A DNA stretch of 64,000 nucleotides from an uncultured Pseudomonadales bacterium. Its GTDB lineage: Bacteria; Patescibacteriota; Microgenomatia; UBA1400; UBA12028. The position numbers were made by a program, and so were the translations under genes. The number at the start of each line of letters is the position of its first letter. The stretch's first letter is position 1. The stretch is taken from the NCBI GenBank assembly GCA_964509365.1, contig CAZDWN010000001.1, forward strand, positions 11,074 through 75,073, in the 5' to 3' direction. The notes under the pieces were generated by a model, which saw nothing but the letters and a program-made list of their open reading frames with translations, was not told the origin of the DNA and searched no databases. Shown here piece after piece: positions 1 through 64,000 of this stretch.

Positions 1-5
1 AGCCG

Positions 6-452
6 ATGCGATTTGCGACACCAGGTGGGTACGTACCATCGCTGACTGGGATCGGAAAGATGAGTAAAAGCGTCGAAGGAAGTTTCATCAATCTGACTGA
101 TGACCTTGATACGATCACAAAAAAAATTCGAAGTGTCCCGACGGCAACAGAGGCGGGCGGAGAGAAGTCATCTGGTCTTGCCGCTTTGTTTGCGTTGCTT
201 GTGCTTTTTGATCACGAGGCTGTCGCCGGATACGAGAGCGCCTACCAAGACGGATCGCTGCGATTTGTTGAGCTCAAAGATCACATTGCCACGCTTATCG
301 CTCAAGAACTCGCTCCGCTGCAAGCCAAGCGCCGCGAACTAGAAGCAGATCCCTCCTATGTCGACGAAGTGATCCGCGAAGGCAATGCGAAGGCACGCGC
401 TATCGCGATGCAAACCTGTCATGAAGTCAGAGTGAAAATGGGGCTCGCGTAA
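6..452 (+). CDS. trpS: Tryptophanyl-tRNA synthetase, C-terminal part (5' end outside window)
   Basis: KMSKS motif (GIGKMSKSVEGSFINLTDD...KKIRSVPTA) and the C-terminal anticodon-binding helices typical of class I TrpRS. ORF runs to the window edge. Confidence 0.7.
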   Translation: MRFATPGGYVPSLTGIGKMSKSVEGSFINLTDDLDTITKKIRSVPTATEAGGEKSSGLAALFALLVLFDHEAVAGYESAYQDGSLRFVELKDHIATLIAQELAPLQAKRRELEADPSYVDEVIREGNAKARAIAMQTCHEVRVKMGLA

Positions 453-1040
453 ATGATGGAAGTTGATACTCAATCACTGGAACAGATTCGAACACATAAT
501 GCTGAAGTGCTATCCAGTGCCATAGACAGTTTACTTGCCCAAGTCCAAATTCTCGAACCGACTGTCAAGAGTAAGGGGATGCATGCCGATCTGTCTTTGA
601 TGCTGAAATCACGCACAGAGATACCTGTGACACTCGATCTTGATATTTCTGTCGATGATTTTGAAAAAGTAGGGATCGCTCTTCACATCATTTCACCAAA
701 AGATTCGACATCATATATCCTTGAATTCAATGGTGATTTCTTCATTCAACCAGCTACCGATTATCTAGAGAACAATGCCATCTATACGGTAGTGAAAGTC
801 GATCCGATGTTTAATGAAATTGGGATAGCCAGGACCATAGTCTCGCGCATCAACGAGATTCGTCGCTGCGTGTTTCGTACATTTCATGATCGACTTGGAG
901 TCGATCGCTACTTCGTCAACGCGATCGATTCAAGTAATGAAGGGAAGCCGGGATGGACTTCAAAACGACTCAGTGAGCTGAATTACAGACAGACTGACAC
1001 CACGCAGTTCCAACAGTGCTTCTATATCTTTCGCGATTAA
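453..1040 (+). CDS. hypothetical protein
   Basis: 195-aa ORF starting at the trpS stop. No recognisable motif. Confidence 0.4.
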   Translation: MMEVDTQSLEQIRTHNAEVLSSAIDSLLAQVQILEPTVKSKGMHADLSLMLKSRTEIPVTLDLDISVDDFEKVGIALHIISPKDSTSYILEFNGDFFIQPATDYLENNAIYTVVKVDPMFNEIGIARTIVSRINEIRRCVFRTFHDRLGVDRYFVNAIDSSNEGKPGWTSKRLSELNYRQTDTTQFQQCFYIFRD

Positions 1041-1041
1041 T

Positions 1042-1425
1042 TTATTCTCTTGCTCGAGCGTTGATTTGAGTCAACGTGCGTGGTGCTTCTCGGAAGACTT
1101 CTTGCGCTAGACGCCACGAAGTGAGGGCAGTACACGCAAGAAACGCAGCTGCCGCAATTTCTCCATGTGGCGCTTTGGCCGCTTCGGCAGTCATCAATCC
1201 AGAGAGAATTGACATAAATGAGTAGCCAAATACTGGAAGATCCAATGCGAGATCCTCAGTGGCACGAACGGCAGCACTTGGAGCAGATCTCACCTTTTGA
1301 GCAATGACGTCTCTTGCCCGGCTCGACATATCTGAAAGTCGCTCGAGAAACGTAGGCCCCGATGTTGAATCTTCAACTTCCCAGGGAAGGAGACCATAGT
1401 GGCGCTCGAGTGAAAGGTGGACCAT
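1042..1425 (-). CDS. hypothetical protein
   Basis: 127-aa ORF that fills the gap between flanking genes. Confidence 0.35.
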   Translation of the reverse strand: MVHLSLERHYGLLPWEVEDSTSGPTFLERLSDMSSRARDVIAQKVRSAPSAAVRATEDLALDLPVFGYSFMSILSGLMTAEAAKAPHGEIAAAAFLACTALTSWRLAQEVFREAPRTLTQINARARE

Positions 1426-1494
1426 ACCTCTCTATTATACTATAGGTCTTTTTGCTCAGGCAAGTGGAGTGAAAAAACTGTATAATGCAACCGT

Positions 1495-2481
1495 ATGAAA
1501 AAGTGGTCTGCCCCACTAGTTACCTTGAGCCTGATCTGGATGCTCTTCTCGAGTATTCTCGCAGTTTCCGTGCAGGCAAAAGGGGAAGTCCTTGGTATCC
1601 ATATTCTCGCTCCAGGCGAGATCGAGCGCGCCAACGAGCTACTGTCCCACGGTGACGATAAAGATAAGTTTGTGACTGTCCCGCTGACGCTTGCTGACCT
1701 CGAGAAGCGCACCGAATGGCAACATTTCTTCGATGAGGCTCATGATCTCAAGATTCATCCGATTATCAGATTTACCACTCGATTTGAAAACGGTGCCTGG
1801 ACGGTGCCGACTCGAGCCGATGTCGTCAAGATGACGTCATTCCTGACGAGTTTGGAGTGGCATCGACCTGAACTCACGGTCATCCTCTTCAATGAACCAA
1901 ATCATGCCTCAGAGTGGGGTGGACGACTGGATCCCGAAGGATATGCCACGCTCTCGATGTTTGCGTCACAGTGGCTTGCGACTGAGCCAAAGATCTATAC
2001 GATCTTGCCCGCGGCGATGGATCTGGCTGCTGACGGCAAAAATGGGACGATGGAAGCCTTTGCCTACTGGGAGCGAGTCCTGACGGTCGAGCCGACATTG
2101 CTTGAGCATTTTACCGCCTGGAACTCGCACTCCTATCCAAATCCTGCGTTCGCCGCATCTCCAGATCGCACGGGAAAGAATTCGCTTCGGGGATATGAGA
2201 CTGAGCTGGCATTTGCCAAGAAATACTCGCAAAAAGAATTTCCGGTCTATATCACGGAGACGGGGTGGAACCAAGAGCTGCTGACCAATCAGCGTCTCAA
2301 AGATTATTTTCTCAAAGCGTATGCCAAGATTTGGGGATCTGACAGTCGGATCGTCGCTGTCACTCCATTTTTACTGCAAGGCGCGCCAGGGACATTTGCT
2401 CCATTCTCATTTTTGGATAAAGATGGCAATCCGACGATGGCCTACGAAGTCTACCAAGATATTTTGAGTGGGAAAAACTAG
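1495..2481 (+). CDS. Secreted glycoside hydrolase, clan GH-A (GH5-like)
   Basis: N-terminal signal peptide (MKKWSAPLVTLSLIWMLFSSILAVSVQA). FNEPN motif (catalytic acid) and ITETGW motif (nucleophile) typical of GH5/clan GH-A. Confidence 0.6.
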   Translation: MKKWSAPLVTLSLIWMLFSSILAVSVQAKGEVLGIHILAPGEIERANELLSHGDDKDKFVTVPLTLADLEKRTEWQHFFDEAHDLKIHPIIRFTTRFENGAWTVPTRADVVKMTSFLTSLEWHRPELTVILFNEPNHASEWGGRLDPEGYATLSMFASQWLATEPKIYTILPAAMDLAADGKNGTMEAFAYWERVLTVEPTLLEHFTAWNSHSYPNPAFAASPDRTGKNSLRGYETELAFAKKYSQKEFPVYITETGWNQELLTNQRLKDYFLKAYAKIWGSDSRIVAVTPFLLQGAPGTFAPFSFLDKDGNPTMAYEVYQDILSGKN

Positions 2482-2711
2482 ACTGCTTCTGGGGCCATTG
2501 TTAGAAGTTCATCAATCGTATCAAAGATTTCGGCCCAAAATACTTGACCTAGTTTATCCGCAAGCGTATTTTGAGGATCCGCCATACATTCTAGTATCGT
2601 AACTCCGTGTTTCGTCTCTCGAGCTAGCATCGCTAAACCTATGCGATGGAAAATATCACTCTTTCGCTGATTTAGTTCTTTGTAGACATCGTACTTAAAA
2701 TGTTCACTCAT
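2478..2711 (-). CDS. hypothetical small protein
   Basis: 77-aa ORF exactly filling the intergenic gap. 4-nt overlap with the neighbour. Confidence 0.3.
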   Translation of the reverse strand: MSEHFKYDVYKELNQRKSDIFHRIGLAMLARETKHGVTILECMADPQNTLADKLGQVFWAEIFDTIDELLTMAPEAV

Positions 2712-2726
2712 TGTGCGTCAATTCTA

Positions 2727-3611
2727 TCACAACCCGTAGGACTTCAAAGGAGCGTTGCCGACGCGAGTACGATGGAGCGCGAGTCGATCTTCTTTGCATT
2801 GGATCTGGCCAGCTTCGGTCGTCACGGCGATGCTAAATCCTCGCTTTGCAAGTTCACTGATATCGCGTCCATTGTGAGTGCCGTACGGATACGCAAATAT
2901 CTTGACTGGTCCATAGCCGTGATCGTTGAGCTGCTGCGTGGCGATATCCAATTCTCGGTGAAAAAACTCATCATTTACTTGGGCGACATTTGCATGACTC
3001 CACGTGTGGTGGTCGACCGAGACTCCGCGGCCACTATCTTCTTTGATCTGTGACCACGAAAGATATCCAGGGTTTTCGACCAGTCCTGTCGGCACAAACA
3101 AATCCGAGACAAAATTGTGAGACGCGAGGACGGGTACTGCAAAATCATGGAAATCGACATACCCGTCATCAAAGGTGAGAATGATCGCTTTGGCAGGGAG
3201 TGCTTTGCCGGCATCAAAAAAGGAAGCCAGATCTTTGAGTTGGATCGGCGCATAGCCACGATCTGCCAAATACTGCATCTGGCTTGCGAAGATACTGCTG
3301 TCGACCGTCAGCGGAGCATGACCCTCTTGTTTGGCTTGCGAAAGTGGCTCCACATGGTGATACATCAGGATCGGCAGTTTGATGCAGTGATATCCCGAAG
3401 GCGGATATGGTTTTGCCGTCGGAGAGGGCGTCGGTGTCGCTGGTTTCACTATCAAATTTTCACTGATACTTTTTGCAAGTTTCGAAGTCGCAGGACTCGT
3501 CGCTACTTCATGTGAGAATGCACTCACCAGAAAAAAGACCGCACAGGCAGCGCTGATAATGATCGCAATGAGATAGAAAAGAGGGAGCGTGTCGTGTCGG
3601 TGCAAAGCCAT
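2727..3611 (-). CDS. Polysaccharide deacetylase (NodB homology domain), membrane anchored
   Basis: N-terminal TM helix. NodB motifs TFDDGY and HTWSH (His/Asp metal-binding). Confidence 0.75.
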   Translation of the reverse strand: MALHRHDTLPLFYLIAIIISAACAVFFLVSAFSHEVATSPATSKLAKSISENLIVKPATPTPSPTAKPYPPSGYHCIKLPILMYHHVEPLSQAKQEGHAPLTVDSSIFASQMQYLADRGYAPIQLKDLASFFDAGKALPAKAIILTFDDGYVDFHDFAVPVLASHNFVSDLFVPTGLVENPGYLSWSQIKEDSGRGVSVDHHTWSHANVAQVNDEFFHRELDIATQQLNDHGYGPVKIFAYPYGTHNGRDISELAKRGFSIAVTTEAGQIQCKEDRLALHRTRVGNAPLKSYGL

Positions 3612-3647
3612 AGGAGATTTTTCACAAAGATGATACCATGAGGTACT

Positions 3648-5345
3648 ATGTCAGCTACTCCGACTACAGTTGAGATACAGACACTTCATAATTGTATCAA
3701 ATCCCCGCCAATTGCATACTTCTGCGCTGAGTTCGCTGTGGATGAAAAACTTCCGATCTACGCAGGAGGCCTGGGTATCCTCGCCGGCGATGTCCTCTGC
3801 CAAGCGCATGAGGACGGGCGAAGTTATGTCGGAATTGGCATGCTCTATCACGGCGGGTACTTGCGGCAAGAAATATCCAAAGAAGCAAATATTCATACGA
3901 CGGAAAATCTAGACCCAATCAAGTCTGAGCTCCAGCTGGTCGTCGATCAAGGGAAGCCAGTGGTGATCACCGTGCCGATCCATGCACGTCAAGTCAAAGT
4001 CAAAGCTTGGGTGCAAATGATCGGGACCATTCCGCTCATTTTGCTTGATACCGATGTCGAAGGCAACGAAGCGCAAGATATCAAACTCTGTGATCAACTG
4101 TATGTAGGGGATAAAGAGCATCGATTCAAACAAGAAATGATTCTCGGGATCGGTGGAGCGCGGATGCTGAAGGCATTCAAAATCGAACCTAAGATCTATC
4201 ATCTCAATGAAGGACATTCCGCGTTGTTGACGTTTGAACTCGCCAAAGAGCGAGTGACCAACGGGAAGAACAAGAATATCCAAGAAGTGCTGGAACACTT
4301 GGGAAATATCGTCTTCACCAATCACACAGTCGTCCCTGCAGGCAATGATGTATTTTCAAAAGATTTGGTCATCTCGTATCTCTCCTCATTTTGTCTCGAA
4401 TTTCCAGTCGATCCGACGGTGTTGACGACGTTTGGCCTCATCCAAGATACGTCGCTGTTTTCACCGACGATGCTGGCATTGCGACTCGCAACCGTCAACC
4501 AAGCGGTGAGCAAACTCCATGCGGCGAAGGCGTTGGAGATGTGGACTGATCATCCGATGATCGGGATCACCAATGGAGTGCGACAGAAATTTTGGCAATC
4601 TCAAGAAATAGTCGACAGTCTACAGACTACAGATGACGAAAAATTGTGGGAAGCCCACAAAGCACGCAAGAAAAAACTCTTAGCGTATATAAAGACAGTG
4701 ACTGGCTTTGAGTGGCCAGAAGAAACCATGGTCATCACGTGGGCACGACGCCTCGCAAATTACAAACGTCCGCTCCTCTTGTTTGAGCAACTAGAGCGAC
4801 TCGAAGCGCTGCTCGCTCACGATCCGCCAGTGAGACTCTTGATGTCGGGAAAACCACATGCGCACGATGATGCGGCGCAAGAAAATCTCAAGAAAATTCT
4901 TGAGCTCGTCGGCAAGTACGACGGCAAGATCGTCTACCTTCAAAACTATAGTATTGATATGGCGCGGCATATCATGTCTGGAAGTGATGTCCTCCTCAAT
5001 ACTCCGATCCGCGGATTTGAAGCGTGTGGCACCAGCGGCATGAAAGCGAGTATGAACGGAGTGTTGCAATGCACGACGCTCGATGGCTGGACTGATGAAG
5101 TGAAGTGGGAAGGGATCGGATGGACGATCGATGACGCCAACGCAGGAAATACCCTGTACGATCACCTGGACAAAGAAATTGTCTCACTGTACTTCACGCG
5201 AGATGAGCAGGGAGTTCCCACGGAATGGGTGGCACGCATGCGCAAGACGATCACGATGGCAGTGCCTGCATATACTGCCAAGCGCATGCTCGAAGAACTG
5301 GATGCCAAAGTGTATTCACAGATAAAAGAGCAGGCGATCAGTTGA
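3648..5345 (+). CDS. glgP: Alpha-glucan (glycogen/maltodextrin) phosphorylase, GT35
   Basis: N-terminal YFCAEFAVDEKLPIYAGGLGILAGD. Pyridoxal-phosphate lysine motif CGTSGMKASMNGV. 565-aa short-type phosphorylase. Confidence 0.85.
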   Translation: MSATPTTVEIQTLHNCIKSPPIAYFCAEFAVDEKLPIYAGGLGILAGDVLCQAHEDGRSYVGIGMLYHGGYLRQEISKEANIHTTENLDPIKSELQLVVDQGKPVVITVPIHARQVKVKAWVQMIGTIPLILLDTDVEGNEAQDIKLCDQLYVGDKEHRFKQEMILGIGGARMLKAFKIEPKIYHLNEGHSALLTFELAKERVTNGKNKNIQEVLEHLGNIVFTNHTVVPAGNDVFSKDLVISYLSSFCLEFPVDPTVLTTFGLIQDTSLFSPTMLALRLATVNQAVSKLHAAKALEMWTDHPMIGITNGVRQKFWQSQEIVDSLQTTDDEKLWEAHKARKKKLLAYIKTVTGFEWPEETMVITWARRLANYKRPLLLFEQLERLEALLAHDPPVRLLMSGKPHAHDDAAQENLKKILELVGKYDGKIVYLQNYSIDMARHIMSGSDVLLNTPIRGFEACGTSGMKASMNGVLQCTTLDGWTDEVKWEGIGWTIDDANAGNTLYDHLDKEIVSLYFTRDEQGVPTEWVARMRKTITMAVPAYTAKRMLEELDAKVYSQIKEQAIS

Positions 5346-5360
5346 TCAGGAGATCAGTCC

Positions 5361-6152
5361 ATGACAATTCTTCAATCCATCATCTTAGGCCTGATCGAAG
5401 GCTTCACAGAATTCCTTCCTATCTCCTCAACTGCGCATTTGATCGTGGCGCAAAAGCTCATGGGTTTGGGGGAAGTGAATGAATTTTTTACGACCGTCGT
5501 CCAACTAGGTGCACTTGCAGGACTCATTTGGTTTGAGCGACGTAAATTGCTAGAGATCATATCAGAACTCCTCTCATCACTTAAAGATTTTTCGAGCTTT
5601 ACAAAGTCCAGAACATTTGCGATCGGCATCGCCACGATTCCCGTCCTCATCATTGGGTTTTTGGTACGCAAGCATGTCCATGAGCTTCAAAATAGTATTC
5701 CACTGATCGCTTTCATGAGTATCGCGATTGGTATTGTCTTGTTTGCAGCGCAAAAAATGGCAGGGAAAGAACCAAAAGAAAAAGTGGGGCTCAAAGCGCT
5801 CTTCGTAATGGGATGTTTTCAGGTGATTGCGATCATTCCTGGCACATCGCGCTCAGGGATCACGGCTGCTGGTGGCGCATTTCAGAAAATGACACTACCG
5901 CAAGCGTTGGAATATTCATTTTTACTTTCGATCCCGGCACTCCTCGCTGCCGGAGGATTTGAGCTGCTCTCAGCGATGAAGTCACATCCGAGTGGAGATG
6001 TCCTCATGATGACGCTCATCGCGTTTGCAGTTGCGTTCATCAGCGCGATCCTCTCGATCAAATTTTTGCTTGCCAGTGTGCGCAAAGTCGGCTTCGCCCC
6101 ATTTGTCATCTACCGAATTCTGTTTGCAATTGCCATTCTCATCTGGTTGTGA
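5361..6152 (+). CDS. uppP: Undecaprenyl-diphosphatase
   Basis: LGLIEGFTEFLPISSTAHL and PGTSRSG motifs of the BacA/UppP family. Polytopic membrane protein. Confidence 0.85.
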   Translation: MTILQSIILGLIEGFTEFLPISSTAHLIVAQKLMGLGEVNEFFTTVVQLGALAGLIWFERRKLLEIISELLSSLKDFSSFTKSRTFAIGIATIPVLIIGFLVRKHVHELQNSIPLIAFMSIAIGIVLFAAQKMAGKEPKEKVGLKALFVMGCFQVIAIIPGTSRSGITAAGGAFQKMTLPQALEYSFLLSIPALLAAGGFELLSAMKSHPSGDVLMMTLIAFAVAFISAILSIKFLLASVRKVGFAPFVIYRILFAIAILIWL

Positions 6153-6176
6153 TGTAATCCCTGCCCAAAGGGAGCT

Positions 6177-6557
6177 ATGTCATATCGAGCATTTGAGACT
6201 TTTCTAGAGCGACAACAGGCAATTCCACCAGAAACGGATAGTAATTCCAGCATCCTCTGCAAAATCCACGAGACGCTACTACGCATACCTGAGTCAAGAC
6301 GACTAAACTGGTACAAAATGCGTATCGCACTCGGAGAACTTGCACATGAAGAAGATTTTGGTCTGTGGATTGTCGATAAAAATCATCAAGATGAAAAGAA
6401 ATACCCAGAACTGAGTGGTCTACTCGCGGTTGTGATCAAAGACGAGACTCTCTTACTTTCTTTTATTGCTCAAGTAGATAGCGCCGGAAAACGATCAAAG
6501 ATACTTCGTGTGGAACGAGTGACTCCTGGGACTCCAGTCTTCCAGGGATTTTTATAG
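6177..6557 (+). CDS. hypothetical protein
   Basis: 126-aa ORF. No motif recognised. Confidence 0.35.
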   Translation: MSYRAFETFLERQQAIPPETDSNSSILCKIHETLLRIPESRRLNWYKMRIALGELAHEEDFGLWIVDKNHQDEKKYPELSGLLAVVIKDETLLLSFIAQVDSAGKRSKILRVERVTPGTPVFQGFL

Positions 6558-6604
6558 CAATGGGGCATCAAATTACTACTATAGGACGATTGAATGGAGT
6601 GCTG

Positions 6605-6979
6605 CTAGCTGCGCTTCGGACCATCAATTCGCTCCTCAGCGAGATGCTCTGGTCCTCGAGAAGGGTGACCGGAACGTCGCGATTGACCTGGTCGAGCACG
6701 CATGACAGAAGTGGGCGATTCTGGTTTTCCGATTGGATTGCTCGGATCGACGTCTGGATCAGCGAAAACTCTCTTGGAAGTCTTCTCCATTTCAGTGAGC
6801 GCAGCCGATGCGGTCGCAATATTTGCGAAAAATTGATATGCCTCTTTAAGCGGAAATCGCTCCGGATTCTCACCAAGTTCTTTTGCAAGCTTGTCTTTCG
6901 CTGCCAGAATCTCATCATCACTTTTACCCATAAATTCAGTTAGCTGTCCCATGATTTCAATAAATTTATCTTTGTGCAT
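6605..6979 (-). CDS. hypothetical protein (ambiguous: overlaps + strand ORF 6560-6943)
   Basis: 124-aa ORF with plausible composition. Coding strand not resolved. Confidence 0.3.
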   Translation of the reverse strand: MHKDKFIEIMGQLTEFMGKSDDEILAAKDKLAKELGENPERFPLKEAYQFFANIATASAALTEMEKTSKRVFADPDVDPSNPIGKPESPTSVMRARPGQSRRSGHPSRGPEHLAEERIDGPKRS

Positions 6980-7058
6980 CGTTGAGCCAGTATAGCAGAT
7001 GAATTATGTGATGGGAAAAAAACTTGCTATCGATATATATTTGTGAGAAATTCTACGT

Positions 7059-7436
7059 ATGAGTATACAAACGAAAAAGACGACTTTGACTCTCGACGAC
7101 ATCCAGATGATTGGGGAAGTCGTACTCGACTCAGAAAAAAGACTTCAAGGACAAATGGATGAATTGAAACTGACTGTTGCGACAAAAGATAATTTAAAAT
7201 CGATTGTGCAAAAAGAAGATCTCAAATCGATCATTGAAGACGTCGTCGGCAGAGTCGTAGAGGAGAAATTTAAGAGAGTGGTTGGTGACTTTCCCAAGCG
7301 TGAAGATTTTCATTCACGGATGGCAAGTCAAGCAAAGACAGTCCAAAAAGTGGATCAAGAACAAATCGTCCTCACCCATCAAGTTCAGATGCTGGATAAA
7401 CGAGTAACAATCCTCGAAAAAAAAGCATTTACATGA
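7059..7436 (+). CDS. hypothetical coiled-coil protein
   Basis: 125-aa, heptad-rich, charged. Confidence 0.4.
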   Translation: MSIQTKKTTLTLDDIQMIGEVVLDSEKRLQGQMDELKLTVATKDNLKSIVQKEDLKSIIEDVVGRVVEEKFKRVVGDFPKREDFHSRMASQAKTVQKVDQEQIVLTHQVQMLDKRVTILEKKAFT

Positions 7437-9000
7437 ATGCCGGGTCGGGATTTTCGTGCATGTGGCGTTTGCGAAGCTCAAGCACTTTTTTGTAGAGCTT
7501 TACATATTCTTTCATCGAAAAATCCCACGAGAAGTCTTCACTCATACAATTCTTCACGAGCGTCGCCCACAATTTTTTATTGCGATAGGTCTCGACTGCG
7601 CGTGTGATCGCGATCAGGAGACCTATCGATTTGTCACCAGTAAATGAAAATCCATTTCCTTTTTTGCTGGATGGATCAAAGTCATGAATGATATCGGCGA
7701 GTCCACCCGTGCGTCGCACGACGGGGACTGCTCCATAGCGCTGTGCCTCCAAAATGACGATGCCACCCGGCTCAAACAAAGAAGGCATGAGCATGATATC
7801 GGCGCCCGCAAATACCTTGCGAGGAAGTTTGAAATTTGCATACAGATGTACTCCCATTTGCTTGGGATAGCGCTCGCTTAGTGAGCGAAATTCGCTCGCG
7901 ATCTGCTGATCTCCACCACCGAGGATGACAAATTGCACACCGAGCTCTTCAAACAACTGAGGGAGTGCTTCAGCGATAAAGTGAAGTCCTTTTTGTTTGT
8001 CTAGGCGCCCAAGGAACGCGAGCATCGGAATGTCTGCATTTTGCTCGAGCCCAAATTCTTTTTGCAAGATGAGTTTATTTGCTTTGCGTCGATCGATGCT
8101 ATCGATAGAGTAGTTTTGAGAGACTAATGGATCCTTGGAGGGATCAAAGGTCGTCGTATCAAGTCCATTGATGATGCCCGAGAGTGTGCCCCGACGTCGC
8201 TGCAAAACTTTTTCCAATCCTTCACCATACTGTTGCGTCAGGACTTCTAGTGCATGTGTCGGCGAGACGGTATTGACCCAGTCCGAATGTAAGATCCCTC
8301 GCAAAAGTGCATTTTGACTTCGCAATTTATCATCATAAAAGTCAGCCAGTTTTTCTTTTCCTGAATCTTTTTTCTCTGGTGGCAAATACGCAAAATCCAT
8401 ATTTCCTTGGTAGCGGAAATTATGAATCGTGTGCAAGATGGGGATACCTTTAAACGCTTCTTTGTAGCGCTTGTCAGTGCGACAGAGCTCTGCAAAATAC
8501 CCGGAGTGCCAGTCATTGATGTGAATGACGTCAGGAATCCACCCCTTGGTCTTTTTTTCGACCAGCATCCATTCGAGTGCGGCTTTGCACATCAAATAAA
8601 ATCGTTTGTGGTCATCGGCATAACCATAGGCATTTTCCCGCAGATGAAAATACTCTCGGTTTTCGACAAAGTAGACCGTCGGTTTGGTCCGCTTGTAGAT
8701 GCGGATCGAACATTCGATGATCCCTGGATCACTTTTTCGTTTGCTTGAGACCGGCACTGGTAAATATTTGATGTACGGATGAGATTTATATTTTCTGGAA
8801 TTGATCTTGCCGTAGAGCGGTGTGAAGACGCGGACATCGTGATTTGCCTTGATCAGTGACTTACTCAAAAAATACATCACCTGAGACAAGCCACCAACGG
8901 GAGCAAACGGAGCCATTTCGGCCGATAACATCAATATATTCATAGGTGAGATACCATGATTGTACCACCTGGATGATATAGTAATACTTCGTATGGACAC
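7429..9000 (-). CDS. glgA: Glycogen/starch synthase, ADP-glucose type (GT5)
   Basis: N-terminus MNILMLSAEMAPFAPVGGLSQV (KxGGL-type glucosyl-binding). GT-B fold C-terminal EPGGIVILEAQRYGAVPVV. Confidence 0.85.
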   Translation of the reverse strand: MSIRSITISSRWYNHGISPMNILMLSAEMAPFAPVGGLSQVMYFLSKSLIKANHDVRVFTPLYGKINSRKYKSHPYIKYLPVPVSSKRKSDPGIIECSIRIYKRTKPTVYFVENREYFHLRENAYGYADDHKRFYLMCKAALEWMLVEKKTKGWIPDVIHINDWHSGYFAELCRTDKRYKEAFKGIPILHTIHNFRYQGNMDFAYLPPEKKDSGKEKLADFYDDKLRSQNALLRGILHSDWVNTVSPTHALEVLTQQYGEGLEKVLQRRRGTLSGIINGLDTTTFDPSKDPLVSQNYSIDSIDRRKANKLILQKEFGLEQNADIPMLAFLGRLDKQKGLHFIAEALPQLFEELGVQFVILGGGDQQIASEFRSLSERYPKQMGVHLYANFKLPRKVFAGADIMLMPSLFEPGGIVILEAQRYGAVPVVRRTGGLADIIHDFDPSSKKGNGFSFTGDKSIGLLIAITRAVETYRNKKLWATLVKNCMSEDFSWDFSMKEYVKLYKKVLELRKRHMHENPDPAFM

Positions 9001-9082
9001 TGAAAGTCTGGCGGATCAAGGTGAAGATCCTCCCAGCCCGTATCTCGGCACACATTTCGCATATCCTCTTATCGAAACTGTT

Positions 9083-9877
9083 ATGGCACCTACTGACAAA
9101 GAAGTCCTCACCAGCTCACAACAAAAAGAACGAGTGATCGCAGCGCTCGTCCTTGCCTCATGGTACACAAAGACAGGGCAGCTGTCGCTCAAATATAGTA
9201 TCGATGAGATTACGGACCTCTTCCGTACTGATTTAGAAGAGGCTGCAGAGAAAAGTAAAGTGATTCTCTTGGCACTCAAGCGAGAGTTTGCAGTGAGCGC
9301 ACCGGAATTAGGTATCGATGAACTTGTTTTCTTGAAAGTCGGTATCGGCGAAAAAGACTGGACAAAAAAGCAGTGCGAAGCGGTTTGGTATCAGGAATTT
9401 AATGAGATCTTTGATAACTTGGGAGTTACTGACGCTGCTGATCGCTATGAGTATTTGTTCTCGGGCCTCGGATATGAGACTTTGCGACTGTGTGTCGTGG
9501 TCTATGAGCGTGATTGGAATGAAGCCTTTGCGTATCATGAATTTCTCCATATCAAATTCAAGGGACTTTCGAATACGTTTTTTGACGAGATGGTGACGGA
9601 GGCTCTAGCCTATGCGAAATGCGGGTATGTCGATCTGACTAACTACAGTGTGAAATCGTACACGGAGCTCGATGACCTGCGGATCAACGTCGATTACTAT
9701 CACTGGCTCGAGTACTTCTTGCAGCTTTGTCATGATCATCCGTTGCTCTTCCCGTATCTTCGAAAACTCTATGAACATGGCGACGGGAGTGATACTGGAT
9801 TGGATCATGTCTCGGATATCATCGGGGAGGAAGAATATACGAGACTGCTTGCAGCCGATCCCAGTAAAAAGGAGTAG
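9083..9877 (+). CDS. hypothetical protein
   Basis: ORF 8960-9877. Start moved to Met42 (9083) to avoid overlapping the divergent glgA start. Confidence 0.4.
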   Translation: MAPTDKEVLTSSQQKERVIAALVLASWYTKTGQLSLKYSIDEITDLFRTDLEEAAEKSKVILLALKREFAVSAPELGIDELVFLKVGIGEKDWTKKQCEAVWYQEFNEIFDNLGVTDAADRYEYLFSGLGYETLRLCVVVYERDWNEAFAYHEFLHIKFKGLSNTFFDEMVTEALAYAKCGYVDLTNYSVKSYTELDDLRINVDYYHWLEYFLQLCHDHPLLFPYLRKLYEHGDGSDTGLDHVSDIIGEEEYTRLLAADPSKKE

Positions 9878-9879
9878 AT

Positions 9880-10200
9880 ATGGCATCAGATCAAAGCACT
9901 GTTGATTTTTTGAGTGAACAAATCGCGGGAGCGGGGAGGATCACCAGCCGCAAGATGTTTGGGGAGTATGCATTGTATTGCGATACCAAAGTCGTCGCGT
10001 TTGTCTGTGACTATGAGCTCTTTGTAAAACCTACCGACGCAGGAAAACAATACTTAAAGACTCCAGTCGAGCGACCGGCGTATCCGGGATCGAAGATGTA
10101 TTACTGGATCGATACCGAGCATTGGGATGATGAGGAGTGGATGAGTGAGCTTATCAAAGTCACTGCCGCCGCACTTCCACTTCCAAAACGGAAAAAATAA
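9880..10200 (+). CDS. TfoX/Sxy N-terminal domain protein
   Basis: MFGEYALYCDTKVVAFVCDYELFVKP matches the TfoX_N consensus (MFGgygly.dgk.Fa.v.dd.LylK). Confidence 0.55.
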   Translation: MASDQSTVDFLSEQIAGAGRITSRKMFGEYALYCDTKVVAFVCDYELFVKPTDAGKQYLKTPVERPAYPGSKMYYWIDTEHWDDEEWMSELIKVTAAALPLPKRKK

Positions 10201-11718
10201 TTACACTTCAAATTTTTTCTTCACGTAGGTGATGAAGCTTTCAGCAGACACGTGTTTACCCGTGAGCTTAAGTGACACTTCGCCCGAGGTGGACATCGCG
10301 CCACCAGCATGGACTTTGTCTCCGAGCCACGTGCGAATGATATCGAACTTGCCATTTCGCACATCATCATCAAAATCTGGATGCTCTTTGTGCAAAGTCT
10401 CTGAAAGTTGGACGGAGAGGAAACTCCCAAGTGAGTACGTCGGGAAATATCCGATCAATCCTTGGGACCAGTGAATATCCTGCAAGACTCCAAGCAAATC
10501 ATCGGGTACATCGACATCCAGATACTGTTTGTAGAGTGCATTCCATGCGTCACGAAGATCTTTGACTGCCAGCGTCCCTTCGATCATGCGCTGCTCCAGC
10601 TGCGCGCGGATCGCGATATGCAGATGATAGGTGACTTCATCAGCATCGACACGAATGAGGCTTGGTCTGATCACATTGACCTCGGCCCAAGCTTGGTGTG
10701 CCGTAGTACCCGCTAACTGTGTAGGGAATGCAGTCTGTAATACCGGGAAGAAATACTCCCAGAACTGTGGCGATTTGCCGATGATATTTTCAAAAAAACG
10801 AGATTGCGATTCGTGGATCACGAGTGAGTCTGCCATCCCGAGACGAGTACGCGCAATCTCAGGCGCGATGCCTTGCTCGTACATCCCGTGGCCACCTTCG
10901 TGAATCGACGAGAGGATGGTCGAGAGCGGATTGTCAGTGATGACGCGTGTCGTGAGACGCACATCACTGGTGGCGACTCCCATCGTAAATGGATGCGTCG
11001 AGATATCTTGTCGCCCAGCTTCCAGATCAAAGCCGAGCTCCGCAAGCAATGTCATCGTCACACTCCACAGCGTCTTCTCATCAAACTCTTGGTGAAAAAC
11101 TTTCTTGTCCCAGGTGCTCGTCTTCGCGCGTAGACTTTTGATCAGAGGAGTGAGGTGAACGATGAGATCTTCAAAGATCGCATCGACATGCTTGGCGCGA
11201 AGATCACGCTCATACTCTTCAAGCAATGCATCGTACGGGGAATCCGTAAACCCATAGGCGTAGGCAACTTCTTTTTTGAGCTCGACCATGCGCGTCAAGG
11301 CAGGGACAAATACCTCAAACTTGTTTTGATTTCTGGCGTGCTTCCATTCTTCCAGTCCTACTGATGATTGTTTACTGATCGCGGAGACGAGGCTGCTAGG
11401 TAATTTTTTTGCGAGTGTAAAGTCGCGAGTCATACACGTGATCAAGGCACGATCGTGAGCGGTAAACTGTCCAGGATTTCGCTGCAATTCTTCACTCAAT
11501 GTGGCGAGGAGCGTGCTTAGTTTTTGCGAGGTCGCTTTGCTATGGATGATCGTCGAGAGCGTCTCAAGCTGATGCGCTCGAGCCAGACCGCCTTTGTGAG
11601 GAAGATACGTCTCTTGATCCCACGCGAGAAGACCCGAGATTGACGAGAGATCTCGCATCATCTCACTGTAGGTGACAAGGTCGTTTATTTTTGGATTTGA
11701 TCGAGTGAAGACCGACAT
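10201..11718 (-). CDS. Carboxypeptidase Taq-like metallopeptidase, family M32
   Basis: HEGGH zinc motif plus M32 signatures HESQSRFFEN and IHWSQGLIGYFPTYSLGS. Confidence 0.85.
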   Translation of the reverse strand: MSVFTRSNPKINDLVTYSEMMRDLSSISGLLAWDQETYLPHKGGLARAHQLETLSTIIHSKATSQKLSTLLATLSEELQRNPGQFTAHDRALITCMTRDFTLAKKLPSSLVSAISKQSSVGLEEWKHARNQNKFEVFVPALTRMVELKKEVAYAYGFTDSPYDALLEEYERDLRAKHVDAIFEDLIVHLTPLIKSLRAKTSTWDKKVFHQEFDEKTLWSVTMTLLAELGFDLEAGRQDISTHPFTMGVATSDVRLTTRVITDNPLSTILSSIHEGGHGMYEQGIAPEIARTRLGMADSLVIHESQSRFFENIIGKSPQFWEYFFPVLQTAFPTQLAGTTAHQAWAEVNVIRPSLIRVDADEVTYHLHIAIRAQLEQRMIEGTLAVKDLRDAWNALYKQYLDVDVPDDLLGVLQDIHWSQGLIGYFPTYSLGSFLSVQLSETLHKEHPDFDDDVRNGKFDIIRTWLGDKVHAGGAMSTSGEVSLKLTGKHVSAESFITYVKKKFEV

Positions 11719-11801
11719 TCGCTCATTGTATCATGAGTACTTTATATACTCATATTCATTGACAGCACTGTTGAGGTCATATATGATGAAGACTTACTAC
11801 T

Positions 11802-12611
11802 ATGCTCAAGCAGCCAAAGTATTTTGTCCGCAATTCGCCAGCACCTCGCCAAGAGGCGATCATTTCTGCCCCCGCAGCACCTGAGATCGCCACGCCGATC
11901 ACTCCGACTGTAGCGCCCGCCGTGGTCATCGCCACGCGGTCACGGAAAGTCCCGACAGCTATCTTGGGAGTTGGGCTCGCGACGCTCGCTAGCTTGACGT
12001 TTTTGGTCGCTCTCAGTACTGGCGTCCTCAAGGCCTCTGCCTTTCGTGGGAACCTCCCAAAAATGTTTTCCCGAGAAGCACCGATCAATACGGTCGTGGC
12101 CGAAGGGCGTAGTGGACTTGGCGAAGGGATCAATTTTGATATCCAGACTGCGGATGCCCGTGTCGAGATCGTCAGGTCATTTCTTGAGCGCTACAAATCG
12201 CCATTGACTCCGTATGATCATTTCGCCCAGTCATTGGTAGAAGCCAGTGATCGCTATGGACTGGATTACCGACTCTTGCCGGCGATCATGATGCAGGAGA
12301 GTAATCTGTGTAAGAGTAGTGATCCAAAGATCCACAACTGCCTTGGCTTTGGGATTCACGAGCGAGGAACTCTCGGATTTGACAGTTACGAAGAAAGTTT
12401 CGACCGAGCCGCCCGAGAGCTCAAAGCGAACTATATTGACCAAGGTTTGACCACCCCAGAACAGATCATGAAAAAGTACACTCCGAGCAGTAACGGCTCC
12501 TGGGCAAACTCCGTGAATCAATGGATTGCTGAGATGGAGCACAATGATCGCGAAGCAGGGAAGACAGCCAGCGCTGACGCCAATCTCCTCGAGTACACCG
12601 CCAAGAAATAA
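11802..12611 (+). CDS. Membrane-anchored lytic transglycosylase-like protein (SLT/lysozyme-like domain)
   Basis: Pro/Ala-rich N-terminus and one TM helix. LLPAIMMQESNLC resembles the SLT catalytic E-S motif. Confidence 0.5.
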   Translation: MLKQPKYFVRNSPAPRQEAIISAPAAPEIATPITPTVAPAVVIATRSRKVPTAILGVGLATLASLTFLVALSTGVLKASAFRGNLPKMFSREAPINTVVAEGRSGLGEGINFDIQTADARVEIVRSFLERYKSPLTPYDHFAQSLVEASDRYGLDYRLLPAIMMQESNLCKSSDPKIHNCLGFGIHERGTLGFDSYEESFDRAARELKANYIDQGLTTPEQIMKKYTPSSNGSWANSVNQWIAEMEHNDREAGKTASADANLLEYTAKK

Positions 12612-12757
12612 CCCCATAACACGTTCGCCTTTCTACTCAATAGATCAAGGGACTAGCCTTGCTTTGGGGGTATTGACAAGCCCATAACAAATATGGTAAT
12701 CTTATAGCTATGTTGACAGGTTCTTCCTCACCGGGAATTACGTGTCAACCTTAAAGA

Positions 12758-12785
12758 ATCCCGTCCATGAGGCGGGTTTTTTTAT
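12758..12785 (+). terminator. Rho-independent terminator (cccgtccatgaggcggg + T7)
   Basis: GC stem-loop followed by TTTTTTT. Confidence 0.6.
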
Positions 12786-12802
12786 GCTAAAATCTCTCCC
12801 TT

Positions 12803-13045
12803 ATGATCGAAAAATATATTGCTGAAAATGGAACGGTAGTTTACTGGGCTACGAAACCTGAAGAAAAAGATCTTTTGCTCTCAGTCCTGAGAGGTAAAAA
12901 GCTTAATGTCGAAGATCCAATAGAAGGGCCGTTTGGCTGGAATTTCAAGATATCAAGAGAAGTAGATCAAGCAGAGTTTGAAAACTTTTTGTTGATTGCC
13001 AGTATCTCGATGCTAGTAGTGGACAACAGAAAAACCAGAGAGTAG
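12803..13045 (+). CDS. hypothetical small protein
   Basis: 80-aa ORF after the terminator. Confidence 0.3.
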   Translation: MIEKYIAENGTVVYWATKPEEKDLLLSVLRGKKLNVEDPIEGPFGWNFKISREVDQAEFENFLLIASISMLVVDNRKTRE

Positions 13046-13070
13046 ATCTACGGGGTATACTAACCATGTA

Positions 13071-13154
13071 GCCGACGTGGCGGAACTGGCATACGCGCAG
13101 GACTTAGAATCCTGTGATCGCAAGATCGTGGAGGTTCAACCCCTCTCGTCGGCA
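13071..13154 (+). tRNA. tRNA-Leu (anticodon TAG), class II with long variable arm
   Basis: Acceptor GCCGACG/CGTCGGC. Anticodon stem CAGGA/TCCTG with loop CTTAGAA. Long variable arm TGATCGCAAGATCG. T-arm GGAGGTTCAACCCCTC. CCA not encoded. Confidence 0.85.
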
Positions 13155-13224
13155 CAAGAGCTAGTCAAAAACGTGATCAACATGCGTGAGCTGCGACGAG
13201 CCGCAAAGGAAGTGCGTGCGTAAT

Positions 13225-13482
13225 TTATCTGTGCAGCGGCAGCGTTTCATCTACCGGATGGAGGAGTCTTCCTTCGGCTGTACGTGTCCCATTTAAGACC
13301 TCCATGATAAATTCTTCGCTCTCTCCTCGATCTCTATAGTGTTGAATCAATGTCTCCGCTGTGAAGTCAGGTTTATTCTCGACCGATTTTTCAAGATCGG
13401 GTTGGAGCTCATGCTCTTTCAACAATGCGTCTTCCTTGGCAGGTATGCCATTCTTGATTCGAGAGAATATGTTTTCAAACAT
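13225..13482 (-). CDS. hypothetical protein
   Basis: 85-aa ORF. Confidence 0.3.
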   Translation of the reverse strand: MFENIFSRIKNGIPAKEDALLKEHELQPDLEKSVENKPDFTAETLIQHYRDRGESEEFIMEVLNGTRTAEGRLLHPVDETLPLHR

Positions 13483-13582
13483 AGGAGTTTTCCTCCAGGA
13501 TAACGGACACCAGGTGAAATTATAGTTATGTCGCCTACCTGCGACAACCCACAGATTATTTTGCTACAATAAATCTTGAAGC

Positions 13583-16114
13583 ATGGATCAAGTATCGACA
13601 CCTCCAATTTCATCGCCGACAGTGGCGATGTCTCCTGCACCCGTTCAGGCTGCTCCGTCGACCCCTCCACCTCCAAAATTACCAGTCAAATCACCGACGC
13701 TCGTGCAACGAATCATCAAACAAAAAGGTCCAATTATCTGGGCTTGGATCGCCGCATATTGTATCGGCATGTTTGTCATGGGACTCATGATCCTCGTCCC
13801 CTCACTTCGTTCTATGTGGTCCGAACTGGGTGAAAAATCCGGTTCCGCTGCCGTGATCTTACTGTTTTTGACCATACTGCCAGGGACTATTCGCCGCATG
13901 GAGCTCAAAGGACCATTCATGCAACTGCAGCTCCTGATGATGGTGTTTCGCAGGCATCTTGGCATCTCGATGTTTTTGGCGGCGTTTGCGCATGCGATGT
14001 ATGCATACATCTTGCCAACGGTGGCGTTCAAACTACCACTGTTTCCGATGCTATCGTATGTCGTCTTTGGAGTGCTCGCACTAGCGTTGGCCGTACCGCT
14101 GTTTTTCACTTCGAATGATTACTTTGTGAAACTCTTAGGACCCTTGTGGCATCGCCTGCATACGTCAGTCTATGTGATCACCATCCTCACGCTCATCCAT
14201 TTGATCCTCTTGGGTGGAGTGCACCTGAGTACCGCACTTGCATTTTTTATCGTCTTTTTAGAAGGCGTCTCCTGGTCGACCAAATTTATCTCGACGAAAA
14301 AATATGCGCTCGCAGGGGCACTGATCGTGACGCTGATCCTCAGCAGTACTGCATATGCGACGTATATGATCACGCATCCACCAGCTCGACCAGTCAAAAA
14401 AGTGGTGACGGAAAATCTCATGGTGCCATTGAAAAAAAAAGGACAGGAATCATATACAGCAGCCATGGTCGCAAAACATACTAGCACTAGCGATTGCTGG
14501 ACGATCATCCGCGGCAAAATCTATTCGATCTCTGACTACATCAATGTCCATCCAGGAGGAGTAGAGACGATTCGAGAAGCATGTGGGATCGATTCTACCG
14601 AGCTCTTTGATACGAAAGGCGGACGAGACAGACCGCATACGCAATTTGCTGAAGATCTCTTGGTCAAATACTTGGTTGCTGCAGTTGGCGATCCTGTGCC
14701 AAATGCGAGTACATCACAAGAAGTACTAGAGAGCCCGATTGCCCAAGCTACTCCGATGCCCACACCAAGCTCTGCGATGCTGGATCCAAATCTCAAACTC
14801 ACCACAACACTCGTCGCGACTCACAACAAGACCTATGACTGCTGGCTCATCATCAATGCGAATGTCTATGATGTGACTGGCTACGTCCAGTATCACCCAG
14901 GGGGAACGCAGCAGATCTTGACGCGCTGTGGCACAGACGCGACTGATGCATTCAATACGAAGGGAGGAGTGGGGCGCACTCACAATGCGGACGCCGTGTC
15001 TATTCTCGCGAGTTTGCGCATCGGTGCGCTCAATCAAGTCGGTGTCCCATCGCCATTGCCGACGGCGACACCATCACCGACCCCAAAGCCGACTGTCTTG
15101 CCGACGCCGACGACACAGTCTGGGACCACACTCACGACGGCAATGGTCGCCACTCACAATACACAAAGCAACTGTTGGCTCATCATCAACAACAATGTCT
15201 ATGATGTCTCGCAGTACATCCCATATCACCCCGGTGGGACGCAGCAAATTCTCAATTTCTGCGGCAAAGAAAGTACCAGTGCGTTCAATACGAAAAACGG
15301 TGGCGGAGCACATACTTCGTATGCCCAGACACTTCTGGGTGGCTACAAAATCGGCGCGATCGGAGCTGTCGTGTCTGCGACACCGACTCCATCACCGACT
15401 CCTGTCCCAACTGCGACGCCAGTGCCGACAGCGACACCAAATCCCGAGACCGTCTATAGCGGAGCAACGATTGCCACTCACAATAGTATGTCGAGTTGCT
15501 GGCTCATCGTCAGTGGCAGTGTCTACGACGTCACGCAATATATCCCATACCACCCAGGAGGCACACAACAAATTCTTAACTTCTGTGGCCAGGAGAGTAC
15601 CAACGCATTTAATACAAAAAATGGAAGTGGATCGCACACCAATTACGCGATAACGCTCTTGGCAGGATACAAAATCGGAATCGCAAATATCACGACGACG
15701 CCGACACCAGTGCCGACCGCAGTGCCGACACCGACGCCGACGATCACTCCGACTGCCACACCTCGACCAACTGCTACTCCGACTCCGACCAAGACCCCGA
15801 GGCCCACCGCCACGCCGCGCCCGACAGCTACCCCGACGCCGACTCCGGCGCCGACAGCGACTCCAGCAGGGAACACCTACAGTGCTTCACAAGTCGCGAC
15901 ACACAACAATTCCAGTAGTTGCTGGCTCATCATCAATGGGAGTGTCTATGACGTGACGCAGTATGTGCCATTCCACCCGGGGGGAACGTCACGCATTCTC
16001 GTCGACTGCGGGAAAGAATCGTCGACCGATTTCAATACGCGTGGAGGGGGCAGTAGTCATTCAAATAGTGCCAAGTCATTGTTATCAGGAATGAAAATAG
16101 GAGTTCTCCAATGA
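13583..16114 (+). CDS. Membrane protein: ferric-reductase-like bis-heme TM domain fused to five tandem cytochrome b5-like heme-binding domains (Pro/Thr linkers)
   Basis: N-terminal ~230 aa form a polytopic TM region with two His pairs spaced 13 residues apart (HLGISMFLAAFAH and HTSVYVITILTLIH), as in FRD/MsrQ/NOX bis-heme domains. Five repeats follow, each with HNxxxxCWLIIxGxVYDVTxYxxxHPGG...CGxdsTxaFNTkxGxxxxH (cyt b5 HPGG motif plus second axial His), separated by PTPTP linkers. Confidence 0.7.
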   Translation: MDQVSTPPISSPTVAMSPAPVQAAPSTPPPPKLPVKSPTLVQRIIKQKGPIIWAWIAAYCIGMFVMGLMILVPSLRSMWSELGEKSGSAAVILLFLTILPGTIRRMELKGPFMQLQLLMMVFRRHLGISMFLAAFAHAMYAYILPTVAFKLPLFPMLSYVVFGVLALALAVPLFFTSNDYFVKLLGPLWHRLHTSVYVITILTLIHLILLGGVHLSTALAFFIVFLEGVSWSTKFISTKKYALAGALIVTLILSSTAYATYMITHPPARPVKKVVTENLMVPLKKKGQESYTAAMVAKHTSTSDCWTIIRGKIYSISDYINVHPGGVETIREACGIDSTELFDTKGGRDRPHTQFAEDLLVKYLVAAVGDPVPNASTSQEVLESPIAQATPMPTPSSAMLDPNLKLTTTLVATHNKTYDCWLIINANVYDVTGYVQYHPGGTQQILTRCGTDATDAFNTKGGVGRTHNADAVSILASLRIGALNQVGVPSPLPTATPSPTPKPTVLPTPTTQSGTTLTTAMVATHNTQSNCWLIINNNVYDVSQYIPYHPGGTQQILNFCGKESTSAFNTKNGGGAHTSYAQTLLGGYKIGAIGAVVSATPTPSPTPVPTATPVPTATPNPETVYSGATIATHNSMSSCWLIVSGSVYDVTQYIPYHPGGTQQILNFCGQESTNAFNTKNGSGSHTNYAITLLAGYKIGIANITTTPTPVPTAVPTPTPTITPTATPRPTATPTPTKTPRPTATPRPTATPTPTPAPTATPAGNTYSASQVATHNNSSSCWLIINGSVYDVTQYVPFHPGGTSRILVDCGKESSTDFNTRGGGSSHSNSAKSLLSGMKIGVLQ

Positions 16115-16818
16115 AACGAAATCCACGAAAAATACTCAAAAAAATTGCTTGGGTGACACTCGTGTTGCTCTTGATCTGGATCGTCTTCAAAGTACGGCTC
16201 ACCGTGCTCGGTCTGTATGTCGCGCTTGGGATGCATGCACCAGTATCGATCCGGTATGAGTGCGCGAAGCAGGCCGACAGTCTTGTGCATGATAAATTTC
16301 AGCTGCCGCTCGCATTTGATCAAGCCAGCAAAGATGGCCTTCGGGAGTTTTGGCATTACAGTTTTTATACCGGTTGCCTGCAAAATCATGGCTACGATCA
16401 CTATGGCAATCCAGTCCCACGCTCGAGTGTGACTGATACGGAGTTTATAAATGCATTCGGAGCATTTGCGCTCCCGATCGCGAATGCCAAAATACTTTCA
16501 GATAACCAAGTCGACGTTGCGTATGATGATCGTTTGATCCTCAGTGAGATAGTGTCCGTTGGGAAGACATACTCTGTCGGATGGTACAAGAAATTTGATC
16601 CAATGACACTTGATGAGTATGCAAAGCAGTGGACGCATTTTCCTCATACCGAAGAGCCTCTCACGATCGCATCTGCAAGTGGAGTCCTCACCGCGACCAA
16701 CTCCGCGGGCTTGTCTGGCTGCATGCGCTATTTCAAAGATGTGCCGTTCGTCATATTTGGAAACGGAGTCGATCCAAAATCCTGCACCAAGCTCATCCAG
16801 AGCGTCCGCACGTTGTGA
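16111..16818 (+). CDS. hypothetical membrane-anchored protein, translationally coupled to upstream gene
   Basis: ATGA overlap with the 13583-16114 gene. N-terminal TM/signal anchor. Followed by a terminator. Confidence 0.5.
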   Translation: MKRNPRKILKKIAWVTLVLLLIWIVFKVRLTVLGLYVALGMHAPVSIRYECAKQADSLVHDKFQLPLAFDQASKDGLREFWHYSFYTGCLQNHGYDHYGNPVPRSSVTDTEFINAFGAFALPIANAKILSDNQVDVAYDDRLILSEIVSVGKTYSVGWYKKFDPMTLDEYAKQWTHFPHTEEPLTIASASGVLTATNSAGLSGCMRYFKDVPFVIFGNGVDPKSCTKLIQSVRTL

Positions 16819-16937
16819 GGATATGCTATACTAGTTGTCATGAGTAGATCAGTTTCTATCAGTACGTACTATTACTTCCGCCTCCGCGGGAGATTGAGTC
16901 GTGTCTAGAAACTGAAAGAAATAACATACTCAAAATA

Positions 16938-16963
16938 CCCGCACCAAAGAGGCGGGTTTTTTT
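16938..16963 (+). terminator. Rho-independent terminator (cccgcaccaaagaggcggg + T7)
   Basis: Stem-loop plus T-tract immediately before the next ATG. Confidence 0.6.
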
Positions 16964-17734
16964 ATGGCAAAAACAACAATTGGAATCATCGGAACTGGAC
17001 GAATTGCGAGCGTGCTCAAGAAATTATTCGAAAAGAGCCCAGATGTGCTCGTCATGCAAAGTTCGAAGTCACAACGGATTGACGACCTCATAATTTTTGA
17101 TCTCACCCAGGTCTTGAATTGCGATATCGTCATAGCTGCCATTCCCATGTCGGCTCTTCAAACTTTCTTGATGAAAAATTCACAATTGATCGTCAGCAGC
17201 CCACTGTTTGTCGATGTCTGTTCAGTCAAAATGTTGCCTGCACAATGGATGCAACAACACTTGCCCGCACACGTCGATATACTCGCAACGCATCCGCTCT
17301 TTGGACCGACGAGTACAAAGCAGGGGACCGAGTTTACTGGTTTGAAATGCATCTTTTCACCAATACGAATCAAAGATACAAATCGATTCAAGTTCTTCTC
17401 AGCGCTGTTCACCGCATGGAAAATCACCATCGACACAATGAGTCCCGAAGATCATGACAAGTTGATGGCACGCACACAAGCGGTGTCATTTCTCTTTGGA
17501 CACTTGGGGCATGAGTTGACGCTTCGATCGACACATTTCGATACTGCAGGGTTCAAGGCGTTGCTCACCAATCAATCGATCGTCGAAGCTGACAGCCATG
17601 AGCTACTCGTGGATCTGTTCCGCTGTAATCCATATGCGCAGGAGACATTGCGTGAAGCAATCTCCCATCTGACTGACTTTTCTGACGAAATCGCTTCTGA
17701 GTATTCTTTTTATTACCAAGAAGGGAAGGGGTGA
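16964..17734 (+). CDS. tyrA: Prephenate/arogenate dehydrogenase-like (NAD-binding)
   Basis: N-terminal Rossmann motif IGIIGTGRIAS. HPLFGP motif characteristic of TyrA. Confidence 0.5.
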   Translation: MAKTTIGIIGTGRIASVLKKLFEKSPDVLVMQSSKSQRIDDLIIFDLTQVLNCDIVIAAIPMSALQTFLMKNSQLIVSSPLFVDVCSVKMLPAQWMQQHLPAHVDILATHPLFGPTSTKQGTEFTGLKCIFSPIRIKDTNRFKFFSALFTAWKITIDTMSPEDHDKLMARTQAVSFLFGHLGHELTLRSTHFDTAGFKALLTNQSIVEADSHELLVDLFRCNPYAQETLREAISHLTDFSDEIASEYSFYYQEGKG

Positions 17735-17771
17735 GTATGTAATTTTATTCAATAGAAATATCACAAACACA

Positions 17772-17795
17772 CCCCGACCAGAGCGGGGTTTTTTA
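17772..17795 (+). terminator. Rho-independent terminator (ccccgaccagagcgggg + T6)
   Basis: GC hairpin plus T-tract. Confidence 0.6.
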
Positions 17796-17822
17796 TTACT
17801 CTGGAGATAGTTTGGAGAAAAT

Positions 17823-18056
17823 ATGAATTTAAATGAAAAGAACGTCGTGCCTCCGATTTTTATTCAGGAGACAGGTTTTCGCGTGGACAATGTCACGTCC
17901 AAAGGCACCACTGATCCACTTGAAGCACGAGAGATCGAAGCACTCCTTCGAGAAAAGCCACTGATAGCTGCGCTCATTCAGCAAGGTCTCTTTCGCCGTG
18001 CGGTGGATCACACTGGCAAGTACTTTTTCTTGCACGTAAACGAACCAATCGAGTGA
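17823..18056 (+). CDS. hypothetical small protein
   Basis: 77 aa. Stop overlaps the tyrS start (ATGA). Confidence 0.3.
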   Translation: MNLNEKNVVPPIFIQETGFRVDNVTSKGTTDPLEAREIEALLREKPLIAALIQQGLFRRAVDHTGKYFFLHVNEPIE

Positions 18057-19279
18057 ATATCCTATTATTGCGCAGATGCGATACAATCAAATGTAAGAAA
18101 GCTTTTATGACTACTACTGATATTTTGACCCGAGGGGTCGAAAACATTATTCCTGACCGGAAAAAATTACACGAGTTGTTGGAGAGTGGCAAGAAACTCA
18201 ATATCTATCTTGGAATTGATCCGACCGCGACGAACATTCATATCGGACATGCCGTGCCACTTCGAAAACTCCAAGCGTTTGCCGAGGCAGGTCACAATGT
18301 GATGTTTCTGATTGGCGACTTTACCGCACTCATCGGTGATACGTCAGACAAAGATACTGAGCGACCCATCCTGACGACCGAGCAAATCCAAGCAAACTTT
18401 GCTGAATATAAAAAGCAGGCTGAGAAGATCGTCGACTTTAGTCTCGTCAAAGTCGTCCACAATAGTGAATGGCTCTCAAAGCTCACGTTCGCAGATATCG
18501 TCAAACTCACTCAGCATTTCTCAGCTGGCACATTTGTCAGTCGAGAGCTTATTAAGAAGAGACTCGAAGCGAAAAAACACGTCGGCCTCCATGAGCTACT
18601 CTATCCCGTCATGCAAGGATATGACTCCTACTTTATGGACACGGATATTCAGCTCGGCGGCACTGATCAGACATTTAATATGCAAGCCGGACGCACACTG
18701 CAACGCGATTTGCGAGATAAAGAGTCCTACATCATCGCGAATGGATTCCTGGAGGGGACTGATGGTCGCAAGATGAGTAAGTCTTGGGGCAATGCGATCT
18801 GGCTCACAGATACGCCAAATGACATGTATGGAAAAGTGATGTCCCTCAAAGATGAGTTGATCATCAATTACTTTACGCTGGCGACTGATCGATCACTTGA
18901 AGAAATCGCCGCTATTAAAGCCAAGCTTGATGCCGGCGAACATCCGATGGAGATTAAAAAGGATCTTGCGCATCAAATCGTCAAAGAATTGCACTCTGTC
19001 GCTGATGCAGATAGGGCCCAAGAGTATTTTGAAAAAACCGTACAAGGTAGAGAAGTAATAGAATCGACGTCGTTCACCGTCACAGGTGATCAATCGTTTC
19101 TCGATATTATCGTCGCCGCAAAGCCAGAGATGAGTAAAAGTGAAGCTCGACGGTTGATCGAACAAGGTGGAGTCGAATATAATGGAGCGAAAGTCACTGA
19201 TGCGCTCGCCACACCGACGATTACCGGCGATGCACTGTTGAAAATCGGCAAGCGATCGTACTTTACCTTGACGCTATGA
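18053..19279 (+). CDS. tyrS: Tyrosyl-tRNA synthetase
   Basis: HIGH (NIHIGHAV) and KMSKS (RKMSKSWGNAI) motifs. C-terminal S4-like domain. Confidence 0.9.
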   Translation: MNILLLRRCDTIKCKKAFMTTTDILTRGVENIIPDRKKLHELLESGKKLNIYLGIDPTATNIHIGHAVPLRKLQAFAEAGHNVMFLIGDFTALIGDTSDKDTERPILTTEQIQANFAEYKKQAEKIVDFSLVKVVHNSEWLSKLTFADIVKLTQHFSAGTFVSRELIKKRLEAKKHVGLHELLYPVMQGYDSYFMDTDIQLGGTDQTFNMQAGRTLQRDLRDKESYIIANGFLEGTDGRKMSKSWGNAIWLTDTPNDMYGKVMSLKDELIINYFTLATDRSLEEIAAIKAKLDAGEHPMEIKKDLAHQIVKELHSVADADRAQEYFEKTVQGREVIESTSFTVTGDQSFLDIIVAAKPEMSKSEARRLIEQGGVEYNGAKVTDALATPTITGDALLKIGKRSYFTLTL

Positions 19280-19515
19280 TCATGGCTTATTACATTTGTA
19301 CACTCATTCTTTTTTCGGCAGTGCTGCTGTTTGGAGTGATTTTTTTCGCACAGTCTTGGTTCCGGTTTGGAAAGACATCAAGTGGTCCAGAGCGAAGAGC
19401 CTACTATAGAGGAATTTCTCTAGCTTTGGCTGTTGTGGTGATTGGAGCTGTCTTTTTGATAAACTGGATTCTGTTTGATAACCTTTGGTATCAATCTTTA
19501 TTTGCACATCTATGA
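19276..19515 (+). CDS. small two-TM membrane protein
   Basis: 79 aa with two hydrophobic helices. ATGA overlap with tyrS. Confidence 0.4.
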   Translation: MIMAYYICTLILFSAVLLFGVIFFAQSWFRFGKTSSGPERRAYYRGISLALAVVVIGAVFLINWILFDNLWYQSLFAHL

Positions 19516-19724
19516 GGCAGATGCTGTATTTGTCTTTTCTGGTCATACTCGTAACGGGACTCGCAGTCTGGCTCTTTTTTGTTTGGAATAACTGGCCTAA
19601 GCTTCCTGGACAATCAAAAGATCCATTTACGAGAATGAGATCAGGGAAATTAATGATACTGGTTGTTTCTGTATTTTTATTCATTGTGTATACAGGTTTG
19701 AAAATACTTTACTCTGGCCGTTGA
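19513..19724 (+). CDS. small two-TM membrane protein (same architecture as upstream neighbour)
   Basis: Start set at MRQML. Two hydrophobic helices. Confidence 0.35.
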
Positions 19725-19797
19725 GGAGTAGGAAGATATCTGAAAAATGTATAATAAAAGATAACTGTCAGCTGTTTGCTGTACTCTAAAAAAATAT

Positions 19798-19902
19798 ATG
19801 ATGAATAAAAAAGTTAAAGTCGTGTTCCAAGTCATAATCGGGATCGTTATGGTCGCGTTTGCATTCGGCGGCATCATCCAAACCGTGTTGCTGCTTCGCT
19901 AA
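19798..19902 (+). CDS. 34-aa hydrophobic peptide (MMNKKVKVVFQVIIGIVMVAFAFGGIIQTVLLLR)
   Basis: Small ORF not in the track. Preceded by TATAAT. Single TM helix. Confidence 0.25.
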   Translation: MMNKKVKVVFQVIIGIVMVAFAFGGIIQTVLLLR

Positions 19903-19903
19903 T

Positions 19904-20347
19904 ATGGATCAACTACGCACTTTGCCTCCGACTTCAGGAGGTGCTTATGCGGGAGGCACGATTGCACTCCATCCGGATCTTTTTACGTCGCCTGAATTTA
20001 TCGCCAAGACCGATCGCACGCATACCTACTTTTGCATATTGATGCTCGTGCTCTTGCTCATCCTGTCACTGTTGTTTCCGCGTGATCTCGGCGCGACAGG
20101 ACTCCTCTACAAAGTCCGCGAGGTGTTCTTGATTCTTGCTGGCGTCAGCTTTACCTGGACAGCACTCAAGAAAATGAAAGTCTGGAGCTACCATCCGATG
20201 GCAAAAATCACGGTGTTTGTATTTTTTGGAGTGACACTGTTTGGTTTGACGACCGGACTCCTCATGTACCATGGAGTCGAAGAGCGCACGAATAAGGAAC
20301 TCCAAGCTCGACCCTACAATCAGCCGCAACAACTGATGAGAAAGTGA
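19904..20347 (+). CDS. hypothetical membrane protein
   Basis: ORF 19859-20347. Start moved to MDQLRT (19904), immediately after the small peptide stop. Confidence 0.4.
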   Translation: MDQLRTLPPTSGGAYAGGTIALHPDLFTSPEFIAKTDRTHTYFCILMLVLLLILSLLFPRDLGATGLLYKVREVFLILAGVSFTWTALKKMKVWSYHPMAKITVFVFFGVTLFGLTTGLLMYHGVEERTNKELQARPYNQPQQLMRK

Positions 20348-20381
20348 TTTTTCCTAGAAACTGTGTACACTAGGGAGCAGT

Positions 20382-22331
20382 ATGAGTGTCGAACTCTCGT
20401 CATCTGTCTCAAATCTTCCTGGCGTCGGACCAGCACGTGCCGATCAACTCGCAGCTCTCGGGATCGAGACTCTCAAAGATCTCTTATACTATGCGCCGTT
20501 TCGCTACGAGACGGTGGAGCGAGAAGTCCTCATCGCTGATCTTGTCGCCGACACCACTGTCTGTATCCACGCCGAAGTCGTCAGTAAATTTCCGATCCGA
20601 TCGCCACGCTTTAAAAACATGCTCAAAGTCAAAGTCAAAGATGCATCAGGATCGCTCGATCTCATGTGGTTTAACAACGCATTTATGATCAGTACGCTCA
20701 AGGTAGGGGAGAGTTACTATTTTACTGGCAAAGTCAGCGTCTACAAAAATCATCCCAATATCACCAATCCGACCGTGGAGACCAAAGAGCCACTGTATGG
20801 ATCGCTGGTCCCCATCTATCACGAATCGGCGGATATCAACTCCAGATATCTTCGGAAATTGATCCGCAGCGCCATGGAGATCGCAGACCTGGATGACAAA
20901 TCAGAGATGGTACAAATCTATGAACGACACAAGCTCATTTCATTACGGACTGCATTGGAGACACTGCATCAACTCTCCACGAACAACGCTTCACTCTCAA
21001 CTGACGACGCCAAGCGTCGCCTCGCCTTTGATGAAATGTTTTTCTTGATCCAAGATGTCGTCGCTCATAAAAAAGAGCACCAAGCTTCGAAATCTGTCGC
21101 CAAACTCTCAGCGTCAAATGATGATTTAAAAGCATTTTACTCACTGCTTCCATTTGACCCGACGCCATCCCAGAAAGAAGCGATCCAAGCGATCACGATT
21201 GACCTCATTCAGCCACATCCGATGCATCGACTCGTCCAAGGTGAAGTGGGAAGTGGCAAGACGACGGTCGCTGCATTCGCGCTCTGGCTCGCTGCCCGTA
21301 AAGGAGAGAAGGGCATCATCATCTGTCCGACCAATATATTGGCAAATCAACACTACCAAACATTGCAAACACTGTTTGGAAATTCCAAAAGTCAAAATCC
21401 AAGTGCCAAAACAAAAGTGGGACTTTACACTGGGAAAGAAAAAAACTTCGAAGCTAATATCCTCGTGGGGACACATGCACTGTTCAACGTGAAGAGCCTC
21501 AAGCCTGCTGTCGTCATCATCGACGAAGAGCATCGCTTTGGCGTCAACCAACGCGAGAGTTTCTTTCGCTTACAAAAAAAGCCACATTTCCTCTCGATGA
21601 CGGCGACTCCGATCCCGCGTACCGTCGCGCTCACGGCACTCGCCGATCGAGATATCTCGATCATCACTCCTCATAAAGACAATACCAATATCAAGACTTG
21701 GGTCACCCCGGTGGCCAAACGGGCCGGCGCATATGACTGGATCAAGAAAACATTGAAGGAATCACACCAACAAGCTTTAATCGTCTGTCCGTTTATCGAG
21801 GAGTCATTTGTCGATACATTGGCAACGGTGAAGTCAGCCAAGAAAGAATTTACTGATTTGAAAAAAACATTCACTGGCTTCAAGCTCGGTTTGTTGCACG
21901 GGCAACTGAAAAGTGATGAAAAAGATGAGCTCTTTGCCAAAATGATGAGCGGCAAACTCGATATCTTGGTGACGACACCGGTCGTCGAGGTCGGTGTCGA
22001 TATTCCCAAAGCGAGCATCATCGTGATCGAAGGGTCCGAGCGCTATGGACTCGCACAGCTGCATCAACTACGTGGTCGTGTCGGTAGACGTGGCCAAGAT
22101 GCGTATTGTTTGTTGTTTACCAGTGACGGCGTGGAAGTGAACAATCGGCTGCATTTTTTCGCCAAAAGTTACGATGGCAATGCGTTGGCCGAGTACGATC
22201 TCAAACATCGAGGCAGTGGAGAACTCCTGGGAGTGCGTCAGCACGGTTTTGATGCCTTACGCTTTGCCTCATGGTCAGATACTGCTCTGATCGAGGAATG
22301 CAAGAAAGAAGTGGAGGCACTATCGAAGTAG
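20382..22331 (+). CDS. recG: ATP-dependent DNA helicase RecG
   Basis: Walker A GEVGSGKT, IIDEEHRFGV (DEAH box), helicase C-terminal motifs QLRGRVGR. N-terminal wedge-like domain. Confidence 0.85.
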   Translation: MSVELSSSVSNLPGVGPARADQLAALGIETLKDLLYYAPFRYETVEREVLIADLVADTTVCIHAEVVSKFPIRSPRFKNMLKVKVKDASGSLDLMWFNNAFMISTLKVGESYYFTGKVSVYKNHPNITNPTVETKEPLYGSLVPIYHESADINSRYLRKLIRSAMEIADLDDKSEMVQIYERHKLISLRTALETLHQLSTNNASLSTDDAKRRLAFDEMFFLIQDVVAHKKEHQASKSVAKLSASNDDLKAFYSLLPFDPTPSQKEAIQAITIDLIQPHPMHRLVQGEVGSGKTTVAAFALWLAARKGEKGIIICPTNILANQHYQTLQTLFGNSKSQNPSAKTKVGLYTGKEKNFEANILVGTHALFNVKSLKPAVVIIDEEHRFGVNQRESFFRLQKKPHFLSMTATPIPRTVALTALADRDISIITPHKDNTNIKTWVTPVAKRAGAYDWIKKTLKESHQQALIVCPFIEESFVDTLATVKSAKKEFTDLKKTFTGFKLGLLHGQLKSDEKDELFAKMMSGKLDILVTTPVVEVGVDIPKASIIVIEGSERYGLAQLHQLRGRVGRRGQDAYCLLFTSDGVEVNNRLHFFAKSYDGNALAEYDLKHRGSGELLGVRQHGFDALRFASWSDTALIEECKKEVEALSK

Positions 22332-22378
22332 AGCGGTATGTAAAAAACGGGCTCCTTGCGAAGAGGGAGTAAACTACA

Positions 22379-22741
22379 GTGACTATGGACGAACGCGAAC
22401 GACGACTTATTTCAGCTACCGAAGACCATATCACGAAAAACTTATGTCTTCGAGACAAGGCGATGAGCATACTAGCCCGAGCAGAAGACCATCTACATAG
22501 TTTGGGACAAGTAAACAGTGAACGAACTCAAAAAAATGACGCTTTCATCAGATATTTACACCGCATGCTATGGCTTCAGAATAAAATAGTAGAACTGAAC
22601 AGTTCTCTCGATGATGATCGCGATACGCTTCGAGCCTTCGGATCAGCTCCTGATAAAAGACTTGAGAAGCTCGATGAGCTGCAAGATGCGGCACAAATTG
22701 CCTACAACATTCTTTTGGACAATACGCTCGCTCTTAACTAA
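22379..22741 (+). CDS. hypothetical protein
   Basis: 120-aa ORF. Confidence 0.35.
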   Translation: MTMDERERRLISATEDHITKNLCLRDKAMSILARAEDHLHSLGQVNSERTQKNDAFIRYLHRMLWLQNKIVELNSSLDDDRDTLRAFGSAPDKRLEKLDELQDAAQIAYNILLDNTLALN

Positions 22742-22763
22742 GTCCTTTTGATATAATCCGACT

Positions 22764-23027
22764 ATGCCTATCGAAAACCATCTCACTCGCACGACAGAGA
22801 AGCTCCTCGACAAAGGATCATCCAAATTCTCCATTGAGAAGTTAGGAGTTTTGGCAGCACTTCATGCTACTTTGGGTCGAGAAAGAGTTGATGATGATTA
22901 TCTGAACTCACTTTTTCAAAAACTCTTGGAACTCGATCGACCAAACACTCAGTCTGAGGAAATAAAATCGGCGTCTCTGCCCTCATTTTTCAAATTTGGA
23001 GCTATCCCTGAAAGACCTCGAGCATGA
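22764..23027 (+). CDS. hypothetical protein
   Basis: 87-aa ORF. Confidence 0.3.
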   Translation: MPIENHLTRTTEKLLDKGSSKFSIEKLGVLAALHATLGRERVDDDYLNSLFQKLLELDRPNTQSEEIKSASLPSFFKFGAIPERPRA

Positions 23028-23305
23028 GCGAGACAAGTCAAATCTATCTCGACTTGAGAGCCTTGGAGAAAGACTTCACTGCGACGGAAATCAAAGTCTT
23101 ACAGAATCTCATCGAAGGACGAACAACCCTAAAGCAAATTGCAGCGGACATTGGAGTGGGCGAGCAGTCTGTGAAACTGTATTTTATGAGCATAAAAGAG
23201 AAAATACGTCAAAAAAATGATGTATATCCCACTAAAAATGGAATTCTGAACGAACTATTAAAGTTACATCTCGTCTACCAGTACCCCACACAAAAGCGTG
23301 AATAG
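23024..23305 (+). CDS. LuxR/GerE-type HTH small protein
   Basis: TEIKVLQNLIEGRTTLKQIAADIGVGEQSVKLYFMSIKEKI resembles the GerE/LuxR HTH. ATGA overlap with the upstream ORF. Confidence 0.4.
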   Translation: MSETSQIYLDLRALEKDFTATEIKVLQNLIEGRTTLKQIAADIGVGEQSVKLYFMSIKEKIRQKNDVYPTKNGILNELLKLHLVYQYPTQKRE

Positions 23306-23520
23306 TGATACTTCTCACTTGATTAAAGCTCAGCTTCATGGTACAAACACCCTTTGCTCTGTATTTTCCTCTTGTATAGGGATCTGCAAAGCCAGTACAC
23401 TAGATAAAGAAGCACTCCACCTTCGTATTACTGCTTCACAATTTTGGGCCTGTTCGGCCAGATTGTGAGCCGAATACTACGGCGGACATCACACTATTTG
23501 TTAATTCATAAGGAGTTCGT

Positions 23521-23670
23521 ATGGGTCCACTTACAAAACGCAGGCACAGTAGTCGCCGCTCAGGAGCACGCATGGCCGGACAGCCAAAAGTCGCTTTGAT
23601 CACCAAAGCCACCTCAGGATATGTCGGGAAGCGCGCACGCAAAGTCGCGTCGAAACAAGCCTCGAAATAA
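23521..23670 (+). CDS. rpmF: 50S ribosomal protein L32-like (49 aa), not in ORF track
   Basis: Strong RBS AAGGAG 8 nt upstream. KRRHSSRRSGARMAG and C-terminal SGYVGKRARKV resemble bL32 (KRRxSxxRRxxRRSH ... GYYRGRKV). Lies directly upstream of nusB. Confidence 0.5.
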   Translation: MGPLTKRRHSSRRSGARMAGQPKVALITKATSGYVGKRARKVASKQASK

Positions 23671-23676
23671 GACCAA

Positions 23677-24021
23677 ATGAAAACCTCACATGATCCGCGA
23701 CACCAGCATCGGATTGAGCTCGTAAAATCTTTGTTTGCCTACGATTTTCAACACACTCCAGACGATGATATTGCGGCGATCGTGGCGAAGCTCTCTGAGA
23801 TAGACGGATACATCCGCAAAACTGCGACTGAGCATCCGCTGGAAAGTATGAACAAAATTGACCTTGCAATCTTGAGGGTCGGAGTGTTTGAATTGATAGA
23901 GAATGAAGTCAACGTCCCGATCATTATCGACGAAGCGGTCGAGATCGCGAAAGAGTATGGAGCTGACAACTCGAGTAAATTTATTCACGGAGTGTTAAAC
24001 ACTATTGCACACCAGGTATGA
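23677..24021 (+). CDS. nusB: Transcription antitermination factor NusB
   Basis: NusB fold motifs (AILRVGVFEL, IIIDEAVEIAKEYGADNSSKFIHGVLN). Confidence 0.8.
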   Translation: MKTSHDPRHQHRIELVKSLFAYDFQHTPDDDIAAIVAKLSEIDGYIRKTATEHPLESMNKIDLAILRVGVFELIENEVNVPIIIDEAVEIAKEYGADNSSKFIHGVLNTIAHQV

Positions 24022-24278
24022 TCCAACCAACAGCTAAACCAGCCCCATCCAAATATTTCCTCGCCATTCAAGCAGCTGTGTGCGAGATCACTGGCATTGA
24101 CCCAGAGGATATTTCGACCGGGATGGAATTTGATGAGTTGTCGATGACTCCTGTCGAGATGTCAGAGTTTTTCGCTCGCTTAAATCGTGAATTTGCTGTC
24201 CGCATCAAGCCTTCCGATCTCGAAGATCAACCGACCTTGGGCGAATTGGCCATGTATATCGAGGATGAACTCGAGTAA
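24018..24278 (+). CDS. Acyl-carrier-protein-like small acidic protein
   Basis: 86-aa acidic 4-helix-like protein with candidate Ser (DELSMT) at the usual phosphopantetheine position. ATGA overlap with nusB. Confidence 0.35.
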   Translation: MIQPTAKPAPSKYFLAIQAAVCEITGIDPEDISTGMEFDELSMTPVEMSEFFARLNREFAVRIKPSDLEDQPTLGELAMYIEDELE

Positions 24279-24287
24279 ATTGCAAGT

Positions 24288-24944
24288 ATGATTCCCACCT
24301 TTAGAAATGACGCCTTGCTCCAAAATGCCCTCGTGCATCGTAGTGCTCTCAATGAACTGCACGGGTCTGTCTCCAATGAACGATTGGAATTTTTGGGCGA
24401 TGCAGTCCTTGAGCTCGTGACTACCGTATTTCTCTACGAGCGATTCCCAGGAGAGCAGGAAGGTGTCCTTACCAGTTACCGCGCTGCTCTGGTGAAGACG
24501 ACGACACTCGCGGTCGTAGCCAAAGAGCTGGGACTGGATCATTTACTCAAGATGAGTAAAGGGGAAGAGCGATCTGGAGGACGCGACAATATCGGCATGC
24601 TGGCTGATACTTTTGAAGCGGTCGTGGGTGCTCTGTACCTGGATCAAGGATACGACGCTGCACAGCAGTTTATCGAGACCTCACTGTTTCCGAAAGTGGA
24701 CGAGATCGTCTCCTCAAAACTCTACAAAGACTACAAAACCAATCTGCAAGAACTTGTGCAATCGCAAGGAAAATCCACTCCTGAGTACCGCACAATGGAA
24801 GAATCGGGCCCGGATCACCTCAAGGTGTTTACGGTCGAAGTGTTCGTGGATGGAGCTTCACTCGGATCAGGAAATGGAAAAAGCAAACAAGACGCGTCAC
24901 AGGAAGCTGCCAGAGTCGCTCTTGAGAAGATGGCGAACTTCTGA
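24288..24944 (+). CDS. rnc: Ribonuclease III
   Basis: Signature ERLEFLGDAVLEL. C-terminal dsRBD. Confidence 0.9.
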   Translation: MIPTFRNDALLQNALVHRSALNELHGSVSNERLEFLGDAVLELVTTVFLYERFPGEQEGVLTSYRAALVKTTTLAVVAKELGLDHLLKMSKGEERSGGRDNIGMLADTFEAVVGALYLDQGYDAAQQFIETSLFPKVDEIVSSKLYKDYKTNLQELVQSQGKSTPEYRTMEESGPDHLKVFTVEVFVDGASLGSGNGKSKQDASQEAARVALEKMANF

Positions 24945-24959
24945 TAGAATACGTGTCTT

Positions 24960-25196
24960 ATGCTAAAAATCAAACTTTCACGAACAGGTAAGAAGCACGA
25001 ACCACATTTCCGTCTGGTCGTGATCGAAGCCCGTGACAAACGCGACGGCAAATACGTCGAAAACTTGGGCCACTACAGTCCTGTCTCGAAGGAATTTGTT
25101 CTCGATACTCCTCGCTACGAGGAATGGCTCAAAAAAGGAGCTCAACCGACCGAAACAGTCGCAAGTCTCGTATTAAAGCACTCGAAAAAAGCCTAA
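24960..25196 (+). CDS. rpsP: 30S ribosomal protein S16
   Basis: MLKIKLSRTGKKHEPHFRLVV matches the S16 N-terminus. Confidence 0.9.
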   Translation: MLKIKLSRTGKKHEPHFRLVVIEARDKRDGKYVENLGHYSPVSKEFVLDTPRYEEWLKKGAQPTETVASLVLKHSKKA

Positions 25197-25424
25197 ATGA
25201 AAAGCTTACTTGAATTTCTCCTCATCAACTTGGTGACCAACCCTGACGCTGTCAGTGTCGAGCTAATGGAAGAGGGGACGACAGACGCCCACACCCTCCA
25301 AGTCGACCCAGTTCATACCGGTCCCGTGATCGGGAAAAACGGTAAGATCATCGACGCCATCCGTACGATCGCTCGCGTCCGCGCCGTCAAAGAGCAGCGT
25401 CACATCCTCGTCCGCATCGCCTAA
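25197..25424 (+). CDS. KH-domain RNA-binding protein (YlqC-like)
   Basis: GPVIGKNGKIIDAIRTIARV KH GXXG motif. Conserved position after rpsP. Confidence 0.8.
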   Translation: MKSLLEFLLINLVTNPDAVSVELMEEGTTDAHTLQVDPVHTGPVIGKNGKIIDAIRTIARVRAVKEQRHILVRIA

Positions 25425-25426
25425 TG

Positions 25427-25449
25427 TGTCATTCCAGCTTGTCTGGAAT
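25427..25449 (+). repeat. Hairpin repeat family copy (tcattccag-cttgt-ctggaatc)
   Basis: Member of the GTCATYCYGG-N5-CCRGRATC family. Sits at the convergent 3' ends of the rpsP operon and pilO. Confidence 0.5.
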
Positions 25450-25527
25450 CTTTCTCTCGTTTTCCTTTGATTTGTCATCCTGTCTGGCAACTGATCAAAT
25501 GATCCAATGAAAAATGACAAATTGTTA

Positions 25528-26394
25528 CTATTGTGAAGAGGTGAAGATAAGCCCCGAACTACTGGCCATGACTGGGATCGCAGCGTTGACACTGTCTGCC
25601 AATCGTTCTTCATTTGCCTTGGTGAGACGATCCAGGAGCGCGACTTCGCGAGGCGTCAATTGAACCACTGAAGTGACTTTGCCGCCAGTAAATGCGTTTT
25701 TCAAATAGAGTGAAGAGAGAGCGACTTCGGCAGAATACTCAGCACTCGTCGTCGCTTCACTCGCTTTGGCGTCCGTACTAAACTGGATCGAGTTGATCTG
25801 GATAAACGGCACGACATTATCAAGTGACTGGAAGAAGGTACTTAAGTTTGTAAATCCGCCAGACACATTCATTTTGAGAGGCAGAGTCGCCAGTAGGGGA
25901 GAAATCGGTGAAACGGTCGTCGCCGCTGCTGTGAGCTTGGCACTGCCAGTACCTAAGAGTCCAGGACTCACTTGAAAGTTTGCCACCGAGACGAGTGCAT
26001 TCGTCGCCAAGCGATCAATCGAGTAGAGCACTGGCAAAACTGGTTTTTCTACCGGCAGAGCGGCTGATAAGACATTGTTTGCGCGCGTGATATCCGTCGT
26101 ATCGAGCGCATCGAGACTCGAGATCAATCGTTGTTTGGTATCGAGCTCATCTTGCGCTGTCATCAATTCTTGTCTGATCGCCAAGATACTTTGGACCGCC
26201 GGGACCACGACGAGGACGAGCAGCACAATGATCGAAAGCCAGGCGATAAGCGAGATCGAAAAATACCGTCGGCGCTTTGCCAACGCGAGGATCGAGTCCA
26301 TCGAGAAGTCGAAGCCTGCTAATTTCTTTTCAAATGATACGGTCGTAGACATAGAATGCTTATAATCCGGCTGAATCTGTCGCAGTTGCTCCAC
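25528..26394 (-). CDS. pilO: Type IV pilus assembly protein PilO-like
   Basis: Single TM plus periplasmic/coiled-coil domain. Gene order pilM-pilN-pilO. Confidence 0.5.
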   Translation of the reverse strand: MEQLRQIQPDYKHSMSTTVSFEKKLAGFDFSMDSILALAKRRRYFSISLIAWLSIIVLLVLVVVPAVQSILAIRQELMTAQDELDTKQRLISSLDALDTTDITRANNVLSAALPVEKPVLPVLYSIDRLATNALVSVANFQVSPGLLGTGSAKLTAAATTVSPISPLLATLPLKMNVSGGFTNLSTFFQSLDNVVPFIQINSIQFSTDAKASEATTSAEYSAEVALSSLYLKNAFTGGKVTSVVQLTPREVALLDRLTKANEERLADSVNAAIPVMASSSGLIFTSSQ

Positions 26395-26950
26395 CTGGAG
26401 TCGCAGCTGCTTTCATAAATAATCTGACTTGCAAATCATACGTTCCATCCGCTCCTCGCGACAGGGAACCCAACTGTGGGCTAAATCCACTTTTGGCGAC
26501 TTCTTCCGATTGCAAAATAGTCGAAAGATTTTTGTACGAAAAAATGGATGGCGTTTTCACTGTAAACTCAAGAGACCCATCTGCGCCCGAGAGATTGATC
26601 GTCTCGATGCGAGAATCGGTAGGGATGACGGTATAGAGATATCTGATGGCGTCCCATGCTTTCGTCCGTTTCTCGATCACTTGCTGCGTCAGGCCCAGCA
26701 TATTTTTGCGTTTGGTGTAGGCGTTTTGGATGGCTGAGAGTGACGTGAGTTTGGCATCAGCTTGCTCGGATTGCGCTTTGACCACGCCGATTTGATTGGA
26801 GAGATAGTAGCGATACCCGATCACACCGACAAAGGTGACGAGGAAAAGACCCAAAGCCACTGAAGTAAAAAACGCCAATTTTTTGTCAGATTGAAGTACT
26901 GCTTCTTGCAGTCTGACACGCTCTCGTAAGAAATTAATCCGATCGTACAT
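26360..26950 (-). CDS. pilN: Type IV pilus assembly protein PilN-like
   Basis: N-terminal motif INFLRER plus one TM helix. Follows pilM. Confidence 0.6.
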   Translation of the reverse strand: MYDRINFLRERVRLQEAVLQSDKKLAFFTSVALGLFLVTFVGVIGYRYYLSNQIGVVKAQSEQADAKLTSLSAIQNAYTKRKNMLGLTQQVIEKRTKAWDAIRYLYTVIPTDSRIETINLSGADGSLEFTVKTPSIFSYKNLSTILQSEEVAKSGFSPQLGSLSRGADGTYDLQVRLFMKAAATPGGATATDSAGL

Positions 26951-26963
26951 AGGTGTTCACTAG

Positions 26964-27998
26964 TTAAATAGACCGCATCGCCAATCCGACGGCGACTGAA
27001 AATGCAGATTCACGATCGGTCGGTACCGGTGTCTTGGTATCGGTGATCAAATTTTCAAATGGATGGGCGACCGAGCACTCGATACCAAGTTGTGATCCCA
27101 TCAAGGGGATGAGTCCAGGCATCTGCGCACTCCCGCCAGAGAACACGATGTTCTTCACGGTTTGCGTGCCATATTGGCTCGTAAAATATTGCATTGCTTT
27201 TTGGATCTCGATGATAAACAGTTGGAGCACTGGCTGCACGATCTTGGCGATCTTGCCCTCTAGGAAACTCGGATCGACTCCATAGGAGATTTTGTACTCT
27301 TCTGCTTGTTTGGTGTCGACATTCATACTGCGTTCGATTGATCGTGTGATCAGTCTGCCGCCATTGGAGAAAGAGTACACAAACACGATCTCACCTTGAT
27401 GCACAATAAAGAAATCTGTGCTGGCAGCTCCCATGTGAACGTACAAGGTCGTCGGCGTATTTTCTTTGACGAGCGCTCGCAAGATCGAGACGACTTGCGA
27501 CTCAAGTGCGACTGGCTCCATCTCGAGATACTCAAAGAATGACATGTAGGAAGTGATGACTGCTTTTGGCACACCGATCAGCAACACTCTCATGCTGTCC
27601 GTCTTTTTATTGGCTGGAGGACGATAGAGCACTTCATACTCGACACGAAGCTCTTCAAGCGGGATGGCTATATGTTGCTCTGCAAGCCAATCGATCGCTG
27701 ACGCCAACTCTTGATCAGTCAATGGGGGAGTGGTGATGATTTTGGTACTGATGACACTTTCAGGCAGCGCTGCGCGCAAATTTTTGATCGTGTATTTATT
27801 GTCGATCAACTCTTTTTTGATCATTCCCGCAAGTTGCTTCACCTGATCGGCGTCTTGTGGGATCATCACTCCAAACGGGTGAGTGAACTGATTGACTCGG
27901 ACGACTCGATGCTTTGAGCCTTCTTTGGAGAGTTCGATGAGCTTGATTGAGTGTGATCCGAGATCAAATCCGACTGAGTTCATAGCGCTAGTCCTCAC
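26964..27998 (-). CDS. pilM: Type IV pilus assembly ATPase-like protein PilM (actin fold)
   Basis: VGFDLGSHSIKLIEL N-terminus and FSGGSAQMPGL phosphate-2-like motif of the PilM/FtsA fold. Confidence 0.8.
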   Translation of the reverse strand: MRTSAMNSVGFDLGSHSIKLIELSKEGSKHRVVRVNQFTHPFGVMIPQDADQVKQLAGMIKKELIDNKYTIKNLRAALPESVISTKIITTPPLTDQELASAIDWLAEQHIAIPLEELRVEYEVLYRPPANKKTDSMRVLLIGVPKAVITSYMSFFEYLEMEPVALESQVVSILRALVKENTPTTLYVHMGAASTDFFIVHQGEIVFVYSFSNGGRLITRSIERSMNVDTKQAEEYKISYGVDPSFLEGKIAKIVQPVLQLFIIEIQKAMQYFTSQYGTQTVKNIVFSGGSAQMPGLIPLMGSQLGIECSVAHPFENLITDTKTPVPTDRESAFSVAVGLAMRSI

Positions 27999-28015
27999 AT
28001 GCCTGGAGGCCTCGT

Positions 28016-28855
28016 TTATTGTGTAATGGATGTCCCTGAAAAGAGCACATAATCGAGTACGGATGGCGCGACAGGTAATGTTTTGGTCACTTCTACTGCC
28101 TTGGTCTCTTTACTCGTCGAGTTTTGCGCCGTCGACGTGACTGTATAGCTTTGAGTGTTGAGACTCGAGCCGTCGACACGAATATCTGAGCCGTTGTAGA
28201 CTGGGCGAATACGGATCAAATAGTCTTGTGAAGTTGTCGCCACGGTGTGTCGGAATTTAAATCCAGGCGTCAGTGGTCCTCCACTCGGAGACATAAAGCC
28301 ATCACTGGTTCGACAGCTCGGTGGCGAGACATAGTAGCGGCGCACCGGGTCTGCCGCCTTGTTACTCAAGATCGTGATCACCAGCGAGGCTTGAGTGGCA
28401 CAGCTCGATTCTTTCGCCCACTGAATATTGACTGGCGCTCCATTGTTGCCGGTCAGATCGACACCAACCGTGACACCTTGCTCGACATTTGTCTCAAGAT
28501 TTGTCTTACTGACGACATTCGTTTGGACTGCGACTGTACCGTCAGGTGACGTGGTCGCGATCGGCCCAGTAGTGTTATTCAAGTTTCCATTGAGTGCTTT
28601 CTCGACGTTGCTTTCAGCAATATCGAGAGCGCGATTGGCCTGTTCATTCGTTGACGAGATGTTCACATCACTTGTGGTACGCGAGACGGCAGAGATACCG
28701 ACGGTCAACATGACGACCGTGATCAAAAGCATGATGATACCAACTTGACCGCTAGTACTGCGATGCAAGCGCTGTAGGCGGGATTGACCTGAGTTTTTTT
28801 GAGTTTTTTCCATACTGTGTATTTTTAGTGTAGCAACTTTTTGTATGGTCAACAA
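28016..28855 (-). CDS. PilX-N-like pilus-associated protein
   Basis: N-terminal hydrophobic segment SGQVGIIMLLITVVMLTVGISAV resembles the PilX N-terminal domain. Ser/Thr/Asn-rich extracellular region. Lies inside the pilus locus. Confidence 0.4.
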   Translation of the reverse strand: MLTIQKVATLKIHSMEKTQKNSGQSRLQRLHRSTSGQVGIIMLLITVVMLTVGISAVSRTTSDVNISSTNEQANRALDIAESNVEKALNGNLNNTTGPIATTSPDGTVAVQTNVVSKTNLETNVEQGVTVGVDLTGNNGAPVNIQWAKESSCATQASLVITILSNKAADPVRRYYVSPPSCRTSDGFMSPSGGPLTPGFKFRHTVATTSQDYLIRIRPVYNGSDIRVDGSSLNTQSYTVTSTAQNSTSKETKAVEVTKTLPVAPSVLDYVLFSGTSITQ

Positions 28856-28857
28856 GA

Positions 28858-29430
28858 TCAGTTGTTCCGGAGCGTGATCGAAGCACTAAAGGGGATGGAG
28901 ACTTTGTCTCGTGCACTTCCAGCCGCATTTTTTTCAAGTGTAAAACTCATCGTGACGATGGGAGGTGAACCGTCCCAACCACTCTGGCCATACGTACTTG
29001 GACTGCACGAAAACTGTAAAGTCCCAGTCGATGGGATCGTCAGATCTGTGGGCGCCATATCGGAATCAGTTCCATTGATTGTTGCTTCGAGTTTCCCGGC
29101 TTTCGTCCAGTAGCTGGTGATCGTGCCATCTTGGTTTTCGACAGAGATCGACTTCATGTTGGAATTGCAGATAGCTGACGGAGTATCTTTGTTCGCGACG
29201 ATTTTGCGAGCATTGCGGATGGTAAACGTCATTTGGCTGAGGATTTGGCCACCAGCTTGTTTGGCGTACTCACCAGAAGCAGTTTTGCCTCCGCCGACAA
29301 ACGTCGTAAAAAAAAGTGACACTGCGGTCAGGAGCAAAATTGCTGCCAGTCCGATCACGACGACCAGTTCAATTAACGTGTATCCATTGTTTTTTTTGGA
29401 ATTTGGATTTTGGATTTTGGATTTTTTCAT
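28858..29430 (-). CDS. Prepilin-type N-terminal cleavage/methylation domain protein (minor pilin)
   Basis: Class III signal peptide NNGYTLIELVVVIGLAAILL. Confidence 0.75.
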   Translation of the reverse strand: MKKSKIQNPNSKKNNGYTLIELVVVIGLAAILLLTAVSLFFTTFVGGGKTASGEYAKQAGGQILSQMTFTIRNARKIVANKDTPSAICNSNMKSISVENQDGTITSYWTKAGKLEATINGTDSDMAPTDLTIPSTGTLQFSCSPSTYGQSGWDGSPPIVTMSFTLEKNAAGSARDKVSIPFSASITLRNN

Positions 29431-29431
29431 G

Positions 29432-29890
29432 TTATTTCCACTGATAGAGTGTGACGGTCGATTCTGATTTCAAGACTCTCGATCCATCATTCCACGTCAC
29501 CGTCGCCACTGCCTGGATGGAGCTTGCTGTCGGTTTGGTGATCTGGATTTGGCGATAGAACTGACCTGAGATCATATTGTTTACGTTGGTGCCGCAGGCA
29601 GTGTTCGTCAAGTTTGCAAATGCCTTGTAATCCGCAGGGAGCGTCTTCATACAGTACGGGTTCCCAGTTTTACTGATGGCATAAAACGTTTCCCAGCCAG
29701 CTTGATCTCGCAAATTACGAAGTGACTCCAACGATTCGCGCACGTATTCCTTTGCGGTGGCTTGATCCTTGGCGATCCGGCTATTGCGCACACCGATGGA
29801 GATCCCAGAAACGAGTGTCGTCAGCACCAGGACCACGAGGCCGGCGGCGATGATGACTTCGATGAGCGTTTGTCCTGATTGGCTTTTCAT
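29432..29890 (-). CDS. Prepilin-type minor pilin
   Basis: SGQTLIEVIIAAGLVVLVL. Translationally coupled to its neighbours. Confidence 0.7.
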   Translation of the reverse strand: MKSQSGQTLIEVIIAAGLVVLVLTTLVSGISIGVRNSRIAKDQATAKEYVRESLESLRNLRDQAGWETFYAISKTGNPYCMKTLPADYKAFANLTNTACGTNVNNMISGQFYRQIQITKPTASSIQAVATVTWNDGSRVLKSESTVTLYQWK

Positions 29891-30390
29891 AATGCGACTG
29901 GGTCAGAGTCTTGGATCAACCCTTGATTGGAGACAGTGATCTTGTACTTGAGTCCTCCAGATCCAGTGAGGCAGTTTTTTGTGCAAAATTCGATCGCATA
30001 CGGGCTGGCTCCGACAAAGGTGACGTTGCCTCCGAGACTTTGAAATGTCAGCGTGAAATTATTTTTAAACGTCACACCGCTTGGTAAATTGACTGTCTTG
30101 GTAACTTGTGGAGTGCATGTGCCACCATAATTTTCAGTGATCGTATACGTCCCGCTTGAACCAGCAACTCGATATCCTGACATCGGTTGGTCTTTGCAAG
30201 CTTCGACTGATTTGACATTGGAGCTGGCTTTCGATTGCGCTTGACGCAGATCCACCAGCATTTGTTTTCCTGAGGTGATCACGATTTGGCGCAAGTTAAA
30301 TGTTCGATACCCGGCGACGCCACCGATCGTGACCACAGCGATCAGCCCAATGACGATCATGAGTTCGATGAGTGTAAAACCATTCTTCAT
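29887..30390 (-). CDS. Prepilin-type minor pilin
   Basis: MKNGFTLIELMIVIGLIAVV. Confidence 0.75.
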   Translation of the reverse strand: MKNGFTLIELMIVIGLIAVVTIGGVAGYRTFNLRQIVITSGKQMLVDLRQAQSKASSNVKSVEACKDQPMSGYRVAGSSGTYTITENYGGTCTPQVTKTVNLPSGVTFKNNFTLTFQSLGGNVTFVGASPYAIEFCTKNCLTGSGGLKYKITVSNQGLIQDSDPVAL

Positions 30391-30396
30391 AGGACC

Positions 30397-30813
30397 CTAT
30401 GGTTGGGTGACACAGAAGTAGTCACCCGTAGTCGTCGCGCTCACCCCACAAGTGTTGTTCGTATTTGGACCTTTGCCGAGGATCTCGAGCTGCGCACACA
30501 GACAATACTGTCCGGCTGCAGGCAGTGTGTAGTTGTACGAATATCCTACTTTTGGATCTTTTGGCAATGGATCTGAGATATATCCGTTTGTTCGCATGAC
30601 ATTCATTGCGTTCGTGAGATCCACAGGCGGGTAGGCACCAAACTGAGACCGGTACAGCTCTAATGCAGCGCGTACTTGAGACAGATCGCCTTTGCGTTTC
30701 CCATCACGCCCACTCTTCGCTGCATTCTGGAAGCTTGACAATCCGACCGTGGTGAGGACCGCGATGATCGCGATCACCACCAATAACTCGATCAGTGTAA
30801 AGCCTTTTCTCAT
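30397..30813 (-). CDS. Type IV pilin (PilA-like), paralog A
   Basis: MRKGFTLIELLVVIAIIAVL. C-terminal Cys pairs (YCLCAQ...CGV...YFCV). Confidence 0.8.
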   Translation of the reverse strand: MRKGFTLIELLVVIAIIAVLTTVGLSSFQNAAKSGRDGKRKGDLSQVRAALELYRSQFGAYPPVDLTNAMNVMRTNGYISDPLPKDPKVGYSYNYTLPAAGQYCLCAQLEILGKGPNTNNTCGVSATTTGDYFCVTQP

Positions 30814-30816
30814 AGT

Positions 30817-31269
30817 TTATTGCAGTTGTCTCACACAATAGTACCCTTGTGCAGCGGCCCCTGGAGCAACGAAGTTACATGATGAGTTTGTCGAATTACC
30901 TTTACCCAATACTTCTAGACCTGCACAAGCACAATAGGTCGTTGCTGTAGAAGCACACACATAGGTGTTTGGTGCGACATTTTTTGGATCAACCGGCATT
31001 TTTCCAGATTGGACGCTTGAGTACATCAAACTTGTACTCGTATTACAGTCATTCAAGTACACGTTATTGGTATTGTAATACTGTTCAAAGGAGTCTTGCA
31101 TCGCTTTGATGTCTCCATAGCGTCTGGCGTCACGTGCACGTGCTTGTGCAGATGTAAACGAAGACAATCCGATGGTTGAGAGGACAGCAATGATGGCGAT
31201 GACGACAAGCAATTCAATCAGAGTGAACCCTGCAGTGGTCTTGGTTTTTAATGCTGAGCGAAACGACAT
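30817..31269 (-). CDS. Type IV pilin (PilA-like), paralog B
   Basis: AGFTLIELLVVIAIIAVL. Same C-terminal Cys pattern as paralog A (YCACAG...CNF...YYCV). Confidence 0.8.
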   Translation of the reverse strand: MSFRSALKTKTTAGFTLIELLVVIAIIAVLSTIGLSSFTSAQARARDARRYGDIKAMQDSFEQYYNTNNVYLNDCNTSTSLMYSSVQSGKMPVDPKNVAPNTYVCASTATTYCACAGLEVLGKGNSTNSSCNFVAPGAAAQGYYCVRQLQ

Positions 31270-31289
31270 AGCAATTTCTCCTTATAGTT

Positions 31290-32195
31290 CTATTCTTTTC
31301 TAATATAGATCGTCGAGGCGTCGTTGACAACTGATGAATTGCCCTTGGTATCGGTGGCTTTGATCACGGCGGCATTACTACATGGGCCAGGACACGAGTA
31401 GGTGTGGACAAATGAACCAGCTGCTTCAGTCGAGCTATCATTTGCACCGTCACCATAGTCGATACTGACTTTGTCAATTTTCCCACCCAAGAGGGCAGAG
31501 GTGTATGAGAATGTGACGACCAGAGAGTCTGTGTCCATGCGCACGACATTGCCAGAGACCGGATACGGATCAGTGGTAAATGCTTGGACATACGGGAGCG
31601 GTGCACATGCGGCATAGCAATTGTTGGCACAGTCAGTGACTTTTGAAGATTGTAGCGCGCCTGTACCATGCTCTTGATCTGGAGAGCAACACTGATATCC
31701 CCATCCTAGACATGCAGTGGCTGGAGCTTCCGACGTTGTCTCTATTCCCACGTGTTCACTACTTGTATCGACCGTGAGTTCTTTTTTCGCTGCGAGCGAC
31801 TGCAGTGTGATTGTGCCCTTGGTCGGTCGGGTGAGATCGACATAATAGCCAGCTGTGCCAGGCACTTTCGTGACAAACATTGGCAGACTCCCACTGCGAA
31901 GTATCACTGGCGTATTTTCGATGAGAGTACAGAGCACTTCCGTTTGATAATGAGTGGCATCGATAAATCGCAATTGCACGGCGATCGGCTGCGAGATCTG
32001 ACTAGAAGCAGGCGCGTTTTGACACGTCTTCGTGAGATTACTGAGCGTCAGATGCACCGTCTCTAGATTTTTCATCTCATCCAAAAAGCCATTGAGTGAG
32101 ATCGCCATCCAGAGTTGGCCACAGAAAAAATACACAAACGCACCGAGGAAGGCGAGGATGCACACCCATTTGATAAAGAAGCCAGCGATTCTCAT
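31290..32195 (-). CDS. Membrane-anchored Cys-rich protein with PKD-like domain (pilus locus)
   Basis: Start set to MRIAGFFIKW (32195), giving an ATGA overlap with the pilD stop. TM helix. Cys cluster CLGWGYQCC...CANNCYAACAP. C-terminal PKD-like DYGDG...HTYSCPGPCSNAAVIKATDTKGN. Confidence 0.5.
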   Translation of the reverse strand: MRIAGFFIKWVCILAFLGAFVYFFCGQLWMAISLNGFLDEMKNLETVHLTLSNLTKTCQNAPASSQISQPIAVQLRFIDATHYQTEVLCTLIENTPVILRSGSLPMFVTKVPGTAGYYVDLTRPTKGTITLQSLAAKKELTVDTSSEHVGIETTSEAPATACLGWGYQCCSPDQEHGTGALQSSKVTDCANNCYAACAPLPYVQAFTTDPYPVSGNVVRMDTDSLVVTFSYTSALLGGKIDKVSIDYGDGANDSSTEAAGSFVHTYSCPGPCSNAAVIKATDTKGNSSVVNDASTIYIRKE

Positions 32196-33010
32196 AGCAT
32201 GGAGAGATACCAACTGACGAGACGGTCTCCCCACAATAATGCTACGACAGATCCGAATATCAAGAAAGGGCCAAATGGAATTACTCCGGTGAGTTTCTTT
32301 GATTTCCGCCACATCATGAGCATCCCGACTATCGCTCCAGAGACACATGCCACAAAGATCGCCACGATACTGTTGGGATAGCCCAAGATGATGCCAAGTG
32401 GAAACACGAGCTTCACGTCTCCCAATCCCATTCCACGACCTTTCGTAATCAGCACGAGTGCAAAGAAAAAGAGGCTGCACACCAGTGCCGTCGCCAATGA
32501 GATAATGAAGTCTTGCGTCTGCATCGCGCCAGTGTGCGCAAGATACAGTCGATACATGACTGAGGCGACCGTGAGTAAGACGACCGTACTATCGGGGATG
32601 ATCATGTACGAGATATCAGTAAAGGTAATCACGAGAAAAAGAATACCGACGGAGAGCCAAAAAATCGGTTGGATAAAACTCAATGGCTGACTCGACAATT
32701 GAAAGAACGTAAATCCAACCATGTACCACCACACAAACAGCGCTCCGGTGAGCAGCTCCACTGCTGGATACTCCCATGGGATGGGAGTCTTGCAATGGCG
32801 ACAGCGACGCTTGAGGATCAAGAACGAAAAAAGGGGAATGTTGTCGTACCAAGCGATCGGTTTCTTACATTCATCGCAGTACGAGCGACCACGGATCGGA
32901 GAATCCCCATGGACCATCCGGTAGATGACCACGTTTAAAAAACTTCCGATCGCAAGTCCAAACAGAAATAAGACAGCTGCTACAAATAAAAACGGGATCA
33001 TACTTGCCAC
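32192..33010 (-). CDS. pilD: Prepilin peptidase (A24 family)
   Basis: N-terminal tetracysteine (CDECKK...CRHCK). Polytopic with catalytic Asp motifs (DISYMIIPD, GLGDVKL). Confidence 0.85.
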   Translation of the reverse strand: MASMIPFLFVAAVLFLFGLAIGSFLNVVIYRMVHGDSPIRGRSYCDECKKPIAWYDNIPLFSFLILKRRCRHCKTPIPWEYPAVELLTGALFVWWYMVGFTFFQLSSQPLSFIQPIFWLSVGILFLVITFTDISYMIIPDSTVVLLTVASVMYRLYLAHTGAMQTQDFIISLATALVCSLFFFALVLITKGRGMGLGDVKLVFPLGIILGYPNSIVAIFVACVSGAIVGMLMMWRKSKKLTGVIPFGPFLIFGSVVALLWGDRLVSWYLSML

Positions 33011-33113
33011 AGTATACTATACCAATTGCGCCTTGCTAGGCAGCGGATCGCACTGACAAAAAACTCCCCCAGGTTTCCCTGGAGGAGTTTTGAATTTCAT
33101 GTAGTACGAAAGA

Positions 33114-33692
33114 TCAAGGAACACAAATTGGATTGGTTCCTGCTGTTGTTGGTGGCGTCCCATCGGTGGTTGCACACGTTTGCGGCCTGATTACGTTTAT
33201 AACGTCACCATTTGTATCACAGTATTGATCAGCGATCTTGCGATTGGAGTTTGATTTCGGGTAGTAGCACATATACGTACTACTTCCTGAGCCAGCTGCG
33301 TGGAGGATCAAGATCGATTTACTCAGTTTGAGTCGGTTCGCAAATGCATCTTTGATCTCTTGCGTCACAGCCAAGTTATCTACCCATTTCCAGTCTGGAC
33401 TGCCAGAGCGTGAGTCAAAGACCCAAGCACCTGCTGGATCGATATCACTTCCTGGAGCATACCCAGTCGCTGACGCCACATTCCATGGAAAGACCGAAGG
33501 ATTTGAGTTCGTGTAGTAGCGCTCTGAAGCACCCAACAGTTGTGACACATCAGAGTTCGTTTGTGTGTCTCGACCTTTGTTGATTTGTTCGAGCGGATTG
33601 ATAGCCGAGAGCACTGCGACCGCGAGGATGGCGATGATCGCGATGACGACCAAAAGCTCGATGAGTGTAAATCCATTTCGACGAAGTGTCAT
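33114..33692 (-). CDS. Type IV pilin
   Basis: RRNGFTLIELLVVIAIIAILAV class III signal. Confidence 0.8.
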   Translation of the reverse strand: MTLRRNGFTLIELLVVIAIIAILAVAVLSAINPLEQINKGRDTQTNSDVSQLLGASERYYTNSNPSVFPWNVASATGYAPGSDIDPAGAWVFDSRSGSPDWKWVDNLAVTQEIKDAFANRLKLSKSILILHAAGSGSSTYMCYYPKSNSNRKIADQYCDTNGDVINVIRPQTCATTDGTPPTTAGTNPICVP

Positions 33693-33707
33693 ACTGCTCC
33701 TTTTAGA

Positions 33708-34907
33708 TTAGAACTGATTGGTCAAATTATATATTGGCATGATGATCGCAATGATCAAAAACCCGACCCCAAGTCCTAATACGATCATGATAAGAGGTTC
33801 CAGAGCGGTCGTCAATCCTTTGACGGCGTGCTCGGACTCTGACTCGAAGTAACTCGACAGTTTGAGGAGGACCTCATCCATCTTTCCTGTCTCTTCACCG
33901 ACGGAGATCATCTGCGACATCAGGACAGGGAACTCCTGACGGTGTGCGACACTGGATGCCAAGGTCTGACCTTTTTCCACTTCCTTATATATTTTTTGAA
34001 GAGCTTGCTTAAAGACCATGTTCTCGACCGCATCGGTCGCGATTTCTAGAGCGAGCAGTAGGGAGATACCAGCACTGACGAGCAGAGAGAGCGTACGCGT
34101 GAGCTCGACGAGCGTCGTCTTTGCGCGAATATCTCCAAAGACCGGCATCTTGAGCAGGAGTTCATCGATCTTCAGTCTGCCTTGCGGAGTCTTGTAGTAC
34201 GCACGCACTCCCAAGAATATACCGACGGCACCGATGACAAAGACGTACCAAAATTGCGACATGATATTGGACATCCCGATGAGGATCTTGGTAGGTCCAG
34301 GTAATTCTGCGCCAAAATCTTTATACATTGATGTCATCTTTGGCACGACAAACACCATCATGATAAAACCGACGACGACCATCGCGGTGAGCACGATCGC
34401 AGGGTAGACGAGCGCGCCTTTGGTTTTCGCTGAGAATTCTTTTTCTTTTTCGAGGGTATCTGCGAGACGATTGAGGACTTTCTCCAAGACACCAGCAGAC
34501 TCACCCGCTTTGATGAGCGCAATGTAGACGTCACTAAACGGTGGTTGATGTTTTTCGATCGCTTTGGCGAGCGTCGATCCACCTTCGACATCACGTCTGA
34601 CTGCTTCGATCACTTTTTGCATCGATGGTTTCGCCTGCACCATGAGGATGCCAAGAGCTTCAGTCAATGGAAGTCCAGCGGTGATCATCGTCGAGAGCTG
34701 GCGCGTGAAGTTCACCACATCTGTTGAGGAGATATTGGAGAACTGCAGCATGTTCGTGAGACTGCGATCTTTATATTGCGTCAGGGAGATGACAAAGAGT
34801 CCGCGCTCACGCAAGATCACGCTCGCGTCCTTGATGCTTTGCGCTTCGACTTTACCGGTAACCGCTTCGTTTTTCTGCGTGCGGGCTTTGTAAGAATAAG
34901 TAAGCAT
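33708..34907 (-). CDS. pilC: Type IV pilus assembly platform protein PilC (GspF family)
   Basis: Two GspF repeats, three TM segments, ~400 aa. Confidence 0.85.
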   Translation of the reverse strand: MLTYSYKARTQKNEAVTGKVEAQSIKDASVILRERGLFVISLTQYKDRSLTNMLQFSNISSTDVVNFTRQLSTMITAGLPLTEALGILMVQAKPSMQKVIEAVRRDVEGGSTLAKAIEKHQPPFSDVYIALIKAGESAGVLEKVLNRLADTLEKEKEFSAKTKGALVYPAIVLTAMVVVGFIMMVFVVPKMTSMYKDFGAELPGPTKILIGMSNIMSQFWYVFVIGAVGIFLGVRAYYKTPQGRLKIDELLLKMPVFGDIRAKTTLVELTRTLSLLVSAGISLLLALEIATDAVENMVFKQALQKIYKEVEKGQTLASSVAHRQEFPVLMSQMISVGEETGKMDEVLLKLSSYFESESEHAVKGLTTALEPLIMIVLGLGVGFLIIAIIMPIYNLTNQF

Positions 34908-34993
34908 ACATAGGTGTAGAAAGTAGTATGTAGCGAGTAGTAAGGGTTTTTGTATTTCTTCCTTGCTACTTTCTACTTACTGCTTACTACTTT
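34908..34993. repeat. Heptanucleotide (GTAGNNN)n inverted-arm repeat element, pilC-pilT intergenic
   Basis: gtagaaa gtagtat gtagcga gtagtaa ... ctacttt ctactta ctgctta ctac. A purine-rich arm is followed by its pyrimidine-rich complement. Confidence 0.6.
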
Positions 34994-36076
34994 TCACCGC
35001 TTTACTAAGCGAGCTAATTGGTCTGGCCACTGAGCGACAGCTTCTGCATCTTGATACGAGATTTGACCTTGGTTCACGAGTTTGGCGAGACTGGCTTCCA
35101 GTGAGATCATGCCCATGTCTGAAGATGTTGAGATCACGTTGTCCAGCTGGAACGTTTTTCCTTCACGCACGATATTGCGGACAGCTCCATTTGCGAGCAG
35201 GACTTCGACAGCCGGGATGCGATCATCTTGCAAGGTATGCATCAATCGTTGTGAGACGACAGCTTGGAGCGTGTTCGCAAGCTGCATTCTGACTTGACCT
35301 TGCTGATGCTCTGGGAAGACGTCGATGATACGATCAATGGTTTGTGATGCAGAGTTGGTGTGGAGTGTGGCAAAGACGAGGTGTCCCGTCTCCGCGACAG
35401 TGAGTGCGGCTGCGATCGTCTCGTAGTCTCGCATCTCGCCGACGAGCACGACATCTGGATCCTCGCGCAGTGCAGATTTGAGGGCGACTTCCCAGGAGTG
35501 CGTATCCGCATGCAGTTCACGCTGTGAGATGATACTTTTCTTGCGCGTGTAAATAAACTCGATTGGATCCTCGATGGTGAGGATGTGTTCACCACGATTG
35601 GTGTTGATCTCGTCGATGATCGCGGCGAGGGACGATGATTTACCTTGACCTGTTGGGCCAGTAAAGAGGATAAAGCCTTGCTTCATCGTCGTGAATTGGT
35701 GGAGGATCGGAGGCAATCGCAATTCCTCGATCGTACGGATCTTTGCAGGGATGAGACGCAGAGCAGCTGCAAGCGTCCCTTTGTGGTAGTAGGCGTTGAC
35801 GCGGAATCTACCAATGTCTTTAAACTGAAATGAAAAGTCGACTTCTTTATTGACAAGCAATTGATCCTTAAATTCTTGCGTGAGCAGACCGAAGATCAAT
35901 GTTTGGGAGTGAGCGGCATCGAGGACATCTTCTCCTTCGATCGGCACCAGCTGGCCATTCACGCGCAGACAGGGTGGGGAACCGACGATCAAATGCAAAT
36001 CAGACGCACCTTGCGTGGCACACAGTGAAAGCATCTCTTCAATAGTCATAGCGTTTCCTTTATATCCATTGCTCAT
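34994..36076 (-). CDS. pilT: Twitching motility retraction ATPase PilT
   Basis: ASDLHL N-terminal motif, Walker A GPTGQGKSS, ~360 aa PilT size. Confidence 0.85.
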   Translation of the reverse strand: MSNGYKGNAMTIEEMLSLCATQGASDLHLIVGSPPCLRVNGQLVPIEGEDVLDAAHSQTLIFGLLTQEFKDQLLVNKEVDFSFQFKDIGRFRVNAYYHKGTLAAALRLIPAKIRTIEELRLPPILHQFTTMKQGFILFTGPTGQGKSSSLAAIIDEINTNRGEHILTIEDPIEFIYTRKKSIISQRELHADTHSWEVALKSALREDPDVVLVGEMRDYETIAAALTVAETGHLVFATLHTNSASQTIDRIIDVFPEHQQGQVRMQLANTLQAVVSQRLMHTLQDDRIPAVEVLLANGAVRNIVREGKTFQLDNVISTSSDMGMISLEASLAKLVNQGQISYQDAEAVAQWPDQLARLVKR

Positions 36077-36159
36077 TTAATACTTACACATATTCCTGTC
36101 AGTGTACAGTTGCTAGAGAAGTAGTAAGCAAACTACATACTACTTACTGCTTGCTACTT
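36077..36159. repeat. Heptanucleotide inverted-arm repeat element, pilT-pilB intergenic
   Basis: agaagtagtaagcaaa ... ctacata ctactta ctgcttg ctacttc. Same family as 34908-34993. Confidence 0.6.
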
Positions 36160-37953
36160 CTAAACCTGCGCCACACGCAAGACTTCTTCGATTGTCGTGA
36201 TCCCATCGAGCGCTTTGAGATACCCGTCTTGTTTCATGAGCATCATGCCGTCTTCCAGCCCTTGTTTCTCGATATCGTTAGCGGTCTGATGTTCCAGCAC
36301 GAGTCGTGCGATCTTGTCATTCATGGTGATGACCTCAAAGATACCGATACGACCAGAATATCCCGTATCATCATTGGATTTTGATTTGACACCTCGATAC
36401 AGCTTCATTGGTTTACCATCCATTCCTTTTGATTTGGCCCACCCATCATAGAGCGCTCCTAGCACAGTGCGGATATCTTTTTCGACCGCAGGCTCTGGAG
36501 TGTATTCTTCTTTTTCATCTGCGATTTTTCGCACGACACGTTGTGCCATGACGAGCGTGATGGATGATGCAAGCAAGAATGGTTCCATTCCCATATCGAG
36601 GAGACGAGGGAGTGCACCGGCGGCGGAGTTCGTGTGCAACGTTGAGAAGACGAGGTGACCCGTGAGAGATGCTTGCACCGCAAGTTCCGCAGTCTCGCTA
36701 TCACGGATTTCTCCCACCATGATGATATTTGGATCTTGGCGCAAAAAAGATCGGAGTCCTGATGCAAATGTCAGTCCGGCTTGCGGGTTGATTTGGACTT
36801 GGTTGATACCTTCCATTTGATACTCGACAGGATCTTCGAGTGTCATGATGTTCACTTTTGGTGAGTTGATCTTATGGAGGAGCGAGTAGAGCGTCGATGT
36901 TTTTCCTGACCCCGTTGGACCAGTGACCAGGACAATTCCGTGAGGGACGTTTGAGGCAGTCTCGAGCCTGGTAAGGGCAGTACCTCGCAGTCCCAGTTCA
37001 GACAAAGTAGGGATTGCACCGGATTTTTTCAACAAACGCATGACGATCTTCTCGCCGTGCACCGTCGGCAGCGTCGAGATACGCAAATCGACTTCATCGG
37101 CTTGTGTACGAAAGGTAAAGCGACCGTCTTGTGGCACACGTTTCTCATCGATCTTCAAATCAGAGAGGATCTTAATACGAGAGACGAGTGCTGGATGGAC
37201 ACTTTTGGGGAGCACGAGTTTTTCCGTCAAGATACCGTCGATACGATAGCGGACGCGTGTCCTGGTCTCGAGTGGTTCGATATGGACGTCAGACGCGCGA
37301 GACTTGACGGCAAACGCGAGGATGGTCTCGACGATTTTGGCGATTGGCGCTTCGCGAATGATCTCATTACTATTGGCTTGGCTGATATCGATCTCGACTC
37401 CACTCGCTACGAGTGTTTGGCCTTGATCCGTTTCTTTGAGTGCCGCAGTGACTTCACTCGTCAGACTCTGCGCGTACCGTTCACTGATCGCTCGATCGAC
37501 TTCATACTCCGAGCCGATACTGACGATCACTTTGCGACCCGTTTTTTTCTGTACGAAGTCCAAAGCAAGCAAGTCACTCGGATTGATCATCGCGATCGAC
37601 ACTGAGTGATCTTCATCATTGAGGGCATAGGGGATCAGTCTGTAGCGTCGCGCCACACTTTCGGGGATGATGGAGAGCGCTTGCGGCGCTATCCCCGTCT
37701 CAGAGAGTTTGACGTAGGGGACGTTGTACGCTTTCGCTTTCGCTTGTGTGAGGACTTCTTCGTTGACGAGATTTTTATCTTTGATCAGTTCATCGATCGT
37801 TTTATTGGAGTTGATGTGCTCAAGTGCGAGATCATCATATTGCGCTTGGGTGATATTTCCTTGGGTGAGGAGGATCTGCGCAGCGTTCGTCGCGGTAAAA
37901 CCGACGTTTGAGAATTGCGATGAATCAGTAGCTTGTGACTGGGCAGAGTCCAT
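36160..37953 (-). CDS. pilB: Type IV pilus assembly ATPase PilB (GspE family)
   Basis: Walker A GPTGSGKTST. GspE N-terminal domain. ~600 aa. Confidence 0.9.
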   Translation of the reverse strand: MDSAQSQATDSSQFSNVGFTATNAAQILLTQGNITQAQYDDLALEHINSNKTIDELIKDKNLVNEEVLTQAKAKAYNVPYVKLSETGIAPQALSIIPESVARRYRLIPYALNDEDHSVSIAMINPSDLLALDFVQKKTGRKVIVSIGSEYEVDRAISERYAQSLTSEVTAALKETDQGQTLVASGVEIDISQANSNEIIREAPIAKIVETILAFAVKSRASDVHIEPLETRTRVRYRIDGILTEKLVLPKSVHPALVSRIKILSDLKIDEKRVPQDGRFTFRTQADEVDLRISTLPTVHGEKIVMRLLKKSGAIPTLSELGLRGTALTRLETASNVPHGIVLVTGPTGSGKTSTLYSLLHKINSPKVNIMTLEDPVEYQMEGINQVQINPQAGLTFASGLRSFLRQDPNIIMVGEIRDSETAELAVQASLTGHLVFSTLHTNSAAGALPRLLDMGMEPFLLASSITLVMAQRVVRKIADEKEEYTPEPAVEKDIRTVLGALYDGWAKSKGMDGKPMKLYRGVKSKSNDDTGYSGRIGIFEVITMNDKIARLVLEHQTANDIEKQGLEDGMMLMKQDGYLKALDGITTIEEVLRVAQV

Positions 37954-37998
37954 AGTTCCTATCAGTGTAGCAAGGCGTTACAATCGTTCGCAATACCT

Positions 37999-38643
37999 AT
38001 GTATGATATTTCTCTAGTAGTGAGGACTCCATCACCGGCCGATACCGACGATCTCCAGACGATTGTGAGAGAATTTTCGCAGATCAAGAACTATATATTT
38101 GACTCACACCCCGATGTGACGCTGCTCAAACCCTTAGAGGACAAGGTGAGTATCTCGATCGATCAAGTCCATGGCCTACATGCGAATCTCTCTTTGTCTC
38201 CAGTGATGGGAGCTCAAAAGGTCCTGCTCATTCATCCGGCACATGCACTGACCTTGCCAGCGCAGCAAGCGATGCTCAAACTGCTCGAGGAGCCACCGAG
38301 CAAAGTGTTGTTTATTCTCGTCACGCATACGCCGTATGTATTGCTCCCAACCATTCTCTCAAGATGCCGAATAGTGTTTCCCCTTACTCAAGGGGAAATA
38401 GCCAAGCAAAGCATAGCTGAAGGGGTCGTGACAAGAGAGGTGAAAAACCACGCCGAAGCGATCAAAATTTCAGACGAGTTCGGCGCAAAGAAAGACACTG
38501 CGCTTGCGTATATACACAATGTAATAGCGACAGCAGATGATCCACATGTCAAAAAAGCAGCTATTAAAGCCTTGGGACTCCTAAACAAAAACATCAATGC
38601 GAAATTAGTCCTAGATCAGTTTTTGTTCTCAACATTGAAGTAG
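37999..38643 (+). CDS. holB: DNA polymerase III delta-prime subunit-like
   Basis: LKLLEEPP and ILSRC motifs of clamp-loader delta-prime/gamma. No Walker A. Confidence 0.6.
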   Translation: MYDISLVVRTPSPADTDDLQTIVREFSQIKNYIFDSHPDVTLLKPLEDKVSISIDQVHGLHANLSLSPVMGAQKVLLIHPAHALTLPAQQAMLKLLEEPPSKVLFILVTHTPYVLLPTILSRCRIVFPLTQGEIAKQSIAEGVVTREVKNHAEAIKISDEFGAKKDTALAYIHNVIATADDPHVKKAAIKALGLLNKNINAKLVLDQFLFSTLK

Positions 38644-38653
38644 GCTTCGCGTC

Positions 38654-38676
38654 GTCATCCTGGCTTGTCCAGGATC
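38654..38676 (+). repeat. Hairpin repeat family copy (tcatcctgg-cttgt-ccaggatc)
   Basis: 25-nt identity with the copy at 59286. Sits at the 3' end of holB. Confidence 0.5.
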
Positions 38677-38733
38677 TTTCTTTGTCATCCTGAGCACTCT
38701 GGTAATCCAGAGGGTCGAAGGATAGTTTTCGAG

Positions 38734-39462
38734 TTATTTTCTAAATATCTTTTGAATAGCTTGTCGAAGGGAGGCGAATGGTAATTTCTTCTCCAATTCG
38801 GCTAAAGCCCGTGCGTCTCCATTTGATAAGTCTCCTAATTCGCGAACCACATCAATTCTTTCCAACACAGTGAGTTTGGATTCATCCAGCTGGATTGCAG
38901 GTTGATATCCTAAATAGTCAGCTTCTCGATCTAAGATACATAAGAAATTAAAGGTTTTTTCCGATTCTTTTTGAAAATTGTTTCCATTTTTTTGACTCAC
39001 ATATCGAGAAAAGTGGCCAAGCTCGTGCCTCCAATCCAGTTCTACAGGGTTTTCAGTCTGTCCGTACGTTTCAACTGTTTTTTGTAACAAGGGCAGGTAC
39101 AGGTGTGGATTATGTACTGAACGAACAGCGAATGGGTATTTTTTACGCAATTCTGAAAGGATTTTCCATTTTTCACTATCCTTGACTAGGGAAAGTTGTT
39201 CTACATCCTCAGATAAAGGGAGCTGAGAATCCTTGTACTGACGTAGCAGATGAAGTACTAACGTCTCAGCTTTGAGAAACAGTTCAAGTGAGTCATGAAC
39301 ATTCATTTCAACATCCACGTTTTGAGACCTCTCACTGATTTTGTTACATACTTTTAGAATCGAGATGGCTTCCTCTTCTGTAACCCCATTCTTGATTCGC
39401 ACTTCCAACTTATCCAATGTTGAAAAAAGATGCTCTGAGTGGGAGAGTTCGTACTCATTCAT
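38734..39462 (-). CDS. hypothetical protein with HExxH motif (putative metallopeptidase-like)
   Basis: RHELGHF motif. Otherwise no recognised domain. Confidence 0.35.
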   Translation of the reverse strand: MNEYELSHSEHLFSTLDKLEVRIKNGVTEEEAISILKVCNKISERSQNVDVEMNVHDSLELFLKAETLVLHLLRQYKDSQLPLSEDVEQLSLVKDSEKWKILSELRKKYPFAVRSVHNPHLYLPLLQKTVETYGQTENPVELDWRHELGHFSRYVSQKNGNNFQKESEKTFNFLCILDREADYLGYQPAIQLDESKLTVLERIDVVRELGDLSNGDARALAELEKKLPFASLRQAIQKIFRK

Positions 39463-39586
39463 AACTAATCTGAATCATATCATTCTGCTAGAGCCTCTTG
39501 TATGTTTCATTTCGGGCTTAAAATGTGCTAAGATGATTCTCTTATCGTCTTGACGCGTTCGTCAAATCCTGTTAGATTCTTCTCTT

Positions 39587-41545
39587 ATGCCAGTCAATGA
39601 TTACAAAGCCTCCGATATCCGCGTTCTTGAGGGATTGGAGCCAGTGCGCAAGCGCCCAGGTATGTACATCGGATCGACCGATGCGACGGGTCTGCATCAT
39701 TTGGTGAAAGAAATTGTCGACAACTCCGTCGATGAAGCGATCGTCGGCTACGCAAAGTCAGTTGGCATCTATTTGACCAAAGATGGCTATGCGACCGTCG
39801 TCGATGATGGCCGCGGTATCCCTGTCGATATGCACGTCTCCGGAGTCAGCGCTCTCGAGATCGCCATGACGAAGTTGCACGCCGGTGGAAAATTTGACGA
39901 GATGGCATACCAAGCATCAGGTGGTTTGCACGGTGTTGGCGCCTCAGCGGTCAACGCCTTATCTGATGACATGCGCGTGGTAGTCAAACGCAATGACACC
40001 TACTACTTCCAGGAATACACGATCGGGACCCCGAAAGAAAAAGTAAAAGAGATCAAAGAGGCAAAAGTCTTGGAGCTGTTTCCGCTGGCGGGTCCACAGC
40101 TTGTCGCCAATAAGAGTGGGACGCTCTCAAATTTCCATCCAGACAAAACAATTTTTTCGACCATTGAGTTTAGTGCCAAGATCATCGAAGACTTTATTCG
40201 TGAGCGCGCATACCTCATGGCCGGTTTGTACTTTAAATTGGTCGACGAAGCCAACGAAGCAGAAAAGCATTTCTACTTTGAAGGTGGTATCCGCTCGCTC
40301 GTCACGCATTTAAATCACAATAAAAAAGCCCTCCACCCAGCTATCTCCATGACCGGAGAGTTCCAGGCAGAGAAATTCAAAGTCTTTGCGGATGTCGCGG
40401 TCCAATACAACGATACCTATAGTGAGACGATCGAAAGTTTCGCCAATACGATCAAGACACCAGATGGTGGCACGCATTTGACTGGCTTTCGCACGGCCCT
40501 CAACAAATCACTCAAAGATTATGTGACCAAAAACGAACTGGTGAAAAATGAAAAAGACATGTTCACGTCGGAAGATCTGCGCGAAGGACTCACAGCGGTC
40601 ATCTTCGTCAAGATGCCGAGTAATGACATCCAGTTTGAAAGTCAGACCAAGACCAAGCTAAATAACGCCGAAGTCCAATCCGCGGTCTATCAGATCGCCA
40701 AAGCTGGGCTTGATCAATATTTCGAAGAGCATCCAAAGGAAACTCGCACGATCATCGATAAAGTGATGCTCGCAGCTCGTGCTCGTATGGCAGCGCGCGC
40801 CGCCAAAGATGCAGTCATCCGCAAAGGTGTCTTTGAAGGAAGTAGTTTGCCAGGCAAATTGGCAGACTGTCAAAGTAGTGACGCAGCTGAATGTGAACTC
40901 TACATGGTCGAGGGTGACTCCGCCGGTGGCTCAGCCAAGCAAGGTCGCGATCGCAAGTTCCAAGCTATTTTCCCGTTGCGAGGCAAGATCCTCAATACCG
41001 AGCGTGCACGACTCGACAAGATCGTGGACTTTGAAGAACTGAAAAACTTAGTCATTGCCTTGGGTACGGGACTTGGTGATACGTTTGATATCAGTAAACT
41101 TCGCTATCATCGCATCATCTTGATGAACGATGCTGACGTCGATGGAGAGCACATCACGACGCTTGGGCTCACATTCTTCTATCGCCATCTCCCGCAGATC
41201 GTGGAGCAGGGGTATCTCTATATCGCCATGCCACCACTCTTTAAGATCTGGAACAAAAAAGATGTCCGCTATGCATTCACCGAAGAAGAGCGCGAAGCGG
41301 CACAAAAAGAATTGTCAGTGGGCAATGCGGTCGTCAATGTGCAGCGCTACAAAGGTCTCGGTGAGATGAACCCAGAGCAGCTCTGGGAGACGACCATGGA
41401 TCCGACGAAACGAATGCTCAAACGCATTACGTTGGATGAGGCAGCCAAAGTGGATGAGGTCTTCACGACTCTGATGGGTGATGAAGTTCCACCACGAAAG
41501 AAGTTTATTCAAACGCATGCGAAGTTGGCCAACCTTGATATATAG
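39587..41545 (+). CDS. gyrB: DNA gyrase subunit B
   Basis: GHKL ATPase motifs (LHHLVKEIVDNSVDEA, LHAGGKFD, GLHGVGAS). Toprim EGDSAGG. C-terminal PLRGKILN. Confidence 0.95.
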   Translation: MPVNDYKASDIRVLEGLEPVRKRPGMYIGSTDATGLHHLVKEIVDNSVDEAIVGYAKSVGIYLTKDGYATVVDDGRGIPVDMHVSGVSALEIAMTKLHAGGKFDEMAYQASGGLHGVGASAVNALSDDMRVVVKRNDTYYFQEYTIGTPKEKVKEIKEAKVLELFPLAGPQLVANKSGTLSNFHPDKTIFSTIEFSAKIIEDFIRERAYLMAGLYFKLVDEANEAEKHFYFEGGIRSLVTHLNHNKKALHPAISMTGEFQAEKFKVFADVAVQYNDTYSETIESFANTIKTPDGGTHLTGFRTALNKSLKDYVTKNELVKNEKDMFTSEDLREGLTAVIFVKMPSNDIQFESQTKTKLNNAEVQSAVYQIAKAGLDQYFEEHPKETRTIIDKVMLAARARMAARAAKDAVIRKGVFEGSSLPGKLADCQSSDAAECELYMVEGDSAGGSAKQGRDRKFQAIFPLRGKILNTERARLDKIVDFEELKNLVIALGTGLGDTFDISKLRYHRIILMNDADVDGEHITTLGLTFFYRHLPQIVEQGYLYIAMPPLFKIWNKKDVRYAFTEEEREAAQKELSVGNAVVNVQRYKGLGEMNPEQLWETTMDPTKRMLKRITLDEAAKVDEVFTTLMGDEVPPRKKFIQTHAKLANLDI

Positions 41546-41637
41546 AGAGGTTGCCCAACGAGTGCAAATTTGTGAGGTAACAAATTTGCCGAAACACAAA
41601 GGAATAAAATAAATTAGGCAACTTAGATATTTAAAAT

Positions 41638-42078
41638 ATGGTAACGCAAGAAAAATTTAGAGAGCGAACTGAGCAATTACGGCAGATGTTTGAAGAAGCA
41701 CGATCTGAATTTACAGAACAGGATCTTCAATGGAATGCATATGTACGCAATGCCAAAATGACAATAGAAAAGGCAGATGAAGAATTTGTGCATGATTTAC
41801 CAAATGATGACAAACGGCTAGACTACGGACTCGAATTAGTAGAATATGCAATTCAATGTATTGAGGTGGGACTGGGCATACCGATGATCGTCACTTCTAT
41901 GAGAGAGCTCGTAGAATATTGGTCAATTCCGAACACGGATACTTTTATATTTCCAAGTATCTCTGGAATTGATGCATACATTAAAGACTATGAAGCGGGA
42001 AAACGTACGGAGACACCAAAAGCTATGCTTTTACATCTACGTCAACTTGAATCACAATTACAAGCAGTCAGGTTGTAA
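41638..42078 (+). CDS. hypothetical protein
   Basis: 146-aa ORF. Confidence 0.35.
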   Translation: MVTQEKFRERTEQLRQMFEEARSEFTEQDLQWNAYVRNAKMTIEKADEEFVHDLPNDDKRLDYGLELVEYAIQCIEVGLGIPMIVTSMRELVEYWSIPNTDTFIFPSISGIDAYIKDYEAGKRTETPKAMLLHLRQLESQLQAVRL

Positions 42079-42092
42079 AAAAAGGAGCCCTT

Positions 42093-42764
42093 ATGGACAT
42101 GAAAAAAATGTTGTTCTTCATCGAGATCCCAGACGGGAGTGACGTGAAGTATGAAGTGGACGAAGAGACGGGGATGCTCATGGCAGACCGCTTTTTGTAC
42201 ACCTCCATGGGATACCCAGCAAACTACGGCTATGTCATGGGGACCAAAGGCAAAGATGGCGACCCAGTCGACGTCTTGGTCTTAGCAAGTAAAAAAGTAA
42301 ATGCTGGCGTCGGAATCAAAGGCCACGTCATCGGTATGCTCGAGATGGAAGATGAAGAAGGGATTGATCACAAGTTGATCGCCGTCCCAGATAAAAAAGT
42401 CGACCCAATCTTCGGAGTCTGGGAAGATTTGAAGGATGTCCCAGAGAGTACATTAAATCGCATCAAGCATTTCTTTGAACACTACAAAGAATTAGAGCCA
42501 GGGAAGTGGATCAAAGTGCACAAATTCCAAGATCGCAAGACCGCAGAAAAAGAGATCGTAGAATCAGCCAAGAAATTTGAATCAGAGTGTGAGATGTGTA
42601 GCGCCGATGGCTGTTCATGCGACTGCCAGAACTGCAAAGAAAAAGAATGCTGTGGCAAATGCGAGAAATGTGTCGATGGACAGTGCGAATGCGCATCCGG
42701 ACACTCAGATTGCGAATGTGGTGGGCACTGCCACTGTGGAGACTCACACATCCCATCAAAATAG
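42093..42764 (+). CDS. ppa: Family I inorganic pyrophosphatase fused to a C-terminal Cys/His-rich metallothionein-like tail
   Basis: PPase core (YEVDEETG, DGDPVDVLVL, HKLIAVP). The last ~50 aa are CEMCSADGCSCDCQNCKEKECCGKCEKCVDGQCECASGHSDCECGGHCHCGDSH. Confidence 0.8.
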   Translation: MDMKKMLFFIEIPDGSDVKYEVDEETGMLMADRFLYTSMGYPANYGYVMGTKGKDGDPVDVLVLASKKVNAGVGIKGHVIGMLEMEDEEGIDHKLIAVPDKKVDPIFGVWEDLKDVPESTLNRIKHFFEHYKELEPGKWIKVHKFQDRKTAEKEIVESAKKFESECEMCSADGCSCDCQNCKEKECCGKCEKCVDGQCECASGHSDCECGGHCHCGDSHIPSK

Positions 42765-42894
42765 AACCAGGGATTTACTGCTCGAGCGCAGGACAGCAAC
42801 GCTGACCGCAGTCGAGAGCCAACGCGTTTCTCGACATCACGCACTTTGTGCTTGATACTCGAAAAGTAAAGAAAGTATATAGAAAAGTATTTTT

Positions 42895-43101
42895 ATGGCA
42901 AATTCTGAAAACGAAAGTCAAGCGGACAAAGTTGATGAGCTGTTATTAGTCCTGCAGAATGATCCTCAGATCAAGGAGTTGTTTCGAGAATTGACGGCGC
43001 TCGTCGACAAAGACAAGCAGGATGAGCATATGACGAAACTAAGCCTATTTATGTCAACATACTTTAGTCGCATGCTAGATTTAGCGTTTGCCCGGAAGTA
43101 G
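42895..43101 (+). CDS. hypothetical small protein
   Basis: 68-aa ORF. Confidence 0.3.
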   Translation: MANSENESQADKVDELLLVLQNDPQIKELFRELTALVDKDKQDEHMTKLSLFMSTYFSRMLDLAFARK

Positions 43102-43112
43102 AAGAGTAAATT

Positions 43113-43385
43113 ATGGAAAAAGGTTCACATCTAGAAAAAGTATTAGGTTTCATTGAAGCTTTATCTGAGAAGGTTCGAAATCTTATCGGGCCAGCTATTA
43201 TGCGATTGTATGGGATTGAAGAAGACAATAATGCTTTGCTTGATTCCGATGCGGATTGGCTACCTGAAAGTTTTTCGCCGGATCAACCGACGAATCCATT
43301 ACAAGAGCAGATAGCAGCCGCATTTAAATCAGGCGAAATAAAAATTGGAGGAATAGGAGAAGGACAGATAAAGAAAGAAGACTAA
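43113..43385 (+). CDS. hypothetical small protein
   Basis: 90-aa ORF directly upstream of gyrA. Confidence 0.3.
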
Positions 43386-43387
43386 GT

Positions 43388-46063
43388 ATGGCAGATACCA
43401 CCGAAAAACCATCCGAAGAAGCAGAGATCACCCCAGTCGTGGTCGACCCGACAGCCGATTATTCGACCAGATTTGGGACGATTCGTCCGACCTCGATCAT
43501 CACTGAGATGCAAAAGTCATATCTTGACTACGCCATGAGTGTGATCGTCGCTCGTGCACTTCCGGATGTCCGCGATGGGTTAAAGCCGGTGCATCGCCGT
43601 ATTTTGTTTGCCATGAAGGAAATGGGCATCCGCTGGAACACTCCATACAAGAAGTCTGCTCGTATCGTCGGAGAAGTCTTGGGTAAGTATCACCCACATG
43701 GTGATGCTCCAGTATACGAAGCAATGGTTCGTTTGGCGCAAGATTTCTCCATGCGCTATCCACTCGTGGATGGTCAGGGAAACTACGGAAGTATAGACGG
43801 CGATTCCGCAGCCGCCATGCGTTACACCGAAGCGCGTATGGCCAAGATCAGTGAAGAGCTGCTGGCTGATTTGGAAAAAGAAACAGTCTCGTTTGTCGAT
43901 AACTTTGACGGATCTTTACAAGAGCCGAGTGTCTTACCAGGAAAACTTCCAAACCTCTTATTGATGGGATCAGAAGGTATCGCTGTCGGTATGGCGACCA
44001 AGATCCCTCCACACAACTTGACTGAAGTCTGTAATGCCATTCTCAAAGTAATTGAAATGGGAGAGGCAAAACAAGAGATAAGAGACAAGAGACAAGAGAC
44101 AGAAGAATTGAATGTCGAGACCGGTGAAGCCAAACTCATCGCTGGACACTTTGACTCCGAAGCCACGATAGACGATATTTGTGAATTCGTCCAAGGTCCA
44201 GACTTCCCGACAGCGGGCACCATCTATGATTTCAAAGAGATCAAAGAAGCGTACGCGACTGGTCGCGGTCGTATCTTGATCCGAGGCAAAGCTGAGATCG
44301 TCGAAAATAAAAATGGAAAATTCCAGATCATTGTCACCGAGTTGCCATATCAGGTCAATAAAGCCAAACTGGTCGCCAAGATTGCACAATTGGCCAGAGA
44401 CAAAAAGTTGGTAGGGATTGCGGATCTTCGTGATGAGTCAGACCGCGACGGTATGCGCATCGCCTTTGATCTGAAGAAAGATGCTCGTCCAAAGTCAGTG
44501 CTCAACGCGCTCTACAAGATGACCGAGCTGCAGACGACGTTCCCGATGAATACGGTGGCGATCAACTCCGAAGGTACGCCACAGCTCATGAACGTCAAGA
44601 CGATCATGATGGAATACATTCGTCATCGTCAGACGGTGGTCGTGAAGCGAGCGCAATTTGACCTCAAAGCCGCTCGAGCGCGAGCGCATATCCTCGAAGG
44701 ATTGCTCATTGCTCTTTCAAACTTGGATGCCGTCATCAAGACCATTCGCGAATCCAAAGATTCTGACGAAGCAAAGAAGAACTTGATGGAACGATTCAAA
44801 CTTTCAGAGATCCAGTCAGTAGCCATCCTCGATATGCAGCTACGAAAGCTTGCAGCACTTGAGCGATTGAAGATCGAAGAAGAGTACAAAGCACTCATGA
44901 AGTTCATCGAAGAATTATTGACACTTTTGAAGAGTCCAAAGAAAATCTTGGAGACGATTGGCACCGAAGTGAAGCAAATGATCGAGACGCATGGCGATGC
45001 CCGTCGGACCAAAGTCCACAAAGGCAAGCTTGGAGAGATCAATGAAGAAGATTTGATCCCAAATGAACCGACGATCATCACCGTCACCGAGACTGGATAT
45101 ATCAAGCGACTCAATCCATCTGCATATCGCACCCAGCATCGCGGAGGCAAGGGCGTCAGTGGAATGACGACAAAAGATGAAGATGCAGTTTCAGAACTCC
45201 TGACTTGTGATACGCATGATAGTTTGCTGTTGTTTACCAATAAAGGTCGCGTGTTTAAGAACAAAGTCTATGAATTGCCAGAGTCTTCACGCATAGCCAA
45301 AGGGCAAGCGATCGTGAACTTGGTGAACTTGACTGCCGATGAGCACATCCAAGCGATCTTGACACTTAATGAGAAGAGTCCAGCAGGCAAATACATTTGT
45401 CTTGCGACTCTCAAAGGGATGATCAAGAAGACCCCACTTGCGGACTTCTCAAATATCCGTACCTCAGGCATCATCGCCATCATTTTGAAAGATAATGACG
45501 AGTTAGTCTTTGGTCGCATCACCACTGGTGAAGATCACATCATGATCGTAACCAACGAAGGCAAGTCGATCCGCTTCCACGAAAAAGAAGTAAAGAGTAG
45601 TAATCGCGATACTCAAGGAGTGAAGGGCGTCGAACTCAAAGGAACTGACTATGTCGTCGGCGTCGAGAGTTTCCCACCAGAACTGGCGATCCCTGAAGAC
45701 AAACGTAAGAAATTCTTCCGCCATGTCTTGGTCGTCACTGAAAAAGGAATGGGCAAGCAAACTGAGTTGACTGAGTATCCACTGCAAAAGCGAGCGGGCT
45801 TAGGAGTCAAAGTGAGTGAGATTGCTGACAAGACTGGGAAAGTTGCCTGTGCTAAGATCGTCGACGAGACAATTGATGATGTCGTTTTGACTACAAAATC
45901 AGCGCAAGTGATTAAGTTGCCACTTCGGAACATTCCTGTACTCAAACGTCCGACTCAAGGAGTGATCTTGATGCGCCTCGACAAGGGTGATTTGATTACT
46001 GCCTGCGCGACGACCAAAAAGCCAGTTGAGGAAGAAATTGCGGAAGGCAGTCTGGAAGTTTAG
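43388..46063 (+). CDS. gyrA: DNA gyrase subunit A
   Basis: [25 protein letters not shown] with active-site Tyr region. C-terminal beta-pinwheel repeats. Confidence 0.95.
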
Positions 46064-46071
46064 AAACTGAC

Positions 46072-46302
46072 ATGGAGAACGATCCATTCCTCAAACGCCA
46101 AGCACTTCGCAGACTGACAGAGTCAGACATATTCAAGCGCACATGGGTAGGCCTGATGGCATTGATGTCGCTGATGACCGAAAGTAAAGAATTCCGATTT
46201 ATCACGGCGGGACTTGCTGTCTTCCTCATGATCGAGAAAGCAGAGTTTCACAAAGCAGAATCCGGCACTGAGAATTTCGAATACCCACCAGAAATTGAAT
46301 AG
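46072..46302 (+). CDS. hypothetical small protein
   Basis: 76-aa ORF. Confidence 0.3.
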   Translation: MENDPFLKRQALRRLTESDIFKRTWVGLMALMSLMTESKEFRFITAGLAVFLMIEKAEFHKAESGTENFEYPPEIE

Positions 46303-46332
46303 CCTGGAGGCTGATCTGGTATACTACCGGTC

Positions 46333-46575
46333 ATGGCAGAAAAAACATCAGAAATTTCATTGGGTGACTTTTCGCGGGATCGTATTTTGCGAGCAGTCGA
46401 AAGTAACCTCTGTCAAAATCTCGGTTCACCCGAACTCATGATCGCACTCGCGGCGATGGATGTGAAACATGTAGACACCTTACTCGAGGCAATTTCTACT
46501 TTCTCAGGACTCAATGAAGGAAGAGCTCGAGAAGTTGCTTCCATTGTCGAAGCGGTAGAAGAAATGCTACCATAG
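46333..46575 (+). CDS. hypothetical small protein
   Basis: 80-aa ORF. Confidence 0.3.
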   Translation: MAEKTSEISLGDFSRDRILRAVESNLCQNLGSPELMIALAAMDVKHVDTLLEAISTFSGLNEGRAREVASIVEAVEEMLP

Positions 46576-46601
46576 TCTCACACTAGTCTTGAGGAGACCT
46601 T

Positions 46602-47372
46602 ATGTTTCGATCTTTTTTTGCTCCACTCGTCGGCACACTTGCCGCTATTGTCTTGATCGTGCTCGTCACCAAAGTCACCGGACCGATCCCCCTTTCGATC
46701 TCGCAGACGACAACCAACAAAATGTCTTCATTTGATGTCAGTGGAGAAGGGAAAGTCGCCACTTCACCAGATAGAGCTGAGATTAGCCTCGGGATCCAAG
46801 CAAATGAGTCGACGGTCAAAGCCGTGCAAGATAAAGGCAATCAAGTGATCAATCAAATCACTCAAGATCTCTTGGCACTAGGAGTCGAGAAAGCAGACAT
46901 CAAGACGACGAACTACAGTCTCTATCCAAACTATGATTATCGGTCTGGCAGTCAAAAGATCACTGGCTATGCGCTCAACGTGAGTGTGCAAGTGAAAGCT
47001 CAAGATTTCTCAAAGATCACGCAGATCGTCGATACCGCTACCAAAGACGGAGCGAATCAAGTCGGTGGCATCAACTTCACATTGTCAGATGATAAAAAGA
47101 AGCAAGTCGAGGATCAAGTCAGAGCCGAAGCAGTCAAGCAAGCCAAAGCCAAAGCTGAGTCTCTTTCGAGTCTTGCAGGCGTAAAACTTGGCCGAATTAT
47201 CAACATATCCGAGAACTCAAATAGTGGCGTCCCACCAATCTATCCGATGATGGCAAAGTCACAAGCTTTGGATGCAGTCGGCGGAGCAGGGGGGACTGCT
47301 GCTCCCACCAACGTCGAGCCAGGAAGTACGACGTTCACCATGACCGTCACGCTGTCTTACGAGACTCTTTAG
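46602..47372 (+). CDS. SIMPL-domain (DUF541/BP26-like) secreted protein
   Basis: Signal anchor, then GEGKVATSPDRAEISLGI... typical of SIMPL/BP26. Confidence 0.6.
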   Translation: MFRSFFAPLVGTLAAIVLIVLVTKVTGPIPLSISQTTTNKMSSFDVSGEGKVATSPDRAEISLGIQANESTVKAVQDKGNQVINQITQDLLALGVEKADIKTTNYSLYPNYDYRSGSQKITGYALNVSVQVKAQDFSKITQIVDTATKDGANQVGGINFTLSDDKKKQVEDQVRAEAVKQAKAKAESLSSLAGVKLGRIINISENSNSGVPPIYPMMAKSQALDAVGGAGGTAAPTNVEPGSTTFTMTVTLSYETL

Positions 47373-47375
47373 ACT

Positions 47376-47732
47376 ATGGGCGCAGAATCAGAGAGCTATC
47401 GACGCTATGTGTTGCTTTTTCAAGTTGGCATGGAGAATGCAGAAAAAAGACTCAAACAAGGTGGTGATGCCCATGCGGAACAAGCATTGATGTCATTTCT
47501 CGGGTCTCAACTCAAGATAGCCAGAGAGTCTCAGTCACTTTCCGTCGATGAGATCGCGAGTCAGATTGGTGTGAATGCCAATTTCATTCTGCTAGGCGAA
47601 TACGGTGCACTTGAGCCTTCTCGATTTTTTGAGGTCGTCGACGAATGGGGGACAATCTTACGAGTCAATATCCCTCACAATACAAAATATTTTAATGAGA
47701 GCTTTCGGCCACTGCGAAAATCTCGTGCTTAA
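47376..47732 (+). CDS. hypothetical protein
   Basis: 118-aa ORF. Confidence 0.3.
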   Translation: MGAESESYRRYVLLFQVGMENAEKRLKQGGDAHAEQALMSFLGSQLKIARESQSLSVDEIASQIGVNANFILLGEYGALEPSRFFEVVDEWGTILRVNIPHNTKYFNESFRPLRKSRA

Positions 47733-47763
47733 TCGGAATCATTCTGTGTTATTCTAAAAAAAC

Positions 47764-48225
47764 ATGCGCGATGCACTATGGTATCAAGAAAATACGTACG
47801 ACTTCAAATTACCACAAGATGTCAGCTCATTTCTTCGTTATCATGGCACGAGTCTCCACTTCAATGGGATTGTGAAGATCGCACGTCGAGTCCCTGAAGA
47901 GCACAGCGAACTGAGGATGTCTGACCTTCTCAAAGACGATGCCTTTTACTGCAACCTCTGGAAAGCGCTTCTTTCTCCTGATGCAATTATTCCTAGTAAG
48001 CGGAAACTGAACCGAGCAGGGATGCTCGTTGATGATAATTACATTTTCTTCAAGGAGAATTTTTGTAGAGATAATGCCATTAATACGTCTGGCTTTGAAA
48101 TTCTCCAAGACGTTCAGGCAGACAGACTCAAGCTGATTGTGAATTTTGCGAGCAAACGTTACAACAGAGATGCAATGACGATCACGTACTTTCTGACTTC
48201 ATACCCGATTCCAACTCGATACTAG
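47764..48225 (+). CDS. hypothetical protein
   Basis: 153-aa ORF. Confidence 0.3.
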   Translation: MRDALWYQENTYDFKLPQDVSSFLRYHGTSLHFNGIVKIARRVPEEHSELRMSDLLKDDAFYCNLWKALLSPDAIIPSKRKLNRAGMLVDDNYIFFKENFCRDNAINTSGFEILQDVQADRLKLIVNFASKRYNRDAMTITYFLTSYPIPTRY

Positions 48226-48237
48226 ATCCAGTGATCT

Positions 48238-49176
48238 CTACTTCCCATGAAACTTCTCATGCACGCGCTTGAGGTCTGCGCGAGTGACGTGGGTGTAGAT
48301 TTGCGTCGTCGCGATATTTTTATGCCCCAAGAGCTCCTGCACATCGCGAAGTCCCGCTCCATTGTGCAAGAGATCCGTCGCAAAACTATGGCGCAGCCCA
48401 TGAGGAGTGACTTTCGTCGTGAGCTTTGCGGCCTTCACATATTTCTCGACAATGCGTTGGATCGTCCGTGAAGTGAGTCGCATCGAGTCTCCATCCATAT
48501 CATGAGAGTCGTCTCGATTGAGATGAATAAATAGCGGTTTGTAATCGTCAGTCCGACTGACGATGTAGGTGTCGATAAAATTTGCCGCCGTCTCCGAAAG
48601 AAAGACCACTCGTGTGCGTCGACCTTTGCCGATGATTGCAAACTCTCGTCGCTTGGTATCGACTTGATCTCGATCAAGTGACACCAGTTCACTGACACGG
48701 AGTCCCGTACTAAAGAGCATCTCGAGGATAGCTCGATCACGGATGCCGATTGGAGTGGACAGTAACGGCTGATTCATCAAACGTTCGAGTGAAGATTCAT
48801 CGAGAAACTTCATCGAGATGCCTTCACCCTTGGGTAAATCAATTTTTTCAGGAGCCAATACTTTTTTATCCATCCGTGTCAGCCACTTTAAAAACGATCG
48901 CAGGGCAATGACATGGTAGCCTTGTGTCTTTCGCGTCAGCTCTTTTCCTCTGATGTCGCAAAATCTCGCAAGGTACAAACGGTACTGGCGGACGTCTTCA
49001 ATTGTTAATTCTTCGATTTTTTCCTTGCCAGTGTCCGCAAACCAATCTGCAAACCTCGAGAGATAGTGGCGATAATTGCGGATTGTCAGACGAGAGAGAT
49101 TGCGTTCGACCTCCATGTGTTCCAAAAACTGAATGATTTCGGTGTGGAGGGGAGTGAGGATGGTATTTGCTTTCAT
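48238..49176 (-). CDS. Tyrosine recombinase XerC/XerD family
   Basis: Core-binding N-domain. C-terminal HGLRHSFATDLLHNGAGLRDVQELLGHKNIATTQIYTHV (R..HxxR..Y catalytic residues). Confidence 0.8.
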   Translation of the reverse strand: MKANTILTPLHTEIIQFLEHMEVERNLSRLTIRNYRHYLSRFADWFADTGKEKIEELTIEDVRQYRLYLARFCDIRGKELTRKTQGYHVIALRSFLKWLTRMDKKVLAPEKIDLPKGEGISMKFLDESSLERLMNQPLLSTPIGIRDRAILEMLFSTGLRVSELVSLDRDQVDTKRREFAIIGKGRRTRVVFLSETAANFIDTYIVSRTDDYKPLFIHLNRDDSHDMDGDSMRLTSRTIQRIVEKYVKAAKLTTKVTPHGLRHSFATDLLHNGAGLRDVQELLGHKNIATTQIYTHVTRADLKRVHEKFHGK

Positions 49177-49417
49177 ATCAAGTGCACGTCCTATAGAATA
49201 AGGCTCTGGGAGTTAGCAAAGGGGAGTGCTCGTCTGCTAGTACCCAACTATCTGCTTCTGTCGCGATGTATCCGCACAAATGAACGCTCTTTCTTGAGGT
49301 GTCTTGAGGTGAATCAAAACTCGTTTATCTCGAGTCCTCCAGATACAGATATAATAAGTAAATAATAACGCGAAAGGATGCTACCACTTATTTTATTGTG
49401 CGACACCAATCAGTCTA

Positions 49418-49849
49418 TTGAATACCGTCGTCAGATGCAATAGGATCACCAAAAGGACCATCATGACTGAAGTCTCACAGCGAAATACCACAATTGAAGA
49501 ACTCTTCGTGCAAACCGTATTGATAAAAGAGATAAGTGACTATCTCAATATGGGAGAAAGTCAGGATCTGCCAGATGATATAAAGATCCGCATTAATAGT
49601 TGTATGGCAATCGATCTTGAACAACTGATTTCTAGGTTCACGAGACTTCTAGGCTCTCAAAAAGAACTCTCGTATGATTATCTGGAAAACAATATTGAAA
49701 ACAAATTAATCGTTGCTGCTCGCACTGACATAGCTGCCATTGACCATATTGTGTTACTCGTTGCAAAACATCTCATCGCCAAATACACAACGCCACGGCC
49801 AAATCTACCTATAAAAGATGCGCAGTTTGCTTCCATCAAAGGCTCATAA
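49418..49849 (+). CDS. hypothetical protein
   Basis: 143-aa ORF. Confidence 0.3.
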   Translation: MNTVVRCNRITKRTIMTEVSQRNTTIEELFVQTVLIKEISDYLNMGESQDLPDDIKIRINSCMAIDLEQLISRFTRLLGSQKELSYDYLENNIENKLIVAARTDIAAIDHIVLLVAKHLIAKYTTPRPNLPIKDAQFASIKGS

Positions 49850-50584
49850 ACCGGCCTCGTATACGCCTCAAAATCGGCTTCAAAAGAGGGTAGACGGCTA
49901 GTATATCCTTTGACTATTTAGGCGGATTGGAAGGGCAAATCCCTATTTTCATTTTCGTGTGAAATCTATGCAATCTATTCGGTGCGACAAAAAATGTATC
50001 AAAACGAAAAAGTGACTACAGACGGGGTTTGAGTGTAAGTTCATTCAAGCGACAGAGGAGACGATGAAACAGAAATGAAATCGCACGATGGACGATCACG
50101 AAAGACATCAGCATCACATCTATCCACTTCTCCAGCTTTCTTGATACATGTCGCAAAAGGTATATTGTGCGACATTACCGATTGAGAGATCCACGCCCTC
50201 AAAACGAGAGCCGTGTGCAGTGATCCTCTACGTCGCGCTGATCGTTTTCTTCTCTCCATTGTATGCGACAGTGTAGCTCTCTTCCATACGGTGAGCACGA
50301 TATTCCTGGCTCACCTAAGCTCGCGATTCATAGCGTATTCAGCTCACCAGAGGTCACATCTGGAAATGCACCCACTCCAGGCTAGTGCTCCATTTATCCG
50401 TGCTACCCTGTATTCACGTCTTCGGGTTTTCTTCCCAAGACCCGAACTTGCGATGTTCTTGAGTACATTCTTACTTATCCACATTTATCCTCTCGAGTGT
50501 ACGACTTATAATATTATTTCACATGTGTTACAGTTTGATATAGTTCATCCCCAATGACGTGAGACTCCCCATGTCGCTTTTTAT

Positions 50585-50650
50585 ACCACTTCCCCCCTGC
50601 TCTACCTTGCTACTTCCTACTTTCTGCTTGCTGCTTCTCGAGGAAGATCC
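50585..50650. repeat. Heptanucleotide repeat element (cttgctacttcctactttctgcttgctgcttct)
   Basis: Pyrimidine-rich arm of the GTAGNNN family. Near-identical core to the tgt insertion. Confidence 0.5.
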
Positions 50651-50705
50651 CGCATACGTAGCATTGCATGCCAGGTTGACGGGATGAACCTGCTTGCAGC
50701 CCGGT

Positions 50706-51473
50706 TCACTTCCAATTGATGAGGAATAGCAAAACCAGTGAGACGAATGCCGTCACCCAGATGTACTCTCGTAGTGTTTGCGCAAACAATCGATCGATGA
50801 TGTAGTTTTGCACGATGCCAAATCCGACGTAGACGAGCGCCGTCAAAAAGAGCGACACAGTCCAGAGGCCCACAGGCAAAAACGAAAGCGCAAAGCCTGT
50901 CTCAGCGAGAATAAACGTAAAAAAGGTGCTGATATACACGACTTTTTTGGTAATTTTCGCTTCAAGTCCAATTGACCAGGTAGCGCAAAAGACTGGTACG
51001 AATAGAGCCAGATAAATGGCTACAAAATTCAATACCGGATGAAGACGAAGTGAGAAAATAAAGTTAAACAGAAACAGTGAGAGCACAAACAGAAATACCG
51101 AGGACACTGCATGTGCCGCTCGCAAAAGTTGGATTGTTTTGATTTTGCCGAACGCAAAAATGTTTGACGAGAGATACAGCGCATACATGCCGATTCCGAA
51201 GAGCGTGATGATCGCGATGCGAGAAAAAATATTTCCTGGAAGCAAAAAATAAAACAGCGAAACCGCGAGCGCATAAAACGCTGGGAATGGCACGATGGTG
51301 AGCCATTCGACTCCATTGATCGACGGTGCGAGTGCCCACGCACTCATACTATATGTCGCCAAGAAAAACAGTCCGATGGCAAATGGACGAATATCCACAG
51401 ACACGAGTTGCGTTCCTAAGAGTCCGAGTGAAAGTAAAATTGACGAGATAATAAAACGAACGCGTTTTCTCAT
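50706..51473 (-). CDS. polytopic integral membrane protein, unknown function
   Basis: About 8 predicted TM helices. ATGA overlap with the yebC-like gene. Confidence 0.5.
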   Translation of the reverse strand: MRKRVRFIISSILLSLGLLGTQLVSVDIRPFAIGLFFLATYSMSAWALAPSINGVEWLTIVPFPAFYALAVSLFYFLLPGNIFSRIAIITLFGIGMYALYLSSNIFAFGKIKTIQLLRAAHAVSSVFLFVLSLFLFNFIFSLRLHPVLNFVAIYLALFVPVFCATWSIGLEAKITKKVVYISTFFTFILAETGFALSFLPVGLWTVSLFLTALVYVGFGIVQNYIIDRLFAQTLREYIWVTAFVSLVLLFLINWK

Positions 51474-52030
51474 ACGGTAGCATTATGCCACACGCCGTCG
51501 ACATCGTCTTGTGCTTCGATCGCTTGGATCAGATTTTCGATTTGCTCAAATTGCGTTTGCTCGACTTGGAGGGGGATCGAGACTGTATATTCTCCATCGG
51601 TGAGAGTGAAGAGATAGCTCGCGGCTCCTGGCCCTGCGAGACTTCCATTATGTTGTGAAAAAATACTGCGGATTTCTCCAGCCGTCCGCTGCTTATTGTC
51701 AGTACGGACTTGGATCAAGATCCCGACTCCATTCGGGCCATATCCTTCGTAGATGATCTCCTCCAAGCTTGCCCCGCTATCGCTCTTCCCTGCTCCTCTT
51801 TTGATCGCGCGCGCTACGTTCTCATTGGGCATGTTTACAGCCCGAGCCTTATCCATAGCGAGGCGCAGTGAGGGGTTTTCATCAGGATTCGTGATGCCAC
51901 TTTTCTTTACTGCTGAGATGATGAGTCGCGCGACGGCGGTGAACTCTTTGCTGCGTTTTTGATCTTGGACGCCTTTGCGTTTGGCGATGTTACTAGAGTG
52001 TGAGTGTCCGGACATGTTTCTAAGTAGCAA
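51470..52030 (-). CDS. yebC: YebC/PmpR-family transcriptional regulator (short, 186 aa)
   Basis: N-terminus MSGHSHSSNIAKRKG...KEFTAVARLI matches YebC (MAGHSKWANIKHRK). Shorter than the usual ~240 aa. Confidence 0.65.
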   Translation of the reverse strand: MLLRNMSGHSHSSNIAKRKGVQDQKRSKEFTAVARLIISAVKKSGITNPDENPSLRLAMDKARAVNMPNENVARAIKRGAGKSDSGASLEEIIYEGYGPNGVGILIQVRTDNKQRTAGEIRSIFSQHNGSLAGPGAASYLFTLTDGEYTVSIPLQVEQTQFEQIENLIQAIEAQDDVDGVWHNATV

Positions 52031-52110
52031 GTAGAAAGTAGAGAGCAGTAGGGGAAGACAAACTTTCCTTACTCCTTACTACATACTACTTACTACTTCC
52101 TCCTAGAATT
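52020..52110. repeat. Heptanucleotide inverted-arm repeat element
   Basis: aagtagc aagtaga aagtaga gagcagt ... tactcct tactaca tactact tactact. Confidence 0.6.
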
Positions 52111-52165
52111 ATCGAGATAAAGTAACCATTCAGCCCTATTTTAACACAATGCCCTACTCCCCACC

Positions 52166-52957
52166 TTGACAACCCCTGTACAATTCTCGTACGCTTCAAT
52201 TCATGAAAATGTTTCGAAAGATATTCGTATGACCAATGTGCAACTTTTTACAAACCAATCAATTCAGGCCGCTGCGACTGGCGACTGGACGACTGCCAAG
52301 TCGACCAATGAGCAGATTCTAGAGATCGAACCAAACAATATTGGAGCCCTCAATCGACTTGGGTATGCGCTCATCCAGCTCTCAAATCCGCGACTGGCAA
52401 AGCAGACCTATGAAAAAGTGCTGACGTTTGAGCGCTTCAATCCGATCGCACTCAAATACCTCCAACTTCTTAAAAGTAAGATCACTCCTCAGTCAGTTTC
52501 TGCGAGTGATGCTGGCGATTTTATCGAAGAGCCTGGAAAAACTCGTTCCACAGGACTTCAGAAATTGGCTGACCCAGCCGTGCTTCAAAGCATCTCGACA
52601 GCGACGAAATGCGCACTCGTGGTAAAAAATCATCGGGTCAATGTGATCACCGCCGGTAACAATACCTATCTTGGTTGTCTTTCCGATGATCTCGCATTTA
52701 GACTTCAGAAGATGATCGCTGCTGGCAATGAGTATTCTGTTTTCGTCCAATCGACGACCAAGAAATCCTGCCAAGTGTTCCTCAAAGAAATTGTTCACAA
52801 TCCCGCCAGCCCGTTTGCCACTTCATTCCCACTCAACACGCAAGCACGTGGAGCTCACCAAGAAGATGTGATGATCGATGAAGCTCCGCTTGATGTTCGC
52901 GAGACAGGTGACGAGGTTGAGACCTCCGATGCTGAAGAGCCAGATCCAATGGAATAA
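52166..52957 (+). CDS. TPR-repeat protein
   Basis: TPR-like N-terminus (EQILEIEPNNIGALNRLGYALIQLSNPRLAKQTYEKVL). Acidic C-terminus. Confidence 0.4.
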   Translation: MTTPVQFSYASIHENVSKDIRMTNVQLFTNQSIQAAATGDWTTAKSTNEQILEIEPNNIGALNRLGYALIQLSNPRLAKQTYEKVLTFERFNPIALKYLQLLKSKITPQSVSASDAGDFIEEPGKTRSTGLQKLADPAVLQSISTATKCALVVKNHRVNVITAGNNTYLGCLSDDLAFRLQKMIAAGNEYSVFVQSTTKKSCQVFLKEIVHNPASPFATSFPLNTQARGAHQEDVMIDEAPLDVRETGDEVETSDAEEPDPME

Positions 52958-52960
52958 TTC

Positions 52961-53950
52961 TTACGGTGTAAAGAATTTGACTTCACTGGCTCCGATGATG
53001 ACGACGACATCACTACGATATTGATCAGTAAGCGAGTCATCGATGCGCGATGGCAAACGTAGCGTCGACTGCAACAATTCCACCAATGCTTTTTGATTCC
53101 CAGCGTGACTATTGAGCACGATCTCTCCACTTGCTTGTGGAGTCCGCGTCTCCGTGATCGAGAGGATGCTCAGTCCAAAATCGGAGATGATGTTTGAAGC
53201 GCTCGTCGCGAGCCCAGACGCAGTGGTTCCATTGAGTACTGCCACCGTATATTTTTTCCATTCCGAAAATCCTTCAGAGAAATGTGACTGGCTCCATTCG
53301 CGATATTTTATGCGATCCAGTGGTTTGATACTTTCGACGCTGCCACTACCGAGTGCAGATTGAGGGAACTTCAGTTCGCGCACAGACGTCGAAAAAGAAG
53401 TAAAAAAGAGCAACGCATGGACACATTCGCCAAATTGTAACGACGACTGATGCCTTGTGCAGGAACTCAAGATAAACTTCGCCAAATCGATGCGAGATGG
53501 ATGCAGCGGCGTGTCACTTTGACTGTATGCTCGGATTGGGAACCGCAAATAAAATGAGAGATCAGTCAGAAAATCGTTGTCAGATTGCCGAGTCGTCTGA
53601 TGCGCCGCATAAATACTTTCGATGGGATACGTCCCAAGTGTCTGACTATGAAACTCGAGAGCGTCAGGGACGGCAGTGACTTGGATGGTATTTTTAGCTT
53701 CATTGATCCACAGAATATTGACGTGCGTTTGCGGCTTATCCGTTGATTCCTTTTGAAAGAAGATGAGCGCATACGGGGTACTTGCTCGCGTGAGCAACAA
53801 ACTCGTGAGCGAAAAAAAGATGAGGAGAAGTCCGATGCATGCGACAAGTCCGCCAGCGAGTCGTTTCCAGATGAGTGGCACCGTGAAAGTAGTCTCACGT
53901 CGCCTGAGTGCTGGAGCCTTGCTTGCTGTCTGGTGAAAATCTATCTGCAT
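52961..53950 (-). CDS. LytR_C-domain (LCP-family-like) membrane-anchored protein
   Basis: N-terminal TM. C-terminal VAVLNGTTASGLATSASNII...GNQKALVELL resembles the LytR_C domain. Confidence 0.5.
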   Translation of the reverse strand: MQIDFHQTASKAPALRRRETTFTVPLIWKRLAGGLVACIGLLLIFFSLTSLLLTRASTPYALIFFQKESTDKPQTHVNILWINEAKNTIQVTAVPDALEFHSQTLGTYPIESIYAAHQTTRQSDNDFLTDLSFYLRFPIRAYSQSDTPLHPSRIDLAKFILSSCTRHQSSLQFGECVHALLFFTSFSTSVRELKFPQSALGSGSVESIKPLDRIKYREWSQSHFSEGFSEWKKYTVAVLNGTTASGLATSASNIISDFGLSILSITETRTPQASGEIVLNSHAGNQKALVELLQSTLRLPSRIDDSLTDQYRSDVVVIIGASEVKFFTP

Positions 53951-53970
53951 GATGTTAGTTTATAGTTAGT

Positions 53971-55209
53971 CTAGTCACTAACCACTAGGGACTTTCTCAT
54001 CTGCTCGCACAATCTGATCATAAATCTCACGTTGTGGATACTAGCGAGTCGGTAGTACGAGAGTTCTTTGGTCTTGGCAAGATGGTGGAGATACCCACGA
54101 CTGTATCCATGTGTGCAGGTGTAGCAGTCACAACCCTCCTGGATCACTGACGTATCTGTCTCGAATCGCTTATTCCCAATCAGTAATCTGTTTTTGGAAA
54201 ATTCTGAATTCAGCTTCCACTCTCCACTCTCCACTCGCAACTCGCAACTATACAAGGCTCCATTCCGTGCCAGACGCGTGGGCGCGACGCAGTCAAACAT
54301 GTCAAATCCATACGAGATCGCATCGATAATATCTTGTGGATTACTCCCAAGTCCCATCGCATACCGAGGTTTGTCTTGTGGAAGGAGACTTTCGATCCAA
54401 CTCATCACTTCCCCGGTACCTTGCATGTTGTATCCGATGGTCTCGCCACCGATAGCGACGCCGTCAAATCCCATGCCGCTGATCACTCTGGCAGACTCTT
54501 CACGCATCGACCGATGGAGTGCACCTTGCACGATCCCAAATAGCGCTTGGTAGTTTCCCTGGCTCGACGACTTCCCTGCTCGCTCCCATTCTTCTTTGCT
54601 TTGCCGGCTCCATCGATGGGTGCGATCGAGCGCTTGACGGGCATACGTTTCGTCAGCTCCGTCTGGAGTACATTCATCAAATGCCATGATGATATCTGCG
54701 CCGATGTCTCGTTGGATTTGGATGGATTTTTCAGGAGTAAAAAAATGTTTTGTCCCATCAAGATGTGAAGTGAACTCCACGCCTTCGTCAGTGATCTTCG
54801 CCGGAGCCATCGATTGAATTGTATTCTTGCTACTTGCTGCTTGCTGCTTACTACTCAGTTGCTTCCCAAGCGAAAAAACTTGGAATCCTCCACTGTCCGT
54901 GAGCACCGGCCGATCCCATTTCATCATTGTTTGCACTCCTCCGAGCTCATTGACGATCTTCTCCCCAGGTCGAAGATACAGATGATACGTGTTTGCAAGC
55001 ATGATCGGAGCGCCAGTGGCTTTCACGTCATCCGCATCGAGCGCTTTGACACTTGCCTGCGTCCCGACCGGCATGAAGATCGGAGTCGGCACATCACCGT
55101 GCGGAGTATGCATGACCCCAGCGCGGGCTTTACCCTGAGCCTGCCGAAGGGCCTTATTTTTTGTAGCTACCAGTTCAAAAGAAAAAGCATTCATTCCTGT
55201 ATTGTACAA
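53971..55209 (-). CDS. tgt: Queuine tRNA-ribosyltransferase (tRNA-guanine transglycosylase) with in-frame low-complexity insertion
   Basis: TIM-barrel Tgt motifs (VMHTPHGDVPTPIFMPVGT, LANTYHLYLRPG, DCVAPTR). C-terminal zinc site CDCYTCTH. 412 aa against the usual ~375. Inserted SSKQQAASSKN is encoded by heptad repeats. Confidence 0.85.
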   Translation of the reverse strand: MYNTGMNAFSFELVATKNKALRQAQGKARAGVMHTPHGDVPTPIFMPVGTQASVKALDADDVKATGAPIMLANTYHLYLRPGEKIVNELGGVQTMMKWDRPVLTDSGGFQVFSLGKQLSSKQQAASSKNTIQSMAPAKITDEGVEFTSHLDGTKHFFTPEKSIQIQRDIGADIIMAFDECTPDGADETYARQALDRTHRWSRQSKEEWERAGKSSSQGNYQALFGIVQGALHRSMREESARVISGMGFDGVAIGGETIGYNMQGTGEVMSWIESLLPQDKPRYAMGLGSNPQDIIDAISYGFDMFDCVAPTRLARNGALYSCELRVESGEWKLNSEFSKNRLLIGNKRFETDTSVIQEGCDCYTCTHGYSRGYLHHLAKTKELSYYRLASIHNVRFMIRLCEQMRKSLVVSD

Positions 55210-55517
55210 TCAAATTACTATGAAAAAGAAAATGCTCATTGGCGTGTCTATTTTTGCGCTTCTGTTCGTTGTTGGAGTTACAGTCTGGCGAGGTGCAGTC
55301 GTCGTCGATTGTTTCCCCTATTTGGGATCGATTCAAGAGCAACGGGACCGTGAAGACCAACGGTTTCAACGATTCAGTGCAGGAGAGAAAGTAAGAGCAA
55401 AGATATTTGGGACGCGTTGCGGTTCCTACTGAAGAGCTTCGACGGATACATTACTCTTCAATATTTCTGATACCTATTTTGTCTCTTCCCTGGTGTTGTG
55501 GTTCTCACAGTTAAACT

Positions 55518-55526
55518 TGGTATAAT
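55518..55526 (+). promoter_or_regulatory. Extended -10 promoter candidate (TGgTATAAT) upstream of queA leader
   Basis: tggtataat about 215 nt upstream of the queA ATG. Confidence 0.3.
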
Positions 55527-55739
55527 GTCCTTATGGAAATTGAAGCTCAGATCAAGCAACTACGTGAGGAAGTTTAACGTATGCAAGACGAAGATCGCCT
55601 GACAGAATTGCTGAAAACTCATCACCGTGACTGATAAACATCAATGCGACGATGTACACTTGCACGGATACTTGATTGACCCCCATGGGAAAGTAGCCGG
55701 TTATAAGAAGCACTCATACAAAAAAAAGTAAGATCTTTT

Positions 55740-56849
55740 ATGACACTTTCTGATTTTGATTACACTCTTCCCCCAGAAAAGATCGCACAGAAGCCTGTGG
55801 ATCCGCGTGACACTAGTAAACTCCTGATCGTCGACCGAAAGGATAAAAGCTTCACTGACAAACACTTTTATGATTTGGCAGACTTGCTCACTCCAGATGA
55901 CGTGCTGGTTTTAAATAACACGAAGGTTTTTCCGGCTCGTCTTCTGGTGCACAAAACGGGTACGGCAGAGACGGGTCAGAGACCGGTCTCTACCAGAAAA
56001 CCGATCGAACTCCTGTTAGAGAAAGAGGTTGCGGTGACTGCAGATACGATCTCATGGGATGCGTTGACCAAACCAGGATTGAAAGTCGGAGATACATTTG
56101 AGATACCGGGAAGCCATGTGACGGGAGTGTGTGAAGAAGTGCACGACTACACGCGCAAAGTGACGTTTCACATCAACCGAGAGCATTTCTTCTCGCAACT
56201 CGATCGCTGGGCGAAGACGCCAATCCCTCCGTATATTCGATGGAATACAGATGACGAGTCACACTTACGTGAGGTGTATCAGACGGTGTACGCAAAATAC
56301 AATGGTGCGATCGCCGCCCCGACCGCCGGACTACATTTCACATCTGAGCTACTCGCCAAATTACGATCCAGAGGAATACAGATCGAAGAAGTGACGCTCC
56401 ATGTCGGACTCGGGACATTCCTACCTGTGAAGACCGATGACATTACTGCGCATGCGATGCATAGTGAGTGGTTTGAGTTATCGCCAGAGACCGCTCACAA
56501 TTTGAATGAAGCCAAAGCCGCAGGCAAACGCATTATCGCGGTTGGCACAACTGTCGTCCGTGTGCTCGAATCATGTTCTTTCCTCATAGCTACAAGCTAT
56601 CAGCTCCAAGCTAGACGTGCTACCACGTCGATTTTTATTTACCCTCCGTACCAGTTCAAATTTGTCGATAGCATCATCACGAATTTTCACACACCCAAGT
56701 CGACGCTCTTGATGCTAGTCTCCGCATTCGTGACACAAGAAATTCCGTTCACGACTTTTGCAGACTGTTTGATCGGCAAGGCATATCAGCATGCGCTGGA
56801 CTCAGACTATCGCTTCTATAGTTTTGGTGACTCCATGTGGATTCAGTAG
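55740..56849 (+). CDS. queA: S-adenosylmethionine:tRNA ribosyltransferase-isomerase
   Basis: MTLSDFDYTLPPEKIAQKPVDPRDTSKLLIV N-terminus and overall QueA length. Confidence 0.9.
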   Translation: MTLSDFDYTLPPEKIAQKPVDPRDTSKLLIVDRKDKSFTDKHFYDLADLLTPDDVLVLNNTKVFPARLLVHKTGTAETGQRPVSTRKPIELLLEKEVAVTADTISWDALTKPGLKVGDTFEIPGSHVTGVCEEVHDYTRKVTFHINREHFFSQLDRWAKTPIPPYIRWNTDDESHLREVYQTVYAKYNGAIAAPTAGLHFTSELLAKLRSRGIQIEEVTLHVGLGTFLPVKTDDITAHAMHSEWFELSPETAHNLNEAKAAGKRIIAVGTTVVRVLESCSFLIATSYQLQARRATTSIFIYPPYQFKFVDSIITNFHTPKSTLLMLVSAFVTQEIPFTTFADCLIGKAYQHALDSDYRFYSFGDSMWIQ

Positions 56850-57421
56850 GTGAGGAATTTTTCCATCGCCGTGATCTCGTTTTTGTGGATTTCGTGACCA
56901 CCGGTATGAGAGACGCTCTGGACCGTAGCTCCAAGTGATTGCAGTTTTGCCACTGCATGCAACGATTCATCTTTGGAAATGATTTGATCATTCTCGCCGT
57001 AGCTAATCAAAAACGCTTTGCCATCTAGCGAGAGTGCCTGAGGCTCAAACGGCAGCTTGCCATGTAAGATGACAGCTTGTTTCACAAAATCAGGATGCAG
57101 CAGTGCCAGGGCCAAGATCATATTCGCTCCATTTGAATATCCTACAAACGCATCTGCGGGATGATCGGCAAGAAACTTTTTGAGTTTCTCCACTTCCTCT
57201 TTGATGTTTTCGATATCAAAACTTCCGTCCCCATTGCGCAAGAAAAATCGAGTCATCCCTTGTTGTGTGACATTACCCCGGATTCCCAAAAAGTTGTATT
57301 CCTTGGCCAAATTTTTGACGATTGGCAACAAATCATTCTCATCCCCACCAGTACCATGCAGCAGCCCAAGAATCTTAGTTGCGCCGTTATCAATAAAATC
57401 GCTGTGAAATTCACTTGACAT
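56843..57421 (-). CDS. Alpha/beta hydrolase, phospholipase/carboxylesterase family
   Basis: GxSxG nucleophile elbow VGYSNGANMI. Catalytic His near the C-terminus (HTGGHEI). Confidence 0.65.
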   Translation of the reverse strand: MSSEFHSDFIDNGATKILGLLHGTGGDENDLLPIVKNLAKEYNFLGIRGNVTQQGMTRFFLRNGDGSFDIENIKEEVEKLKKFLADHPADAFVGYSNGANMILALALLHPDFVKQAVILHGKLPFEPQALSLDGKAFLISYGENDQIISKDESLHAVAKLQSLGATVQSVSHTGGHEIHKNEITAMEKFLTY

Positions 57422-57430
57422 ACGTATGTG

Positions 57431-57452
57431 TCATTCCGGTTTATCCGGAATC
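57431..57452 (+). repeat. Hairpin repeat family copy (tcattccgg-tttat-ccggaatc)
   Basis: Compensatory variant of the family. A degenerate minus-orientation copy lies at 57474-57494. Confidence 0.5.
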
Positions 57453-57502
57453 CTTTCGAACTACAAGAAAGATCTTGGACAATCCAGGATGACGTTCTGT
57501 TT

Positions 57503-58438
57503 CTATTGAATCTTCATCAATCCACTTTCTATTTCTTTTCTCTGCTCTTCCAAAAATGGAGGCAATGACAGATGTGTCCCAAGTTCTGATTCCTTTTCAT
57601 CAGCCGTGAATCCAGGCCCCATTGTCGCCAGCTCAAACAATATCCCACCAGGGATGCGAAAGTAGATCGATTTAAAATAATACCGATCGATGACATCAGT
57701 CGGATACAGCCCAAGCTCGATGAGCGCATTGCGAAGTTTCGCTCCTTGCTCCACCGAGTCTACTGCAAACGCAATATGATGGACGGTGCCAGCTGCTCCG
57801 AGCCCCTCTTCTTGAGACTCTGTCTCCACTTCAAGATACGACGCCCGTGCTTCTCCCGGAAGTGCATAGAGAGTGAGTGCTCCTTCCTCTTCTATCCGCT
57901 CATACCCAAACACATGATCCAAGATTGGGACGACATACGCGAGCCTTTTGACGCAGAGCCTCGCGCTGTAGAACGCACGGATGGCGTACGGTTCGGGGAC
58001 AGTCTCTGTCCAGATCTCTCCAGCCATGAGTGAGAGTTCCTCGCCGCAGCCAACGAGTTCCAAACGTTGATTGTCGTTATCGAAAAAGACCAATCGTCGT
58101 TTGTCAAATCGGGTCACAATCGATTCATGTTTGATCGATTTCGATTCCAATCGATCCACCCACCATTCAAGAGACGCGTCAGAGACTGCGAGTGAAATGA
58201 GGGTGACTTGCCCTACACCGCGTTTGCCTGGAGTCGTTGGAGAAAATGTAAAAAACGTCAAATCCATGCCTGGCTCACCCGTCGTATCACCAAAGAACAA
58301 ATGATAGGTACTCGTGTCATCTTGATTGACCGTTTTCTTGACGAGACGCAAACCCAAGACGTTGGTATAAAAATCAACTATTTTTTGAGGATCACTGGCG
58401 ATAGCAGTGATGTGATGGATGCCGTGGACGGTACTCAT
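57503..58438 (-). CDS. VOC-family (glyoxalase/ring-cleaving dioxygenase-like) two-domain protein
   Basis: Two VOC modules (HHITAIASDPQKIVDFYTNVLGL and VHHIAFAVDSVEQ). Confidence 0.6.
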   Translation of the reverse strand: MSTVHGIHHITAIASDPQKIVDFYTNVLGLRLVKKTVNQDDTSTYHLFFGDTTGEPGMDLTFFTFSPTTPGKRGVGQVTLISLAVSDASLEWWVDRLESKSIKHESIVTRFDKRRLVFFDNDNQRLELVGCGEELSLMAGEIWTETVPEPYAIRAFYSARLCVKRLAYVVPILDHVFGYERIEEEGALTLYALPGEARASYLEVETESQEEGLGAAGTVHHIAFAVDSVEQGAKLRNALIELGLYPTDVIDRYYFKSIYFRIPGGILFELATMGPGFTADEKESELGTHLSLPPFLEEQRKEIESGLMKIQ

Positions 58439-58461
58439 AGATTGCTATGAGTATACAACGA

Positions 58462-59268
58462 TTATGCTGAGAGATACCCCAATGCGATGGTGAGATCGTC
58501 TGCGAGCGGCGCATCAAAATGCTTCATTTCTTTGGAGACAGGATGGACAAACTCGATTGATTTTGCGTGTAAGAATTGTCGCGGACACCACTCTTTATCC
58601 AAGACGATGCGTTTGCGACCAGAATAGGTACCGTCGCCGACGATTGGGTGCTTGAGCGCTGCCATATGGACTCTGATTTGATGAGTACGTCCTGTCTTTG
58701 GCATGAGCATGATATGGGTGAAGCCTTGATAGCTTTTGCCTTTTTTCTCACTGATCCCTCTGGGATTCCCAGGAAAATGTTCGAGCACTTGGTAGTGCGT
58801 CTCCGAGAGTCTTCCATCTGCTGAGACTTCAAATTTTTTATAGTCATGATCACTGCGATTCATTGGGAGCCGGATGATCCCCGTATCCGGTTGCAACTTC
58901 CCATGCACCAGTGCCTCGTACGTCTTCGTGACTTCTCGCTCACGAAACTGCCGTAGGAGTTCGACGAGCACTTCCGGAGTCTTTGCGAGGATCAACACTC
59001 CTGATGTCTCTTTATCCAGTCGATGCACTATTCCCCCACGCTCATCAAAAATTTCTTGCGGAGTTCCGTACGGATTTTCATCACTTATGGTTTTTTCTGA
59101 TCCTACTGATCTTCCTGATCGACTGATCCTGCTTTCTTCCATCCAGTCTTGCACGGTCTTGTCATCGTACGAAGGTGAGCGATTGACCACCCACCCTGCT
59201 GGTTTGTTGATCACGAGCAGTGAGTCGTCTTCGAAAATGATTGATTGTTCCAGTTCTTTGAAATCCAT
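58462..59268 (-). CDS. RluA-family pseudouridine synthase
   Basis: Catalytic Asp motif HRLDKETSGVLILAKT. Confidence 0.8.
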   Translation of the reverse strand: MDFKELEQSIIFEDDSLLVINKPAGWVVNRSPSYDDKTVQDWMEESRISRSGRSVGSEKTISDENPYGTPQEIFDERGGIVHRLDKETSGVLILAKTPEVLVELLRQFREREVTKTYEALVHGKLQPDTGIIRLPMNRSDHDYKKFEVSADGRLSETHYQVLEHFPGNPRGISEKKGKSYQGFTHIMLMPKTGRTHQIRVHMAALKHPIVGDGTYSGRKRIVLDKEWCPRQFLHAKSIEFVHPVSKEMKHFDAPLADDLTIALGYLSA

Positions 59269-59285
59269 AGGTATCTCATTCGTAC

Positions 59286-59308
59286 GTCATCCTGGCTTGT
59301 CCAGGATC
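59286..59308 (+). repeat. Hairpin repeat family copy (tcatcctgg-cttgt-ccaggatc)
   Basis: Identical to the 38654 copy. Confidence 0.5.
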
Positions 59309-59325
59309 TCTTCGCATCTGGAAAG

Positions 59326-59349
59326 ATTCCGGACGGGCCGGAATGACGA
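59326..59349 (-). repeat. Hairpin repeat family copy, minus orientation (tcattccgg-cccgt-ccggaatc)
   Basis: Reverse complement of gattccggacgggccggaatgacg. Lies just downstream of the lspA stop. Confidence 0.5.
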
Positions 59350-59359
59350 CGCAGTCGTA

Positions 59360-59764
59360 TTATACAGTGTTTGGCCGAGGAAATTTTTGCATCCGGAAAA
59401 AGATCCACACGAGCGCGAGGATGATCGCCCAGTCGGCGACATTGTTACGGATGTCGGTGAGAGGGATGGACAAGAAATCACGCACGCCACCGTACACCAC
59501 GCGATCGATGATATTGGAAAGACTGCCACCGAAAAACGCGCCTATTGCGAATGGGGAGATCAGATAAAAGAGCTTGCCAAATTTCACTGCGATGAGCAGG
59601 AGCACTCCGATCAGTGCCAGCGTCAGGAGTGGCGTCGGCAAGAGACCAAAGGAAACTCCGGTATTCAGTTGGATGTTGCTCGCGAAATACTTGGTGACTT
59701 GGTCGATTGCGATTACCGCAATTAAAAAAGTTCCAAAGAGAAGTCTCTTGTTCATACTGATCAA
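59360..59764 (-). CDS. lspA: Lipoprotein signal peptidase (signal peptidase II)
   Basis: Four TM segments. Conserved Asp-containing motifs (NTGVSFGL, FNIADWAI-like VADWAI). Confidence 0.8.
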   Translation of the reverse strand: MISMNKRLLFGTFLIAVIAIDQVTKYFASNIQLNTGVSFGLLPTPLLTLALIGVLLLIAVKFGKLFYLISPFAIGAFFGGSLSNIIDRVVYGGVRDFLSIPLTDIRNNVADWAIILALVWIFFRMQKFPRPNTV

Positions 59765-59825
59765 CTGATCACCTGATTCACTTACCTGCCCGCAAGTGCT
59801 GAAGCGAAAGCTTCTGCAGGCGGGT

Positions 59826-60161
59826 CTATTGTATGGTCGTCGTCGCCGTTGGCTCGACCATCAGGCGCTCGTACGGGATCTCGACACCATCATCAGTCAC
59901 ACCATAGGTGCCAGCTTCGATACGATCGAGGGCAGCTTTTGTGCGTTCGAGGAGGATCGTCGTTTCGTTTTCGAGCGATTCATAGGCCACGAGCTCGTTG
60001 CTTTCAGTGGCTTCTGTGCCGATGTCTGCGTTGTCTGTCGTGCGCGTGACGTCGCTGCTTGGGTCACCATTCTTCAGTGAAGTGAGCACGCCTTGGAGTT
60101 TTTCATACTGCGCGCTGAGTGTCGCTTTAAATTGTTGTAGTTGGGTGTCGGTGAGTGCCAT
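59826..60161 (-). CDS. DksA/TraR-family-like protein lacking the Cys4 zinc finger
   Basis: C-terminal RIEAGTYGVTDDGVEIPYERL parallels DksA RIEDGTYGxCExCGxxI, but the cysteines are replaced. Confidence 0.4.
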   Translation of the reverse strand: MALTDTQLQQFKATLSAQYEKLQGVLTSLKNGDPSSDVTRTTDNADIGTEATESNELVAYESLENETTILLERTKAALDRIEAGTYGVTDDGVEIPYERLMVEPTATTTIQ

Positions 60162-60195
60162 AGTGAGCTCCTTTAGTTTGGTCTACCTACTGTAC

Positions 60196-60930
60196 TTACT
60201 TTTTCTTGAGTCGTCCAGAGCGAATATAGAGGAGGACAAATCCCCCAACCATCGTCAAAAGCGACCAGACTGTATAAAACATCGGAAGTGAAACTATTGC
60301 GTACGGGATTTGATAAAGATTGGAAAGAATGCCGAGGAATCCGATGACGATGAGAAAGGCACAAGTCACAAATCCAGTCTGTGCGCTACTTCGTCGGTAG
60401 CGATACCAAAAGTACGCGCGATAGGATCGCTCAAAGTACACGAGCAGTCTGCTGATCCCATAGGTCGCCGCTGCTCCGAGGATCAACGTGATCAGATATG
60501 CGATGGGAAGCTCTGTCTTACCGATCAGTGTACTGAGGACCAGTGTGACTGCCTGCCAAGCCATATACCCAGCCAAAAAGATTGGCACCGCGACGATGAC
60601 ATTGTCGAGCAATCCATATTTGTCTCTCCAGTTCTCACGCAGCAGGAGGTAAAACGAGACGCAAAAGAGCACGACTCCGACCTGCCAGGACGCACTAGCG
60701 CTCATGGGGCTCAAGAGTGCGAGTGGTGAGATTGTATGGCGCAGCAGCATATCTACTCCGCTCGGGAGGCGACTCAGATACCAGGCGACGATGGATGCGA
60801 TGATGACACGATCGAGTGCGAGTGGGACGTCGTCGACATGCTCGCGCTCCAACGATCGCCAAAGCGTAAAAAACGTGAGGTAGATGCTGAGGATGACGAG
60901 GAGTGCTTTGAGGATCGTAATAGCGAACAT
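60196..60930 (-). CDS. polytopic membrane protein, unknown function
   Basis: 244 aa with about 7 TM helices. Confidence 0.45.
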   Translation of the reverse strand: MFAITILKALLVILSIYLTFFTLWRSLEREHVDDVPLALDRVIIASIVAWYLSRLPSGVDMLLRHTISPLALLSPMSASASWQVGVVLFCVSFYLLLRENWRDKYGLLDNVIVAVPIFLAGYMAWQAVTLVLSTLIGKTELPIAYLITLILGAAATYGISRLLVYFERSYRAYFWYRYRRSSAQTGFVTCAFLIVIGFLGILSNLYQIPYAIVSLPMFYTVWSLLTMVGGFVLLYIRSGRLKKK

Positions 60931-60977
60931 AGGTTTTTCTTATTGTACTTCCTGCCTCCTCTTGATTCCACTATCCC

Positions 60978-61448
60978 ATGGGTCATACAATACACTTTCC
61001 TATGCTTTCTATATCGCACGCACTCACGGGAGCTTTCATCGCTACAAAGGTGCACAATCCGATTCTTGCCATTCCCCTCGTGCTTGCCTCACATTATCTG
61101 GAAGATTGGATCTTGCACTGGGATGTAGGCACAGGCCTCTCGAGTGGCACTCGCAGCAAATCGACAGCCATCTTCCTTGAGGTCTTTGATCTCCTCATCA
61201 GTTTTGCCTTGGTCTTTGCTTGGTTTCAAGCGGGCAAACCGACACTCGCGTTTGATGCCTGGCTTGGCAGTTTCTTTGGCCTACTCCCCGATTTTGTCGA
61301 AGCACCACGTAATTTCCTCAAGTACAATCCTCCGATTCTCAAGATATTCAACGATTTTCACCATGGATTCCACCATAGCACTCCAAATATGTTGCTTGGG
61401 CTCCTTCCCCAGTTTGTCGTCGTCGGCCTCATTTTCTTTTTACGGTAG
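60978..61448 (+). CDS. membrane protein, unknown function
   Basis: 156-aa hydrophobic ORF. Confidence 0.4.
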   Translation: MGHTIHFPMLSISHALTGAFIATKVHNPILAIPLVLASHYLEDWILHWDVGTGLSSGTRSKSTAIFLEVFDLLISFALVFAWFQAGKPTLAFDAWLGSFFGLLPDFVEAPRNFLKYNPPILKIFNDFHHGFHHSTPNMLLGLLPQFVVVGLIFFLR

Positions 61449-61480
61449 CGCTTCTAGCCTATAGTATTTTCCGGCGAAAA

Positions 61481-61705
61481 GTGTATAGTATCTGTATGTC
61501 AAACGAATTGATGTCGGATGATGAAACTCGTGTTACATCTGGGAGAATCCATGCCGAGTTCCTCAAATTGGATACTGAGGCGAAAGCAGAGCTCGCGTTG
61601 GCAGTGCTCATGGATACGTGCAGAAGCATTGGAAAAGCACTCTTCGAAAAAATTGCCCTCTCTCCTGAGCTCTTCGAGCCAGACGAAAAAGACCTTCAAG
61701 AATAG
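61481..61705 (+). CDS. hypothetical small protein
   Basis: 74-aa ORF. Confidence 0.3.
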   Translation: MYSICMSNELMSDDETRVTSGRIHAEFLKLDTEAKAELALAVLMDTCRSIGKALFEKIALSPELFEPDEKDLQE

Positions 61706-62403
61706 ACCTATAGTAATTCCTTTCTGTTTGGTGTATACTACTCCCTTGTCCTGTTTATGGCATTTTTCGAGCATTCTCGCTTGTCAAAGTCCATGATCCA
61801 GACAAGATCTTTTACATACACAAAGAGATGTTTGGTAGCCGGATAACCGGAGCGCCTAGGGGGATATTGTTTAGCAAAGTCAGTCTAGGAGCTCTGTATT
61901 ATTCGACTATCTGTCGATTCGATGGATGGGTACAGAGCAGAATTGGATTTCTCTCATGGCCGCGATATTGGTGTTTTTTCAACTGATGATGCGAGGCATT
62001 TTTGGCGGTCCGAAAGCGCCAAAGCAACCTCTGCACTATGAGGTTGTGCATCCACCGTCAAAGCGTGGGCCAACTATGGCCGACGCCCAGTCGCCGGAGG
62101 AATACGCCAAAAGCCATGGCATCGACCTCCGGAAGTAACATTCTTTGTGTGCTCCGGCATTTTCCAAAAAAATGCCGGGCAATCTTAAGTTCGTACCTCA
62201 TATGATTTTAAGATTGCCCCCGATTTGGACATCAGAATGACCTGACAATGACGTGAGGTATATTCCCTGTCCGACAAGCTCTTTTACATACACTACAACA
62301 TATCCTGATGATTTCTCTGGCTTTGAGAAGATCCGATGCGGTCTTTTGAAAGTCAGAGAAATTATTGGCCGCCAATTTCGTGCAGCTAAAAGGAGAAAAA
62401 GAA

Positions 62404-62837
62404 TGAAGAAGATATCCGCATTGACGACCATGGCGATTCTGTATTGCGCCGGAAACGGTATTCTGTTCTTCTACATGTTACTGGTAGAAGAAATAAAGTC
62501 TGCGCCGAAGTCTTTCTGGTTGGCGCTGCTCGGAATACTGAGTGTTGAAATTGCCAACCTGGTTTATTGGCAAGTTGCCAACTTTGACGACTGGCGCGAA
62601 GGCGGCAGTCCGACCGTGGCGTTGAAGAAAATTACAGTTCAACTTTCTATGAACTTGGTAATGTCCGTTTTGACGGTGCTAGCAATGGCGTTCGTCCAAA
62701 CGACGACGCCAACCCCATCGTTTGGGCTCTATCTTGTCTCTCAGTTTTTCATTTCCTTCTTTGCGCTTTTCATCTGGGGCACCCGCCCCGGGATGTTCCC
62801 CGAACCACAGGCTCGGGAACAAGCACAAGCGCAATAG
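62404..62837 (+). CDS. membrane protein, unknown function
   Basis: ORF 62253-62837. Start moved to MKKISAL, which follows the RBS aaaggagaaaaagaATG. Confidence 0.4.
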
Positions 62838-63084
62838 TTGTAGTGTATGCCCGGCCTCAAGCTTTCGAGCATGAGGTCGGGGACGCACTTGAGTCCACCG
62901 ATGAGGTAGGTTGAAGTGTGTCCCCATCTGACAAAAGAATTGCACGACAGATACGTTGTGTGGATTCCCTGTCGGATACGCTCTTTTACATACTCTAGAT
63001 AGGCTTTTTCTTGATCATGGTTGATCCGGACGCACAGAAGATTTGTAGTAGTCTTTTCTGCGTCCGAATGAACCATTTTTCAAT

Positions 63085-63600
63085 ATGAAAGGCAATATCG
63101 TGAAGGAAAAACGCAAGAATACTGATGAGAAGAACGCACTGGCATGGGTTAGTCAGCTCTGGCTGACGATTTTGCAGCTCGTGATCATCGTGATCGCAAT
63201 TCTGTGCTACGCATTCACCCAGGATGCAAAAGCCGTCGTCTCAACAGAAAATGCGATCGTATTTTTCTCGTTTGTTTTATTGTTCTTGATCAATTTTTGG
63301 TCATTGATCTGTACGATTGAGCAATCGAGCCCGGAGGAAGAGAACAAAGTTGCTCGTCAAGATGACGAAGTGCCGAAGACATTCGCGGAATTGATGAAGG
63401 GACAAAATCAGCAAGATCCGTTACACGTTGATCCGCTCCGACCTGGAGATTCCCGGTATGACAGCTTTGATCCGAATCTGTTCAAGGACCTGCAAGATAT
63501 GTTCGAGAAACGCGACGAGCAGGAACGTAAGCGCCCGCGCGGGCTGATTTCATTCAACGTTGATCTTGAAGGTAACGTTGAGGAGGAGGATGAAAAATGA
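63085..63600 (+). CDS. hypothetical membrane protein with acidic C-terminal tail
   Basis: 171 aa with two TM helices and a Glu/Asp-rich end. Confidence 0.4.
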   Translation: MKGNIVKEKRKNTDEKNALAWVSQLWLTILQLVIIVIAILCYAFTQDAKAVVSTENAIVFFSFVLLFLINFWSLICTIEQSSPEEENKVARQDDEVPKTFAELMKGQNQQDPLHVDPLRPGDSRYDSFDPNLFKDLQDMFEKRDEQERKRPRGLISFNVDLEGNVEEEDEK

Positions 63601-63776
63601 AAAGTTGGCGGCTCCCTCTACTGTACGGTAGTCTGCTCGCACTGGTTTTTATCGTCGCAAACGAAGCGATGCGAGCAAATCTGATCACTCAAGTTGGGCT
63701 CATCGTGGTCGACGTGACCGCGGTAAGCGTCGTTGGACTCATTTATGCCTTTACCGGCAAGGAGGAGACAAATTAA
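63597..63776 (+). CDS. 59-aa two-TM small membrane protein
   Basis: ATGA overlap with the upstream gene. Not in the track (<60 aa). Confidence 0.3.
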   Translation: MKSWRLPLLYGSLLALVFIVANEAMRANLITQVGLIVVDVTAVSVVGLIYAFTGKEETN

Positions 63777-63945
63777 ATTCGCACTCAGTGTTTCTTAACG
63801 AATAGATTGATGAAAAAGGTATTATCTAGCGTGTGTACCCGATCACTCAAAAGTGGTCGGGACATACCTGAGTCCGCCGAGGAGGTGGATTGAGGTATGC
63901 TCACCCAAAAAGAGCATCTGTCTGATAAAATAGTCTTTATAAATT

Positions 63946-64000
63946 GCCTGGATGGCGGAACTGGCAGACGCGCACGACTCAAAATCGTGTGACCGCAAGG
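63946..64000 (+). tRNA. tRNA-Leu (anticodon CAA), 5' portion; truncated by window end
   Basis: GCCTGGATGGCGGAACTGGCAGACGCGCACGACTCAAAATCGTG... parallels the tRNA-Leu at 13071. Anticodon loop CTCAAAA. The long variable arm begins at the window edge. Confidence 0.7.

Follow-up and report, generated by a model that had tools for sequence, protein, structure and literature searches.

We analysed a 64-kb stretch of DNA (the window) from a probable Patescibacteria/CPR bacterium, close to Woesebacteria. It carries a two-gene unit, in which a gene for an 843-aa protein is followed by a smaller partner gene. The larger product fuses a ferric-reductase-family (FRD) transmembrane (TM) domain to a seventh TM helix (TM7) and five cytochrome b5 domains. 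The features of the unit are as follows.

13541..13570, + strand: promoter-like site, GCGACA-18 nt-TACAAT with TG upstream, ~12 nt 5' of the ATG (consensus scan; weak)
13583..16114, + strand: fusion gene, FRD-TM7-(b5)x5 (843-aa ORF; domains by Pfam)
16099..16103, + strand: Shine-Dalgarno sequence AGGAG of the partner gene, within the 3' end of the b5 gene, 7 nt 5' of the ATG (direct reading)
16111..16818, + strand: partner gene, 235 aa (ATGA overlap with the 3' end of the b5 gene)
16938..16963, + strand: intrinsic-terminator-like hairpin, CCCGC...GCGGG followed by T7, closing the two-gene unit

The overlap, the Shine-Dalgarno sequence and an N-terminal TM helix in the partner bear out the sequence-only reading of this DNA, which had described a coupled, membrane-anchored downstream gene at 16111-16818. 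The terminator it placed after the pair is also present, and was overlooked by a consensus scanner because its loop is 9 nt. The promoter-like site has 9/12 consensus matches, and shuffled sequence is as rich in such sites as the region itself. Neighbors of the fusion gene are a tRNA-Leu gene, the partner gene and a prephenate-dehydrogenase-like gene. Across the ~40 kb of the window that was annotated, we found nothing near the pair that would encode a cytoplasmic reductase, a terminal acceptor or a metal-uptake function.

The fusion protein is divided as listed here.

13583..13723, + strand: N-terminal Pro/Ser/Thr-rich segment, predicted cytoplasmic, with a basic cluster at its end (K32, K36, R43, K46, K48)
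13724..14290, + strand: MsrQ/YedZ-type ferric-reductase domain, six TM helices, residues ~48-236 (Pfam, conservation, AF2)
14306..14374, + strand: seventh TM helix, residues 242-264, predicted to run from cytoplasm to outside (hydropathy, charge distribution, AF2 DSSP helix)
14453..14689, + strand: b5 domain 1, residues 291-369, His323/His352, Cys305/Cys334; membrane-proximal, distinct subtype
14798..15034, + strand: b5 domain 2, residues 406-484, His438/His467, Cys420/Cys449
15131..15364, + strand: b5 domain 3, residues 517-594, His549/His577, Cys531/Cys560
15455..15688, + strand: b5 domain 4, residues 625-702, His657/His685, Cys639/Cys668
15878..16111, + strand: b5 domain 5, residues 766-843, His798/His826, Cys780/Cys809; preceded by a 63-residue Pro/Thr linker

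Membrane domain of the fusion protein

Ferric_reduct (PF01794) matches residues 87-203 at 36.1 bits (gathering cutoff 28), and AF2 modeled the ferric-reductase domain with a pLDDT of 84-94. A Foldseek search with the AF2 model, including its poorly folded b5 tail, placed STEAP1, NOX5-TM and STEAP2 at the top, with probabilities of 0.98-1.00 and E values of 0.05-0.25. Among 153 relatives, His137 is conserved in 153 and His206 in 152, and these two residues are the predicted ligands of the outer haem. The sequence-only reading had counted two His pairs, each 13 residues apart, as a bis-haem b arrangement. The spacing holds for His193/His206; however, His125/His137 are 12 apart, and position 125 is variable (Gln in 60 of the 153 sequences, His in 49, Tyr in 20, Glu in 10). 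The first canonical TM3 His position, 14 residues before His137, is instead occupied by Arg123, and Arg is found there in 151/153 sequences. Such a replacement of this His by a conserved Arg is the signature of the YedZ/MsrQ-STEAP subgroup (PMC3591440). On these grounds, namely a TM3 pair at i+12, a variable His125 and Arg at i-14, we rejected the bis-haem NOX/FRE arrangement.

The closest functional comparison is with E. coli MsrQ (YedZ), which likewise has a six-TM FRD core, an Arg-Arg pair opening TM3, one TM3 His, and H-x12-H in TM5. Its eight functional residues are R77, R78, H91, L131, S135, W147, H151 and H164, of which R77, R78, L131, S135, W147 and H151 form the FMN pocket (PMC12525009). 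In the fusion protein each of the eight, six in the pocket and two that bind haem, maps to the same amino acid, with 87-100% conservation in 152 relatives; the flavin-pocket equivalents are Arg123, Arg124, Leu173, Ser177, Trp189 and His193. Because all eight are conserved, the membrane domain is most likely an MsrQ-type flavocytochrome with a single haem on the outer side and a flavin pocket on the inner side, which replaces the earlier bis-haem assignment. Assignment to MsrQ proper, as an MsrPQ orthologue, was rejected on an NCBIfam NF003831 score of 32.4 bits versus a cutoff of 130. No msrP (molybdopterin oxidoreductase) gene lies beside the pair or in the relative loci L001 and L021-L023. 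The NOX/FRE long form was rejected as well, as the 843-aa protein gave no FAD_binding or NAD_binding match.

Topology and cytochrome b5 array

Hydropathy and AF2 both give seven TM helices in the fusion protein, and Lys/Arg residues number 15 on the predicted inside loops versus 3 on the outside loops. Single-domain b5 genes adjoining stand-alone FRDs in two other loci (L002, L003) encode lipoprotein signal peptides. Multi-b5 relatives with no FRD carry a single N-terminal hydrophobic anchor, and two of them (P0003, P0005) additionally have bacterial Ig (Big_7) domains. The seven-TM topology, the positive-inside bias, these lipoprotein and anchor signals, and the likeness to 1CXY described below all support the prediction, in agreement with the sequence-only reading, that the b5 domains face outside.

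Cyt-b5 (PF00173) gave five matches above the gathering score, totaling 302 bits (E = 6e-92). Five HPGG motifs occur at residues 323, 438, 549, 657 and 798, each with a second His 28-29 residues C-terminal to it; the axial pair is complete in 5/5 domains, aligned to 1CXY and 2IBJ, and two Cys occupy fixed positions in every domain. An FRD-family TM domain joined to five b5 domains, as first described for this gene, is thus confirmed. Domain 1 shares 58% identity with its counterpart in a homologous fusion (P0001) but 33-46% with every other domain, and domains 3 and 4 share 70% identity. The best PDB match of domain 3, at E = 4.6e-18, is 1CXY, cytochrome b558 of Ectothiorhodospira vacuolata, to which its His pair and its Cys pair align. 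The two share the axial His pair, a CW...CG Cys pair and a 4-residue insertion before the second His; unlike the array, 1CXY is a single 90-residue soluble protein, with no membrane fusion or tethered tandem array. Cytochrome b558 of E. vacuolata is probably periplasmic and disulfide-bonded. Judged from these alignments, the b5 domains are of the classical bis-His "clade-2" type, 1CXY-like, and are predicted to bind haem. The protein has no CXXCH haem c motif: its Cys residues lie at 60, 305, 334, 420, 449, 531, 560, 639, 668, 780 and 809, with no two 3 apart.

Between the b5 domains lie four linkers of 30-63 residues, 53-84% P+T+S+A in composition, consistent with the Pro/Thr-rich spacers noted previously. 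That description does not extend to the 26-residue linker from TM7 to b5 domain 1, which is basic and 27% P+T+S+A. AF2 modeled the b5 part, including domain 1, with low confidence (pLDDT 30-60). The length and flexibility of the linkers suggest a tethered relay rather than a rigid haem "wire", and they make efficient domain-to-domain transfer uncertain.

Recurrence in related loci

The FRD-b5 fusion was found in three instances only, all uncultured. Besides the present protein these are P0001, with four b5 domains and a comparable N-terminal Pro/Ser/Thr-rich segment, and P0019, with two, so that the b5 copy number is 2, 4 or 5. FRD and b5 are encoded by separate genes at four further loci (L002, L003, L022, L023). 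At L023, the b5 array gene overlaps by 4 bp the gene of a 439-aa FRD+FAD_binding_8+NAD_binding protein that has the canonical His pairs H86/H100 and H160/H173. At L002 and L003 the FRD+b5 pair is flanked by DsbD_TM/CcdA genes, and at L022 and L024 the b5 array is flanked by DoxX proteins.

The partner protein has an N-terminal TM anchor, a two-helix segment with an invariant WHYS..CL..GY motif, and a β domain with a putative Mog1/PsbP-like fold. Cys51 and Cys89 are present in 7/7 homologues and Cys204 and Cys225 in 6/7; the His and Tyr of WHYS and HF are likewise invariant. Its gene adjoins a b5-array or b5-ending gene in 8 loci, whether FRD and b5 are fused or split, and is missing at 20 stand-alone FRD loci. 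Domain content, conserved cofactor residues, export signals and this three-component linkage are direct observations. The sequence-only reading had suggested the partner as the terminal redox component. This does not fit a protein with no Pfam or NCBIfam match and no recognizable redox domain, whose nearest folds are non-catalytic; most likely it is a docking, assembly or substrate-presenting subunit and not a redox enzyme.

Proposed electron path and comparison with known systems

We think it probable that this translationally coupled two-gene module exports electrons across the cell membrane. Homology guides our proposals for cofactor occupancy, direction of flow, relay mechanism and acceptor. 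A hypothetical cytoplasmic NAD(P)H-dependent flavin reductase would reduce a flavin held in the cytoplasm-facing pocket, from which an electron would move on to one haem b, bound by His137/His206 close to the outer face. With TM7 placing the chain outside, the specialized membrane-proximal b5 domain would accept the electron. The other four bis-His b5 domains, on their Pro/Thr tethers, may then hand it on through the cell wall by colliding with one another, ending at an extracellular acceptor. Leading candidates for the acceptor's role are reductive uptake of Fe(III) or other metals, and electron disposal that regenerates NAD(P)+ in a fermentative cell. The outward direction, already part of the sequence-only reading, is strengthened by locus L023, where the array is paired with a NOX-like protein containing the full FRD+FAD+NAD(P)H set.

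The E. coli MsrQ system follows the route proposed here: a flavin reductase in the cytoplasm supplies the electrons, and the acceptor is extracytoplasmic. It differs in that the fusion protein adds TM7 and five b5 domains, and in that a partner of putative Mog1/PsbP-like fold stands in place of MsrP. NOX/FRE enzymes (NOX5, SpNOX, yeast FRE1) share the predicted FRD transmembrane fold and the proposed outward electron transfer; however, they reduce substrate at the outer haem and carry no b5 domains, and the fusion protein lacks their FAD/NAD(P)H dehydrogenase domain and canonical first TM3 His. In MsrQ-like cytochromes with flavinylated FMN-bind domains (PMC11334425), too, the membrane protein passes electrons to a redox domain on the extracytosolic side, either fused to it or encoded in its operon. 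The carrier proposed here is non-covalent haem b5, five times over, rather than a covalently flavinylated domain, and neither ApbE/FmnB nor FMN_bind gave a Pfam match in the fusion or partner protein. The proposed role, moving cytoplasmic electrons to outside acceptors, is that of the multihaem c-type Mtr/Omc and Gram-positive Ndh2/EetAB/PplA systems. Unlike these, the module has no CXXCH, covalent haem, quinone-linked Ndh2 or flavinylated lipoprotein, and its haems would sit in separate, flexibly tethered domains rather than packed into a chain.

Also comparable are the CPR "pFre" + b5 clusters of Tamarit et al. (2021, 10.1101/2021.11.17.468889), who describe CPR-restricted co-location of PF01794 and PF00173. 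The products there are all membrane-associated and were suggested to assemble into a complex with no assigned function; L002, L003, L022 and L023 are split-gene cases of this arrangement. That study differs in its focus on MAPR-like (Tyr-ligated) cytb5MY, separate genes and two-component regulators. With that co-location in CPR, and with MsrQ-like proteins feeding extracytosolic redox domains already known (PMC11334425), full novelty is not supported. Relative to Tamarit et al., the FRD-b5 fusion, the tandem b5 array and the partner gene are new, insofar as the passages covered contain none of the three ("tandem" is absent and "fusion" occurs in unrelated contexts only).

Alternative functions

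Surface b5 domains might instead capture haem. A CPR cell auxotrophic for haem would use them like the NEAT domains of the Gram-positive Isd system, binding haem from the host and handing it inward along the tethered array, with the FRD reducing haem iron for hand-off or release and the partner serving as membrane-proximal receptor or chaperone. CPR bacteria are generally regarded as unable to synthesise haem, which favors this explanation and leaves the haem supply unexplained if electrons are exported. Several tandem haem-binding domains on wall-spanning Pro/Thr linkers, a variable copy number, rapid evolution as is typical of surface receptors, and a partner with invariant His and Tyr and a ligand-binding-type fold all agree with haem relay; Tamarit et al. 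also speculate on haem release by reduction in CPR FRD/b5 loci. However, the canonical bis-His HPGG signature of electron carriers is retained in these domains, which can be aligned over their full length with the redox cytochrome 1CXY. Annotation around the pair turned up no NEAT domain, haem transporter or haem oxygenase in the part of the window that it covered, and at L023 the array is joined to a whole NAD(P)H oxidoreductase, an arrangement that reads more naturally as electron export. We consider haem relay unlikely. It is rather unlikely, too, that the module supplies reductant to one extracytoplasmic enzyme or to thiol/disulfide maintenance. This is what the MsrQ-type domain would suggest, the E. 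coli protein having a periplasmic enzyme as its dedicated recipient, and the recipient here could be a surface-repair or wall-modifying enzyme encoded elsewhere, or the partner itself with an unrecognized cofactor. The strict linkage of the partner to b5 arrays, its invariant Cys, His and Tyr, and the DsbD_TM/CcdA and DoxX neighbors point the same way. Yet neither MsrP, another molybdoenzyme nor any other known redox enzyme adjoins the pair at the loci examined, and the partner matches no cofactor-binding family.

Membership of the FRD superfamily, the NOX-type protein joined to the L023 array and reported CPR adaptations to oxic conditions (PMC12577380) would all suit a NOX-like activity. Here, extracellular O2 would be reduced to superoxide or peroxide as a weapon or signal against a host, or scavenged at the surface, with the b5 domains shifting the reduction site off the membrane. 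This is quite improbable: the outer haem of NOX enzymes reduces O2 itself, making b5 domains superfluous, and the annotated part of the window holds no superoxide dismutase or peroxidase gene near the pair. Six-coordinate bis-His b5 haems are also generally slow with O2. Finally, the architecture is reversible in principle, and CPR bacteria are generally regarded as episymbionts in close contact with a host, so that tethered b5 domains could collect electrons from a host surface, mineral or soluble donor and deliver them through the FRD to a cytoplasmic flavin. Such inward flow would be uphill, as typical b5 potentials lie above the very low values of the E. coli MsrQ cofactors (FMN, -340 mV; haem, about -250 mV). 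NOX, FRE, STEAP and MsrQ are described as outward electron movers, and the L023 relative has an NAD(P)H-oxidizing input domain; we regard uptake as very improbable.

Implications for CPR bacteria

Electron export remains our preferred reading, and it raises the possibility, doubtful as yet, that CPR/Patescibacteria have their own class of extracellular electron transfer built from non-covalent b haems. Such a class would combine an FRD input (MsrQ-type flavin or NOX-type NAD(P)H), a variable tethered surface b5 array and a Mog1/PsbP-like subunit. If it exists, its mechanism would be distinct from multihaem-c and flavin-based extracellular electron transfer, and fermentative cells with no respiratory chain would dump electrons on minerals, oxygen or a host surface. 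The module looks like a rare haem-b electron-export route in a probable ultra-small CPR cell that is not expected to respire.

Fusion gene and predicted transcription unit

The gene pair under study and the terminator that follows it occupy the following positions:

13583-16114, + strand: FRD-b5 fusion gene, an unbroken 843-codon reading frame
16111-16818, + strand: partner gene, 235 aa, ATGA overlap with the fusion gene, AGGAG Shine-Dalgarno sequence 7 nt upstream
16938-16963, + strand: terminator-like hairpin in the sequence, CCCGC/GCGGG then T7

The sequence-only reading had described an ATGA-coupled pair closed by a Rho-independent terminator, and the overlap, the Shine-Dalgarno sequence, and the hairpin with its T-run are all present. 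A consensus scanner missed the hairpin because its loop is longer than the scanner's maximum. The T-run directly adjoins the ATG of the following gene. The 145-nt intergenic region 3' of the partner gene (16819-16963) folds much more strongly than shuffled sequence (z = -4.24), contains a long imperfect hairpin at ~16842-16930, before the terminator hairpin, and had no match in Rfam.

Pfam identified both domain families proposed from the sequence, namely the ferric reductase domain (FRD; Ferric_reduct) at residues 87-203, scoring 36.1 bits (gathering cutoff, 28 bits), and five Cyt-b5 (b5) domains with 302 bits summed (E 6e-92). NCBIfam matches to MsrQ and MamZ-type families were weak, well under their cutoffs. 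Hydropathy and AlphaFold2 (AF2) agree on seven TM helices at residues ~48-71, 73-105, 123-148, 158-175, 187-210, 215-236, and 242-264. As had been claimed, all five b5 domains carry HPGG (residues 323, 438, 549, 657, and 798) and a second His 28-29 residues downstream; each also contains a pair of Cys at fixed positions and no further Cys. Successive b5 domains are joined by four linkers of 36, 32, 30, and 63 residues, in which Pro, Thr, Ser, and Ala make up 53-84%. The 26-residue segment from TM7 to the first domain, b5-1, is basic, unlike these linkers.

The exact 843-aa sequence is missing from a 15-billion-protein collection that holds nine other proteins of the 326,014-bp NCBI contig on which the window lies. 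The gene was probably called with a different start, or left uncalled, and automated resources may under-report the FRD-b5 fusion architecture.

The membrane domain is MsrQ-like

Using the FRD region as the query, we searched 1.84 billion representative proteins exhaustively with HMMER and obtained 560 matches. The best 150 of these were aligned with the window protein, P0001 (a second FRD-b5 fusion), and E. coli MsrQ (n = 153). Within this alignment, His137 and Gly127 are present in 153/153 sequences, His206 in 152/153, Arg123 in 151/153, and His193 in 143/153. Position 125 is variable (Gln in 60, His in 49, Tyr in 20, and Glu in 10), and P0019, an independent fusion, has Gln there. YedZ/STEAP-type FRDs are defined by a conserved Arg in place of the first canonical TM3 His (PMC3591440). 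That position, 14 residues before the outer His, is Arg123 in the window protein, and His125 is two residues off the canonical register. Of the two His pairs said to be 13 residues apart, only His193/His206 has that spacing; His125/His137 are 12 apart.

A 2025 study of E. coli MsrQ describes a single periplasmic-side haem b and an FMN that sits in a cytoplasmic pocket made up of Arg77, Arg78, Leu131, Ser135, Trp147, and His151; the measured potentials were about -340 mV for the FMN and -250 mV for the haem (PMC12525009). The residues of the E. coli MsrQ sequence we used fit the published numbering at 8/8 functional positions. All eight are identical in the window protein (R123, R124, H137, L173, S177, W189, H193, and H206) and are 87-100% conserved across 152 relatives. 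The bis-haem, NOX-type arrangement originally proposed is thus rejected on the register of His125, its variability, the Arg at the canonical His position, and the MsrQ residue mapping. From these residues, we conclude that the window FRD is likely to work like MsrQ, with a predicted inner flavin and outer haem. It shares all eight functional residues with E. coli MsrQ but is not an MsrQ orthologue, since it scores below the equivalog level and no msrP gene lies near the window gene.

The FRD core was modeled by AF2 with a pLDDT of 84-94. The best Foldseek matches to this model were STEAP1, the NOX5 TM domain, and STEAP2, all with weak E-values, and a sequence search of the FRD against the PDB gave no match at E <= 1.

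Orientation and history of the b5 domains

The MsrQ-type six-TM core has both termini in the cytoplasm and its haem on the outer side (PMC12525009); therefore, the added seventh helix must export the C-terminal part. By manual count, 15 Lys/Arg residues fall on predicted inside segments versus 3 on outside loops. At L002 and L003, loci from Paceibacterota/Pacebacteria MAGs, a stand-alone FRD of the same clade adjoins a single-domain b5 gene, and the b5 products begin with typical lipoprotein signal peptides (MKKIINLSFLLVVSAFFLSS and MKKHTYLILLFLTSLFFSG, each followed by C). The FRD-less relatives P0002-P0005 have one N-terminal hydrophobic anchor each, and P0003 and P0005 have bacterial Ig (Big_7) domains as well. 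The closest solved structure for the b5 repeats is 1CXY (E 4.6e-18), a bacterial soluble b5 that we take to be a periplasmic, disulfide-bonded protein; it has in common with the window repeats both axial His, the Cys pair, and a four-residue insertion before the second His. On topology, charge bias, lipoprotein relatives, FRD-less relatives, and 1CXY, the b5 domains are predicted to face outward, as the sequence-only reading had placed them.

Domain b5-1 shares 58% identity with domain 1 of P0001, against 33-46% with every other domain; judged by these identities, it is a separate, orthologously conserved subtype. The distal domains of the window protein are 51-70% identical to each other, with domains 3 and 4 at 70%, a pattern that tandem duplication would produce. 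When FRD and b5-1 were modeled together by AF2, the b5 part had a pLDDT of 30-60.

The relatives differ at their C-termini. The b5-array proteins of L001 (8001-10154), L018 (2-253), L019 (2-271), and L020 (3-257) end in a Pro/Thr-rich stretch plus 4-7 Asp, for which cation or mineral binding is a possibility; the window protein, unlike these, stops right after its fifth b5 domain. P0002, P0003, P0004, and P0019 (loci L021-L024) share a conserved C-terminal domain of ~50 residues with the motif YPGA.I…G..YE.K.D. We rejected a PepSY identity for this domain, as matches were sub-threshold (E about 0.03) and seen in 2/4 proteins.

The partner protein

The partner family has no match in Pfam or NCBIfam. 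A confident AF2 model built from five homologues (pLDDT 88) consists of a TM helix (5-38), a pair of further helices (45-62 and 71-92), and a beta domain with antiparallel strands; Foldseek against the PDB returned nothing significant for this fold. Seven divergent homologues have invariant Cys51, a W-H-Y-S...C-L...G-Y motif, and an H-F pair, and six of them have Cys204 and Cys225. The suggestion that the partner is a "terminal" redox partner, which may yet hold, finds no support here. We read it as a possible docking, assembly, or substrate-presenting subunit.

Recurrence of the fusion and its split versions

At least three FRD-b5 fusions were found: the window protein with five b5 domains, P0001 with four (54% overall identity to the window protein), and P0019 with two (34%). 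Such fusions are rare, and a scan of species-representative genomes and JGI metagenomes yielded no further fusion. Partner homologues were likewise absent from the genome-representative and JGI metagenome scans; the representative genome set does not include the window's own genome. Among the best 150 of the 560 HMMER matches, nearly all are stand-alone proteins of ~200-230 aa, and the sole b5 fusion is P0019; the window protein and P0001 are not among the HMMER representatives. A full-length word-indexed search gave few matches and missed P0019, probably with candidates swamped by Pro/Thr linker words, and a linker-free version was scarcely better, missing P0001. These word-indexed searches are no census of fusions.

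The partner lies near b5 arrays at eight loci. Its gene overlaps the end of the b5-terminated gene in the window and at L001, L018, L019, L020, and L021; it lies two genes downstream of the array at L022 and is convergent with it at L023. L018-L020 were retrieved via the partner itself, so the independent test is the five loci retrieved via b5 or FRD, of which three have the partner (L021, L022, and L023) and two do not (L024 and L025). None of 20 stand-alone FRD loci has it. The order at L022 is stand-alone FRD, TM-anchored four-b5 protein, DoxX-family protein, partner. At two independent loci, L022 (1793-2287) and L024 (5708-6205), a gene for a small DoxX-family membrane protein directly follows the multi-b5 gene and may encode an accessory component.

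At L023, from a Candidatus Pacebacteria MAG, the b5 array gene shares a 4-bp overlap with a gene for a 439-aa Ferric_reduct + FAD_binding_8 + NAD_binding_1 protein with canonical His86/His100 and His160/His173. In this relative, cytoplasmic NAD(P)H is the explicit source of electrons. With this NOX-type input beside a b5 array, array and partner emerge as the conserved output, which either FRD class can feed.

At L002 (7950-9870) and L003 (7863-9740), the stand-alone MsrQ-type FRD and convergent lipoprotein b5 are accompanied by a DsbD_TM/CcdA thiol-disulfide transporter gene. This hints that the b5 family, with its conserved Cys pair, is tied to extracytoplasmic thiol redox.

Genomic context and divergence

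The window's pyrophosphatase clusters at >=90% identity with a protein annotated as Candidatus Woesebacteria, and the closest FRD relatives are mostly from Patescibacteria. Besides housekeeping genes, the annotated part of the window holds genes for glycogen metabolism and a type IV pilus cluster; no respiratory or haem-related genes were seen in that part. The pilus cluster (25528-37953, - strand) encodes PilM, a PilO-like protein, T2SSF (PilC), two T2SSE ATPases, and five proteins with prepilin-type N-methylation motifs. A tyrosine recombinase/integrase with Phage_integrase and SAM-like N-terminal domains (48238-49176, - strand) may represent XerC/D or belong to a mobile element.

The module (FRD, b5 array, and partner) evolves much faster than its neighbors. 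It is 54-56% identical to its L001 counterpart, versus 80-83% for M32 peptidase, TyrRS, and RecG; in the comparison with L019, identity is 53% for the partner and 95% for TyrRS. Such fast divergence fits a surface-exposed system that may be under diversifying pressure, or allelic exchange. A small membrane ORF at 19859-20347 has diverged like the module (56%).

Upstream content differs between the syntenic genomes (window 12612-13582 versus L001 3826-8000): the window has tRNA-Leu (13071-13155) and small ORFs, and the corresponding part of L001 contains some seven other called genes, NUDIX and AAA_28 among them. A prephenate-dehydrogenase-like gene at 16964-17734 is present in the window and not in L001. 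We rejected this NAD(P)-binding gene as a STEAP-like reductase partner, as it lies 3' of the terminator, neither L001 nor L019 has it, and it matches best to prephenate dehydrogenases, in every case far under cutoff.

Proposed electron path and alternatives

The module probably serves outward electron transfer, from a cytoplasmic reductase to an external acceptor. Electrons would pass from the reductase to the inner flavin of the FRD, from there to the outer haem b, on to the proximal b5 domain, and then through the tethered distal domains to the acceptor. Typical b5 potentials are higher than those of the E. coli MsrQ cofactors, so this direction would be downhill; inward electron uptake, the opposite path, we regard as very improbable. 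The haem-b "wire" first envisaged gives way to another picture, in which flexibly tethered b5 domains would exchange electrons by collision. By our estimate, linkers totaling ~187 residues could in principle let the array extend over tens of nanometers. As to the acceptor, our leading guesses are the reduction of iron or other metals and the disposal of electrons.

Other uses of an outward-facing array appear unlikely. NEAT-like haem capture by a haem auxotroph would be the foremost of these, followed closely by delivery of electrons to a particular enzyme at the surface or to a thiol system. NOX-like reduction of O2 is more doubtful again. Outward transfer to an external acceptor is the reading we retain.

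Relation to earlier work and significance

FRD and b5-domain genes have been reported to co-locate specifically in CPR genomes, with b5 genes within 10 kb in 185/1427 FRD-containing genomes, and a membrane complex with unknown function was put forward (Tamarit et al., 2021). MsrQ-like cytochromes feeding extracytosolic redox domains are an established design (PMC11334425). The passages of these two papers covered here describe no FRD-TM7-(b5)n protein with its parts covalently joined, no b5 domains strung in tandem on linkers that would span the wall, no strictly linked partner family with a putative Mog1/PsbP-like fold, no interchange of MsrQ-type and NOX-type inputs, and no placing of the membrane domain in a flavin-plus-one-haem class.

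The fused form in the window is a Rosetta stone, joining FRD, b5 array, and partner, which are separate genes elsewhere. It therefore offers a defined, expressible two-gene construct with which to probe the CPR-specific function described in 2021. Replacing the bis-haem reading with an MsrQ-type one shapes such experiments, as flavin and a flavin reductase would be needed and NAD(P)H alone would be insufficient.

Patescibacteria are usually pictured as symbionts that live by fermentation, lack an electron-transport chain, and have few cofactor pathways. If our reading is true, tethered b5 haems would be a third solution to extracellular electron transfer, beside multihaem c-type cytochromes and flavinylated proteins, and a haem/flavin route from cytoplasm to surface would revise the view of how Patescibacteria balance their redox state, obtain iron, and interact with hosts.

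Follow-up and report, generated by a model that had tools for sequence, protein, structure and literature searches.

The two heptanucleotide elements that flank pilT (IG1 and IG2) are probably members of a dispersed, lineage-specific family of (AAGYAGN)n repeats in a Patescibacteria (Microgenomates-group) genome, and not a dedicated pilT switch. On the best reading, the family belongs with the STRR-like and Xanthomonas GGGAATC-like heptameric intergenic repeats. The unit is degenerate and can also be written as (GYAGNAA)n or GYAGNNN. Copies are found at at least five sites in the window (the whole 64-kb stretch of DNA that was analyzed), and their contexts are diverse: within an operon, in a convergent gap, in a divergent gap, and in frame in a coding sequence. 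A role dedicated to pilT, as implied by the original prediction, is at odds both with the presence of the same family at three unrelated sites, one of them within the tgt coding sequence, and with the fact that the three nearest relatives have neither IG1 nor IG2 at the corresponding junctions. The genes and elements concerned are listed here by window position.

24288-24944, plus strand: rnc, RNase III (Pfam Ribonucleas_3_3, Ribonuclease_3, and dsrm)
33708-34907, minus strand: pilC, platform protein (Pfam T2SSF; gene name as in the original prediction)
34909-34993, unstranded: IG1, 85-nt insertion between the pilT stop and the pilC start
34994-36049, minus strand: pilT, retraction ATPase, 351 aa (Pfam T2SSE; start re-assigned, earlier 34994-36076)
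36113-36162, unstranded: IG2, insertion of ~50 nt at the pilB stop
36160-37953, minus strand: pilB, assembly ATPase (Pfam T2SSE and MshEN)
50600-50639, minus strand: E3, one-armed array (pattern search, cluster scan)
52020-52106, unstranded: E4, two-armed element (pattern search, TRF)
54826-54856, minus strand: E5, one-armed array inside tgt, in frame (TRF)

Pfam confirmed the gene names pilC, pilT, and pilB. The start of pilT is most likely the ATG at 36049 (MTIEEML...), because close PilT homologs are 351 aa long: most of the closest homologs have this length, and those of the three nearest relatives begin with MTIEE or MTIED. The gap between pilB and pilT is therefore 110 nt and not 83 nt, so that its predicted extent of 36077-36159 had to be revised; the predicted pilT-pilC gap (34908-34993) stands. 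The pilT stop codon is TGA (34994-34996), and pilC begins at 34905-34907.

In IG1, a purine arm of four GTAGNNN units (GTAGAAA, GTAGTAT, GTAGCGA, and GTAGTAA, followed by a G; 34916-34944) is separated by a 24-nt spacer from a pyrimidine arm of 4.4 CTACTTN units (34962-34992, with CTACTTT, CTACTTA, CTGCTTA, and CTACTT), and the two arms of 25 nt are 80 per cent complementary. In IG2, the purine arm is short (36117-36130) and the pyrimidine arm longer (36133-36159; CTACATA, CTACTTA, CTGCTTG, and CTACTT), with an inverted pair AGAAGTAGTAAGCA ... TGCTTGCTACTTCT of 14 nt that is 93 per cent complementary; the element overlaps the end of pilB and supplies its stop codon (TAG, 36160-36162). A purine-rich arm and a complementary pyrimidine-rich arm had been predicted for both gaps and are present in both. 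The accompanying claim that the gaps consist almost entirely of heptads was too broad: heptads make up ~70 per cent of the pilT-pilC gap and only the pilB-proximal half (36113-36162) of the pilB-pilT gap, the remainder of which (36050-36112) is an ancestral spacer that carries the pilT Shine-Dalgarno sequence and can be aligned to relatives.

The other three copies lie away from the pil genes. E3 is situated between convergent genes, an open reading frame at 50213-50557 (plus strand) and a DUF5656 gene at 50706-51473 (minus strand), and its minus-strand units are GCAGCAA, GCAGAAA, GTAGGAA, GTAGCAA, and GGTAGAG. E4 is directly upstream of the yebC/TACO1 start (ATG at 52015, minus strand) and occupies the divergent gap that this gene shares with a TPR gene. 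It has the 17-mer ACTACATACTACTTACT in common with IG2 and the 13-mer AAGTAGTATGTAG in common with IG1, and shared 9-17-mers connect the five loci. Because variant 13-17-mers are shared, IG1, IG2, and E4 derive from a common source and did not each arise de novo. In E5, the units GAGTAGT, AAGCAGC (twice), AAGTAGC, and a final AAG encode SSKQQAASSK within a length-hypervariable loop of Tgt, which ranges from 0 to ~27 residues across 12 homologs. Of the five elements, all but E5 are intergenic, and two border on a stop codon. The source genome also has in-frame heptad insertions, relative to orthologs, in gyrA and in a prepilin leader peptide (tract at 29394-29425), as well as other heptad families with unrelated units.

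A comparison of the heptad periodicity with shuffled controls, set in advance, showed it to be strongly non-random. The pattern GTAGN3GTAGN3GTAG (at most one mismatch) has 13 matches in the window, versus 0.04 expected from 100 dinucleotide shuffles, none of which reached 13. Similarly, a heptad-cluster scan of the window found 7 arms versus 0.14 in shuffles, and TRF reported period-7 arrays at 34962-34992, 36132-36159, 52022-52042, 52068-52098, and 54826-54855. No pilT-flanking arm contains a perfect tandem duplication of a unit, and the longest in-register identity is 4-6 nt in these arms and 4-10 nt across the GTAG family. The degenerate units may be read as decayed arrays. Slippage is not supported at the pilT-flanking arms, because their units are too degenerate for it (identity of at most 4-6 nt).

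None of the three nearest relatives, whose PilT proteins are 95, 87, and 85 per cent identical to that of the window, has the pilT-flanking elements, which was the outcome of the proposed check on orthologous loci. In the related loci L081, L083, and L085, the pilT-pilC junction reads TGA-T-ATG, with the two genes 1 nt apart, and the pilB-pilT spacers of the nearest relatives are heptad-free and align only to positions 36050-36112 of the window. Because the nearest relatives lack them, IG1 (85 nt) and IG2 (~50 nt) are lineage-specific and recent insertions, one directly behind the pilT stop and the other at the pilB stop. Comparison of the insertion junctions with the relatives revealed neither target-site duplications nor common termini, and the relatives differ by the presence or absence of a whole element, not by the number of units. 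A Curtissbacteria population, sampled as ten strain-level contigs that carry the PilT P0103, had no substantial heptad arrays and is therefore uninformative on copy-number variation. Look-ups by exact sequence with PilT, PilC, and Tgt of the window matched no contig of a conspecific strain.

Across 80 related loci and the window, TRF found 127 arrays of period 7, compared to 59 of period 6 and 58 of period 8. Forty-eight per cent of the period-7 arrays in the related genomes are in intergenic DNA, which makes up 8 per cent of the sequence. The unit sequence differs wholly between related genomes, whereas the 7-nt architecture is kept. For 15-26 of 86 arrays, a complementary arm lies no more than 150 nt away, compared to 1-5 when the sequence was reversed as a control. 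One related locus (L009) has two 100 per cent identical 99-nt heptad hairpin elements, one on each side of pilT, in unrelated flanks. A heptad array adjoins pilT in 10 of the 80 related loci, and L006 and L024 have two adjacent arrays. By a rough estimate, the pilT-adjacent rate is about twice that of average intergenic gaps; such a weak excess at the pilT junction is compatible with some selective benefit.

We compared the family with the Xanthomonas GGGAATC, Nostoc GGGGA(T/C)T, and Calothrix/Nostoc STRR heptamers (PMC4692102). Many bacteria have an excess of heptameric SSRs; in Xanthomonas, 89-93 per cent of GGGAATC arrays are intergenic, with a mean distance of 28 nt from the preceding ORF and 70-75 inverted pairs, and 90 per cent of the X. 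campestris repeats occupy positions that are conserved in X. axonopodis (PMC4692102). Like these repeats, the AAGYAGN elements consist of tandem 7-nt units, with period 7 over-represented relative to neighboring periods; a single unit family occurs at many loci, mostly intergenic and very near to where the preceding ORF ends, with some intragenic copies; and inverted pairs able to form stem-loops are frequent. The AAGYAGN units differ from GGGAATC and GGGGA(T/C)T in not being G-rich and therefore have no G-quadruplex potential. They also differ from heptameric SSRs in their host, a reduced Patescibacteria genome, and in the degeneracy of the units (GYAGNNN), which in the SSR class are iterated near-perfectly. 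The arrays are short (3-5 units per arm), and the copies are demonstrably recent insertions that are missing at 85-95 per cent PilT identity, in contrast to the conserved positions of the X. campestris repeats. Literature searches returned no description of heptanucleotide elements in Patescibacteria.

The two-armed copies are predicted to fold as long imperfect hairpins of ~27-35 bp. For the transcribed (minus-strand) RNA of IG1, the predicted folding energy is -25.7 kcal/mol (z = -3.4), a stability that none of 200 shuffles reached, and for the RNA of E4 it is -37.5 kcal/mol (z = -4.5); for E3, a stable fold was not found. A GTAG at the foot of the stem can be drawn only for IG1. The fold of IG2 (-19.4 kcal/mol, z = -0.9) is no more stable than those of shuffles; the long imperfect hairpin originally proposed is supported at IG1. 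Complementarity of the arms is ~79 per cent at consensus positions versus ~50 per cent at variable positions, which is no sign of compensatory maintenance, because the shared unit consensus alone would give these values. Selection could be the source of the very stable predicted hairpins at two sites. Scans of the two pilT-flanking gaps and of the surroundings of E3 and E4 found neither a sigma-70-like promoter nor an intrinsic terminator (GC-rich stem and U-tract) in which the elements take part; the sequences that follow the hairpins are CACCUAUGU and CAACUGUAC. At the gathering threshold, Rfam matched only a tRNA-Leu in the whole window and none of the elements. A GGAGG at the 5' foot of E4 suggested a split Shine-Dalgarno sequence brought near by the hairpin, a model that we dropped because many genes here have no Shine-Dalgarno sequence and several look leaderless.

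A heptamer hairpin with a demonstrated role is known from Haemophilus influenzae, in which the hairpin of the (ATCTTTC)n repeat in the hmw1A 5'-UTR is processed by RNase III (PMC12721329). The pil elements resemble it in that a heptamer arm would pair with its complement to form a long hairpin, in a 5'-UTR or between cistrons, ahead of a gene for a surface structure, and in that the host encodes RNase III. The hmw repeats, in contrast, are perfect, number at least 11 units, and vary in number, their right arm is a non-repeat, G-rich segment, and their regulation has been demonstrated experimentally; in the pil elements, the units are degenerate and both arms are heptad arrays. The comparison with hmw made in the original prediction is therefore apt as an analogy, on account of a heptamer arm in an RNase III-cleaved 5'-UTR hairpin (PMC12721329), and not as membership.

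It is unlikely, in our assessment, that the hairpins are a selected post-transcriptional regulator, in which RNase III cleavage or protection from 3'-exonucleases would set the PilB/PilT/PilC stoichiometry from one polycistronic mRNA, as in intercistronic REP or Correia hairpins or the hmw 5'-UTR hairpin. The stable predicted hairpins at IG1 and E4, an rnc gene within the window, the recurrence of unrelated heptad hairpins at pilT borders (on both sides in L009, with an adjoining array in nine more related loci), and the RNase III-processed precedent (PMC12721329) would fit such a regulator; the absence of the elements from three nearest relatives with the same operon, an IG2 hairpin equal to shuffles, arms without compensatory maintenance, and the presence of the family in coding sequence and in a convergent gap argue against it. 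A REP-like or MITE-like miniature element mobilized in trans by a transposase seems rather unlikely. A RAYT/HUH enzyme with GTAG as its recognition sequence would account for the GYAG core that all units have. GTAG/GYAG are conserved tags of REPs thought to be RAYT-mobilized (PMC3733652), and discrete insertions with shared 13-17-mers and the identical L009 copies in unrelated flanks are also consistent with mobility. As in GTAG-tagged REPs and BIMEs (PMC3733652), the elements are small palindromic intergenic repeats with GTAG/GYAG that often form inverted dimers, lie for the most part downstream of ORFs and in some cases within genes, and are probably transcribed as RNA hairpins. A REP, however, has one unpaired GTAG tag and a 5-13-bp stem with a short loop (PMC3733652), whereas here GTAG recurs every 7 nt inside the stem, the individual unit is not palindromic, and arms are 14-35 nt long with spacers of 17-24 nt. 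Moreover, conserved termini and target-site duplications are absent, lengths and unit orders differ among all elements, and a Pfam scan of ~60 window ORFs found no RAYT or IS200-like (Y1/HUH) transposase. The coexistence of heptad families with unrelated units in one genome points instead to a general mutational process. Neisseria Correia elements and MITEs are likewise short inverted-arm insertions between co-transcribed genes, and Correia hairpins are RNase III-sensitive and alter the expression of flanking genes. What marks a Correia element, namely defined terminal inverted repeats of 26 nt, duplication of a TA target, and a sequence conserved over its full length, is missing from the elements in the pil operon spacers, which show a heptad substructure instead.

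The two remaining alternatives treat the repeat units themselves as functional. An array of sites for a DNA- or RNA-binding protein that reads GTAG/UAG at 7-nt spacing, iteron-like or TRAP-like and serving pil and a small regulon, would account for the conserved 4-nt core at regular, strongly non-random spacing; we regard it as very unlikely, given that the 7-nt period is out of helical phase, that a coding loop and a convergent gap are among the sites, and that the elements are absent in close relatives with the same genes. The regulator-site and iteron arrays of the original prediction find no support. In sister lineages, the same architecture has unrelated unit sequences, so that a co-evolving binder would be needed in each lineage. 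TRAP sites have 2-3-nt spacers, shorter than the heptad spacing here, and TRAP-like (G/U)AG binding was rejected on spacing and on the lineage-specific unit sequences. Iterons were rejected for lack of a replication context, and CRISPR for lack of spacers. Phase variation at a contingency locus, with pilT/pilC/pilB expression switched or tuned through slipped-strand gain or loss of units as at the H. influenzae hmw promoters, is hardly credible. The unit size is the same as at hmw and the elements are upstream of the pilT and pilC starts, but the pilT-flanking arms have no perfect tandem unit, no sigma-70-like promoter whose spacing could be altered was found in either gap, the arrays are outside coding frames, and relatives differ by whole elements.

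Under the preferred reading, that of a dispersed heptanucleotide family, arrays would arise by replication slippage that favors 7-nt units and would spread by copying or recombination, with the second arm possibly resulting from template switching. They would persist where an insertion is tolerated, such as in tiny intergenic gaps, leader peptides, and surface loops. In the pil operon, the transcribed two-armed copies would form the long imperfect hairpins described above, and the 85-nt IG1 would break the TGA-N-ATG translational coupling of pilT and pilC found in relatives, its predicted hairpin sitting just before the pilC start, which has no Shine-Dalgarno sequence, and ending 6 nt upstream of it. 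RNase III could plausibly cleave the hairpins, or 3'-exonucleases could be blocked by them, and the pilB:pilT:pilC ratios may shift as a result; such an effect is more likely a side-effect of insertion than a conserved regulatory design. Given the RNase III gene at 24288-24944 (rnc), whose product would be the candidate trans-acting nuclease, a structured RNA processing site in the pil polycistron is the functional consequence that seems most plausible among the roles originally suggested.

A more far-reaching reading has three parts: that Patescibacteria carry lineage-specific, actively spreading heptanucleotide-array hairpin families, which would be a separate class of very small DNA, mobile or hypermutable, and would serve the reduced genomes for contingency and regulation; that these families have repeatedly colonized the junctions of type IV pilus operons, the leader-peptide codons of prepilins, and the surface loops of such housekeeping enzymes as Tgt and GyrA; and that the intercistronic hairpins act via RNase III and the minor-pilin leader arrays are 7-nt frame switches. 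We consider it improbable that all of this holds jointly. If the more ordinary reading is right, annotation of the elements as pilT regulators is unwarranted, and such elements account for odd spacers, extended leader peptides, and small in-frame insertions in candidate-phyla genomes. The still unexplained bacterial bias to 7-nt tandem repeats would also extend to a new phylum with very small genomes, and dated insertions, present here and absent at 95 per cent PilT identity, could help to trace the origin of the arrays and of their inverted second arms. For pilus biology, an 85-nt hairpin that splits a translationally coupled pilT-pilC pair would be a concrete consequence. Finally, a metagenome scan with (AAGNAGN)x4 retrieved 120 stretches, among which no close relative of the AAGYAGN family was identified; they come from very diverse organisms with a GC content of 28-71 per cent, which shows arrays of this type, some of them paired with an inverted array, to be widespread.

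The genes around the repeats are pilC, pilT, and pilB, as the original prediction named them and as Pfam agrees, within a type IV pilus cluster that includes prepilins, a prepilin peptidase, and pilM-like genes. The features discussed here, in window coordinates, are as follows.

24288–24944: RNase III gene
33708–34907, minus strand: pilC (T2SSF)
34909–34993: IG1, heptad element in the pilT–pilC gap
34994–36076, minus strand: pilT as the longest open reading frame (T2SSE); start re-assigned to the ATG at 36049
36113–36162: IG2, heptad element in the pilB–pilT gap
36160–37953, minus strand: pilB (T2SSE and MshEN)
50600–50639: E3, one arm, between convergent genes
52020–52106: E4, two arms, in a divergent gap, stopping 4 nt short of the yebC start
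54826–54856, minus strand: E5, one arm, in frame within tgt, encoding SSKQQAASSK

Most of the closest PilT homologs are 351 amino acids long, the nearest relatives begin MTIEE/D, and the ATG at 36049 is preceded by a Shine–Dalgarno sequence (AAAGGAAAC); these features indicate that pilT starts there and not at 36076.

On the plus strand, IG1 reads GTAGAAA GTAGTAT GTAGCGA GTAGTAA G, a 24-nt spacer, and CTACTTT CTACTTA CTGCTTA CTACTT, giving two arms of 25 nt that are 80 per cent complementary. The purine arm of IG2, AGAAGTAGTAAGCA, is shorter and pairs at 93 per cent over 14 nt with TGCTTGCTACTTCT, which sits within a four-unit pyrimidine array in the same gap. The heptad periodicity is not due to chance: when up to one mismatch is allowed, GTAGN3GTAGN3GTAG has 13 matches in the window against 0.04 expected from dinucleotide shuffles, and a looser scan for heptad clusters found seven arms against 0.14. 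The predicted 7-nt GTAG repeats on both sides of pilT are therefore genuine. They were also said to fill both gaps almost entirely; both contain heptad arms, but the repeat in the pilB–pilT gap occupies only the pilB-proximal 36113–36162.

The host is a Patescibacteria bacterium of the Microgenomates group, and its PilT is only 64 per cent identical to that of the best species-representative genome. Closer PilT proteins (95, 87, and 85 per cent identity) allowed their contigs to be compared with the window. In all three relatives, 1 nt separates the pilT stop from the pilC start (TGA-T-ATG), whereas the window carries 85 nt extra at exactly this point. The relatives' pilB–pilT spacers (36–72 nt) align to 36050–36112, and the 50-nt repeat block of that gap is extra in the window, where it supplies the TAG stop codon of pilB (TAA in the relatives). 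Period-7 arrays are entirely absent from the pil region syntenic with the window in the 87 per cent relative (21 kb) and from the 8-kb contig of the 95 per cent relative. Judged by this comparison, the pilT-flanking elements, members of a dispersed heptad family, are recent insertions specific to this lineage. The original prediction had named absence from orthologous loci of close relatives as evidence against it, and the elements are missing from all three.

The family, with purine-strand consensus AAGYAGN, occurs beside pilT and at exactly three other sites in the window (E3, E4, and E5). A variant 13-mer, AAGTAGTATGTAG, is common to IG1, IG2, and E4, and a 17-mer to IG2 and E4; from these shared variants, we infer that the copies descend from one source rather than having each grown independently. 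With copies also at E3, at E4, and in frame within tgt, a regulatory interpretation centered on pilT is mostly unsupported.

In predicted folds of the transcribed (minus) strand, two-armed copies can be stable: IG1 reaches −25.7 kcal/mol (z = −3.4) and E4 −37.5 kcal/mol (z = −4.5), with none of 200 shuffles as good for either, and the one-armed E3 and E5 give no fold. Of the long imperfect hairpins proposed on both sides of pilT, that of IG1 is thus borne out, whereas IG2 (−19.4 kcal/mol, z = −0.9) was equaled or surpassed by 30 of 200 shuffles. Arm complementarity is about 79 per cent at consensus positions of the unit and about 50 per cent at variable positions, a pattern that oppositely oriented arrays of one unit produce automatically; this comparison did not point to compensatory changes that keep the arms paired. 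Scans of both gaps found neither a sigma-70-like promoter nor an intrinsic terminator, and Rfam gave no match there. Phase-variable repeats require tracts of perfect units. The heptad units flanking pilT are now degenerate, and the longest in-register identity (s[i] = s[i+7]) in their arms is 4–6 nt, less than one unit, which makes the proposed phase-variable control of pilT very unlikely.

We consider it probable that the elements belong to a non-specific repeat family with incidental effects. Arrays would arise by replication slippage biased to 7-nt units (a hypothesis cited in PMC4692102 ties this bias to how long a stretch of DNA the polymerase holds in its active site), spread through copying or recombination, gain a second arm through template switching, and survive where insertion is tolerated. 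The direct consequence of the 85-nt IG1 insertion would be loss of the TGA-N-ATG coupling of pilT and pilC, and the long IG1 hairpin would now end 6 nt before a pilC start that lacks a Shine–Dalgarno sequence. RNase III is encoded at 24288–24944, making cleavage or end-protection of the pil hairpins plausible; this would parallel the heptamer-arm hairpin in the hmw 5′-UTR, which is processed by RNase III (PMC12721329). A selected role of the pil hairpins in RNA processing or stability appears unlikely.

The incidental-repeat reading can be set beside a wider survey. Across 80 related pil loci and the window, TRF detected 127 arrays of period 7, compared to 59 and 58 arrays of periods 6 and 8, respectively. 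The period-7 unit varies between genomes (e.g. AAAATGT, AGTCAGG, GAATTTA, AAGATAC, and TTCGAAA). Intergenic DNA, 8 per cent of the sequence, holds 48 per cent of these arrays, and the first 90 nt of open reading frames a further 14 per cent. A complementary partner arm lies within 150 nt of 15–26 of 86 arrays, against 1–5 in a reversed-sequence control. Heptad arrays directly adjoin pilT in 10 of the 80 loci, by rough estimate about twice the rate of other gaps and hence a weak excess. In a Gottesmanbacteria locus (L009), two 99-nt heptad hairpin elements (9900–9998 and 11182–11280; units AAAATNN/NNATTTT), 100 per cent identical and in direct orientation, occupy the pilB–pilT and pilT–pilC gaps, a repetition of the window layout with unrelated sequence. 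Recombination between them could delete pilT, and the T-rich arm together with its flanking sequence looks like the promoter of a leaderless pilT (TATTAT, 7 nt, ATG). Two related Riflebacteria-like genomes (L070, 11081–11119; L072, 4945–4978) carry (TAAGATA)5 directly after the pilT stop, so heptad arrays at this junction are not confined to Patescibacteria; their pilT genes are 86 per cent identical in DNA, and only one has an inverted partner arm. In a metagenome scan, (AAGNAGN)n arrays, some with inverted partners, appeared in very diverse organisms.

The closest match among known repeats is the intergenic heptameric SSRs (PMC4692102), a class comprising Xanthomonas GGGAATC arrays (89–93 per cent intergenic, following the preceding ORF at a mean distance of 28 nt, with 70–75 inverted pairs per genome), Nostoc GGGGA(T/C)T arrays, and Calothrix STRR heptamers. 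The window elements share their unit length, genomic distribution, inverted pairing, and lack of a known function, but differ in having a unit that is not G-rich, another host phylum, degeneracy, and demonstrably recent insertion. GTAG-tagged REPs (PMC3733652) are similar in their GYAG motif and inverted-dimer habit, but need one unpaired tag beside a short stem-loop, which the window elements do not have; a scan of about 60 window ORFs detected no RAYT. On the features tested, the elements are not MITEs, nor iterons as once suggested; the gaps hold no intrinsic terminator, and 4–6 nt of in-register identity does not fit a contingency locus. The elements are a new member of a class of repeats that is known yet poorly understood, and we found no description of such elements for Patescibacteria in the searchable literature. 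In-frame colonization of leader peptides and of enzyme loops extends this class in a modestly interesting way.

Alignment with orthologs indicates that other heptad units gave in-frame insertions in window genes. In gyrA, (ACAAGAG)x4.4 (44071–44101, plus strand) encodes a six-residue insertion where the 88 per cent identical GyrA of locus L083 reads GST------KKTAE. Both variable loops of Tgt are heptad-encoded, by (GAGTTGC)2(GAGTGGA)3 (54216–54249, minus strand) and by E5; the first ranges from 0 to about 27 residues across 12 homologs, in two of which KIQNPNS-like peptides suggest AAAATCC-type arrays. The 24-nt insertion GCCCTTCGGCAGGCTCAGGGTAAA (55132–55155, minus strand), encoding ALRQAQGK at the Tgt N-terminus and absent from all 11 aligned homologs, looks like a different kind of small, partly palindromic micro-insertion.

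A prepilin gene (28858–29430, minus strand) begins with an (AAAATCC)n tract (29394–29425; 3.4 perfect units in a 24-nt perfect stretch) encoding most of the leader peptide MKKSKIQNPNSKKNNG, followed by YTLIEL; the ortholog of the 87 per cent relative has MKNG and YTLLEL, and the tract extends the leader by 11–12 residues. Because a slip of ±7 nt would shift the reading frame, this tract appears a better candidate for phase variation than the pilT-flanking elements. Similar tracts occur in prepilin leaders of three related loci (L011, with 10.9 units, L064, and L017), and a heptad array lies within 110 nt upstream of 12 of 185 prepilin starts. Another stop-abutting array, (CAAATGA)x3.7 (25496–25522), directly follows the last pil-cluster gene (25528–26394, minus strand).

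Many window genes lack a Shine–Dalgarno sequence and some look leaderless, with TACAAT or CATAAT 6–8 nt before the ATG at 55195–55215 (tgt), 11719–11740 (an M32 peptidase gene), and 51474–51490; the genome probably has many leaderless mRNAs. An 843-amino-acid protein (13583–16114, plus strand) carries five cytochrome b5-like heme-binding domains after a ferric-reductase-type membrane domain, an unusual arrangement in a Patescibacteria genome of reduced size.

Follow-up and report, generated by a model that had tools for sequence, protein, structure and literature searches.

The window, by which we mean the whole 64,000-nt stretch of DNA analysed here, carries a gene for a family I soluble inorganic pyrophosphatase (PPase), ppa, which lies between gyrB and gyrA and ends in a sequence encoding a C-terminal tail rich in cysteine and histidine (Table 1). 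The open reading frame and the tail string were both given exactly in the initial annotation of this DNA.

Table 1. Features of the holB-gyrB-ppa-gyrA region in the window (nucleotide positions; residues are those of the ppa product)
Feature	Position	Strand	Basis
holB, DNA polymerase III delta'-like	37999..38643	+	Pfam PF13177, E=3e-25; synteny
gyrB, conserved upstream neighbour	39587..41545	+	ORF; related loci have gyrB with 93-95% AA identity
Variable ORFan, 146 AA, between gyrB and ppa	41638..42078	+	no Pfam/NCBIfam family
Shine-Dalgarno-like AGGAG, ATG 5 nt downstream	42083..42087	+	direct sequence reading
ppa, family I soluble inorganic pyrophosphatase with C-terminal Cys-rich tail, 223 AA and stop	42093..42764	+	ORF listing, translation, Pfam, NCBIfam
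Catalytic PPase core, residues 9-162, 0 Cys	42117..42578	+	Pfam span, E. coli alignment, AF2, Foldseek
Predicted C-terminal helix, residues 148-172	42534..42608	+	AF2 secondary structure
Cys/His-rich tail, residues 166-223 (C166-K223), 58 AA	42588..42761	+	residue counts
Variable ORFan, 68 AA, between ppa and gyrA	42895-43101	+	no Pfam/NCBIfam family
Variable ORFan, 90 AA, between ppa and gyrA	43113-43385	+	no Pfam/NCBIfam family
gyrA, conserved downstream neighbour	43388..46063	+	ORF; 92-95% AA identity to gyrA of L002 and L030

Four small ORFs had been described as inserted between gyrB and gyrA. The number is right, one of the four being the PPase gene itself and the others encoding the 146-, 68- and 90-AA products, but an insertion of the PPase was not borne out. 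The order holB-gyrB-ppa-gyrA was found in 18 of 18 species-representative loci, including those of genomes with a tail-less PPase, and in every additional contig examined, and only the three other small ORFs vary. Judged by this gene order, the ancestor of the group already had ppa between its gyrase genes, and this location does not depend on the tail. The gyrB products of related loci carry Pfam gyrase B domains. No homologue of the 146-, 68- or 90-AA ORFans was found in 25 related loci, even where GyrB is 93-95% identical; the gyrB-ppa gap of relatives holds unrelated ORFs of 62-109 AA, or none, and over both sides of ppa the small ORFs of relatives are again unrelated, from 62 to 139 AA, or absent. 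The ORF listing and the Pfam assignments of neighbours revealed no metal-homeostasis genes adjacent to ppa. Scans for Rfam families, tRNAs, promoters and terminators returned nothing bearing on ppa; a single tRNA-Leu is present in the window, far from the gene. A second PPase was not found within the window.

The ppa product has the same start, MDMKKMLFF, as its homologues. PF00719 covers residues 9-162 (E=4.8e-53; 179.5 bits vs. a cut-off of 23.5), and the product passed the threshold of the NCBIfam inorganic diphosphatase equivalog NF002317 (203.8 bits vs. 200). Distinct PDB sequences matching it at E<=0.001 numbered 43, the top match having an E-value of about 1e-47. In the alignment with E. 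coli Ppa (UniProt P0A7A9) the core showed 47% identity, and 14 of 14 canonical active-site residues were kept, all of them identical: E11, K19, E21, R33, Y41, Y45, D55, D57, D60, D87, D92, K94, Y131 and K132 (the E. coli set is E20, K29, E31, R43, Y51, Y55, D65, D67, D70, D97, D102, K104, Y141 and K142). Across an alignment of 33 homologues (A1), the majority of these residues never vary, and the others are kept in at least 90%. The AF2 model predicts, with a core pLDDT of about 90, the OB-like beta-barrel with C-terminal helix. In a Foldseek search with this model the H. pylori PPase 2bqx was the best match (TM 0.91, rmsd 1.5 Å), and the top 50 matches were PPases throughout. The complete family I PPase core claimed for this gene was thus confirmed, and sequence and model together are best explained by a catalytically competent enzyme, with no sign of degeneration.

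Cysteine is absent from the first 165 residues of the protein. The tail, which is fused in frame to this 165-residue enzyme with no internal start, contains 16 Cys (28%; 27.6%), 4 His, 11 Asp/Glu and 5 Lys, and no aromatic residues (F, Y, W). The 18 Cys and 5 His in about 50 residues reported in the initial annotation were therefore miscounted; its description of CxC, CxxC and CC arrangements holds, as gaps of 0, 1 or 2 residues are the prevailing ones in both the window tail and the tails of relatives described below. The successive Cys-to-Cys gaps are 2, 4, 1, 1, 2, 4, 0, 2, 2, 4, 1, 6, 1, 3 and 1, and the C-terminus reads GHCHCGDSHIPSK. Against a background of 0.98% Cys in the long ORFs of the window, finding at least 16 Cys in a 58-residue stretch has a binomial probability of about 4e-19, so that the enrichment is far beyond chance. 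In the AF2 model the helix of residues 148-172 carries the core into the tail, taking in C166 and C169. Beyond this helix pLDDT falls below 50, apart from a weak hairpin at residues 192-199, where a short beta-hairpin spanning CEKCVDGQCEC is predicted. No tandem or internal DNA repeats were detected in the window tail, and there is thus no evidence for a recent expansion by slippage.

To judge whether the tail is genuine we used the best 120 homologues from a collection of 5.8 billion protein clusters. Cys-rich tails in the same frame, extending past the C-terminal helix, were present in 51 of them, which stem from many samples; more distant or tail-less PPases end cleanly at that helix. The window's own PPase had no exact-sequence match in the public assemblies searched, the closest proteins being 88-90% identical. 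One orthologue (P0001; 90% identical) is tailed, and the same protein was recovered on five contigs from five sequencing runs. Comparison with this orthologue (locus L003) gave a dN/dS of about 0.10 in the tail; the value for the core was 0.085. Many conserved Cys codons differ between the two genes by TGT/TGC swaps while the intervening residues vary, and the third-position synonymous changes in the tail follow the + frame. Against a P0002-type orthologue (locus L001) synonymous sites are saturated and the tail dS is undefined; Cys is retained at 13 of the 16 positions.

Taken together, the same-frame homologues, the independent contigs, the dN/dS values and the TGT/TGC swaps indicate that the tail is translated and under purifying selection focused on the cysteines. 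An artefact, be it the frameshift or read-through considered in the initial annotation, an assembly error or non-translated 3′ sequence, can be dismissed as next to impossible in view of the homologues, the five contigs and the dN/dS of about 0.1. A 120-AA ORF overlaps the tail in antisense and is a by-product of composition. Over 282 kb, comprising the window and related loci, no other genuine Cys-dense coding region was found, so that a compositional bias of the whole genome does not account for the tail. Other Cys-rich ORFs, stand-alone metallothioneins and a second PPase were likewise sought in the window and 29 loci; none was real, the other matches lying in antisense or non-coding frames.

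When the window's own protein is included, Cys-rich tails of 12-68 residues with 3-17 Cys occur in 52 of the 121 PPases compared, these being the closest to the query. All 52 fall within one clade of a neighbour-joining tree of the core domain, the clade being CPR/Microgenomates and Woesebacteria-like. On this tree Fitch parsimony assigns nine changes to the tail, which we read as one gain and about eight losses. Some in-clade PPases without a tail are genuine, encoded on long contigs (e.g., P0030 and P0045/L014); others may be fragments. That several in-clade lineages lost the tail indicates that it is dispensable. No core substitution co-varied with the tail (at least 85% vs. at most 10%), which leaves the idea of a direct functional link to catalysis without support.

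Among the species-representative genomes, tailed PPases belong to MAGs labelled Woesebacteria, Microgenomates group, Paceibacterota and Patescibacteria, and tail-less ones to Roizmanbacteria, Levyibacteriota and others. These labels are inconsistent: a tailed protein labelled Saccharimonadia is accompanied by a gyrA sharing 78% identity with the one in a Microgenomates MAG. Tailed genomes show at least 64% gyrA identity to the window vs. 46-50% for most tail-less outgroups; the partial gyrA of a tail-less Levyibacteriota genome (L024) is 64.5% identical to that of the window over 330 residues. The MAGs closest to the window have 92-95% identical GyrA, and the window GyrB shows 87% identity to that of a Woesebacteria MAG. 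By this sampling of sequences, the tailed architecture is rare among PPases generally and typical of a CPR sub-lineage. The view of it as uncommon thus stands for PPases at large, but as a clade-wide trait it is no one-off.

The composition of the clade's tails was determined over the stretch from the first to the last Cys of all 52, and amounts to 38% C, 15.5% G, 13% D, 11.5% E, 5% K and 3.6% H. Aromatic and aliphatic or hydrophobic residues are nearly absent, Tyr accounting for about 0.1%. The most frequent spacing is CxC (149 occurrences), followed by CxxC (90), CC (67), Cx4C (48) and Cx3C (42). A loose alignable skeleton, C-x-C-x2-C ... C-x-C ... G-C-C ... C-G-G-x-C-x-C-K, is common to the tails, and alignment shows that the long type found in the window resembles a 30-residue type with an internal insertion. 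The ends differ between lineages: 18 of the 52 tails finish with CxCK, one tailed subclade has polybasic ends of the KKKGKK type, and several related tails have HxH-rich ends (EHKHEHHHEHK, GHGHTHTK, GHDHQHEEK).

Domain searches for metallothionein or other Cys-rich families gave nothing. The tail matched no Pfam family at E<=10, Zn-finger and Fe-S families included, and among PDB sequences it retrieved chance matches to copepod-type luciferases alone (E=3). An exhaustive HMMER search with the tail only, over 1.84 billion representatives, produced three matches to eukaryotic repeat proteins without Cys-rich tails, which we rejected as spurious. A word-index search with the tail only yielded no candidates; this search is insensitive, as it missed P0001 in spite of 17 pentamers in common with the query. 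Membership of the SmtA/BmtA family (PF02069) was rejected as well, there being no Pfam match at E<=10 and a merely loose resemblance of CASGH...CGGHCHC to the CxC...CAxGH...CxC core; pairwise BLASTP against SmtA gave E=0.096. In shuffle-controlled Smith-Waterman comparisons with SmtA, MT2A, MymT and Cup1, z ranged from 1.5 to 2.0 (1.6 for SmtA). Since the shuffles preserve composition, the similarity to these metallothioneins is explained by composition. A segment of the form CxCx6CxCx3CxC parallels the first six Cys of the vertebrate MT2 beta-domain, with 11 of 22 residues identical; we read this resemblance as probable convergence.

Two further candidates were set aside. A SCIFF/ranthipeptide-type RiPP precursor found no NCBIfam SCIFF match and no adjacent radical-SAM maturase, the neighbours being gyrB, gyrA and ORFans, and a YacG-like gyrase inhibitor gave no family matches.

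In operational terms, the tail has the Cys content (about 15-30%), the CxC, CxxC and CC motifs and the lack of aromatics by which metallothioneins are recognised, and it is not a small free-standing protein. On this evidence from sequence it is metallothionein-like by operational criteria and not a member of any metallothionein sequence family. The resemblance to a bacterial metallothionein proposed initially can be kept as one of composition and motifs, but not as homology to SmtA/BmtA or any other metallothionein family.

The composition of the tail makes it quite probable that it binds metal of some kind. For the whole we propose, with somewhat better than even confidence, that the tail, attached to an abundant PPase, buffers or stores metal in metal-thiolate form. 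It would have been gained once, in the ancestor of a Microgenomates (Woesebacteria-like) CPR sub-lineage, by letting the C-terminal surface helix run on into an intrinsically unstructured sequence rich in Cys, His and Asp/Glu. This sequence would fold only around thiophilic metal ions, forming metal-thiolate clusters like those of metallothioneins. The low pLDDT of the tail is as expected for such a metal-dependent fold, and the lineage-specific HxH-rich additions, which are also metal-ligand sequences, count for metal binding. The preferred metal would be Zn(II) above all, with Cd(II) and Cu(I) as further candidates and Ni or Co in relatives with HxH-rich ends; our guess, based on the content of His and Asp/Glu, is that a site for Zn(II), or for Ni/Co where the ends are HxH-rich, is likelier than one for Cu(I) alone.

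In mammalian metallothionein 20 Cys hold 7 M(II), and in SmtA 9 Cys and 2 His hold 4 Zn. By analogy with these clusters, the ligand count of 16 Cys and 4 His would allow about 5-7 divalent ions per tail, and a hexamer, if the protein is like its bacterial relatives, could hold about 30-40 ions per particle. As PPase is abundant, constitutive and usually hexameric, the fusion could serve as a cytosolic metal buffer or store, whose capacity would depend on how long the tail is, with 3-17 Cys found across the clade. The tail may also shield the carboxylate Mg2+ site of the PPase from inhibitory soft metals. A separate metallothionein gene or regulator would then be superfluous, which would suit a genome of roughly 1 Mb. 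Buffering or storage appears to us the most economical role: the repeated loss, the five-fold variation in Cys number and the lack of co-varying core substitutions fit an accessory, capacity-type trait, and fit less well an element integral to catalysis. Speaking against this proposal are the missing homology to metallothionein families, the strongly acidic composition, the lack of adjacent metal-homeostasis genes and the repeated loss of the tail.

The beta-hairpin predicted by AF2 at residues 192-199 also allows another reading, in which small Zn-knuckle-like units would make the tail a structural or interaction module and not a bulk metal buffer. Its partners could be the replication/gyrase machinery encoded nearby, nucleic acid, membrane or other PPase hexamers; the strictly conserved linkage of holB-gyrB-ppa-gyrA agrees with the first of these, and the polybasic ends of one subclade could bind DNA or membrane. 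Tail-less lineages keep the synteny equally, however, and the loose spacing and five-fold variation in tail length and Cys number are unlike dedicated interaction domains. With a pLDDT below 50, the repeated losses and no Zn-finger family match in Pfam added to this, we regard such a module as unlikely, though not negligibly so.

Sixteen reactive thiols on a Cys-free core, with their cysteines under purifying selection, might alternatively constitute a thiol redox device, either buffering ROS, sulfide or electrophiles sacrificially in organisms that lack glutathione, or switching PPase activity or oligomerisation in response to redox state or metal. Metallothioneins are known as redox buffers too, which counts in favour of this reading. 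CPR organisms are mostly anaerobes, however, the His- and HxH-rich additions in relatives point to metal chemistry, and both the capacity-like variation in length and the absence of co-variation with the core are a poor fit to a switch. On balance we find a redox role rather unlikely.

Of quite low probability, in our estimate, is a metal- or redox-responsive regulator in which loading or oxidation of the tail changes PPase activity or cross-links hexamers via intermolecular metal-thiolate clusters. If true, it would tie PPi removal, and with it the flux of biosynthesis and replication of the holB-gyrB-ppa-gyrA block, to the metal or redox state of these ultra-small cells, and would define a novel regulated class among the family I PPases, parallel to the CBS-domain-regulated family II PPases. 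Ligation of one or more Fe-S clusters, to which the dense Cys, some CxxC spacing and MAG names suggestive of anaerobic, iron-rich groundwater habitats might point, is very unlikely, as CxC and CC predominate, Cys number is highly variable (3-17), Pro and a ferredoxin-type CxxCxxCxxxCP motif are absent, and no Pfam Fe-S family matched at E<=10.

If the tail does bind metal, as the buffering and storage reading holds, it would be the first candidate metal-buffering device for minimal-genome CPR organisms, here carried by an essential housekeeping enzyme of a groundwater-type bacterium that is ultra-small and uncultured. Few metallothioneins have been described from bacteria, and knowledge of them is patchy. 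An economical metallothionein by fusion would need no extra gene or regulator, and its capacity could be tuned via tail length. For PPase enzymology the protein is a natural system in which to ask if tethering a thiolate chelator to the enzyme guards its carboxylate/Mg2+ active site against inhibition by soft metals, and in practice a stable, soluble hexameric scaffold with six Cys-rich tails would be attractive for metal capture. Should the tail bind no metal, it would be merely a curious low-complexity extension.

In a search of 8 million full texts we found no paper joining PPase with a Cys-rich tail and none linking metallothioneins with CPR/Patescibacteria. The words 'cysteine' and 'metallothionein' are absent from a 2024 review of microbial PPases (PMC11210485), and public records name the tailed proteins plainly 'inorganic diphosphatase'. 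The tailed PPase architecture is thus undescribed in the searchable literature; metal-binding tails on housekeeping proteins and metallothionein-like chemistry are already known.

Compared with family I PPases (PF00719; E. coli Ppa; H. pylori PPase, 1ygz/2bqx), residues 1-165 of the window protein represent a full member. Characterised enzymes of this family stop at or just after the C-terminal helix, whereas the window PPase continues into the tail, which none of the matched solved PPase structures covers. With metallothioneins (SmtA/BmtA, MymT, MT2, Cup1) the tail has in common a high Cys content (28% in the window, 38% in the Cys-spans of the clade), the lack of aromatics, the CxC, CxxC and CC motifs, disorder without metal, and fast evolution of length and sequence around conserved Cys. 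It differs in being an extension on an 18-kDa enzyme, whereas metallothioneins are free small proteins, and in being much more acidic, the animal metallothioneins being Lys-rich.

As an enzyme-metallothionein fusion, only the 'TrxA' of Runella aurantiaca was found in the literature searched. It is a thioredoxin-metallothionein chimera which, when produced recombinantly, bound Zn, Cd and Cu and increased tolerance to Zn (PMC13578184). Both proteins have an enzyme domain followed by a C-terminal Cys part, and in both the AlphaFold prediction has high confidence in the enzyme domain and low confidence in the metallothionein or metallothionein-like part. The metallothionein part of TrxA is 98% identical to Synechococcus SmtA and is joined through a 56-residue linker, whereas the PPase tail is de novo-like and has no linker. 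With the thioredoxin part 96% identical to enterobacterial Trx in addition, the sequence record may be a cloning-construct contaminant and not a natural fusion. In either case TrxA joins families already known, whereas the PPase tail is conserved across a phylogeny of 52 tailed natural sequences.

The closest functional analogy is domain B of H. pylori GroES (HspA), which likewise extends the C-terminus of an abundant, oligomeric housekeeping protein by a lineage-restricted sequence rich in metal ligands. This His/Cys domain is a Ni binder with a part in Ni homeostasis and tolerance (PMC5116745). The HspA tail is dominated by His (8 His and 4 Cys, the Cys forming disulfides) and the PPase tail by Cys (16 Cys and 4 His). 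E. coli SlyD, with a His/Cys/Asp-rich tail, follows the same logic of metal buffering or storage. The lineage restriction of HspA- and SlyD-type tails is also seen here, the PPase tail being confined to one clade and the relatives outside it ending at the helix. The PPase tail shows no sequence relationship to these tails, and the hosts are a co-chaperonin for HspA, a PPIase for SlyD and a PPase in the present case.

The gene order holB-gyrB-ppa-gyrA (window 37999-46063; related loci L008-L030) was kept in all 18 of the 18 species-representative CPR loci and likewise in all extra contigs, independently of the presence of the Cys-rich C-terminal tail on the inorganic pyrophosphatase (PPase). 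The location of the PPase gene between the gyrase subunit genes seems to be characteristic of the lineage, and it suggests co-expression of the PPase with replication functions. Several CPR-type loci (L008, L010, L013, L014 and L019) come from MAG records in TPA that bear the title 'uncultured Pseudomonadales/Gammaproteobacteria bacterium'. As their GyrB proteins are 66-93% identical to that of the window and the synteny is the same, these titles are evidently placeholder mislabels.

The slots on either side of ppa harbor small acidic ORFs of 62-146 AA that, compared between the window and the related loci, show no mutual relationship, even where GyrB/GyrA identity between the genomes reaches 92-95%. 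The slot ORFs gave no family match, and in some relatives the slots contain no ORF at all. The two slots look like a hypervariable ORFan hotspot within an otherwise rigid replication-gene block. Downstream of gyrA we observed a SIMPL/DUF541 gene, whose relative position is the same in L030.

Features in the window and in related loci (L001, L026, L028, L030)
Feature	Sequence	Position	Strand	Pfam E-value
Small ORF, gyrB-ppa slot	window	41638-42078		
Small ORF, ppa-gyrA slot	window	42895-43101		
Small ORF, ppa-gyrA slot	window	43113-43385		
Small ORF for comparison	L001	5659-5988		
Small ORF for comparison	L001	6678-7097		
Small ORF for comparison	L030	9739-9987		
Small ORF for comparison	L030	10690-11052		
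Small ORF for comparison	L026	1055-1327		
Small ORF for comparison	L028	5794-5982		
120-AA antisense ORF overlapping tail	window	42482-42844	-	
Second frame with a Cys-dense stretch (5 Cys within 20 residues)	window	60310-60729	+	
244-AA membrane-protein ORF	window	60196-60930	-	
SIMPL/DUF541 family protein	window	46602-47372	+	1.3e-53

The antisense ORF overlapping the tail is a compositional by-product, because codon-position conservation supports the plus frame only. The second Cys-dense frame lies antisense to the membrane-protein ORF and is most likely non-coding.

Comparison of the C-termini of PPase homologues P0037, P0038, P0047, P0003 and P0009 revealed that some tails close with HxH-rich runs (EHKHEHHHEHKEEKK, EHKHDHTHKHEHK, GHDHQHEEK, GHGHTHTK), and that another subclade of tailed PPases has polybasic, KKKGKK-type ends. 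These are separate elaborations of one appendage, possibly differing in metal preference or localisation.

An enzyme-metallothionein fusion, the thioredoxin-metallothionein chimera TrxA of Runella aurantiaca, was published as 'natural' (PMC13578184). Its thioredoxin part is 96% identical to Citrobacter/Klebsiella thioredoxin and its metallothionein part 98% identical to Synechococcus SmtA. Such a combination would be less usual in a native gene of the Bacteroidota than in a contaminant derived from an expression vector.
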